Shown here: positions 1 to 24,000 of the stretch, one piece after another
Numbering within the stretch: position 1 is the first letter of the stretch
Layout of the letters: the number at the start of each line of letters is the position of its first letter
Assembly (NCBI GenBank): GCA_021232515.1
Contig: JAJPOQ010000077.1
Location: 3,732-27,731, forward strand
Length of the DNA: 24,000 nucleotides
Source: Lentisphaeraceae bacterium
GTDB lineage: Bacteria; Verrucomicrobiota; Lentisphaeria; Lentisphaerales; Lentisphaeraceae
Direction: 5' to 3'
The notes under the pieces: model-generated
The model's input: the letters and a program-made list of their open reading frames with translations, nothing else
What the model was told of the DNA's origin: nothing
The model's database searches: none
Program-made: the position numbers and the translations under genes

Positions 1-38
1 ACATACAATGCTGTGAAATAGTAAATACCAATCTGCTG

Positions 39-1616
39 TTATTTTAATTCATTGTAGGCTAGACCCAAGCTAGCACGGTAGTCAGCGATAATACGAAAAT
101 ATTCAGCAATTATGTCTACGCGCTTTGCTGCAGCTGTTGCAGTTTTCTGCTCTCTAAGGTTGACTCTTAAAAGGTCACTTTGTCCTTCGCTTAACTTTAA
201 ACGTTCTACTTTTTCTATCTCATTTGCTAAAGCTACATTTTCAGAAACTTGAGAAAGTCGTAGCCATATTTGTTTGAGTGCAGATGTGGTATCTTTAACT
301 CGAGCTACAATCTTGTCCTGTGTCATTTTTTTCTCTTGAACTAATTGGGAAATTTTAGCCTCAATAGTTTTCAATTTACCTTTGGCTTTCCGTCTTTGAA
401 TAGGTACATCTAGTCTTAGAAATATACCAGCTTCGAAGGGTCCTTTAGTATCTGGATCTGTTGCTGTACTACCAACATCTTGAGAAATCTCTCCAGATAA
501 GTAGAGGTTTGGCAAAAGAGTATTCTCTGCAAGTTGTGCTTCAAGACTAAGTTCTTTTCTTTTTAAATCGTAAATTTGTAGCTCTGGCCTTTTTTCTAAA
601 GCTAGTTGTAGGTCTCCAACATGCAGAACTTTTTCAGGATCTTTTGGAATGGGAAGCATGTCAGGTACTCTTTGCGGATCGGGTACAACCGGGTTTCCAT
701 CTGAATCTCTCCAATAAAGAGAAAGAGCTATACCGGATTGTTGCAGGAGTCTTTCTGATTGAGTCACTATCGACTCTCTTTCTACAACTATTTGTCTATT
801 TTCAACAAGAGAAATCTTTGGAACTTCTCCTTCTTTAAGGGATAGTTCTAGAGCTTTATGTCTCTTTTCAGCAAGTTCTAACAGTTGTCTAGCAATATTT
901 AGTTTCTGCCCAGAAGCAACCCATTTCCAGTAAAGCTCTGCAGCTTTACGGGTAACCTCAAGTCTCTTTTCTAAAATCATAGGCTGTGCTTTATCTTGTG
1001 AAATACGAGACTTCCAAAGGTCTACTCTACGCTTATCTATAGATCGGTTTGCTAATAGAGGTAAACTTATACCGACGCTAAACTCTCCTCCACGATCACT
1101 TTGAAGGTCTCCATCCCAAGACGGAAAGTCACCTTGACCAATTTTATAACCACCAAATACTTTTGCTCCAAAGTCAGGAAAAGCTTGTTCGAGTTTTACT
1201 TTTGCCGTTTCGTTTTGGTAATAACCTTCACCATTTACATTGACCTCAGATTTTAAATATAAATCAAAGCCACCCTCAGCTGCTAATCTTTCACCATCTG
1301 CAATCTCGACGGTTTCCATAGCTGCCAAAATAAGTGGGAATTTATCTTCTGTAGACTTTATTAACTCTTGGAAAGTTAATTGGGCTTTTTTTATTTTTGT
1401 ATTTTTCTTTTTAGAAGTATCATCATCAACTTGTGCAATCAAAGCCAGATTCGGAGTATTTTTAACGGTGGCTTCTTTTATTTGCAGTCTGTTTACAGCA
1501 TCGTAATGATCCAGTTCTATTTTAGAAGAAGCGAATTTTGAATCATGATTAATACAGCTTGTAAATACAGATAAAACTAATAAGGAAACAGGTAATGCAC
1601 GGTGAAACTTCTTCAT
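39..1616 (-). CDS. TolC-family outer-membrane efflux/secretion channel, probable lipoprotein
   Basis: 525 aa ORF. N-terminal signal peptide ends in a lipobox-like FTSC. Long helical, coiled-coil-rich repeat architecture typical of outer membrane factor proteins. Its start overlaps the stop of the upstream HlyD gene by 4 nt (1613-1616), so it is the last gene of a three-gene operon. Confidence 0.85.
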   Translation of the reverse strand: MKKFHRALPVSLLVLSVFTSCINHDSKFASSKIELDHYDAVNRLQIKEATVKNTPNLALIAQVDDDTSKKKNTKIKKAQLTFQELIKSTEDKFPLILAAMETVEIADGERLAAEGGFDLYLKSEVNVNGEGYYQNETAKVKLEQAFPDFGAKVFGGYKIGQGDFPSWDGDLQSDRGGEFSVGISLPLLANRSIDKRRVDLWKSRISQDKAQPMILEKRLEVTRKAAELYWKWVASGQKLNIARQLLELAEKRHKALELSLKEGEVPKISLVENRQIVVERESIVTQSERLLQQSGIALSLYWRDSDGNPVVPDPQRVPDMLPIPKDPEKVLHVGDLQLALEKRPELQIYDLKRKELSLEAQLAENTLLPNLYLSGEISQDVGSTATDPDTKGPFEAGIFLRLDVPIQRRKAKGKLKTIEAKISQLVQEKKMTQDKIVARVKDTTSALKQIWLRLSQVSENVALANEIEKVERLKLSEGQSDLLRVNLREQKTATAAAKRVDIIAEYFRIIADYRASLGLAYNELK

Positions 1617-2968
1617 TTTTTAGAGCTCTCTTTACTCGACTTACCTAATTTATTTGAAGAAGATGACTTATCACTCGGAGTAGCGTTGTTATTCGTTATT
1701 GGAAAGGCATTTAGTTGTCGCCATATTTCGTAAGCAAGACTAACTGTATTTAATTGAATTTGTCCCGACGCTCTAACACCCTGCCTTAAAAACGGCTGCT
1801 CTGGCCATGGCTCTTCATCTGGATCTGGGCTAATCAATACACGCACATATCCATCAGCACGTGCTTGTGTATCAGTACGATAGACAATTCCACCAAAAGT
1901 TCCCATCGCAACCGATGCCCAACCGCCTATCTGAATTGCTGGCCAACCCTCAAATTGTACACGAGACTTTCGTCCTTGACTAATAAGAGGTGCATCAATA
2001 CCACGAACCCAAAATTCTAGAATAAAAGTGTCTGTCTCTGGAACTATATGCATAAGGCTTTGTCCACGAGAAATAACATCGCTTGCAACACCATCAATAC
2101 TCAATATTGTACCATCGTTAGGCGCAACTATTGTTTGTGTAGACTGACGTTGAAGTTTACTTTCGGCTTCTGTGAGGCTTTTTCTTACCTTCTGTAGATT
2201 TTGTGCTGATTTTTCTCTATCCGCCCGCAACTTGTTAATCTTGGCCATTTTCTCAGCTCCGATTTTTTTAACATCAGATGCTTTCGCCAATTCTTGATTA
2301 AGTGCCTCATCTACCTTAGCCTCGCTTGCCTTAACTTTAGATTTAGCAAGCTTATATTCTCCCTCTGCTTTTTGAACATTTAAAGTTGAGGTCGCACCTC
2401 CTTTAAGAAGCCTTTCTTTTCGACGATAGTCTTGTTCTTTTTGCTCTAATGTTGCCTTAAGGCCAGATAAAATCGCACGTTCAGCTCTGACTTTCTCAAC
2501 AGCAACTTTCAGCTGAGATGTAGCAGCTTTAATGGAAAATTGACGCTCTTCTTGTAGTTGAATGAGTTGATCATCTAAGGACTCTAGTGTGCTGTGAGCA
2601 GCCTCAAGCTCTTTCCTAACAAACCCTAACTGTTGAGCGAGACGAAGAGCGTAGTCTTTGTCCAAATCTTCCATCTCTGCCAGTGTATCACCTTTCTTGA
2701 CTACGTCACCTTCTTGAACATAAAGTTTAACTATACGACCACTGACAGGCGCAGGTATGATTCTAGTTCGTTCAAGTGGATTAAGTGCCGTAAGATGGCC
2801 TGTGGCAGATATGTTCTGTTGCCATGGAATTATAACTAAAAGAACAGGAACCGCAATGAGACTTATCAAAAGCGAAAAGCCTAAAAAGCGGCCAACACGC
2901 AGTCGACCAATTAGCTGATATGCTGGTAGATCTAATGGTAGGAGTTGATGTTTTTTTGAGCTAGACAT
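1613..2968 (-). CDS. HlyD-family membrane fusion (periplasmic adaptor) protein
   Basis: 451 aa. One N-terminal TM helix (FLGFSLLISLIAVPVLLVIIPW). Lipoyl-like motif (PAPVSGRIVKLYVQEGDVVKKGDTLAEM). A very long K/E/A/Q-rich coiled-coil hairpin. C-terminal beta-barrel segment (VAPNDGTILSI...). Ser/Lys-rich C-terminal tail. Lies 4 nt downstream of the ABC gene. Confidence 0.9.
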   Translation of the reverse strand: MSSSKKHQLLPLDLPAYQLIGRLRVGRFLGFSLLISLIAVPVLLVIIPWQQNISATGHLTALNPLERTRIIPAPVSGRIVKLYVQEGDVVKKGDTLAEMEDLDKDYALRLAQQLGFVRKELEAAHSTLESLDDQLIQLQEERQFSIKAATSQLKVAVEKVRAERAILSGLKATLEQKEQDYRRKERLLKGGATSTLNVQKAEGEYKLAKSKVKASEAKVDEALNQELAKASDVKKIGAEKMAKINKLRADREKSAQNLQKVRKSLTEAESKLQRQSTQTIVAPNDGTILSIDGVASDVISRGQSLMHIVPETDTFILEFWVRGIDAPLISQGRKSRVQFEGWPAIQIGGWASVAMGTFGGIVYRTDTQARADGYVRVLISPDPDEEPWPEQPFLRQGVRASGQIQLNTVSLAYEIWRQLNAFPITNNNATPSDKSSSSNKLGKSSKESSKK

Positions 2969-2972
2969 GAGT

Positions 2973-4736
2973 TTATGATTCCTCTTCTAAGTTATACCCA
3001 GAGGCGGTTTGTTGATTTGTCTTTGAGCTATCAGTGTTACTCAGTTCTAGGACTTCATTACAACGTTCTAGAACCTCCGGAAGGTCAGATGCAATAACTA
3101 AAGTCCATGGATTATCTTTTTTAAATAAATTATCAAAAATGGAGTTCCTAACATGAGGTAAGGAGTGATCAAATAGGGCGTCAACGGCGAGTACCGAAGG
3201 AGAGCCCACAAGTGCACGTGCAAGCATTAAACGTCGTAATTCATCATCCGACAACAAACATCCAAGTGGATGAAGTATAGTATTTAAGCCCTCTGGTAAT
3301 GCATCAATAACCTCAGTTAAACCAGCAAAGCTGATCGCTTTAAGGATGTCTTCATAAGTTACTGAATCTCGATGTAAGCTAATGTTTTCGCTGATTGAGC
3401 CATTTATAACTTCTACTGTTGAAACAATAGCTATCTCACTACGTAATTCATTTAATGCTAAATCACGAGTATCTATTCCTGAAAGCTTTATAAAACCCGA
3501 TGTAGGTTCTCTCAAACCCCATATAATGTCGAGAAGTATGGTCTTATCTATGTCGTTTGAAATATGAAGACCGATTTTTCCTCCAGCTTCAACAGATAAA
3601 TTTATATTTTTAAACGCACGGTCTTTTCGAGATGCCTTCCATGAAAGGTTGTTGAATTGAAGTGATGACCCAGACTCTTGACTAGGGACTACTTGCTCGC
3701 CACCAGTGCGATGTATAGGGGTGTCCAGTAACTGACCAACTTTATAAACTGCAGCCATGAGGTCGTACCAAGTTTCTAGATGTTTACCACTCTTAGAAAT
3801 AGAATATACAATACCAGTAACTATAAGTTCAGCTGCTACAAGTTGTCCTATCGATAAACTTCCTTTCAGTACCAACCAACCTCCCAAACCAAGTAAGATA
3901 ACGCTAGCAACAACGTATAAAAACTGCACACTTATTATCTGTAAAAACAAAACACGAAAATGTGATTTTCTAGTTTTTACCCACTTAGTCGTAAGTTCAT
4001 CAGATTTATCGAAGATCCATTGTTGGGTTTCACCTGTGCGAAATGCCCGTGGTACTCTCGCTATTTCTTCGAGCCAAGCAGCAACTTCATACTTTGCAGA
4101 ACTTTCACTAATGGCAGTACCTTGACCTCGCTTCAGTGGCAAAAACAATATTACTGCAATGACAACAATCAAAAATACGTCGAATATAAGTAGTAAGGGG
4201 TGATATGCTGCCAAAACAGAAAGACCTACAATAATTGCTAGGATAGTACCAAGAGCATCTATAAGGAGTTTGGGAGCAGCCTTTTGTATTGTAAGGATGT
4301 CAAAAAAGCGATTAACTAACTCAGGGCCATGACCTGAATTATATTCTTCTATTTTAACTTTAGGCACGCGTGCAGTTAAATCTGCAGTTAATCTAACAAA
4401 TATACGCTGCTGGAGTAACTCAACCGTCCAAGTTTGAATACAAAATAATGTTGCCGCAATACCCAGTGCTAATGCTAACAAGGATGTTATGATTACTATT
4501 GGTTGGATCAAACCACCAAAAGTTACAGCATTTACAATAGCCTGTACGGCAATCGGACTCGCCAATAGTAACAAACCAATGCTTGTAGCGAAAGCAATTA
4601 TTATGACAATATCCATTTTCTCTGGACGTAGCAAAACTTTCAGTCTTTGAAATGGAGAAAATTTTGAGTCAAAATCAGCTATTGGTGGTATTGAAGAAGA
4701 GTGTTTATCCAGTTTCTTTTTTTTCATATATGCCAA
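2973..4736 (-). CDS. ABC exporter-like protein (6-TM domain plus degenerate nucleotide-binding domain)
   Basis: 587 aa. The N-terminal half has about 6 hydrophobic helices, as in type I ABC exporters. The C-terminal half aligns by eye to an ABC NBD, but Walker A reads HISNDIDKT, the signature reads LSDDE, Walker B reads VLAVDA, and no H-loop His is present. The ORF-track start at 4736 is TTG; an ATG at 4727 (MKKKKLDK...) is an equally plausible start. Confidence 0.85.
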   Translation of the reverse strand: MAYMKKKKLDKHSSSIPPIADFDSKFSPFQRLKVLLRPEKMDIVIIIAFATSIGLLLLASPIAVQAIVNAVTFGGLIQPIVIITSLLALALGIAATLFCIQTWTVELLQQRIFVRLTADLTARVPKVKIEEYNSGHGPELVNRFFDILTIQKAAPKLLIDALGTILAIIVGLSVLAAYHPLLLIFDVFLIVVIAVILFLPLKRGQGTAISESSAKYEVAAWLEEIARVPRAFRTGETQQWIFDKSDELTTKWVKTRKSHFRVLFLQIISVQFLYVVASVILLGLGGWLVLKGSLSIGQLVAAELIVTGIVYSISKSGKHLETWYDLMAAVYKVGQLLDTPIHRTGGEQVVPSQESGSSLQFNNLSWKASRKDRAFKNINLSVEAGGKIGLHISNDIDKTILLDIIWGLREPTSGFIKLSGIDTRDLALNELRSEIAIVSTVEVINGSISENISLHRDSVTYEDILKAISFAGLTEVIDALPEGLNTILHPLGCLLSDDELRRLMLARALVGSPSVLAVDALFDHSLPHVRNSIFDNLFKKDNPWTLVIASDLPEVLERCNEVLELSNTDSSKTNQQTASGYNLEEES

Positions 4737-5185
4737 TATTGGTAATTGTTTATTTTATAAGAAAATTTCGGGTATATGCAGAATGTTTGCTAATCAGAAT
4801 ATGAACAAGCTAGCACTTGTAAGTAGATGCCTAGTTTAATCCAATTCAATAGCTGAATCCAAGTCCATTAAGTAAAATATCAGTTCTTACAATCTAACCT
4901 CTATAAATTATAAAGATGAGTACATTCAATGTGACCTGATACCTTAGCCTCTGAAGCTCTAATTAGTTTCACATACAAACTACTAAGAGTCCTAAAATTT
5001 GTTTATTTTTTAGAAGTTTCCAGAAATGTGATTCAAAGCTCTAGAGTAAAACTAGATACAGTCACTCTTTTTTTAAGTATCCAGATTTGTTAAATTTAAA
5101 ACTCATAACAGTAACTCCAAAGTTAATTTTTACGCATTTCTCAATGATTGCTAAAGATTATGCAATCTTTCTATGTATGCAAGTA

Positions 5186-5203
5186 CGTGTTTTAAAAAAC
5201 ACG
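5186..5203. repeat. Perfect 8-2-8 palindrome CGTGTTTT-AA-AAAACACG in the long intergenic region
   Basis: Read directly: the reverse complement of CGTGTTTT (5186-5193) is AAAACACG (5196-5203). Function unknown; it could be an operator. Confidence 0.5.
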
Positions 5204-5426
5204 ATATATTTTTCATGCTTATTAATTCATGTCTCTAGTTAAAAGATTCAACAAGACAATCATAAATGTATCAAAAATATTAAGATAAGTGTAATTAGTG
5301 AATCTAAACACAACTAAACATAGTTTTCCAACGGTCAATTAAAGACAATGGACTTACCCACTTTGAAAACGACTCGAATCTATCTGAATAAAAAAATGTC
5401 CTCTTGTACTAGTCGATTAGCAATAG

Positions 5427-5454
5427 TTGATTTTTATTTTTATTGCGATATAAT
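5427..5454 (+). promoter_or_regulatory. Candidate sigma70-type promoter for galM (TTGATT-N16-TATAAT)
   Basis: -35-like TTGATT at 5427-5432 and a perfect -10 TATAAT at 5449-5454 with a 16 nt spacer, about 107 nt upstream of the galM ATG. In sequence this AT-rich, such matches can arise by chance. Confidence 0.25.
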
Positions 5455-5560
5455 TACAAAATAAAATCATTTTAAAATATATATAAATAACTAATTATTA
5501 ATTATTTAAATAAATACAATAGATAGTAAACACACATCAATTTTAAAATTAGACGCAATT

Positions 5561-6601
5561 ATGAAAATAAAAAAACAAGAATTCGGTGTTCATAACGGAC
5601 AAACCATAAATCGCATAGAACTTATAAACTCAACTGGTGCTTCTGTTTCATTTATAGAATTTGGTGCACGCCTTGTTTCACTAAATGTTCCCGATAGAAA
5701 CGGGAAAATAGAAGATGTCTTTCTCGGTTATAACTCTCTGAAAGAATATGAAGAAGATGGCAACTCATTTGGTGCGACCAATGGTCGTGTAAGTAACAGA
5801 ATTGCCCACGGAAAAATGACTATAAACGGTATTGACTACGATCTAGAAAAAAATCTAGAGGCACATCATATTCACGGTGGTAGCAAAGGACTTAAAAAGT
5901 CAGTTTGGGAATCTCAAGTTTCTAGCGATGAAAACTCAGCAACAGTTACCTTTTCAATTATTTCGCCTGATGGTGACGACGGCTACCCTGGAAACTTATC
6001 GGTCAAAGCTGCTTATACATGGAATGAAGAAAACCAGCTAACATTTGAGCTCAAAGCAACAACTGATAAAGCCTGTCCAATCAACATCACTCAGCATGCT
6101 TACTTCAACTTAAGTGGTTTCAACTCAAAGAACGCTCTCGATCATGAGTTAAAAATATTTGCCGATAACAGAATCGAATACTTTGATGATGGTATCCCTA
6201 CAGGAAATCTTCTAGAAACTAAAAATACTGCTTACGATTTCAATTCCTCAACAAAAGTTTCAGATGCTTTGGCAAAAGATGAAAACAGCTTCGACGTAAC
6301 CATGGCCTTAAATAAATCATCTAACTATTCTCTAGATCTAGCCGCTGAACTCTTTGAACCCAACTCAGGTCGTAAAATGAGCATCTCAACGACTCGTCCT
6401 GGCATACACTTTTACACAGCAAACCACTTAGAAAATGTTGCTGGAAAAAATGGTAAAGTCTATGATAAACATGCTGGACTAAGTCTTGAACCTGGTCACT
6501 TTCCAGACGCTATACACCACGCAAATTTTCCTGAAACTCTTCTTCAACCTGGAGATACTTTTACGGCGAAAAACGTCTACAGTTTTTCAGTAGTAGACTA
6601 A
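5561..6601 (+). CDS. galM: Aldose 1-epimerase (galactose mutarotase)
   Basis: 346 aa. Family-typical segments are GFNSLKEYE-like (LGYNSLKEYEEDGNSFGATNGRVSNRI), HIHGG, TQHAYFNL and a C-terminal LEPGHFPDA. Confidence 0.9.
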   Translation: MKIKKQEFGVHNGQTINRIELINSTGASVSFIEFGARLVSLNVPDRNGKIEDVFLGYNSLKEYEEDGNSFGATNGRVSNRIAHGKMTINGIDYDLEKNLEAHHIHGGSKGLKKSVWESQVSSDENSATVTFSIISPDGDDGYPGNLSVKAAYTWNEENQLTFELKATTDKACPINITQHAYFNLSGFNSKNALDHELKIFADNRIEYFDDGIPTGNLLETKNTAYDFNSSTKVSDALAKDENSFDVTMALNKSSNYSLDLAAELFEPNSGRKMSISTTRPGIHFYTANHLENVAGKNGKVYDKHAGLSLEPGHFPDAIHHANFPETLLQPGDTFTAKNVYSFSVVD

Positions 6602-6681
6602 ATAAAATTAAATAAATTCCTTATATCAGCTTGTCTTGATCAAACAATGAGTAGATTAGCTGCAAAATTTTAGGAAACTTT

Positions 6682-7563
6682 ATGACCATTTTAGGAAGTC
6701 ACAGCGGTAAATTTCATGCCGACGACGTTTTTGCTATAGCAGCTTTAAGTTTATTGCACCCAGACTATAAGATTCTTCGTTCTAGAAAATCTGAAGACTG
6801 GGCCAAGTGCGACTATTTAGTAGACGTCGGCGGTGTTTATGACCACGCCAATAAAATCTACGATCACCATTTTAAAAATGGACCAACTTATGAAGACGGT
6901 CTACCTATGTCGTCAATCGGTCTAGTTTGGAAACACTATGGTAGTGAGATTTGCCAATCACCAGAAATAGCTGAGCGCATTTGCTGGAAGTTTATTCGTA
7001 CACTTGATGCACATGACAACGGTATAGAACTGACGACTAAAGCTGATAATGGCTTTAGTGTTGGCGATGTTTCTGTTAGTTCATTGGTAGCTGTTATGAA
7101 TCCTACAGACTTTTCAAAAGCTGACGAAGTGTTTGAGCAAGAAGTAAATAGAGCACGTGAAGTTCTTAAAGCTTACATTGCTAAAGCTCAAAAATGGTTT
7201 GCTAGTAAGCAAGAAACTGTTGACTCGATAAAACGAGCTAATGCCGAAGGAAAACGCTACTTGGAAGTCAGTGAAAACTGTAACTTTATGGAGCACTTAC
7301 TTTCAACAGAAGAAGGTAAAAATATTCTTTTTGTCATGTATCCAAATGACGAAAAATGGTATGCTCGAACAGTTTCTGAAAAACTGGGAAGTTTCAACGA
7401 TAGAAAGTCATTTCCAAATGAATGGGCTGGACTTAGAGATGAAGGATTCTCTGAAATTGCGAATATTCCAGACGGAGTTTTCTGTCACCACTCATGCTTT
7501 ATCTGCGGATCGCACAGCCATGAATCAACTACCAAGTTAGTTCAGCAGGCAATCCAAGCATAA
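6682..7563 (+). CDS. MYG1-family (UPF0160) metal-dependent hydrolase/exonuclease homologue
   Basis: 293 aa. The N-terminus GSHSGKFHADDVFAIAAL matches the hallmark GTHxGxFHADE motif of MYG1/UPF0160. Further His-rich motifs follow (DHHF, DAHDNG). AGGAAA sits 12 nt upstream of the ATG. Confidence 0.85.
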   Translation: MTILGSHSGKFHADDVFAIAALSLLHPDYKILRSRKSEDWAKCDYLVDVGGVYDHANKIYDHHFKNGPTYEDGLPMSSIGLVWKHYGSEICQSPEIAERICWKFIRTLDAHDNGIELTTKADNGFSVGDVSVSSLVAVMNPTDFSKADEVFEQEVNRAREVLKAYIAKAQKWFASKQETVDSIKRANAEGKRYLEVSENCNFMEHLLSTEEGKNILFVMYPNDEKWYARTVSEKLGSFNDRKSFPNEWAGLRDEGFSEIANIPDGVFCHHSCFICGSHSHESTTKLVQQAIQA

Positions 7564-7595
7564 AAAAAATCACTTCAAAAAATGAAGTAGTTTTT
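7562..7595. terminator. Weak candidate bidirectional terminator between convergent MYG1-like and apaG genes
   Basis: A-tract (7562-7569), stem ACTTCA (7572-7577), loop AAAAA, stem TGAAGT (7583-7588), T-tract (7591-7595). The stem is only 6 bp and AT-rich. Confidence 0.35.
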
Positions 7596-7615
7596 AATAA
7601 CCCTTATGTGGAAGT

Positions 7616-8020
7616 CTAAGTTAGGCTTCCCATATCTGCATTTGTCGCTAAGTAAAATCTAGCAACTTCAACTTTGATTACGTCTCCATCTTCTCGTTCA
7701 AAGATGTAGTAACCTTCCATTGTTCCAAATGGTGTATCTAAAATACTAAAACTATCGTATTCATAAAATTCTCCAGGTTTCAAAGTCGGAGTTTCTCCAA
7801 CTACGCCACAACCTCGTACTTCATGCTCATCCCCTTCTGCATTGATAATTTTCCAGTATCGACTTTTAAGTGTAACATCGATCTCAGATTCATTGTGAAT
7901 GATGATGTGATACGAGAATAAGTAGCGGTTTTGCTCAGGAGAAGAATGATCAGACTGGTACGATGGCAATGCGCGCACTCGAACCTTCTCTGTAACTACT
8001 TCTGATGAAATCATATCCAT
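7616..8020 (-). CDS. apaG: ApaG (DUF525) protein
   Basis: 134 aa. Characteristic ApaG segments: RYLFSYHIIIHNESE, SRYWKIINAEGDEHEVRGCGVVGETPTLKPGEFYEYDS, TPFGTMEGYY. RBS AAGAGG lies 5 nt upstream of the ATG. Confidence 0.9.
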   Translation of the reverse strand: MDMISSEVVTEKVRVRALPSYQSDHSSPEQNRYLFSYHIIIHNESEIDVTLKSRYWKIINAEGDEHEVRGCGVVGETPTLKPGEFYEYDSFSILDTPFGTMEGYYIFEREDGDVIKVEVARFYLATNADMGSLT

Positions 8021-8216
8021 ATAAACCTCTTATTCGCCAAATCAGTGTAAACGATCTTCCCGTTGTTACTAATAATAATTGGAATTGATTCCGAGTGCAA
8101 GAGTAGAGTTGAAAATCCTTATATTTGTTACAGAAAACAACTTTTTCCACATTTAAACATGGCATGCCACATGCGGTGATGAATGAGCGGATCAATAGAT
8201 AACAGAGAGACAAGCA

Positions 8217-9287
8217 ATGGGAATATTTTCATTTTTCAGCCGGTTATTCGGCGGTGACAGTTCAGAATCAGTCAGTGTTAAGGTTGCTGACATCAAAGAA
8301 GAAAAACCTGTAGAAGAAAACTCAGAAGGTGCTGAGAATTCCGACACTCAAGAACCAGAATCTCTTTGGTGGGAAAATCCAATAATAAAAGATGAACACA
8401 TTCAGTTTGATGCAGTTACAAATACAGTTCTCTACGACGAATTACATAGAAGTATCAAAGAACACCGACTAGAAATAATCGAAATACCAGACAATCTTTC
8501 GGCCATACTAGGCATACTTCACAAAAAGAATTTTCAGTACCCTGAAATAGTAGATCTTGTAGAACATAGTCCTGTATTGACTGGTGACTTTCTCTCAGTT
8601 GCCAACTCAGCCGCTTTTAGTCGTGGTATAGCTATACGAAACTTAACTCAAGCTCTTCCGCGTCTTGGTAAACAATCTATTCAGTCCATTCTCTTTCTAA
8701 ATGCATCGAAACTCTCTGTCCCAGATAGTCCCATTTTCACAAATGTCGCCGAAGAAGTTATCACTGAAAGTCAAGCTGTTGCAAAAATAGCTAGAGTTCT
8801 TTCTCGTCAGTTTGGCCTCGATCCAAATGAAACTTTCCTTGCTGGATTACTTCACAACGTTGGTAAGCTTGGTTTATTGAAGCAGATCTCTATCCACTAT
8901 GATCTACCCGACGATATCGACGTAGAGTACCACCAGTCGCTCTTTAAGAACATTTTCCCTATATTCCACAACGAAGCCGGGAAAATCATCGGACAGTACT
9001 GGAAATTGGATTCTAGGACCATTGAAGTGATCCATATGCATAACAATCTTCAGAAACTAATCGACATGGACGCTGACAGCGAAACCCTAAGGCTGGCTTC
9101 ACTAATTAACCTCTCGGTCTATATAAGCCGTATTCTAGGCTTCAGTAACAGTCTTCATGAAGGAGCCGACCTCTTCAATCAAGGTGCTTGTCAGGTACTA
9201 GGTTTTGAAGACACGCCAGCAAACCGCAAGGTTCTCAACAAGATGTACGACGATATAATCGAAGTTGAGGAAGAAGCCGTAGCTTAA
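8217..9287 (+). CDS. HDOD-domain signalling protein with acidic disordered N-terminus
   Basis: 356 aa. The core matches the HDOD pattern (LPRLGKQSIQSILF..., FLAGLLHNVGKLGLL). The first ~50 residues are E/S-rich and low complexity. Its stop overlaps the convergent downstream gene by 4 nt. Confidence 0.85.
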   Translation: MGIFSFFSRLFGGDSSESVSVKVADIKEEKPVEENSEGAENSDTQEPESLWWENPIIKDEHIQFDAVTNTVLYDELHRSIKEHRLEIIEIPDNLSAILGILHKKNFQYPEIVDLVEHSPVLTGDFLSVANSAAFSRGIAIRNLTQALPRLGKQSIQSILFLNASKLSVPDSPIFTNVAEEVITESQAVAKIARVLSRQFGLDPNETFLAGLLHNVGKLGLLKQISIHYDLPDDIDVEYHQSLFKNIFPIFHNEAGKIIGQYWKLDSRTIEVIHMHNNLQKLIDMDADSETLRLASLINLSVYISRILGFSNSLHEGADLFNQGACQVLGFEDTPANRKVLNKMYDDIIEVEEEAVA

Positions 9288-10384
9288 ATTTTAAGTTCGA
9301 ACTCTTCTGAAGCTACTTTTGATCCGTTTACTTGAATGTCGATGAGATATTTGCCCGAATAATATTTTCTGGTAGATATCTCACGAATTGAGTGTTTTCC
9401 ACTAAATTTTCTTTTTCCTGCAAAGCTACATTTCGACAGTTTGAATACTTTTGGACTGAGTTTTCCATTTGCTTTCATGTGGTGAATCACAAAATCCACC
9501 ATGAATAACCCTTCTTTCTCTGTTTCCAGCTCAAATGAAAAGCTTAAACTTTCTCCAAGATTGACCGTTTTTGAATTCAGTTGAAAGTGACGACACGCTA
9601 TTTCTTGATCCACAGCATAGCCACAAAGTTTCAATGCCGCTTTATTCCCCTGCTTAAATAAACTTCTCAGAGCATGTTTGGTCAGCCAAGGATCAACATT
9701 TTCTTTCTGCCATCTCTCCAAAGTTTCAATGACAATATCAGGGTGATCTTTTGAAATGTCATTTAAATTATTCGCAACAGATCGACGCACATAAAGCTGT
9801 TTATCGTCTTTGAGTATTTCCAAAACTTTAAGAACTGGACTTGGGTCTTTGACAAAACAATGAAGACGAATACTGAGGGGAAGGCGCGGCCTGCAACCTT
9901 CTGAAGCTAGACGACGAACATGATAGTTTTCATCTCGAGCCCAGAGTAACATTTGCTCCATAGTCTTCTTCGGGTATTTTTGTAAAAAGTAACGAATGCT
10001 GAACTCTGAAGTAAATCTCTTAGTGACTTCTCTCTGTAAAACCATCGATTCATCAAAGTAATCCAAACCTTTCGAAGCAGAAAAAGCTGCAACTGGCATA
10101 TAAATAAAACCACTAAAACCTTCTAAGTCTGACTGAGGAAGTTCCTCACCAAGTGAACTTCTTAGTATTTTCGACGCCTCACAAAAATTCTCAGGCAAGT
10201 ACAAACCAAGAGTTTCAGCGATACGAAGGTTTCTCTCTGAAAATGACAATTCAGAAAAACCGTCAAAGACAGTCTTCAAGAATGATGAATCATCAAACTT
10301 TGCCCATGTCTTTTTGATAGATTTAGCTAAAGCTTCGATGTTTTCCTTATTGAAAACATCTTTCAAGAGAAACCTTTCAGCCAC
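9284..10384 (-). CDS. DNA alkylation repair protein (HEAT-like repeat glycosylase family, AlkC/AlkD type)
   Basis: 366 aa. Diagnostic repeats HVRRLASEGCRPRLP and YVRRSVANNLNDISKDHPD. The extra ~100 aa beta-rich C-terminus is consistent with the Ig-like domain of AlkC-type proteins. The start lies 3 nt after the stop of the upstream ORF. Confidence 0.8.
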   Translation of the reverse strand: MAERFLLKDVFNKENIEALAKSIKKTWAKFDDSSFLKTVFDGFSELSFSERNLRIAETLGLYLPENFCEASKILRSSLGEELPQSDLEGFSGFIYMPVAAFSASKGLDYFDESMVLQREVTKRFTSEFSIRYFLQKYPKKTMEQMLLWARDENYHVRRLASEGCRPRLPLSIRLHCFVKDPSPVLKVLEILKDDKQLYVRRSVANNLNDISKDHPDIVIETLERWQKENVDPWLTKHALRSLFKQGNKAALKLCGYAVDQEIACRHFQLNSKTVNLGESLSFSFELETEKEGLFMVDFVIHHMKANGKLSPKVFKLSKCSFAGKRKFSGKHSIREISTRKYYSGKYLIDIQVNGSKVASEEFELKI

Positions 10385-10387
10385 AAA

Positions 10388-10969
10388 CTACTCGCGAATC
10401 ATGCTGTACTTCGACCAAAACTCAACAGACTCTTTATATGCTTTTCGATCGATAACCACGCCGCTACCACCTTCTTCAACGCCAAGAGCATTTCTCATAG
10501 CAGTGATCGGACGCATAGGTTCAACCTCAACCGTCGCTGCACCACCAATGGAAACAATCGCCCAATCAGCTTCAACAACATCACCTTCTTTTTCCATTTG
10601 CTCACGGCTGTAAAGAATCAAGTGAACGAAATCCGCTACAGGAGTTTCTATCCCAGTAATCCACTCGACAAGAACTGCGACTTCATTATCGTTTCTAGCT
10701 TCGTAGTCTGTGTGTAAAGTTGCACCATTTTCCAAAGCCCACTTTTTATCGACTGTCAGACATTTCAAAGAAGGGAACTTATATGAACCATCTTCGTTTT
10801 TATTTGATATAGCTAAGATCTTGCAGAAGTCGGCGTAACCTGGAAACTCTTGAACAGGATTGTCGGCAAGAGAAATAAGTTCTTCAACTATTTCTGGAGT
10901 AACTTTAGTGCCATGGAAATTTTGATCATATTGCCTTTCGGCAAATTCACACATTTGAATAGTCATCAA
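10388..10969 (-). CDS. Conserved hypothetical protein (possibly DUF3228-like, unverified)
   Basis: 193 aa uninterrupted ORF with a globular, non-AT-biased composition, tightly coupled to the alkylation-repair gene. I recognise no catalytic motif. The family guess is from memory only. Confidence 0.65.
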   Translation of the reverse strand: MMTIQMCEFAERQYDQNFHGTKVTPEIVEELISLADNPVQEFPGYADFCKILAISNKNEDGSYKFPSLKCLTVDKKWALENGATLHTDYEARNDNEVAVLVEWITGIETPVADFVHLILYSREQMEKEGDVVEADWAIVSIGGAATVEVEPMRPITAMRNALGVEEGGSGVVIDRKAYKESVEFWSKYSMIRE

Positions 10970-11115
10970 TCATCCTTTATAGATTATCCAAATAAGATAA
11001 AAGTAATGATGTTTGATTCAATGGAGATATCAGAAGTTATCAACTTTTTAACAGGGTATATTATATATTTCTTTTTTATATATATAAATTTATTATTATT
11101 ATACTCTGTTGATTG

Positions 11116-11124
11116 TGTGGATAA
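11116..11124 (-). promoter_or_regulatory. Perfect DnaA-box consensus match (TTATCCACA on the minus strand)
   Basis: The plus strand reads TGTGGATAA at 11116-11124. Near-consensus boxes: TTATCCAAA (10984-10992, + strand, 1 mismatch), TGTTGATAA (11195-11203, = TTATCAACA, 1 mismatch) and TTATCAACT (11037-11045, 2 mismatches). Confidence 0.45.
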
Positions 11125-11227
11125 CTCTATAAGTCGTTGGTTTTTCTACAGTCTTAAATCGTTTTTTTGCTGTTAGTAGATCTGATGGTAACTCTGTTGA
11201 TAACCTTATTGCCATAGTTATTGATGG

Positions 11228-11260
11228 TTTATTAAAGATTTATTAATAGTTTATTAACAG
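11228..11260. repeat. Three tandem 11-bp AT-rich repeats (TTTATTAAAGA / TTTATTAATAG / TTTATTAACAG)
   Basis: Read directly at 11228-11238, 11239-11249 and 11250-11260. The first 8 positions are identical, and the period is about one helical turn. Confidence 0.8.
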
Positions 11261-11341
11261 TTTTTCGACAGGTAACTTTGATAGCTTTTTCGGCTTTTTT
11301 ATAAGATACTGTTCGAAGCTTTTCACTGCAAATTTTTCCAC

Positions 11342-11380
11342 AAAAAAGCCCAACATCTATGTAACTAGAGTCGGGCTTTT
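11342..11380 (-). terminator. Rho-independent terminator of the lipoprotein gene
   Basis: The minus strand reads AAAAGCCCGAC-TCTA-GTTACA-TAGA-T-GTTGGGC-TTTTTTG. The composite stem (GCCCGAC/GUUGGGC with one G-U pair, plus TCTA/TAGA) is followed by a U6 tract and starts ~20 nt after the stop at 11400. Confidence 0.65.
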
Positions 11381-11399
11381 AAAGTAGTTTGATTGACGA

Positions 11400-11831
11400 T
11401 TATTTCTCGTCACCACCGCGGTGTTTCTTAGCTTGTTTGTAGAATTCACCGTGTGCAGCTTTTTTCACTTTAGCTAGTTCAGCAAATAAGCCTTGAGCTT
11501 TCTTTACGTCGCCACTGTGAAAAGCAGGTTGGAAGTTATCTATAACTTTAACCATATCGCTGAAGTGTTTCTTATAAGCTTTGCACTGACCTTCAGTTAA
11601 GAACGCTGGGTTCATGTCTGCAGTAGATTCGCAAAGAGCTTTAAGATCTAGAGCTGCTTTTTGAGCTTGCGCTGCCAAGTTTGCGTCTTTTTCGAAGTTC
11701 TCGATAGTTTTATACGGAGGCTTCATGTCGCGCATAGCAACTCTAAAAGGGTGGTCTTTTCCTTCATATGGGATCTGACTAGAACAACCAAAAGCGAAGA
11801 CAGCCGCAATGATCAAGATAAATTTACGCAT
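11400..11831 (-). CDS. Small lipoprotein, cytochrome b562-like four-helix-bundle candidate
   Basis: 143 aa. Signal peptide with lipobox (AVFAFGCSS). The mature part is all-helical in composition. The C-terminal half (HFSDMVKVIDNF...SGDVKKAQGLFAELAKVKKAAHGEFYK) parallels E. coli cytochrome b562 (FRHGFDILVGQIDDAL...[26 protein letters not shown]), including the distal His. There is no CxxCH. Confidence 0.7.
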   Translation of the reverse strand: MRKFILIIAAVFAFGCSSQIPYEGKDHPFRVAMRDMKPPYKTIENFEKDANLAAQAQKAALDLKALCESTADMNPAFLTEGQCKAYKKHFSDMVKVIDNFQPAFHSGDVKKAQGLFAELAKVKKAAHGEFYKQAKKHRGGDEK

Positions 11832-11966
11832 TATTATTCCTTAATTGACGTGTAGTTAATACCAGGCCAAATAAAGCTCAATGAGTTAAGAATTTTAAGA
11901 GCTACTGCAGAAATTCTTATAAATTTCATGCAATCTCTTTAGATAAGCTTTATTTGAAGGCTGAAA

Positions 11967-13361
11967 TTATCGTTTAATTAGGGACTTTTCAGTTTGAATA
12001 GGATTGCTGTCATTTAGTTGTTCAAGCTTCTTACTGAGTTCGCTTTTTAGTTTTTCAATGACTTGCTTATACTCTGGGTTATTTATCTGATTACTGAGCT
12101 CATGTGGGTCTTTTTCTAAGAGATAGAACTCGTACTCACTTCGTTTATTTAGTTGATTCACTCGTGATTGGTACTTTTTGTTTTTTCTAGCTAACTCGAC
12201 CCATGATGAGGCTATGTCATTTTTCTTTAAGGATGGATCTTCTTGCATTTTTAAGGCTTGAGACAAAGTGAGGTTTGAAGTCACTTCAGAAGAGTTTGGG
12301 TTATAGATAAGAGTGTATTGCTTGTTGCGTATAGTACGTATAGGGAAGACTCTTTTCTTATTATCAATGATGTTCACGTTTGTGAAAGCACCATAGACAT
12401 ATTCATTTATTTCTTGAGTATCGCCTTTTAAAATAGGTAGAAAGCTTTTGCCATCGAAGTCATTTTCTTTTATTTCGTAACCTGCAACTTCAGCAAGAGT
12501 TGGCGCTATATCGCTAGTTGCTAGAAGCTGATTGACTTGTGAGACTGAAGTTTTTGGCCAATGAGCCACTATGCCGGTATTTAGACCAGTTTTATAGCAT
12601 GTCCATTTTGAAAAAGGCAACTGTGAACCTTGTTCACTACAAACTATAAAGATGGTGTTTTCCCAGAGTTTCATGTTTATCAGTTCGTTTTTCATTCGAC
12701 CAACAAGAGAGTCAAAGTTATTTACTTCAGCATAGTATGAAACGAGAGTTTCTCGCAGTTCTGGAGTATCGATCCAGTAGGGAGGAATGGTCAATTCGTC
12801 AGCTTTAAATTTACTTTTATCACCTGTTGTGAATGGAGCGTGACTGTCATTTGAAGCTATGAATACACAAAATGGCTTATCACTTTTAAGTGATTTTTGG
12901 ATATAGTCTTTGGTGGTTTTTATGTAGAAGTCGTTTTGGTCTACTTTTTTACTTTTGCCTGGAAAGAAATCAAATGGGTAAGCTTTGGTTGGTCCAACAT
13001 GAGACTTGCCAATGAGAGCAACGTTGTAACCTAAAGGATTTAGATAGTGGGGTAAACTTTTGGTAATTGGTTTGGATTTCGAGTGATTTGCTAAAGTCCC
13101 AGTTCTCCATGGAGATCTACCACTGTAAAGTTCTTGACGAAATGGAGCACACATAGCGACTGAGCAAAAAGCGTTATTAAAGATCACGCCATTTTTACCT
13201 ATTTCATCAATGCTTGGAGTTTTAGAGTCTATGCTGCCGAAAATACCCCAATGGTCTTTGTTCATATCATCAGCGAGTAAAAAGACAATATTTGGCTTTT
13301 TAGAGTCATTTGCTAAGCACAACGACAAAGGTAAAAGCATGATTACTATTAAGGTTTTCAT
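11967..13361 (-). CDS. Secreted sulfatase (arylsulfatase A family, Cys-type)
   Basis: 464 aa. Signal peptide, then PNIVFLLADDM metal-binding start. Formylglycine motif C-A-P-F-R followed by LYSGR (MCAPFRQELYSGR). GKSHVG motif. Confidence 0.9.
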   Translation of the reverse strand: MKTLIVIMLLPLSLCLANDSKKPNIVFLLADDMNKDHWGIFGSIDSKTPSIDEIGKNGVIFNNAFCSVAMCAPFRQELYSGRSPWRTGTLANHSKSKPITKSLPHYLNPLGYNVALIGKSHVGPTKAYPFDFFPGKSKKVDQNDFYIKTTKDYIQKSLKSDKPFCVFIASNDSHAPFTTGDKSKFKADELTIPPYWIDTPELRETLVSYYAEVNNFDSLVGRMKNELINMKLWENTIFIVCSEQGSQLPFSKWTCYKTGLNTGIVAHWPKTSVSQVNQLLATSDIAPTLAEVAGYEIKENDFDGKSFLPILKGDTQEINEYVYGAFTNVNIIDNKKRVFPIRTIRNKQYTLIYNPNSSEVTSNLTLSQALKMQEDPSLKKNDIASSWVELARKNKKYQSRVNQLNKRSEYEFYLLEKDPHELSNQINNPEYKQVIEKLKSELSKKLEQLNDSNPIQTEKSLIKR

Positions 13362-13440
13362 CGTAAAAGTCCGTTCATTTTATCTATGTTATAAAATATG
13401 TTTATATAATACATTACGCTGTCAGAATTCAATTTTATCA

Positions 13441-13480
13441 GATTTCAGCAAAAAAACTAAAAAAAATGTTTTTTGAAATC
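13441..13480. promoter_or_regulatory. Inverted repeat GATTTC-(AGC)-A7 ... T6-GAAATC centred in the divergent sulfatase / GH-like promoter region
   Basis: GATTTC at 13441-13446 and GAAATC at 13475-13480 are exact reverse complements, each flanked inward by an A or T run. As a result each divergent gene sees TGAAATC in the same orientation. Confidence 0.3.
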
Positions 13481-13540
13481 ACACCGAGTAGTAGCTGCGA
13501 CATTTAATCATTGCTTAACCAAATTATAAGGAGTGAAGCA

Positions 13541-16339
13541 ATGGTTATGAATAGATTCAGGAATTTATTATTTCTGTTAGTTAGTCTTTTATTCTCAGTG
13601 AATACTATGGCTGGAATAAACACCTTTTCCGTGTCGGGAAAAAATGTTTACTTTAATAATAAAGAATTCAAAGTTATAGGTTTGAGATGTTCGAACGCAC
13701 TCATAAGTGAAGACGAAACTCAAGAGCTAATTGACAACTTGGATGTTTTTAAGTCTTACGGTGTAAATACCATCAGTGTTTTTGTCATGGGTTCGCGTTT
13801 TGGCGATATAAAAGGTTATAATCCAGATAGTTCTTTAAATATGACTTATGCAAATCGTCTTGGTCGTATCATCGAAGAAGCTGATAAAAGAGGCATAATC
13901 ATACTGGTTGGTTGTCTTTATTGGAGTACTTCAACAGCTAAAGCTGACTTAGGTCACTGGAAGCAAGAAGACGCCGATAAAGCTGTTTATAATACGGTTA
14001 AGTGGTTAAAGGATAACAACTATACAAACGTATTTGTTGATCCTGACAACGAAGGTATGGCAGCAAAAGCAACGGGTTGGGACATCGGCTCAATGATTGA
14101 AGCAGGTCATGAAGCTAATCCAAACATGGTGCTTGGTTATAATAAGTCTGGAACTCCTCCGGCAAATGCAGATATACTTCTTCACCACAGTCCAAAAGAT
14201 GGCAGCCGCCCTTGGATTCAAAGTGAAGGTTCTCCAGGCAGTACTCCGGGTGGATACTGGGGAAGTTACAGTAAGGAAGGTGGTTACTACAACTACATTC
14301 GTATAGGTCGCTATAACGACAATATGAAGAATGCTCAGATCAATCAAACTGATAGTGATGTGAAAAACCAAAACGGTTACATGCTTGCTTCAACGTATAT
14401 CCAGTGTGCTCCTGTAGAAGGTATTGGCGGTCCATTTATGAATCCGGGTGGTGAAGCAAATAATCCAGATATAAATGACAGTGTTAAAACTCTTCAAAGT
14501 GACATCGGTATTCTTTGGTGGCTAAAACACGTTAAAAATAAATACGGTGCGTGGAATCCGGAATCCGCTCCTGTAAGTGCGACATTTAAAGAAGTAAACG
14601 GTTTAGTTTCTATGGAAGCTGAGAGTGCAACTCAACAAGAGTGGACTCCGAGTAACGACAGCAGCACAAGTGGTGGTATAAAAATGATCAACCCTGGTGC
14701 TTCGACAAATGACATGACCTTTAAGATAAAGTTTGCCAAAACTGGTAAGTACTATGTTTGGTTCCGTCATGCTAAACCTAGTTATGCTGATGGAGACAAC
14801 AACGACTGTATCGTGACTTTTGATGGCAAGGAATTAAAAGTTGGAAATGGAAACTCAGTTATAGGTATGGGAACTCATCAGAAAAGTTTAAAGTTTGAGT
14901 CTCGTCCAAAGTCACACCACTCAGAAGATCGTAGTTATCATCCATTTTTTGAAGTAAATTCAGCAGGAGAATATGACTTTGTCGTTAACAGTAGATCTGA
15001 CTTAAGTGCAGAGTATATCGTTGATAAGATAGTCTTGATTCATGCTGATCGTGGTGGAAATGACAGTAGTCCAGCAGTTCTTGGTGGCTTAACTAGTCAT
15101 GGTCCTGACGAAACAAGAAACACTCCAGCTCCACCAACAAATGAAGCTCCTACAATTAACTTTGTAACTCCGGCAAATAATTCAATTATCGAAGAAGGTG
15201 CAAGTCTTTACATAAAGGCGAACGCTTCAGATTCAGACGGAAGCATAAACAACGTTAAGCTTTATGTAAATGGCGCTTTTATAAGAAAGGAAAATAACGC
15301 TCCATATGAGTGGGGCTCACCAAGTCAAAGTGACGCTTTCCTTAAGAATATGGCAGCTGGTAGTTACACTCTAAAAGTTGAAGCGGAAGACAACCAAGGT
15401 AAGAAGTCTAGCAAGACTATTTCAGTTACTGTAAAAGCTGAGAGTTCATTTCCTGGAAGTCTTATTTCTGACCAAGTTGGCGATGCAAATGCAGACGCAA
15501 GCTACGATGACGGTGTTTTTACACTAAGTGCTGCGGGAAGCGACATCTGGAATAACAGCGACGAATTCGGTTTTGTACACCAAAACTGGAGTGGCGACTT
15601 AACAATTGTTGCTAAAGTTCAGTCTTTAACTGAAACTCATGAGTGGTCGAAGGCCGGTATCATGATCAGAGAGTCTTTAGGAGAAAGTTCAGCTCATGTT
15701 ATGCTTGTTGTGACTCCTGAGAATGGTGTTTCATTTCAGTATAGAAGTGTTGCAGGCTACAAGTCTTACAGTAAAAAAGTACAGGGAGTGACAGCTCCTC
15801 AGTGGCTTAAGCTTGTGAGAACAGGGAATACTTTCCGTTCATATTTTTCTACGGATGGTGGAAGCTGGATGCCGTTAGGAAAAACTGAAGTAGATATGTT
15901 TGAAGACGTTAAAACTGGTCTTGTTTTGACTTCTCATGATTCATCTAAAGCGGCGACTGCGACATTCAGCGGATTGGAGCTTAAAGATCCACAAGATGAA
16001 CTTATCATTGAGAAATATGTACTCGTTAATGCTGACACAGATGCAGATGTTAAGGAAGTATACTACAATGATACAATAGATCTAAATGAGTATGGCAACA
16101 TCAGTCTAAAAGTGACTTTAAACGACACACCAGGAAGCGTCGTTTTCAAAGTAAATGGTTCACAAGTTCAGATTGAAAACAATGCAGGCTATTTTATCCA
16201 AGGTAACACTGGATCAGATGTCGATGCATGGTTGATAGGTGCTGGAACTCATACTGTAGAAACTATGCCAAAGTCAGAAAAAAATGGTGCTGGTTTAAGC
16301 GGTGAAACACTGAAGTTAAAACTAAATATAGTTAAGTAA
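13541..16339 (+). CDS. Secreted multidomain glycan-active protein (clan GH-A-like TIM barrel + CBM-like + Ig-like + ConA/DUF1349-like + C-terminal beta-sandwich)
   Basis: The ORF track starts at TTG 13511. I prefer ATG 13541, preceded by AAGGAG (13528-13533) with a 7 nt spacer and giving signal peptide MVMNRFRNLLFLLVSLLFSVNTMAG. The N-terminal ~340 aa have alternating beta/alpha character, with VFVDPDNEG (candidate NE acid/base) and IQSEGS (candidate nucleophile). Next come a GLVSMEAES-type CBM-like domain, an Ig-like domain (VKLYVNGAFIRKENNAPYEWG...GSYTLKVEAEDNQG), a ConA-like domain (DIWNNSDEFGFVHQNW...WSKAGIMIRES...WLKLVRTGNTFRSYFSTDGGSW) and a final beta-sandwich. Confidence 0.85.
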   Translation: MVMNRFRNLLFLLVSLLFSVNTMAGINTFSVSGKNVYFNNKEFKVIGLRCSNALISEDETQELIDNLDVFKSYGVNTISVFVMGSRFGDIKGYNPDSSLNMTYANRLGRIIEEADKRGIIILVGCLYWSTSTAKADLGHWKQEDADKAVYNTVKWLKDNNYTNVFVDPDNEGMAAKATGWDIGSMIEAGHEANPNMVLGYNKSGTPPANADILLHHSPKDGSRPWIQSEGSPGSTPGGYWGSYSKEGGYYNYIRIGRYNDNMKNAQINQTDSDVKNQNGYMLASTYIQCAPVEGIGGPFMNPGGEANNPDINDSVKTLQSDIGILWWLKHVKNKYGAWNPESAPVSATFKEVNGLVSMEAESATQQEWTPSNDSSTSGGIKMINPGASTNDMTFKIKFAKTGKYYVWFRHAKPSYADGDNNDCIVTFDGKELKVGNGNSVIGMGTHQKSLKFESRPKSHHSEDRSYHPFFEVNSAGEYDFVVNSRSDLSAEYIVDKIVLIHADRGGNDSSPAVLGGLTSHGPDETRNTPAPPTNEAPTINFVTPANNSIIEEGASLYIKANASDSDGSINNVKLYVNGAFIRKENNAPYEWGSPSQSDAFLKNMAAGSYTLKVEAEDNQGKKSSKTISVTVKAESSFPGSLISDQVGDANADASYDDGVFTLSAAGSDIWNNSDEFGFVHQNWSGDLTIVAKVQSLTETHEWSKAGIMIRESLGESSAHVMLVVTPENGVSFQYRSVAGYKSYSKKVQGVTAPQWLKLVRTGNTFRSYFSTDGGSWMPLGKTEVDMFEDVKTGLVLTSHDSSKAATATFSGLELKDPQDELIIEKYVLVNADTDADVKEVYYNDTIDLNEYGNISLKVTLNDTPGSVVFKVNGSQVQIENNAGYFIQGNTGSDVDAWLIGAGTHTVETMPKSEKNGAGLSGETLKLKLNIVK

Positions 16340-16345
16340 ATTCTT

Positions 16346-16375
16346 GATTACCCAGTTTTAAGAAACTGGGTAATC
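16346..16375 (+). terminator. Strong stem-loop (13-bp perfect stem) directly downstream of the GH-like gene
   Basis: GATTACCCAGTTT (16346-16358), loop TAAG, AAACTGGGTAATC (16363-16375), followed by the T-rich run TCTTGTTGTTGTG. It begins 7 nt after the stop codon and ends 24 nt before the sigma-factor ATG. Confidence 0.65.
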
Positions 16376-16399
16376 TCTTGTTGTTGTGTGGGAGAGTAT

Positions 16400-16939
16400 A
16401 TGTCGGATAAAATCGACTTAACAGAATTTAAAAATATCGTCTTGGAGTATGAACATAGCGTTCGTACTTCAATTCGTGTTATGGGGATTCGCGAAGGTTA
16501 TGTCGATGATTTGGCGCAAGAAACATTTATCTTAGCTTATAAAAAGTTTCATACTTTTGATCAAAGTAGAAGTTTGCGCGCCTGGTTATTGAGTCTAGCT
16601 AAGAATCTAGTTTTAAACGAAAGAAGAAAAGTAAAAAGACGACAGGCACTGCTGCATGAGAAATACTCTTTGTTGGTTTCAGATAACTTAGAAGCTAATC
16701 TTGATGGCCTTGATTTTGGATATGATAAAAATGTGCTGGATACTTGTTTAGATAAACTTCCAGAGAACCATCGAAAACTAGTGACACTGCGGTATTTCAA
16801 AGAAAAGAATTCTAAAGAAATAGCCCAAGTGATGAACAAAGAGGCTAGTAACATTCGCCATATGCTTAGGCGTATACTAGAGAGTTTGAAGTTGTGTGTT
16901 TTTCGACAATCAGATGAACTGAGGGGAAACAGTTTATGA
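16400..16939 (+). CDS. ECF-type RNA polymerase sigma factor (sigma-70 family, regions 2 and 4)
   Basis: The ORF track starts at GTG 16388. ATG 16400 (MSDKIDL...) is preceded by GGGAGAG. Region 2 signature: DDLAQETFILAYKKFHTFDQSRSLRAWLLSLAKNLVLNERRK. Region 4 HTH: LRYFKEKNSKEIAQVMNKEASNIRHMLRR. Its stop overlaps the downstream start (ATGA). Confidence 0.9.
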   Translation: MSDKIDLTEFKNIVLEYEHSVRTSIRVMGIREGYVDDLAQETFILAYKKFHTFDQSRSLRAWLLSLAKNLVLNERRKVKRRQALLHEKYSLLVSDNLEANLDGLDFGYDKNVLDTCLDKLPENHRKLVTLRYFKEKNSKEIAQVMNKEASNIRHMLRRILESLKLCVFRQSDELRGNSL

Positions 16940-18114
16940 GTCCAGATTCGGAAAAGGTTTTTGACCGTATCATTGAAGGCAAATTGCGAGATGAGGATTT
17001 ACTCTATCTCGAAAATCTTGAAAAGAGTCATCCTGAAGAATTTCAGCAGATGATGCAGTTGGTAGCTTTTGAAGAGTCTATATCTATAAACCTGAAAGAA
17101 GAGCGTTCACCTGAGTTATTTTCAGACTTGGTGATTGATGAGATAAAGCGTGAAAAGCTTCATCAAACTCAGAGTTTCGCCAATAAAGTAGTTAAAAAAA
17201 TAGACGCAAACCCGAGAAGCTCTCGTCGAAGAGTGACTCGTAAAGTAAAGAAGAAGTCTAGTTCATTTCCATTCCTTTTGGCAGCTATAGTTTTGATTGG
17301 TTTAGCAGTCGGAGCTTTCTTTGTCTTAGAGAGTAAATCACCTGAAGTTTACATAACACAAGGCCAGTTTAGTAATGGCTCTCAAACTTACTCTAGTGGC
17401 CAAATCTTACCTCAAAACTTAAAGTTTAAAGCAGAGAGTGATGTTGTCGTGAGCCTGTTTGATGGTACCAAAATTGGTATAGATAAAGCTTCAGAATTGA
17501 ATTTTGATGTAGCCAATAAAAACATATATCTTCATAAAGGTAAACTAACTGCAAGTGTTCAGAAACAAGCAGATGGCGCCCTTAAGTTTAATACACCTTA
17601 TGCGATAGCAGAAATACTTGGAACTGAGTTTTCTCTAGAAACCGAAAATGAAAAATCGTGGCTAGATCTTACAGAAGGTTCGATTCGTTACTCTTCAAAA
17701 AATAGCGATAAGTCTATACTCATGAAATCTGGTGAGGAAGCCTGTGCTATAGAAAAGGGAGATCTTGCTTTAGCTAAAGAAGAGTTTGTAAAGTTACTCA
17801 CTCTAGTGGATGCAAAAACGGGTAAAGACTTAAAAATCCTTGAGGACCATAGTACTATCAGTTTGAGTGAGTACCGTCGGTCTTTTTCGATAAAGGCTTA
17901 TGCTCAAAAACGCGAAAAAATAGCTTTTTATATCAATGGCAAAAAAGTTGATAAAGAAGAAGCAAACCCTCCATACATCCTAACAGGAAATGCCCCAGGG
18001 TCTGAGGCTGTTTACCCTTGGAAAGTAGGTCCCGGAAATTATGAAATAGTCCTCAAAGTTCTTTCTGGAAAATCCAATTATATGAAGAAGTTCTCTGTAA
18101 AAATTGTGAAATAA
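16936..18114 (+). CDS. FecR-family transmembrane anti-sigma factor with C-terminal Ig/CBM-like domain
   Basis: 392 aa. Cytoplasmic N-terminal helical domain, basic stretch (RSSRRRVTRKVKKK), single TM helix (FPFLLAAIVLIGLAVGAFFVL). FecR-type beta domain (LFDGTKIGIDKASELNF...LHKGKLTASV...FNTPYAIAEILGTEFSLE). Then a ~105 aa C-terminal domain similar to domains of the adjacent secreted protein. 4-nt start/stop overlap with the sigma gene. Confidence 0.85.
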   Translation: MSPDSEKVFDRIIEGKLRDEDLLYLENLEKSHPEEFQQMMQLVAFEESISINLKEERSPELFSDLVIDEIKREKLHQTQSFANKVVKKIDANPRSSRRRVTRKVKKKSSSFPFLLAAIVLIGLAVGAFFVLESKSPEVYITQGQFSNGSQTYSSGQILPQNLKFKAESDVVVSLFDGTKIGIDKASELNFDVANKNIYLHKGKLTASVQKQADGALKFNTPYAIAEILGTEFSLETENEKSWLDLTEGSIRYSSKNSDKSILMKSGEEACAIEKGDLALAKEEFVKLLTLVDAKTGKDLKILEDHSTISLSEYRRSFSIKAYAQKREKIAFYINGKKVDKEEANPPYILTGNAPGSEAVYPWKVGPGNYEIVLKVLSGKSNYMKKFSVKIVK

Positions 18115-18172
18115 TTTCTTTTTGGCGTCACACCTACACCAACTCACAACAATAATTATACAAAGATAATTT

Positions 18173-18352
18173 ATGTATAGGCTGAATATGCAGCAAGAAA
18201 TAATCAGAGTTAAAAGGCCAGACTTTTCATCATTGAATCAAGTTAAAAAGGCCAAGGTAGTAAAAGATTTCTTTTATCCAAAACCTAAAGAAAAAAAGAA
18301 ACTTAGTCAGACTTTAGTGGATGGCGTAGTTTACATCGATTTAAAGAATTAA
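18173..18352 (+). CDS. Unannotated 59-codon ORF (hypothetical), convergent with and overlapping the fic stop
   Basis: Translated by hand: MYRLNMQQEIIRVKRPDFSSLNQVKKAKVVKDFFYPKPKEKKKLSQTLVDGVVYIDLKN. It falls just below the size cutoff of the ORF track and fills an otherwise empty 234 bp gap. It has no convincing RBS and no recognised family. Confidence 0.2.
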   Translation: MYRLNMQQEIIRVKRPDFSSLNQVKKAKVVKDFFYPKPKEKKKLSQTLVDGVVYIDLKN

Positions 18353-19413
18353 GAACGCTGACGCTGTATCTCCCTAACTTCGTCAACGATATTTAAAGTC
18401 TTTTGCCATTGTTGATAAATGAATGCTTCAAACTTTTTTATATCACCAGTCATTTCTAATGTATTGTTCTCATCTTTTAATCGAAAGTTTTTAATGAGGT
18501 CTAAATATTCAAATCTAGATTGGCTATCAATTGTGATTGGTGGAAAGCCTTGTTGAATAACTTTTAAGTTTGCTAGTAGTCTTGCAAGTCTGCCATTTCC
18601 ATCAAAAAATGGGTGTATGGAGGTAAAAGATAGCATGACCCATGTATAGATCTTTACGGCTTCAGTTGATGTTTCTGGAGCGAATAAAGAGTTATAGGTT
18701 TCTAGCCACGACTTCATCAATAGAGGAATTTTTTTTGGAGGTGGATAAAGTATGTACTCTTTACCCCAGTAAGCACCATTTTCTTTCCTTTTCCAGGCAC
18801 CTACAGGGTTTTCTATATCAAATGGTGGGTTAATGATAGTTGTTTTATGAAGGTTTAATATATCTTCTTCCATTAGGTCTTTATTATGAGCAATCTGGTA
18901 TATGAGTTTGATTGCATTTGCGTGCCCACGTATTTCATCATGTTCACGAAGACTTTTGCCGGAAATGGTTAAGCCTTCCTTTAAGATGAAAGATGTTTCG
19001 CCTAGAGTAAGAGTATTTCCTTCTATTGATGTTGAATCGTGAGTCCATTCATCACGAATTCTCTGCTTGAGTATATCTTTTAAGTCATCATCTAAGTTAT
19101 CAAGGAATAAACCAACCTTAGGACTTTTCTTTAATGAGTGGTAAAGAGCTTGGCGGATTTGTTTGAGAAGTTCTCGTGAGTTCTCAATTTTGAGTGAATG
19201 CTTTAGTTGGTTTAGCTGTTGGTCACTTAAAGAAAAACTTAGTTGTTTATCTAATTTTCCGGTTTTAGTAAGCTCAAAAACTTTATGGGACTTTATTAAA
19301 ACATTGACTGCTGTATTTACAGCAGCTTGTTGTTTTCCATTCTTTTTTATGGCCTCAAAGAGTTCTTGAGTAATTTTTAAGCTAAACCTTTTCATATAAT
19401 TACTATAAATCAT
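18349..19413 (-). CDS. Fic-family protein (class II architecture: N-terminal inhibitory helix plus Fic core)
   Basis: 354 aa. Canonical Fic motif HPFFDGNGRLAR (HPFx[D/E]GNGRxxR). Upstream S-T-S-I-E-G matches the autoinhibitory [S/T]xxxE[G/N] motif. An alternative start is at Met7 (19395). Confidence 0.9.
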   Translation of the reverse strand: MIYSNYMKRFSLKITQELFEAIKKNGKQQAAVNTAVNVLIKSHKVFELTKTGKLDKQLSFSLSDQQLNQLKHSLKIENSRELLKQIRQALYHSLKKSPKVGLFLDNLDDDLKDILKQRIRDEWTHDSTSIEGNTLTLGETSFILKEGLTISGKSLREHDEIRGHANAIKLIYQIAHNKDLMEEDILNLHKTTIINPPFDIENPVGAWKRKENGAYWGKEYILYPPPKKIPLLMKSWLETYNSLFAPETSTEAVKIYTWVMLSFTSIHPFFDGNGRLARLLANLKVIQQGFPPITIDSQSRFEYLDLIKNFRLKDENNTLEMTGDIKKFEAFIYQQWQKTLNIVDEVREIQRQRS

Positions 19414-19467
19414 TCTTTTAGTTAATAAAAGAATGATTTATCATTCTTTTTTGATTAAAAAGAATGG
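19405..19467 (-). promoter_or_regulatory. Four alternately complementary 10-mers plus 8-codon uORF in the fic leader (alternatively a weak terminator of the upstream sulfatase)
   Basis: Plus strand: TCATTCTTTT (19410-19419), AAAAGAATGA (19427-19436), TCATTCTTTT (19441-19450), AAAAGAATGG (19458-19467). A perfect 15-bp inverted repeat (19405-19419 / 19427-19441) includes the fic ATG. On the mRNA strand the duplicated AAAAGAATGAT initiates ATG ATA AAT CAT TCT TTT ATT AAC TAA, which ends 4 nt before the fic ATG. Confidence 0.4.
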
Positions 19468-19488
19468 ATCGCAAGATAAATTTGAAAT

Positions 19489-20919
19489 CTACTGAGCTTT
19501 GATTGGGCCTTTGTGATTGATCTTTTCTGCGCCAGTTGCTTTACCAGGCATTTCTCTGTGTGGATTCCTCTCACCTTTCTTGGCTTTTGGTGAACCACGG
19601 TCGAGAGATGGGCTTTCTGGAACATTGTCACCAGTCTGTTCAGTCCAATCGGCGAGTTGCTGACGCATCTTCTTGAGCATTTCTTTATACTCTGGATTAT
19701 TCACAACGTTATTCAATTGGTGAAAGTCTTTACCGACATGGTAGAGCTCTTCTTCTGGACACGGGTTTCTAAATACGTTGCTTTGTGCAGCATTTAGTTT
19801 TCCATCCTTATAAGCTTCAGCCAGTTCTTGGTAACTTGCTTCCACACACCAAAGTCTGCGGTCTGGAAAATTGTTTTTAATGTAGAGGAAGTCGCCCATT
19901 CTAACCATGCGTTCATGAGCTTGATTGACATGCCAATTGTGTTCAGCAAAGACGACTTCTCTAACTGTCGCTTTAGGATCTTTGAGAATAGGCGTAAAAC
20001 TTACTCCTTGGATTCTTTCGTCTGCTTTTAGACCAGCAAGTTCTACTATAGTACTAGCAACATCTATAGAGCTGATAAGACTATCTGTAACGAGTCCTTT
20101 AGTGATCATTTTAGGGTAATGGACGATAAAAGGAGTTTTTATACCGCTGTCATATAGTCTTGTTTTGGCACGTGTAAATGGGCGACCGTTATCAGACATA
20201 ACGATGATAAATGTATTCTCAAAAACTTCTTGTTTCTTAAGTTCTTTAACGACTTCACCGATGTAGTAGTCAAAACGGCTTATTTCATGGTAGTAGCCAG
20301 TAAACTCTTTGCGAATTTCAGGTCCATCAACCATGTAAGGAGGGATGATCACATCCTTTGGATCATAGATGGGTGCTTTGTCATTTATCTCAAACTTCTT
20401 ATGAGCATCTGTAGAGGCAAACCACATGAAGAATGGTTTATCTTTTGGTCTTTTTTCTAGAATAGGAACCCAGTCTTCTTCTTTTCCAGGGCCTTTGCCA
20501 TTTGAGATCTTGTTGAAAGAATTTTTTATATTGCCAATATGAGTTTTACCAGAAATAACAGAGTAGTAACCACTCTCTTTAAGCAACTTAGGAAACTTTA
20601 CTTGTTCTACTGGTAGGTTTGTATGGAGTTCTGCAGCACCTGTATTGTGAGGATAACGGCCGGAGATGATACTACAACGACTTGGGCTACAGCTACTAAT
20701 TGTTAAGTAAGCGTTGGTAAACTTCATACCGTCATTTGATAACTGGTCGATATGTGGAGTCTTGATTACGGGATGACCGTAGGCACCAAGGTCTTCAAAG
20801 CCTAGATCATCTGCTATAAAGAAGACAAAGTTAGGTTTTTCAGCAGAAAATCCGACAGTGGATAAGAGCATAGTAAATATAATAATAAGTTTCATGAACA
20901 CGCCTAAGTTTAGTTTCAT
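19489..20919 (-). CDS. Secreted sulfatase (Cys-type)
   Basis: 476 aa. Signal peptide. PNFVFFIADDLGFEDLG start. Formylglycine motif CSPSR followed by IISGRYPHNTG. GKTHIG motif. The true start may be the second Met (20895, MKLIIIFTMLL...). Confidence 0.9.
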   Translation of the reverse strand: MKLNLGVFMKLIIIFTMLLSTVGFSAEKPNFVFFIADDLGFEDLGAYGHPVIKTPHIDQLSNDGMKFTNAYLTISSCSPSRCSIISGRYPHNTGAAELHTNLPVEQVKFPKLLKESGYYSVISGKTHIGNIKNSFNKISNGKGPGKEEDWVPILEKRPKDKPFFMWFASTDAHKKFEINDKAPIYDPKDVIIPPYMVDGPEIRKEFTGYYHEISRFDYYIGEVVKELKKQEVFENTFIIVMSDNGRPFTRAKTRLYDSGIKTPFIVHYPKMITKGLVTDSLISSIDVASTIVELAGLKADERIQGVSFTPILKDPKATVREVVFAEHNWHVNQAHERMVRMGDFLYIKNNFPDRRLWCVEASYQELAEAYKDGKLNAAQSNVFRNPCPEEELYHVGKDFHQLNNVVNNPEYKEMLKKMRQQLADWTEQTGDNVPESPSLDRGSPKAKKGERNPHREMPGKATGAEKINHKGPIKAQ

Positions 20920-20988
20920 GCAAGAAACTTAGTGTGAGTCATTAAAAAATCCAAACAGAAAAATCAACTAGAATAAGAACTCAGCGAT

Positions 20989-21201
20989 TTAACCATTTTT
21001 TTGTTTAGGCTCTACTCCAGAACCAGCGCATTGAACACATTTTGTTTCTTTGCTGTATACCCAAATTGATCCTATACCTTGGCATTTTGAACAAAGTGCA
21101 GGCTCTGTAGAAAGTTCGAAACTTGGTCTTTTTGTGTCTAACATTTTATATACCCTTTTGTGCCTTTTAGTAAAAATACCCATTTTGAAATCGGAATACA
21201 A
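20989..21201 (-). CDS. Small DnaJ-CR-type zinc-finger protein
   Basis: Two CxxCxGxG motifs (CSKCQGIG and CVQCAGSG) 12 residues apart, as in the cysteine-rich domain of DnaJ. The real start may be the internal ATG at 21144 (MLDTKRP...), preceded by AAGGG with an 8 nt spacer, giving 51 aa. Confidence 0.55.
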   Translation of the reverse strand: MYSDFKMGIFTKRHKRVYKMLDTKRPSFELSTEPALCSKCQGIGSIWVYSKETKCVQCAGSGVEPKQKNG

Positions 21202-21276
21202 GTTTTGTAAACCGATTTCTTTTACTTGATAAAATGTAGTTTAAAATTGTAAAAGTTAAATATTAACTAGTAAAAT

Positions 21277-22497
21277 TTATGATAAGGCTTGTTTGAGTGA
21301 CACTATTGGTAATTCAAAGCGAGTAGCAAATGCTTCTGCTTGATCTTTTGAAAGTCTTTCGCCATTTGCTGCCAGCATAGTTATGCAAAGTGCAGATGGA
21401 TAAAGTGAAGCTTTATCTGTTAGGCCAATTGCTCCTTCAAGAACATTTCTTGGACGGTCGATTTCACTACTAAGTATCTGAACTGCAGCAACGTTACCGG
21501 GACAAATCCAGTCGCCAACACTGTATTCAACATTGTGAAACATCTCTATAGACTTAAGTAGTGCTTTGGCTGAGAAGTCGTTCTCTTCAACTTCACGGTC
21601 TCTGACTTGAACTAGGTAGCGTCTGCCTTCTTCATCAAGCTGACTGTTGACTACAGGAGCCGGTATAGCAAGTCTCTCTGCGACGTGGTTTTCAACTGCA
21701 AGCAAACAGCCGGAACGAGCCATGCCCATAGCAAATGTTAGGACTTCTTCAGTAAGCTTTTCAGTTGCAACGACTATAGCAACTTCAGTTCTTTCTGGTG
21801 ATTCGTCAACTATAAGAGCAGCCGAACCTTTTTTGAGAGATGCTAAAGCCCACTCTTCTTGAGAGTCTACTTTTTCAGCACGAACTTCGTCTGGAATATT
21901 TAAAGAAAGGACACCTGATTCATCTTGTATATGTCTTGAGTTGAAGTCGACTTCGATATTCACTTTATCACCTTTTGTAATTTTCCCTAAGTGCGTGCGA
22001 TTTAGAGTTTCTGGAATAAGAGAAACAGAAAATGCTTCGCTGTTTCTATCTGTAATTGTTAGGCTAACGCCATCGACTGAAACACAGCCTCTTATTGGCA
22101 TGAGGTCACGAAAGTTTTTAGGTAGTGAGAACCAGATCTTTACTTGGTCTGAACCTTCGACACTGGTCAGTTCAACCAGGTCTGCAATGAAGTCTACATG
22201 ACCAAGGATGTTGTGACCACCGTTGTATTCGCCATGTTTTAGCGGAAGATCGACGTGAACCTTATCGCCCGAAACGATTGTCGGTAAAGTGGTTCTTTTG
22301 AGAGTTTCAGGCCAAACGTCAAAACTTACTTTTTGATCATCAAATTCGGTAACAGTCAGGCAGACTCCGTTTATACCAACTGAATCGCCAGTTTTAACGA
22401 GTGAGCAGACGTCACTAGCAACTGTAAGTTTGTAACCGTTTTGGTCGCCTTCATTGGCAACAACTATTCCTTCTCTGGTGATGATACCGCTATACAT
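21277..22497 (-). CDS. ribE: Riboflavin synthase (alpha chain) fused to a degenerate DHBP-synthase (RibB)-like domain
   Basis: Residues 1-~200: two lumazine-binding repeats (MYSGIITREG..., GDSVGINGVCLTVTEF, GGHNILGHVD, GCVSVDGVSLTIT, LIPETLNRTHLG). Residues ~215-406 align by eye to RibB (LKKGSAALIVDESPERTEVAIVVATEKLTEEVLTFAMGMARSGCLLAV; PGNVAAV; ALCITMLAANGERL; PIVSLKQAL) but lack the conserved acidic and His catalytic residues. Confidence 0.85.
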   Translation of the reverse strand: MYSGIITREGIVVANEGDQNGYKLTVASDVCSLVKTGDSVGINGVCLTVTEFDDQKVSFDVWPETLKRTTLPTIVSGDKVHVDLPLKHGEYNGGHNILGHVDFIADLVELTSVEGSDQVKIWFSLPKNFRDLMPIRGCVSVDGVSLTITDRNSEAFSVSLIPETLNRTHLGKITKGDKVNIEVDFNSRHIQDESGVLSLNIPDEVRAEKVDSQEEWALASLKKGSAALIVDESPERTEVAIVVATEKLTEEVLTFAMGMARSGCLLAVENHVAERLAIPAPVVNSQLDEEGRRYLVQVRDREVEENDFSAKALLKSIEMFHNVEYSVGDWICPGNVAAVQILSSEIDRPRNVLEGAIGLTDKASLYPSALCITMLAANGERLSKDQAEAFATRFELPIVSLKQALS

Positions 22498-23129
22498 TAT
22501 TGCTCCGAAACAGGCCGGCTCGATTTTACGTTCGAGACTTTAGGTTCTTGTTGGCGCGTATTATCATGAAGCTCATTTGACTGACCTTCTTCTCTTTTCA
22601 TGCGCTTTTTCTCGCGCTTTTTTTCGCGCTTTAACTTTCTTCGTAGAGAACGCTCAATTTTGCGTTCATTGTTCTTTTTAACTGTAACATAGACAAAGCT
22701 GTACGCTATGGGAGCTAAGACTGCGCCAAGCATACTACCGCCGATGACAAACATAAGGAAACCATCGAGTCCAAGTTTGGCACCAAGTTGAAAGGCTTCG
22801 GAGAAAGTGAGATTACTCATTATCTCAACTATCTCTTCTTTACTTATCTTAGACTTTATAAAAAAGGAGCCTAAGTAAACATTGAAAGGGAAAACAATAG
22901 GGATGGTCACTGGATTTGTAACCCAAGTACAGGCTGCTGCCACGATCTTATTTACCTTGAAAGCCCAGGCAACAAATATAGCTAAAAACATCTGGCAGAC
23001 AGGAATGAGGAAACCAAAAAATATACCGATGGCAACACTTAACGCAACAGTATGAGCCGTACCTTTTTGGCGCATTAATTTCAAGTAAATGTACTTGTAA
23101 AACTTTCTGTTGGTAACTTTCAGAGCCAT
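22497..23129 (-). CDS. DUF2062-family membrane protein with highly basic C-terminal tail
   Basis: 210 aa. GTAHTVALSVAIGIFFGFLIP...WVTNPVTIPIVFP matches the DUF2062 pattern. 3-4 TM segments. C-terminal RKIERSLRRKLKREKKREKKRMKREE. Its TAA overlaps the ribE ATG (TAATG, 1 nt shared at 22497). Confidence 0.8.
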   Translation of the reverse strand: MALKVTNRKFYKYIYLKLMRQKGTAHTVALSVAIGIFFGFLIPVCQMFLAIFVAWAFKVNKIVAAACTWVTNPVTIPIVFPFNVYLGSFFIKSKISKEEIVEIMSNLTFSEAFQLGAKLGLDGFLMFVIGGSMLGAVLAPIAYSFVYVTVKKNNERKIERSLRRKLKREKKREKKRMKREEGQSNELHDNTRQQEPKVSNVKSSRPVSEQ

Positions 23130-23308
23130 GTATTTTTCCTAAGTGATCAGGCCCGAATATAGCCTAAAAGTTTTGTTTTTAAATAATCGCCTATACGATT
23201 AATGAGCGATTTCACGGAACGACGTGAGTAATACAATAATCCCCGCGATTAAGCATTTGCAATAAAGTTTTTACCGGATACCTGTTACAGCAGTATTTAT
23301 CTAATTTT

Positions 23309-23527
23309 TTGAGTAAGTTTAAGTTGAGTAAAGATTTACAATTAAACCCTATGTTGGTTGAGCTTATGTGTTGCCCTGCATGTAAAGGCAATTCAAGCTT
23401 ATCTAAGGACGACAATGGTCAAAACCTTGAGTGTGACCAGTGTTCGAGGAAGTACTTTTTAAAAGAGGTTCCAGGAAGAGATGGTCAGGGATTATTAATT
23501 CCGTCGTTATTAGTTGAAGAAGATTAA
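23309..23527 (+). CDS. Trm112/UPF0434-like small zinc-ribbon protein
   Basis: LNPMLVELMCCPACKG...LECDQCSRKYFLKE resembles the LLEILVCPxCKG...L.C......Y N-terminus of Trm112/YcaR-type proteins. The conserved region begins before the first ATG (23351), so a TTG start at 23309 or 23324 is likely. It ends 17 nt before nrdR. Confidence 0.65.
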   Translation: MSKFKLSKDLQLNPMLVELMCCPACKGNSSLSKDDNGQNLECDQCSRKYFLKEVPGRDGQGLLIPSLLVEED

Positions 23528-23544
23528 ACGAATAAAGGCATAAG

Positions 23545-23997
23545 ATGCGCTGTCCGGAATGTGGATGTACTGAAGATAAAGTTCTAGAAACTCGAGTTGC
23601 TAAAAATAAAGCAATTATCCGTCGTCGACGCGAGTGTGTTGAGTGCAAGTCGCGCTTCAATACTCAAGAAGAAGTCATCCGCACTGAATTCTATGTTCTT
23701 AAGTCGCAAGGCCGCCGAGAAGAACTCAACCTCCAAAAAATCCGCAATGGCTTAGAATTAGCCTGTCGCAAACGTCCTGTCACTAGTGAACAACTTGATC
23801 GCGCTATGGAGCAGATACAGTTAAACCTTCAGAAAGAGTTTGACCGTGAAGTTCCAGCAAAAGAGATAGGCCGTATGGTGATGATAAGTTTGAAAGAAAT
23901 AGACGAAGTCGCTTATGTTCGCTTTGCTTCTGTTTACAGACAATTCAAAGACGCCGAAGAATTTATCAGTGAGATCAAGGAGCTCTACTCGAAATAG
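23545..23997 (+). CDS. nrdR: Transcriptional repressor NrdR (zinc ribbon + ATP-cone)
   Basis: MRCPECGCTEDKVLETR...RRRRECVECKSRFNTQE is the canonical NrdR zinc ribbon. It is followed by an ATP-cone (KRPVTSEQLDRAMEQI...AYVRFASVYRQFKD). 150 aa, full length. Confidence 0.95.
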   Translation: MRCPECGCTEDKVLETRVAKNKAIIRRRRECVECKSRFNTQEEVIRTEFYVLKSQGRREELNLQKIRNGLELACRKRPVTSEQLDRAMEQIQLNLQKEFDREVPAKEIGRMVMISLKEIDEVAYVRFASVYRQFKDAEEFISEIKELYSK

Positions 23998-24000
23998 TAT

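Follow-up and report, generated by a model that had tools for sequence, protein, structure and literature searches.

A conserved tripartite export cassette from a Lentisphaeraceae bacterium whose single ABC-like subunit lacks every canonical ATP-site motif

Introduction

ABC exporters are defined by ATP-driven dimerization of their nucleotide-binding domains (NBDs), and to our knowledge the degenerate sites described among them always coexist with one working site. The locus described here lies in a 24-kb window, the whole stretch of DNA analyzed, and encodes a tripartite system under selection whose sole NBD has no canonical site. It prompts us to ask which roles NBDs have beyond hydrolysis and how an ABC-type transmembrane domain (TMD) can be driven or gated without ATP. 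A full-text literature search turned up no account of this protein family, nor of any doubly degenerate ABC exporter from bacteria; the SecA_DEAD/HlyD module of Planctomycetes (PMC4452313) is a different system.

Gene order and surroundings

The cassette comprises three codirectional minus-strand genes and is bounded upstream by a long intergenic region.

39..1616, minus strand: TolC-like outer-membrane factor (OMF) gene, 525 aa (PF02321 OEP, 76.8 bits), overlapping the HlyD-like gene by 4 nt
1613..2968, minus strand: HlyD-type periplasmic adaptor gene, 451 aa (Pfam, NCBIfam), after a 4-nt gap behind the ABC-like gene
2973..4736, minus strand: ABC-like half-transporter gene (ORF with PF00664 and PF00005)
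4737..5560, no strand: divergent intergenic region, 824 bp, AT rich (26.5% GC), between the cassette and an aldose-epimerase gene

This layout had been proposed in a preliminary description of the DNA, with the same 4-nt gap and 4-nt overlap, and it is borne out by ORF calls and Pfam. The roughly 820 bp of noncoding upstream DNA reported there measures 824 bp and contains no ORF longer than 51 aa and no Rfam match. A small substrate ORF or RNA in this gap was rejected, as nothing of the kind was found there, and a search of the gap for a remnant of an N-terminal (C39-like) domain also found none; positions 4737 to 5560 presumably hold the promoter and regulatory region of the cassette. The claim that the operon has no second ABC gene likewise stands: an NBD HMM run against the six-frame translation found a single NBD in the window, and past the window edge, downstream of the OMF gene, lie alaS and a hydrolase gene. 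A second ABC gene beyond the edge was rejected, since alaS comes next after the OMF gene. No gene for an RTX or C-terminal-signal protein or for a GG-leader peptide, any of which might be the cognate substrate, was found in the window.

The adaptor matches HlyD_3 and Biotin_lipoyl_2 in Pfam and, weakly, EmrA, HlyD, and LipC in the PDB. It has an N-terminal TM helix, an invariant PWxQ right behind this helix, and an extremely conserved C-terminal domain, and it is 62 to 66% identical to its relatives. The TM helix was also searched for a conserved charged residue that might serve as a proton site in the manner of ExbD/MotB, and none was found. The OMF is 54% identical to its L004 orthologue. 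Its earlier designation as a TolC-like lipoprotein holds for the first part, through PF02321 OEP, but the lipobox, FTSC, is approximate; judging from the sequence, the OMF is probably a lipoprotein with a signal peptide ending in FTSC, and 27 of 66 OMF relatives have a Cys in a lipobox-like setting.

Domains and fold of the ABC-like protein

The ABC-like protein, a 100% match to a Lentisphaeraceae MAG protein, is 587 aa long if TTG 4736 is used and 584 aa long from ATG 4727, which gene callers use and which is most likely the start. The NCBI annotation (MCM8536287.1, 547 aa) begins at M41 and is too short, because family conservation already begins at P28/R31. Both halves of a type IV half-transporter, a six-helix ABC_membrane TMD and a C-terminal ABC_tran NBD fold, are present, together with three family-specific titratable residues in the TMD.

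3717..4661, minus strand: transmembrane domain, aa 26 to 340, six-helix type IV ABC exporter fold (AF2 helices, Foldseek)
4200-4202, minus strand: H179, TMD, near the periplasmic side; family-specific titratable residue
4179-4181, minus strand: D186, TMD, near the periplasmic side; family-specific titratable residue
3828-3830, minus strand: E303, TMD, near the periplasmic side; family-specific titratable residue
3039..3665, minus strand: NBD fold, aa 358 to 566, with all ATP-site motifs noncanonical (PF00005, pLDDT, pN/pS)

Pfam scores are 36.9 bits for ABC_membrane (PF00664; cutoff, 28) and 40.6 bits for ABC_tran (PF00005; cutoff, 25), the latter against 96.5 bits for a canonical family member. 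The AF2 model has a pLDDT of 89.1 and a pTM of 0.84, with most of the NBD above 94, and in Foldseek it reaches TM-scores of 0.83 to 0.86 to PCAT1, HlyB, and MsbA, the best matches being the PCAT1 core and HlyB. No N-terminal C39 peptidase or C39-like domain is present in the protein. The TMD, the best-conserved portion of the protein, has invariant polar residues by the dozen in its cytoplasmic extensions and in TM6; H179, D186, and E303 are 88 to 98% conserved in the family, at positions where PCAT1 aligns N/I/N-type residues. In the NBD, N451, R507, and P513 are invariant and contact the coupling helices.

This topology does not fit the MacAB-like machine that the preliminary description had offered as an alternative. 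MacAB-TolC is also a tripartite ABC-driven efflux system, but MacB, with its type VII fold, carries the NBD at the N terminus and has four TM helices plus a large domain in the periplasm, whereas in the Lentisphaeraceae protein six TM helices are followed by an NBD at the C terminus (Pfam, AF2, Foldseek).

ATP-site motifs

Motif registers were taken from a phmmer alignment to ABCB1 and from family alignments, and six of six ATP-site motifs (A-loop, Walker A, Q-loop, signature, catalytic Glu, and H-loop) are noncanonical.

3633..3647, minus strand: A-loop region LSWKA, with the adenine-stacking aromatic replaced by Ala368 (family alignment; canonical relatives have FAY)
3540..3563, minus strand: degenerate Walker A, ISNDIDKT (canonical GxxGxGK[ST]; alignment)
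3417..3422, minus strand: Q-loop position S439-T440, without Gln (alignment)
3240..3254, minus strand: degenerate signature LSDDE (canonical LSGGQ; alignment)
3177..3194, minus strand: Walker B VLAVD, then Ala520 replacing the catalytic Glu (alignment)
3084..3089, minus strand: H-loop position S550-D551 (His position, D551), without His (alignment)

Compared with GNSGAGKS, the Walker A sequence ISNDIDKT retains Lys and Thr but has lost all three Gly residues, two of them to Asp; the retained ATP-site residues are K398, T399, and the Walker B Asp519. The registers first assigned by eye to Walker A, the Q-loop, the signature, Walker B, and the H-loop were confirmed by the phmmer and family alignments, and misregistration is excluded by three alignments, profile and family. 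The statement that a homodimer carries two dead sites draws support from the degeneracy of every catalytic motif in the single ABC subunit: as far as motifs allow a prediction, both sites of such a homodimer would be unable to bind or hydrolyze ATP. Loss of the A-loop aromatic was absent from the original list of motifs.

Selection on an intact gene

The ABC-like ORF is intact and identical across four independent assemblies. A 76%-identical relative has the degenerate motifs too, at saturated synonymous divergence, and against this relative the NBD gives a pN of 0.21 and a pS of 0.66, a dN/dS of about 0.15 at most, and a dN of 0.24, versus 0.10 for the TMD. The gene is thus not a pseudogene, and its NBD is folded and under purifying selection. 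Simple pseudogenization, a refuting outcome foreseen in the preliminary description, is excluded, because the degenerate motifs are shared across saturated dS, NBD pN is far below pS, and the NBD model is confident. The low Pfam score of the NBD might still suggest recent decay or an alignment artifact, which we regard as extremely improbable against this evidence, the intact ORF in four assemblies, and registers drawn from three independent alignments.

Erosion of the ATP site across the family

The protein belongs to a large uncharacterized family, which is represented in at least 580 species genomes and whose scores, above 390 bits, greatly exceed those of generic ABC exporters. Across 84 related loci, many of them truncated, the ABC gene was present in 84, the HlyD gene in 83, and the OMF gene in 67. 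The sole recurrent neighbor is an NhaR-type regulator, and no second ABC exporter recurs. ABC-F genes near three of these loci, considered as partners, encode soluble tandem-NBD proteins and were judged coincidental.

Among the 260 best-scoring sequences, which were placed in an NJ tree without an outgroup, Walker A is canonical in 168 and has a basic residue at position 7 in 232, while the catalytic Glu is kept in 57, the H-loop His in 39, and the Q-loop Gln in about 14 to 25. All six motifs are lost in 32 sequences (12%) and kept in 4. Erosion is thus present in every intermediate degree, a family-wide picture beyond what the first description could see, and the Lentisphaeraceae gene is the extreme end of it. 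The NBD is less conserved than the TMD, the NBD/TMD identity ratio falling from 0.82 to 0.68 as motifs are lost, and in the subclade of the query the P-loop is hypervariable (ISNDIDKT, GSSDIEKS, SNCESERS, GASGLERS, GLFGRSGS). An acidic residue at signature position 4 is associated with Walker A loss (OR, 8; P = 2e-6, on raw counts that ignore phylogeny); for that reason the association is not taken here to prove a coordinated switch. Fully canonical members are likewise encoded singly, and they too carry H179, D186, and E303. Longer members have an N-terminal domain that aligns by fold with the C39-like domain of HlyB and has no conserved Cys; it gave no significant sequence match in Pfam or PDB profile searches, and only the fold comparison was informative.

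Discussion

The central observation of the preliminary description, a tripartite cassette with a single ABC subunit that is degenerate throughout, is upheld by profile and family alignments. We favor, with some confidence, the view that the three genes form a functional, conserved export conduit in which the ABC-like protein is a homodimeric pseudo-ATPase, the NBD is a structural or gating domain, and transport has a drive or gate other than ATP. As far as its motifs indicate, the export system probably does not run on ATP. By analogy with its canonical relatives and with HlyB, the ABC-like protein would act as a homodimer.

The cassette lineage is related to the HlyB/PCAT-type ABC proteins of type I secretion systems (T1SS). 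As in those systems, ABC, MFP, and OMF genes are encoded together, an arrangement conserved in the related loci. The scores of the Lentisphaeraceae proteins fall well below the cutoffs of the T1SS models TIGR03375 (LssB; 143.6 versus 693.1 bits), TIGR01846 (124.3 versus 725.55), TIGR01842 (114 versus 510.15), and TIGR01843 (HlyD; 79.8 versus 208.65). The Escherichia coli hemolysin exporter HlyB-HlyD-TolC (PDB 7sgr/8dck) has the same layout of ABC protein, HlyD-type adaptor, and TolC-type channel, and HlyB, at only about 20% identity, adopts the type IV exporter fold as well (8dck_A; TM-score, 0.86). HlyB, however, is a canonical ATPase and has a C39-like domain, whereas the Lentisphaeraceae protein is degenerate at all ATP-site motifs, lacks that domain, and has no RTX-type substrate gene nearby; unlike HlyB-HlyD-TolC, the Lentisphaeraceae cassette encodes its own OMF in the operon. 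When the TMD is compared by itself, PCAT1 (PDB 4ry2, 8vox) gives the best sequence match (E = 5e-7); it is also the top Foldseek match for the whole model, and it has the ..RF.D and GQL motifs in common with our protein, which differs in its missing peptidase domain, dead NBD, and Gram-negative tripartite setting.

In asymmetric heterodimers the degenerate subunit retains a canonical signature for the consensus site. TM287/288, TmrAB, BmrCD, and TAP1/2 have a fold similar to that of the Lentisphaeraceae protein, and at one site they likewise lack a catalytic Glu, an H-loop His, and a canonical signature. Each of them, however, comes from a pair of neighboring genes and always retains one consensus site; the Lentisphaeraceae cassette has a single such gene, both halves of the composite site are degenerate, and no consensus site is possible. 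The Lentisphaeraceae protein could nevertheless obtain ATP hydrolysis from an intact partner, either an ABC half-transporter or an NBD, whose gene lies elsewhere in the genome. Some T1SS use two ABC proteins, such as Vibrio RtxB/RtxE. Heterodimeric exporters with one degenerate site are common (PMC7756269) and would be a precedent too. Our search for a partner covered the window, its downstream flank, and the 84 related loci, and we consider dependence on a partner unlikely. Known heterodimer partners are encoded side by side, whereas two half-transporter genes in one operon were found neither in the window nor downstream of it, and the 84 related loci have no recurrent second ABC exporter; canonical members of the family are themselves encoded singly. 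An asymmetric heterodimer is also unlikely because the subunit is degenerate on its Walker A/B/H/Q side as well as on its signature side (LSDDE in place of a canonical signature), which would leave both composite sites noncanonical with any partner. The ordinary asymmetric heterodimer that the preliminary description had named as a refutation is thus disfavored, and of its three functional options (an exporter energized differently, a scaffold or plug, and a need for a partner) the last now stands as the least likely.

That the protein transports nothing, and as a scaffold or plug anchors HlyD and the OMF or keeps the channel shut, would agree with the absent energy-coupling motifs, with an NBD kept mainly where it contacts the coupling helices (N451, R507, and P513), and with the extreme conservation of the C-terminal domain of HlyD. 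Nothing would then cross the TMD, and any substrate would come in from the periplasm, if there were one at all. We hold both the scaffold role and this periplasmic route to be improbable: a TMD that is the most conserved part of the protein, with dozens of invariant polar residues, exceeds the needs of a passive anchor, and canonical members with the same TMD still resemble working pumps. A residual or noncanonical ATPase, with nucleotide bound through K398 and T399 and slowly hydrolyzed by other residues, is in our estimate very improbable. The retained Walker A Lys and Thr and Walker B Asp speak for it, as does the basic residue at Walker A position 7 in 232 of 260 members, and the canonical Walker A of most members suggests that ATP binding still matters for those. 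Against it stand the three replaced P-loop Gly residues, two of them now Asp, the Asp-Asp-Glu of the signature, the missing A-loop aromatic, Q-loop Gln, catalytic Glu, and H-loop His, and a P-loop as hypervariable in the query subclade as expected of a ligand-free site.

In the favored export conduit, the inner-membrane ABC-fold protein, the HlyD adaptor, and the TolC-like channel would together span the envelope. The NBD would persist not as a motor but to provide the coupling helices with a structural or gating partner, because the P-loop Gly residues, the catalytic base, the His, the Gln, and the adenine-stacking aromatic are all gone; the Asp-Asp-Glu of the signature would sit where the gamma-phosphate would lie. 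The most speculative step is that something other than ATP would drive or gate TMD movement, and we infer that a proton or ion gradient acting through H179, D186, and E303, near the periplasmic leaflet, is the most plausible candidate, with passive gating as the alternative. These residues alone do not prove a switch of energy source, because canonical members have them too, and they could instead serve HlyD contact or substrate binding.

A model for such coupling exists in SbmA, a secondary transporter whose ABC-type TMD is driven by protons (PMC13316013). The SbmA/BacA (SLiPT) peptide transporters use the ABC type IV TMD fold without ATP hydrolysis (PMC13316013), as proposed here, and by analogy with them we hypothesize proton coupling in the Lentisphaeraceae protein. 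SbmA, however, is an importer that works without an adaptor or an OMF and in which nothing of the NBD is left, whereas the Lentisphaeraceae protein keeps a folded, selected NBD. In CFTR and SUR the ABC architecture is turned to gating, and degenerate sites bind ATP without hydrolyzing it (PMC7756269); family members with an intact Walker A and lost catalytic residues may resemble them. CFTR and SUR are eukaryotic and keep one active site, whereas the Lentisphaeraceae protein appears to have lost the binding site too.

A larger reading, which we doubt on balance, is that across a widespread bacterial family an ABC exporter was converted in place into an ATP-independent engine or gate at the inner membrane end of a tripartite conduit, ion or proton coupled or possibly cation gated through the polyacidic former ATP site. 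The series of stages that it implies (fully canonical ATPases, proteins that only bind ATP, and finally an NBD blind to nucleotide), all of them extant, is put forward just as tentatively. If true, it would bridge primary ABC transporters and secondary, SbmA-like ones by a natural series of intermediates. With all intermediate states represented, and with Saltatorellus ferox, Cystobacter fuscus, and Methylotuvimicrobium buryatense 5G as cultivable hosts, the family is a ready-made set of natural mutants for biochemical and cryo-EM work. Genes of this family are now labeled “ABC transporter ATP-binding protein” or “Toxin RTX-I translocation ATP-binding protein.”

ATP-site motifs of the query

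The ABC-like protein under study (the query) is encoded in a cassette whose three genes all run in the same direction, on the minus strand of the window:

2973..4736, minus strand, ABC-like gene (Pfam ABC_membrane, 36.9 bits; ABC_tran, 40.6 bits)
1613..2968, minus strand, HlyD-like gene (Pfam HlyD_3 and Biotin_lipoyl_2), 4-nt gap to the ABC-like gene
39..1616, minus strand, OEP/TolC-like gene (Pfam OEP), the outer-membrane factor (OMF), 4-nt overlap with the HlyD-like gene

The results demonstrate that this cassette is conserved, under selection, and tripartite and that its one nucleotide-binding domain (NBD) is devoid of any canonical ATP-site motif. Motif registers were checked by phmmer alignment to ABCB1 and against two family alignments, and coordinates were verified by translation. 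These alignments bear out the preliminary description wherever it had read a motif as degenerate: Walker A is ISNDIDKT, the Q-loop has Ser/Thr at the position of Gln, the signature is LSDDE, Walker B (VLAVD) is followed by Ala at the position of the catalytic Glu, and Asp stands at that of the H-loop His. The A-loop aromatic residue is also missing, and none of the six motifs (A-loop, Walker A, Q-loop, signature, catalytic Glu after Walker B, and H-loop) is canonical. Of the ATP site, K398 and T399 remain, as does Asp519 of Walker B. In each composite site the former ATP pocket contains five carboxylates, two in cis (D395 and D397) and three in trans (D497, D498, and E499); as a speculation, this would suit NBDs that are either kept apart or bridged by cations.

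The query protein matches MCM8536287.1, a protein of a Lentisphaeraceae MAG, at 100% identity. As annotated at NCBI, that protein (547 aa) begins at M41 (start region, window 4616-4736), with loss of the N-terminal motif PxxRLxxLLRPE, which is aligned and conserved family-wide. Because conservation of the family begins at P28/R31 and other gene callers choose the ATG at 4727 (584 aa), the NCBI start is probably too short and ATG 4727 the likelier start. In the 824 bp upstream of the ABC-like gene (26.5% GC), no ORF exceeds 51 aa, no Rfam family matches, and no trace of an N-terminal domain is left, in keeping with the ~820 bp of noncoding DNA reported previously. At its C terminus the HlyD-like protein has a low-complexity tail rich in Ser and Lys, ...NNNATPSDKSSSSNKLGKSSKESSKK (window 1613-1700, minus strand), which does not belong to the conserved region of the family alignment.

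Selection, fold, and the question of a partner

A reading of the query as a decaying pseudogene was ruled out by identical copies, purifying selection, and a confident fold model. The gene is identical across four independent assemblies. Its closest relative, P0002 (locus L007; 76% identity), shares LSDDE, VDA, and the S/T Q-loop and has a P-loop that is degenerate too (GSSDIEKS); synonymous sites between the two are saturated, yet the degenerate motifs are common to both. With an NBD pN of 0.21 against a pS of 0.66 (dN/dS at most about 0.15), the survey of orthologues proposed in the preliminary description came out for selection rather than decay. Between the same two proteins the nonsynonymous rate of the NBD is ~2.4 times that of the transmembrane domain (TMD; dN, 0.24 versus 0.10), and identities to relatives' orthologues are 62 to 66% for HlyD and 54% for the OMF. 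The AlphaFold2 model of the query has a pLDDT of 89.1 (mostly >94 in the NBD) and a pTM of 0.84, and its Foldseek neighbors are the PCAT1 core and HlyB (TM-score, 0.83 to 0.86; identity, about 20%). The modeled fold is that of a type IV exporter and is not MacB-like, which removes the MacAB-like machine that had been offered as one option.

Each ABC site is assembled from Walker A, Walker B, the Q-loop, and the H-loop of one subunit and the signature of the other. Heterodimeric exporters with one degenerate site show the same kind of erosion as the query, and an alternative to a homodimer is that the query pairs with an intact ABC partner. This alternative is weakened by gene context: the absence of a second ABC gene from the operon, noted earlier, holds for a six-frame translation of all 24 kb, in which the query NBD is the only match to the NBD profile, and for the DNA beyond the OMF gene, where, past the 38 bp that separate that gene from the window edge, the longer contig has alaS and a hydrolase gene. 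Nor does a second ABC exporter, or a substrate-like gene, recur near the cassette in 84 related loci. Moreover, the query is degenerate on both faces, the Walker/Q/H side and the signature side, so that no canonical site is possible with any partner; this single-gene, both-faces pattern is not that of the known heterodimers. A well-supported inference is that the query is a homodimer whose two sites can neither bind nor hydrolyze ATP.

Motif loss across the family

The query belongs to a family whose members, at 40 to 76% identity, score >390 bits, versus at most about 145 bits for solved ABC exporters. In a genome scan, at least 580 species representatives had a relative, among them Planctomycetota, Myxococcota (with Cystobacter fuscus), Acidobacteriota, Verrucomicrobiota, methanotrophs (with Methylotuvimicrobium buryatense 5G), and Kuenenia. 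C. fuscus, M. buryatense 5G, and Saltatorellus ferox, which also has a family member, can be cultivated. Curated NCBIfam models all stay below their cut-offs, and full-text searches of the literature found no description of the family. Public annotation is misleading: QDV09041.1 (P0261) of Saltatorellus ferox, whose ATP site is degenerate throughout, is labeled "Toxin RTX-I translocation ATP-binding protein."

ATP-site motifs among 260 family sequences
Walker A, full motif canonical: 168/260
Walker A Lys present: 207/260
Catalytic Glu present: 57/260 (replaced by Gly in 84, Asp in 52, Ala in 20, Ser in 20)
H-loop His present: 39/260
Q-loop Gln present: 14-25 of 260
A-loop Tyr/Phe present: 91/260

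All six motifs are kept in 4 of the 260 sequences and none in 32, the query among them; P0087 is a member with the full set, and P0010 and P0044 are of a grade that keeps Walker A only. Since the whole ABC superfamily inherited these motifs from its ancestor, canonical states must be retentions and the other states losses. On a neighbor-joining tree, losses are numerous and dispersed: Walker A changes at least 54 times and the catalytic Glu at least 31 times, counts that are inflated by tree error. The TMD is better conserved than the NBD across the family, which is unusual for ABC proteins. Invariant TMD columns include Q109, R111, R115, R123, N142, R143, Q151, K152, Y178-H179-P180, S212, K215, R256, H259, G297-Q298, E321, Y324, D325, and K332; those of the NBD are N451, R507, and P513 only. 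The ratio of NBD to TMD identity is 0.82 for canonical members but only 0.68 for the most degenerate ones.

Members of the query's own subclade have hypervariable P-loops. In a sister clade (P0026, P0030, P0031, P0033, P0037, P0040, P0062, and P0063, from Saltatorellus ferox and other Planctomycetota), Walker A has instead given way to a new P-loop sequence, G[LI]DGASRL, and the signature to LSDD[DE]. Both stay conserved even where NBD identity is as low as 45%, a pattern more like selection for a new, non-nucleotide role of the site than like drift.

Most family members (long forms, P0009-P0120) carry ~170 extra N-terminal residues, which are absent from the query's subclade. Neither Pfam nor the PDB offers a sequence match to this domain; its model is confident and can be aligned in structure to the C39 or C39-like domains of PCAT1 and HlyB. 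Two Trp residues are conserved in it. Because the Foldseek alignment of long forms extends to full-length HlyB and PCAT1 (706 to 729 columns, versus about 550 for cores) and no Cys is conserved, the models suggest a domain of the C39-like kind that HlyB has.

Neighboring genes

When all ORFs of the 84 loci were clustered, every locus had the ABC gene, 83 had HlyD, and 67 had the OMF; many of the contigs are truncated. The only other recurrent neighbor is a divergently transcribed LysR regulator (232 bits versus the NhaR equivalog cut-off of 219; NCBIfam NF008284), adjacent in 13 to 15 of the 71 loci having upstream sequence (about 20%) and within 10 kb in 21. It lies upstream of the ABC gene in L012, L016, L017, L023, L026, L030, L031, L033, L034, L040, L068, L075, and L085; no such regulator stands beside the cassette in the window. 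The association hints at regulation by Na+, alkaline, or osmotic conditions. SulP anion transporter genes adjoin the cassette in 3 to 5 loci from several unrelated genomes (L005, 6278-7870; L006, 6038-7633, with a carbonic anhydrase gene; L010, 2-1714; also L062 and L068), which could be coincidence or a functional link. The extra ABC genes near cassettes encode soluble tandem-NBD ABC-F proteins, found within 10 kb in 3/84 loci (L006, 14817-16718; L018, 5550-7223 and 7419-9353; L046, 14050-15723), slightly more than a rough chance estimate of about 1 locus, and were judged coincidental.

Possible mechanism

The known systems nearest in fold and cassette are HlyB-HlyD-TolC and PCAT1; the query system scores below the cut-offs of the curated T1SS models and is without a substrate gene, a C39-like domain, or any ATPase motif. 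What might energize or gate it is suggested, tentatively, by H179, D186, and E303, family-specific residues located a helical turn or two away from where TM3/4 and TM6 end on the periplasmic side, which might couple to protons or cations by analogy with SbmA, an ABC-type TMD that has become a proton-driven transporter (PMC13316013). These residues are found in canonical family members too, so that they may instead contact the invariant PWxQ of HlyD, or the substrate. The query represents a real and unusually complete case of a pseudo-ATPase, and its family a ready-made evolutionary series.

Other genes in the window

Elsewhere, the window encodes two sulfatases (11967-13361 and 19489-20919), an ECF sigma/FecR-like anti-sigma pair (16388-18114) adjoining a 942-aa Big_7/DUF1349 protein (13511-16339), a Fic-domain protein (18349-19413), riboflavin genes, and NrdR. 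The gene set at 11967-20919 is unrelated to the cassette; sets of this sulfatase, ECF/FecR, and Fic type are typical of polysaccharide-degrading PVC bacteria. A single 406-aa ORF (21277-22497, minus strand) joins two lumazine-binding domains (riboflavin synthase alpha chain) to a DHBP synthase (RibB) domain, a fusion that differs from the usual RibBA arrangement.

Follow-up and report, generated by a model that had tools for sequence, protein, structure and literature searches.

The window analysed here is a 24,000-nt stretch of DNA from a marine Lentisphaeraceae bacterium, in which genes for a secreted enzyme, an ECF sigma factor and an anti-sigma factor lie head to tail, all on the forward strand. 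Two sulfatase genes flank them on the reverse strand: one (464 aa, nt 11967–13361; Pfam Sulfatase, E = 6e-34, and SGSH_C, E = 4e-18) is divergent from the enzyme gene, and the second (476 aa, nt 19489–20919) also matches Pfam Sulfatase (E = 7e-43). The ORFs and Pfam matches agree with the gene layout given in the original prediction, which had also stated that no TonB-dependent transducer is encoded here; profile searches (Pfam, NCBIfam) detected no TonB-dependent receptor or transducer within the window.

The enzyme gene (nt 13541–16339, forward strand; assigned from its ORF, ribosome-binding site and Pfam matches) specifies a multi-domain protein of 932 aa, the length also called for it in public assemblies. 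A Sec signal peptide is followed by a clan GH-A-like TIM barrel, a beta-sandwich, a Big_7 domain, a DUF1349/ConA-like domain and a terminal Ig-type domain. The catalytic-type N-terminal domain (nt 13613–14566), an unnamed clan GH-A-like (beta/alpha)8 barrel, was recognised from its homologues, an AF2 model and Foldseek. It has 741 homologues, mostly stand-alone proteins of ~350 aa with 55–70% identity, with no Pfam family. Invariant among the homologues are a D-x-D-N-E-G motif, which includes a conserved Asn-Glu pair, and a later Glu. The best Foldseek matches to the AF2 model (pLDDT 87.9) were GH35, GH5 and GH140 structures (probability 1.0, TM 0.5–0.6). The modelled GH-A-type barrel, the Asn-Glu pair and the second invariant Glu support the proposal that the enzyme is glycan-active, and it is plausibly a clan GH-A-like hydrolase. 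Further along the protein are the internal Big_7 Ig domain (nt 15149–15433; Pfam Big_7, E = 2.7e-16; matching Ig domains in PDB 9kvu and 9x9r), the DUF1349/ConA-like beta-sandwich (nt 15521–15985; Pfam DUF1349, E = 3e-6, under the gathering score) and the terminal Ig-type (Big_7-like) domain (residues 822–932, nt 16004–16336; family HMM score 112.5, i-E 1e-34).

The sigma factor gene (nt 16400–16939, forward strand) begins at an ATG (nt 16400) preceded by a GGGAGAG ribosome-binding site, and encodes a 179-aa ECF protein of a PVC-type group (Pfam Sigma70_r2 and r4_2, E = 3e-11). Its best NCBIfam match is TIGR02989, a Rhodopirellula/Verrucomicrobium family, at 111 bits and thus under the cutoff of 124.55. 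A candidate sigma-dependent promoter, proposed from sequence, is the motif ATCACACC-N13-GACATTT (nt 13478–13505, forward strand), located 36 nt 5' of the enzyme start. It occurs once in the window, is kept upstream of the paralogous enzyme gene at locus L007, and among 13 loci compared was found elsewhere only there; a scan of the window showed that it is absent upstream of both sulfatase genes. A terminator scan and RNA folding identified a strong hairpin (nt 16346–16375, forward strand; -20.9 kcal/mol, z = -4.4) in the gap that separates the sigma gene from the enzyme gene; it has a 13-bp stem with a U-rich tract after it and may be a partial terminator or attenuator. The hairpin is not present at L007 or at L015, where the enzyme-sigma gap is 5–10 nt.

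The anti-sigma gene (nt 16936–18114, forward strand; identified by ORF and Pfam) overlaps the sigma gene by 4 nt and encodes a FecR-type single-pass protein of 392 aa, the N-terminal anti-sigma domain of which was matched by no Pfam model. A TM helix read off the translation (residues 111–131, nt 17266–17328) is preceded by a basic stretch, which implies an N-in topology and a periplasmic C-terminus. The periplasmic FecR domain (PF04773; residues 165–250, nt 17428–17685, E = 3.7e-11) contains a Gly229-Thr230 pair (nt 17620–17625) that is invariant in 11 aligned relatives. FoxR undergoes self-cleavage at a Gly-Thr within a beta-turn (PMC10328401), and by analogy Gly229-Thr230 is a candidate counterpart of that site. 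The protein ends in an Ig-type (Big_7-like) domain (residues 285–392, nt 17788–18111; family HMM score 92.6, i-E 1.5e-28) that replaces FecR_C (PF16344), for which Pfam gave no match at E ≤ 0.1. PF04773 alone, without PF16344, is also the arrangement in P0002 and in all eight further FecR relatives of the second subfamily described below (P0152–P0159), whereas the next-best, distant FecR matches do carry PF16344. The anti-sigma factor is, then, of a non-canonical FecR type that lacks the C-terminal domain binding the TonB transducer. No description of a Big_7-like Ig domain on a FecR anti-sigma factor was found in the literature searched.

The last ~110 aa of the anti-sigma factor and of the enzyme are homologous, as had been claimed, and this is confirmed by alignment statistics. 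BLASTP gave 32% identity over 91 aa (E = 6e-7), the Smith-Waterman score was 93 against 27 ± 4.6 for 2000 shuffles, none of which equalled it (z = 14.2), and hhalign of a 9-sequence profile of the anti-sigma domain against an 8-sequence enzyme Ig profile returned a probability of 99.1% (E = 5.9e-19). The internal Big_7 domain is indeed a third, though weaker, relative (shuffle z of 5.3 against the anti-sigma domain and 8.9 against the terminal enzyme domain; family HMM i-E 6e-9). The IVK terminus common to both proteins adds no weight, as it is the usual last beta-strand of the family (consensus ...F.VV.). Neither terminal copy reaches any Pfam threshold, but the shared family profile matches Big_7 (PF17957)/X1 'Fn3-like' modules of CAZymes (PDB 3pdd, 3pe9, 9x9r and 9kvu; 3pdd at E = 8.8e-7), and 13 of 35 family members match Big_7 itself. 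The two groups have the motifs V.F..nG....en.aPY...gd.....W....G.h.l.a. in common and differ in the additional N-terminal strand (LVNADTDxDI) of the shared family and in its length, ~110 aa instead of 70 aa. By these matches, the domain is a divergent Big_7/X1-type Ig module, a generic building block.

The co-occurrence check suggested in the original prediction was positive. The trio of genes and the shared domain recur at the paralogous locus and in three organisms that are distant and of high GC content, and a second FecR-Ig subfamily adjoins DUF5060 enzymes ending in the same Ig domain. L007 carries enzyme-sigma-FecR-Ig and, oriented divergently, a sigma-FecR-Ig-DUF5060 enzyme-sulfatase set, and at L010, L012 and L014 sigma-FecR-Ig is found with DUF5060 enzymes and a sulfatase. 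The arrangements in the high-GC organisms are enzyme-sigma-FecR-Ig with 10-nt gaps (L015, 63% GC), sigma-FecR-Ig-enzyme (L034, 70% GC) and enzyme-amidohydrolase-sigma-FecR-Ig (L061, 64% GC), the enzyme homologue of the last having no Ig domain. Conservation of the trio extends from Lentisphaeraceae of 38% GC to bacteria of 63–70% GC, and sulfatases are recurrent in FecR-Ig loci. A FecR-Ig neighbour was present for 4/4 Ig-bearing enzyme homologues and for 0/19 evaluable non-Ig homologues (Fisher p = 1.1e-4); across ~20 non-Ig homologues, one, at L061, has such a neighbour. The genomic association of enzyme, ECF sigma factor and FecR-Ig protein is real.

On balance, we favour the view that the locus is a TonB-independent FecR-type ECF sigma/anti-sigma switch that controls a glycan-degrading operon and receives its input through the Ig domain; the regulon is taken from synteny alone. 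An extracytoplasmic cue tied to the enzyme substrate would act on the periplasmic FecR-Ig part, after which the anti-sigma factor would be removed via regulated proteolysis, as in other FecR/ECF systems. The freed sigma factor could then transcribe the operon from a promoter upstream of the enzyme gene, inducing the enzyme and feeding back on the regulators, the levels of which may be kept under those of the enzyme by the hairpin. The Ig domain, which sits where canonical FecR proteins have their transducer-contacting domain, would serve for input or docking, and its partner might be an oligosaccharide or else a protein, perhaps the Ig domain of the enzyme itself. Several points count against this explanation: the candidate promoter is unlike the textbook ECF -35/-10 pair and is absent upstream of the sulfatase genes; the N-terminal anti-sigma domain has no Pfam match; the loci lack independence, since the window and L007 are paralogous to each other and L010, L012 and L014 are orthologues; the hairpin might terminate transcription, so that sigma and anti-sigma genes would have no identified promoter; and the Ig family is generic, with linker-type modules as its solved relatives, so that the C-terminal domain could be a mere spacer.

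The original prediction favoured direct glycan sensing, in which the Ig domains of anti-sigma factor and enzyme recognise one and the same sulfated glycan or oligosaccharide, and binding by the anti-sigma factor triggers the release of sigma. This remains one hypothesis among several, and a rather unlikely one. Apart from the homology, it draws on the finding of Ig-bearing glycan enzymes and of sulfatases alongside FecR-Ig in each type of locus, on L034, where the C-terminal domain of the anti-sigma factor is 50–53% identical to Ig domains of its partner enzyme, and on the precedent of RsgI anti-sigma factors with polysaccharide-binding CBM3b, PA14 or GH10 sensor domains (PMC10328401). The Big_7/X1 Ig group is, however, not a recognised carbohydrate-binding module family, and none of its solved relatives (CbhA X1 modules, chitodextrinase Ig domains) was deposited as a binding module. 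The idea that the anti-sigma factor borrows a binding module from the enzyme it targets was not borne out either. The two copies in the window are only 31% identical, and each has many closer relatives elsewhere in the family, so a common ligand specificity is not implied; among ~455 family instances, the enzyme copy ranks 121st of 322 BLAST matches to the anti-sigma domain, and in the opposite direction the anti-sigma copy comes 365th of 426. Anti-sigma and enzyme domains of Lentisphaeraceae also form separate clades. Furthermore, a ~260-aa inner-membrane sensor would reach periplasmic oligosaccharides only, not extracellular polymer, and at L061 FecR-Ig is paired with an enzyme without an Ig domain.

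The lack of a specific relationship between the neighbouring copies would also suit a coincidence, with the Ig domain as a stalk or filler abundant in the secretome and the FecR domain or another factor sensing the signal. The family comprises at least 1468 protein cluster representatives, and its copies, as many as 32 in one protein, mostly stand in tandem arrays on otherwise unrelated secreted proteins; 34 of 73 sampled proteins have a T9SS tail (about half being T9SS cargo), partner domains are diverse (Por_Secre_tail, PKD, Kelch, alginate lyase, GH113), and among solved structures the X1/Fn3-like modules of CbhA come nearest. Because the domain is kept on FecR in both subfamilies and across very distant genomes, because FecR-Ig is almost never beside non-Ig enzyme homologues, and because in ~115 kb of Lentisphaeraceae loci the domain is carried solely by anti-sigma factors and large proteins of the same clusters (enzymes and one unannotated protein of ~1575 aa in L010), chance placement of a spacer seems improbable. 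Docking of the anti-sigma Ig domain onto that of the co-encoded enzyme, or onto a shared periplasmic or outer-membrane protein, with either of them as a stand-in for the transducer, would fit its exact placement at the canonical FecR partner-binding position, the 4/4 association and the extreme C-terminal location of the Ig domain in both Lentisphaeraceae enzyme families, but is distinctly unlikely given L061 and the second subfamily, where the DUF5060 enzyme encoded directly after the anti-sigma gene (612–624 aa) has no Ig domain.

The favoured switch shares with FecI/FecR/FecA signalling (E. coli Fec; Pseudomonas FoxR and PupR) an ECF sigma gene followed by an overlapping single-pass anti-sigma gene, the periplasmic PF04773 domain and a conserved Gly-Thr motif. 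It differs in having no FecR_C/DUF4974 (PF16344), transducer gene or iron-uptake genes, in the Big_7-like end of the anti-sigma factor, and in the glycoside-hydrolase-like gene that leads the operon. Bacteroidetes PULs (ECF240, formerly ECF10; PMC7826278) likewise place an ECF sigma factor and a FecR-domain anti-sigma factor beside glycan-degrading enzymes and sulfatases, but their anti-sigma factors carry PF16344 and signal via a SusC-like TonB-dependent transporter (PMC7826278); the window has neither, and its sigma factor is nearest the PVC-specific TIGR02989 (below cutoff). Dma proteins are another anti-sigma family departing from the classical transducer-coupled layout; they are described as spanning both membranes and regulating vesiculation, whereas the anti-sigma factor of the window combines a single TM helix with a small soluble Ig domain. 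SigI/RsgI of Clostridium thermocellum (PMC10328401) belong to unrelated families (sigma-I/RsgI versus ECF/FecR) in a Gram-positive host, and the CBM, PA14 and GH10 sensor modules of RsgI are proven binders while the Ig domain is a putative one. The concept is common to both, in that the extracytoplasmic C-terminal module of the anti-sigma factor is of the same kind as modules of the regulated enzymes, and in both systems autoproteolysis followed by RseP cleavage is plausible.

The region begins with a sulfatase gene (nt 11967-13361, minus strand), which is separated by a 179 bp intergenic region from the gene for a secreted enzyme of 932 aa (nt 13541-16339, plus strand). Two more genes follow on the plus strand in an operon-like layout, one for an ECF sigma factor (nt 16400-16939) and one for a FecR-domain anti-sigma factor of 392 aa (nt 16936-18114), the start of which overlaps the sigma gene by 4 nt. 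The 60-nt gap between the enzyme and sigma genes contains a hairpin (nt 16346-16375, plus strand; -20.9 kcal/mol, z -4.4) with a perfect 13-bp stem and a U-rich tail. It is specific to this locus, being absent from a paralogous locus (L007) and a distant one (L015), in both of which 5-10 nt separate the two genes. The anti-sigma gene is directly followed, on the minus strand, by a gene for a Fic/DOC-domain protein of 354 aa (nt 18349-19413) and then by a second sulfatase gene. Gene callers also report an ORF of 54-59 aa (nt 18173-18352, plus strand), the end of which overlaps the end of the Fic gene, and both are kept in an 82%-identical strain (contigs L001 and L002). The source of the window is an uncultured member of the Lentisphaeraceae, and an identical anti-sigma protein was found on marine metagenome scaffolds. 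The sole close database relative of this protein (82% identity) is annotated 'MAG: FecR domain-containing protein [Lentisphaeraceae bacterium]', and a search of genome and metagenome contigs for further relatives with back-translated peptide patterns found none, the patterns being too specific. The best NCBIfam match of the sigma factor is the Rhodopirellula/Verrucomicrobium ECF family, just under the cutoff.

Other parts of the window were also inspected. In the related strain, the second sulfatase gene and the riboflavin genes flank an autotransporter gene (L001, nt 4722-9716, minus strand; 1664-1688 aa); at this place the window has a short gap (nt ~20920-21276) with only a 51-aa ORF, so the two strains differ here by an insertion or deletion. 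The adjacent gene (nt 21277-22497, minus strand) specifies a 406-aa fusion of riboflavin synthase (residues 1-192) and the DHBP-synthase RibB (residues ~215-403), which is rarer than RibBA. Near the start of the window (nt 39-4736, minus strand), a run of three genes resembles a type I secretion or efflux system. Their products are an outer-membrane efflux protein, a membrane fusion protein of the HlyD type and an ABC transporter that includes a transmembrane region; for the first of these genes, a 587-aa ORF, a TTG start is listed.

The anti-sigma factor consists of a helical N-terminal region, a basic stretch, one TM helix (residues 111-131, read from the sequence), a FecR domain (PF04773, residues 165-250, E 3.7e-11) and a terminal Ig-type domain (residues 285-392). 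Residues 1-105, where a canonical FecR protein is expected to carry DUF4880 or a class I anti-sigma domain, gave no Pfam match at E ≤ 0.1, and three helices are predicted there with low confidence. In classical and Bacteroidetes FecR proteins, PF04773 is followed by PF16344 (FecR_C/DUF4974), which contacts the signalling domain of the transducer. PF16344 was not found in the window protein at E ≤ 0.1 and its position is taken by the Ig-type domain; the more distant FecR matches P0160-P0162 do carry it. Consistent with the original prediction that no TonB-dependent transducer is encoded here, TonB_dep_Rec, Plug and STN domains were all missing from the scanned window ORFs of at least 100 aa, and the gene tables of five related loci (L007, L010, L012, L014 and L015) list no TonB-dependent receptor. 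In the periplasmic part of the protein, Gly229-Thr230 does not vary among 11 relatives; a Gly-Thr pair (G191-T192) is the site at which FoxR cleaves itself (PMC10328401). The only solved FecR-domain relative, PDB 4m0n/4m0h ('putative anti-sigma factor'), aligns to residues ~200-310, and its two deposited sequences diverge at precisely the position that aligns with Thr230 (Ala in one, Gly in the other), which hints that the depositors were probing self-cleavage. A single-sequence AlphaFold2 model of the whole anti-sigma factor (mean pLDDT 50, C-terminal domain ~50) was too poor for a fold search.

The last ~110 aa of the anti-sigma factor (nt 17788-18111) and of the enzyme (nt 16004-16336) had been predicted to be homologous, with boundaries that proved to be correct, and the homology is borne out by both pairwise and profile-profile comparisons. 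BLASTP aligns the two domains with E 6e-7 and 32% identity over 91 aa, their Smith-Waterman score exceeds that of 2000 shuffles by 14 standard deviations, and a profile of nine anti-sigma C-terminal domains (CTDs) matches one of eight enzyme Ig domains with a probability of 99.1% (E 5.9e-19). The internal Big_7 domain of the enzyme, proposed as a third relative, does belong to the family (family HMM i-E 6e-9) but is a weaker one (z 5.3 and 8.9), and the IVK ending common to both proteins is simply the final beta-strand of the family.

A profile search (E ≤ 1e-3) detected the domain in at least 1468 cluster representatives, usually as tandem repeats at intervals of ~115-125 aa; the highest number of matched stretches is 32, in a protein of 5527 aa. 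In a Pfam scan of 73 proteins with the domain, a T9SS sorting tail was present in 34 and the Big_7 model was reached in 21; further partners were PKD, Kelch, alginate lyase, GH113 and lectin domains. A role of the terminal Ig domain of the enzymes as a T9SS-like sorting signal is unlikely, as Bacteroidota proteins carry the domain internally and have a Por_Secre_tail of their own behind it. The two window CTDs themselves have no Pfam match. Since the X1 'Fn3-like' modules of C. thermocellum CbhA (PDB 3pdd, E 8.8e-7) and chitodextrinase Ig domains are matched by a profile built from 35 family members, 13 of which individually match Pfam Big_7 (PF17957; best 1.9e-5, whole proteins up to 51 bits), the shared domain appears to be an elongated form of the Big_7/X1 Ig-like module. 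It adds an N-terminal strand, LVNADTDxDI, to core motifs like those of Big_7 (V.F.lnG...EN.APY..gD...W...G.H.l.A.p). This profile (A3) also detects the CTDs of a second subfamily of FecR-type anti-sigma factors with a terminal Ig domain (FecR-Ig), for which a three-sequence CTD profile (A1) was too narrow. Searches of Pfam, NCBIfam and PDB sequences placed the CTDs in no CBM family; the domain recurs as a generic component of secreted proteins and is not a recognised carbohydrate-binding module.

Within this large family the two window copies are not close. Among BLAST matches drawn from ~455 domain instances, the enzyme copy ranks 121st of the 322 found with the anti-sigma CTD, and the anti-sigma copy 365th of the 426 found with the enzyme CTD. 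A neighbour-joining (NJ) tree of 95 instances unites the 11 Lentisphaeraceae anti-sigma CTDs in one clade and the four Lentisphaeraceae enzyme CTDs (two catalytic families) in another that is not its sister; with 110 aa to build on, such trees have weak resolution, and lineage and composition confound them. Given these ranks and the separate clades, the sensor in the Lentisphaeraceae did not obtain its module from the neighbouring gene by recent copying. Together with the 31% identity they rule out a recent duplication between the window neighbours, and the idea that the anti-sigma factor here reuses the module of the adjacent enzyme is not supported. The CTDs of anti-sigma factors from high-GC genomes do not group with those of Lentisphaeraceae and are as close or closer to the Ig domains of their own partner enzymes (50-53% identity in locus L034, 28-32% in L015). 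A single acquisition of the anti-sigma CTD fits the NJ trees within Lentisphaeraceae but fails across phyla. The identity values for L034 may reflect a recent duplication between neighbours, but the CTD is equally close (56%) to an unrelated protein, P0134, so that effects of lineage and composition are inseparable from domain exchange.

The catalytic-type domain of the enzyme (residues ~25-342; nt 13613-14566, plus strand) has 741 homologues (including P0163-P0282) with 55-70% identity, most of which are stand-alone proteins of ~350 aa annotated as 'hypothetical'. It matches no named GH family in Pfam or NCBIfam and has no PDB sequence relative even with a profile; a few homologues show sub-threshold matches to GH5 (PF00150). 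Modelling with AlphaFold2 from a 31-sequence alignment returned a (beta/alpha)8 barrel (pLDDT 87.9, pTM 0.90) with 485 PDB structure matches at E ≤ 1e-3, the best of which (probability 1.0, TM 0.5-0.6) are all clan GH-A TIM barrels (GH35, GH5, GH140, GH2). The invariant motif D-x-D-N-E-G directly follows a barrel strand; its N146-E147 (domain numbering) comes right after strand 140-145 and, like E205 in a later strand (203-206), is invariant in the 31 sequences. These residues are the putative counterparts of the acid/base and nucleophile of clan GH-A. The earlier label 'glycan-active' is thus reasonable in view of the GH-A-like barrel and the invariant motif and second Glu, although the family is uncharacterised; it is a candidate undescribed glycoside hydrolase family. 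Towards the C-terminus the barrel is followed by a beta-sandwich, Big_7, a DUF1349/ConA-like domain and the terminal Ig-type domain.

Recurrence of the triad of enzyme, ECF sigma factor and FecR-Ig is the strongest result in favour of the original finding. Both the triad and the shared domain recur in L007, L015, L034 and the loci of subfamily 2, a synteny that extends across very different genomes. L007, from the same sample as the window, carries a paralogous triad (937-aa enzyme, sigma factor and 405-aa FecR-Ig) with an enzyme-sigma gap of 5 nt. Adjoining it and divergently oriented is a second set, consisting of a sigma factor, a 446-aa FecR-Ig, a DUF5060 enzyme and a sulfatase. The two sigma/FecR-Ig modules in L007 (nt 4588-11193) belong to different subfamilies, have a hydrolase each and stand back to back, an arrangement that looks like a duplicated and diversified regulatory unit. 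Subfamily 2 comprises eight cluster representatives of 428-450 aa, all of which end in the Ig-type domain and none of which carries PF16344. Its gene cluster is kept across samples of different projects and encodes a sigma factor, FecR-Ig, a DUF5060 enzyme, a sulfatase and an enzyme of ~1173 aa (DUF5060, Big_7 and CBM6/35, with a terminal Ig-type domain). A TIR-domain protein of ~795 aa is encoded just upstream of this cluster in two independent samples (L012, nt 6634-9021; L014, nt 3577-5961).

The association was also recovered from the enzyme side. Two enzymes picked only for carrying the Ig-type domain both led to loci with the regulatory pair: P0017 (a DUF5060 enzyme with three Ig-type domains) to L014, and P0149 (GH-A-like, two Ig-type domains) to L015 (63% GC), where the order is enzyme, sigma factor, FecR-Ig. 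Three stand-alone homologues of the catalytic domain, used as controls, had no sigma/FecR neighbour. Only two of 80 further metagenome loci of the catalytic-domain family contain FecR-Ig. One of these, L034 (70% GC), encodes a sigma factor, FecR-Ig and a 1545-aa enzyme (nt 4830-9467, plus strand) in which DUF5060, PKD, Ig-type, GH-A-like and second Ig-type domains are fused; the other, L061 (64% GC), encodes a 356-aa enzyme without an Ig domain, an amidohydrolase, a sigma factor and FecR-Ig. Because the GH-A-like (>700 homologues) and DUF5060 types are adjacent in L007 and fused in L034, the two families are suggested to act on one substrate. A FecR-Ig neighbour was present for all four Ig-bearing enzyme homologues versus none of 19 homologues that lack the Ig domain and have sufficient flanking sequence on either side (Fisher p 1.1e-4), or one of 20 if L061 is counted (p ~5e-4, our own arithmetic). 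As the loci are partly dependent, the window and L007 being paralogues and L010, L012 and L014 orthologues, these counts are only suggestive.

The sigma/anti-sigma pair probably forms a TonB-independent FecR-type switch over the hydrolase operon, in which the Ig domain would serve as the input module at the site where a canonical FecR binds its partner. Regulated proteolysis would bring about activation, as it does in other systems of the FecR and ECF kind, and a sigma-dependent promoter is predicted upstream of the enzyme gene. The motif ATCACACC-N13-GACATTT occurs upstream of that gene and is conserved between the two paralogous loci (window and L007); a regulon search with it matched the enzyme promoter region only. 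The hairpin in the enzyme-sigma gap could keep the regulators at a lower level of expression than the enzyme. Alternatively, it could uncouple them from it, which would weaken the auto-regulation step.

As to the input, the Ig domain of the anti-sigma factor may bind oligosaccharides directly, as originally proposed. The same concept applies to the RsgI anti-sigma factors of C. thermocellum, in which C-terminal CBM3b, PA14 or GH10 modules bind polysaccharide (PMC10328401), but the generic nature of the Ig family and the lack of special kinship between the window copies speak against the model as it was stated. Alternatively, Ig domains may mediate docking to the enzyme or to a common protein partner, although an obligatory Ig-Ig pairing is at odds with the L061 enzyme and with the Ig-less DUF5060 enzyme encoded directly after the subfamily-2 anti-sigma genes. 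The domain may also be a spacer with no specific role, but enzyme forms with an Ig domain are strongly associated with FecR-Ig neighbours, which speaks against this. A bolder extension, which we regard as rather improbable, makes the hydrolase a co-receptor: its terminal Ig domain and that of the anti-sigma factor would dock on each other or compete for one partner, and substrate engagement by the enzyme, instead of a TonB-dependent transducer, would activate sigma. The result would be an enzyme-coupled kind of cell-surface signalling, shared by PVC-type bacteria and serving two hydrolase families that function together.

Lentisphaerae and their relatives play a major part in breaking down sulfated glycans of marine and host origin. 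To our knowledge, they do so without the SusC/SusD machinery that Bacteroidetes use to sense glycans, and little has been established about how they induce their many hydrolases and sulfatases. A conserved TonB-independent switch for glycan operons in PVC bacteria would be a useful and testable lead, and the combination of hydrolase, ECF sigma factor and FecR-Ig offers a conserved, easily recognised and testable candidate route for glycan sensing. Specialists would expect swapped sensor domains among anti-sigma factors. A literature search on FecR and other anti-sigma factors in Verrucomicrobia, Planctomycetes and Lentisphaerae in connection with glycans found no description of a FecR protein ending in a Big_7-like domain or of the triad, which is weak evidence given the incomplete coverage, and nothing functional on Big_7. 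Should the Ig domain prove to be a spacer, the value for annotation stays: in these phyla a 'FecR' label should then not be taken to mean iron or TonB signalling.

Compared with canonical FecR/ECF signalling, the window module is alike in its upstream, overlapping sigma gene, single TM helix and periplasmic PF04773, but fails two defining features, PF16344 and a TonB-dependent transducer in the locus. Its likeness to SigI/RsgI is functional and conceptual only, as the sigma factor is of the ECF type and the anti-sigma factor of the FecR type. While not a member of the sigma/anti-sigma pairs of Bacteroidetes PULs, the module resembles them in its genomic role.
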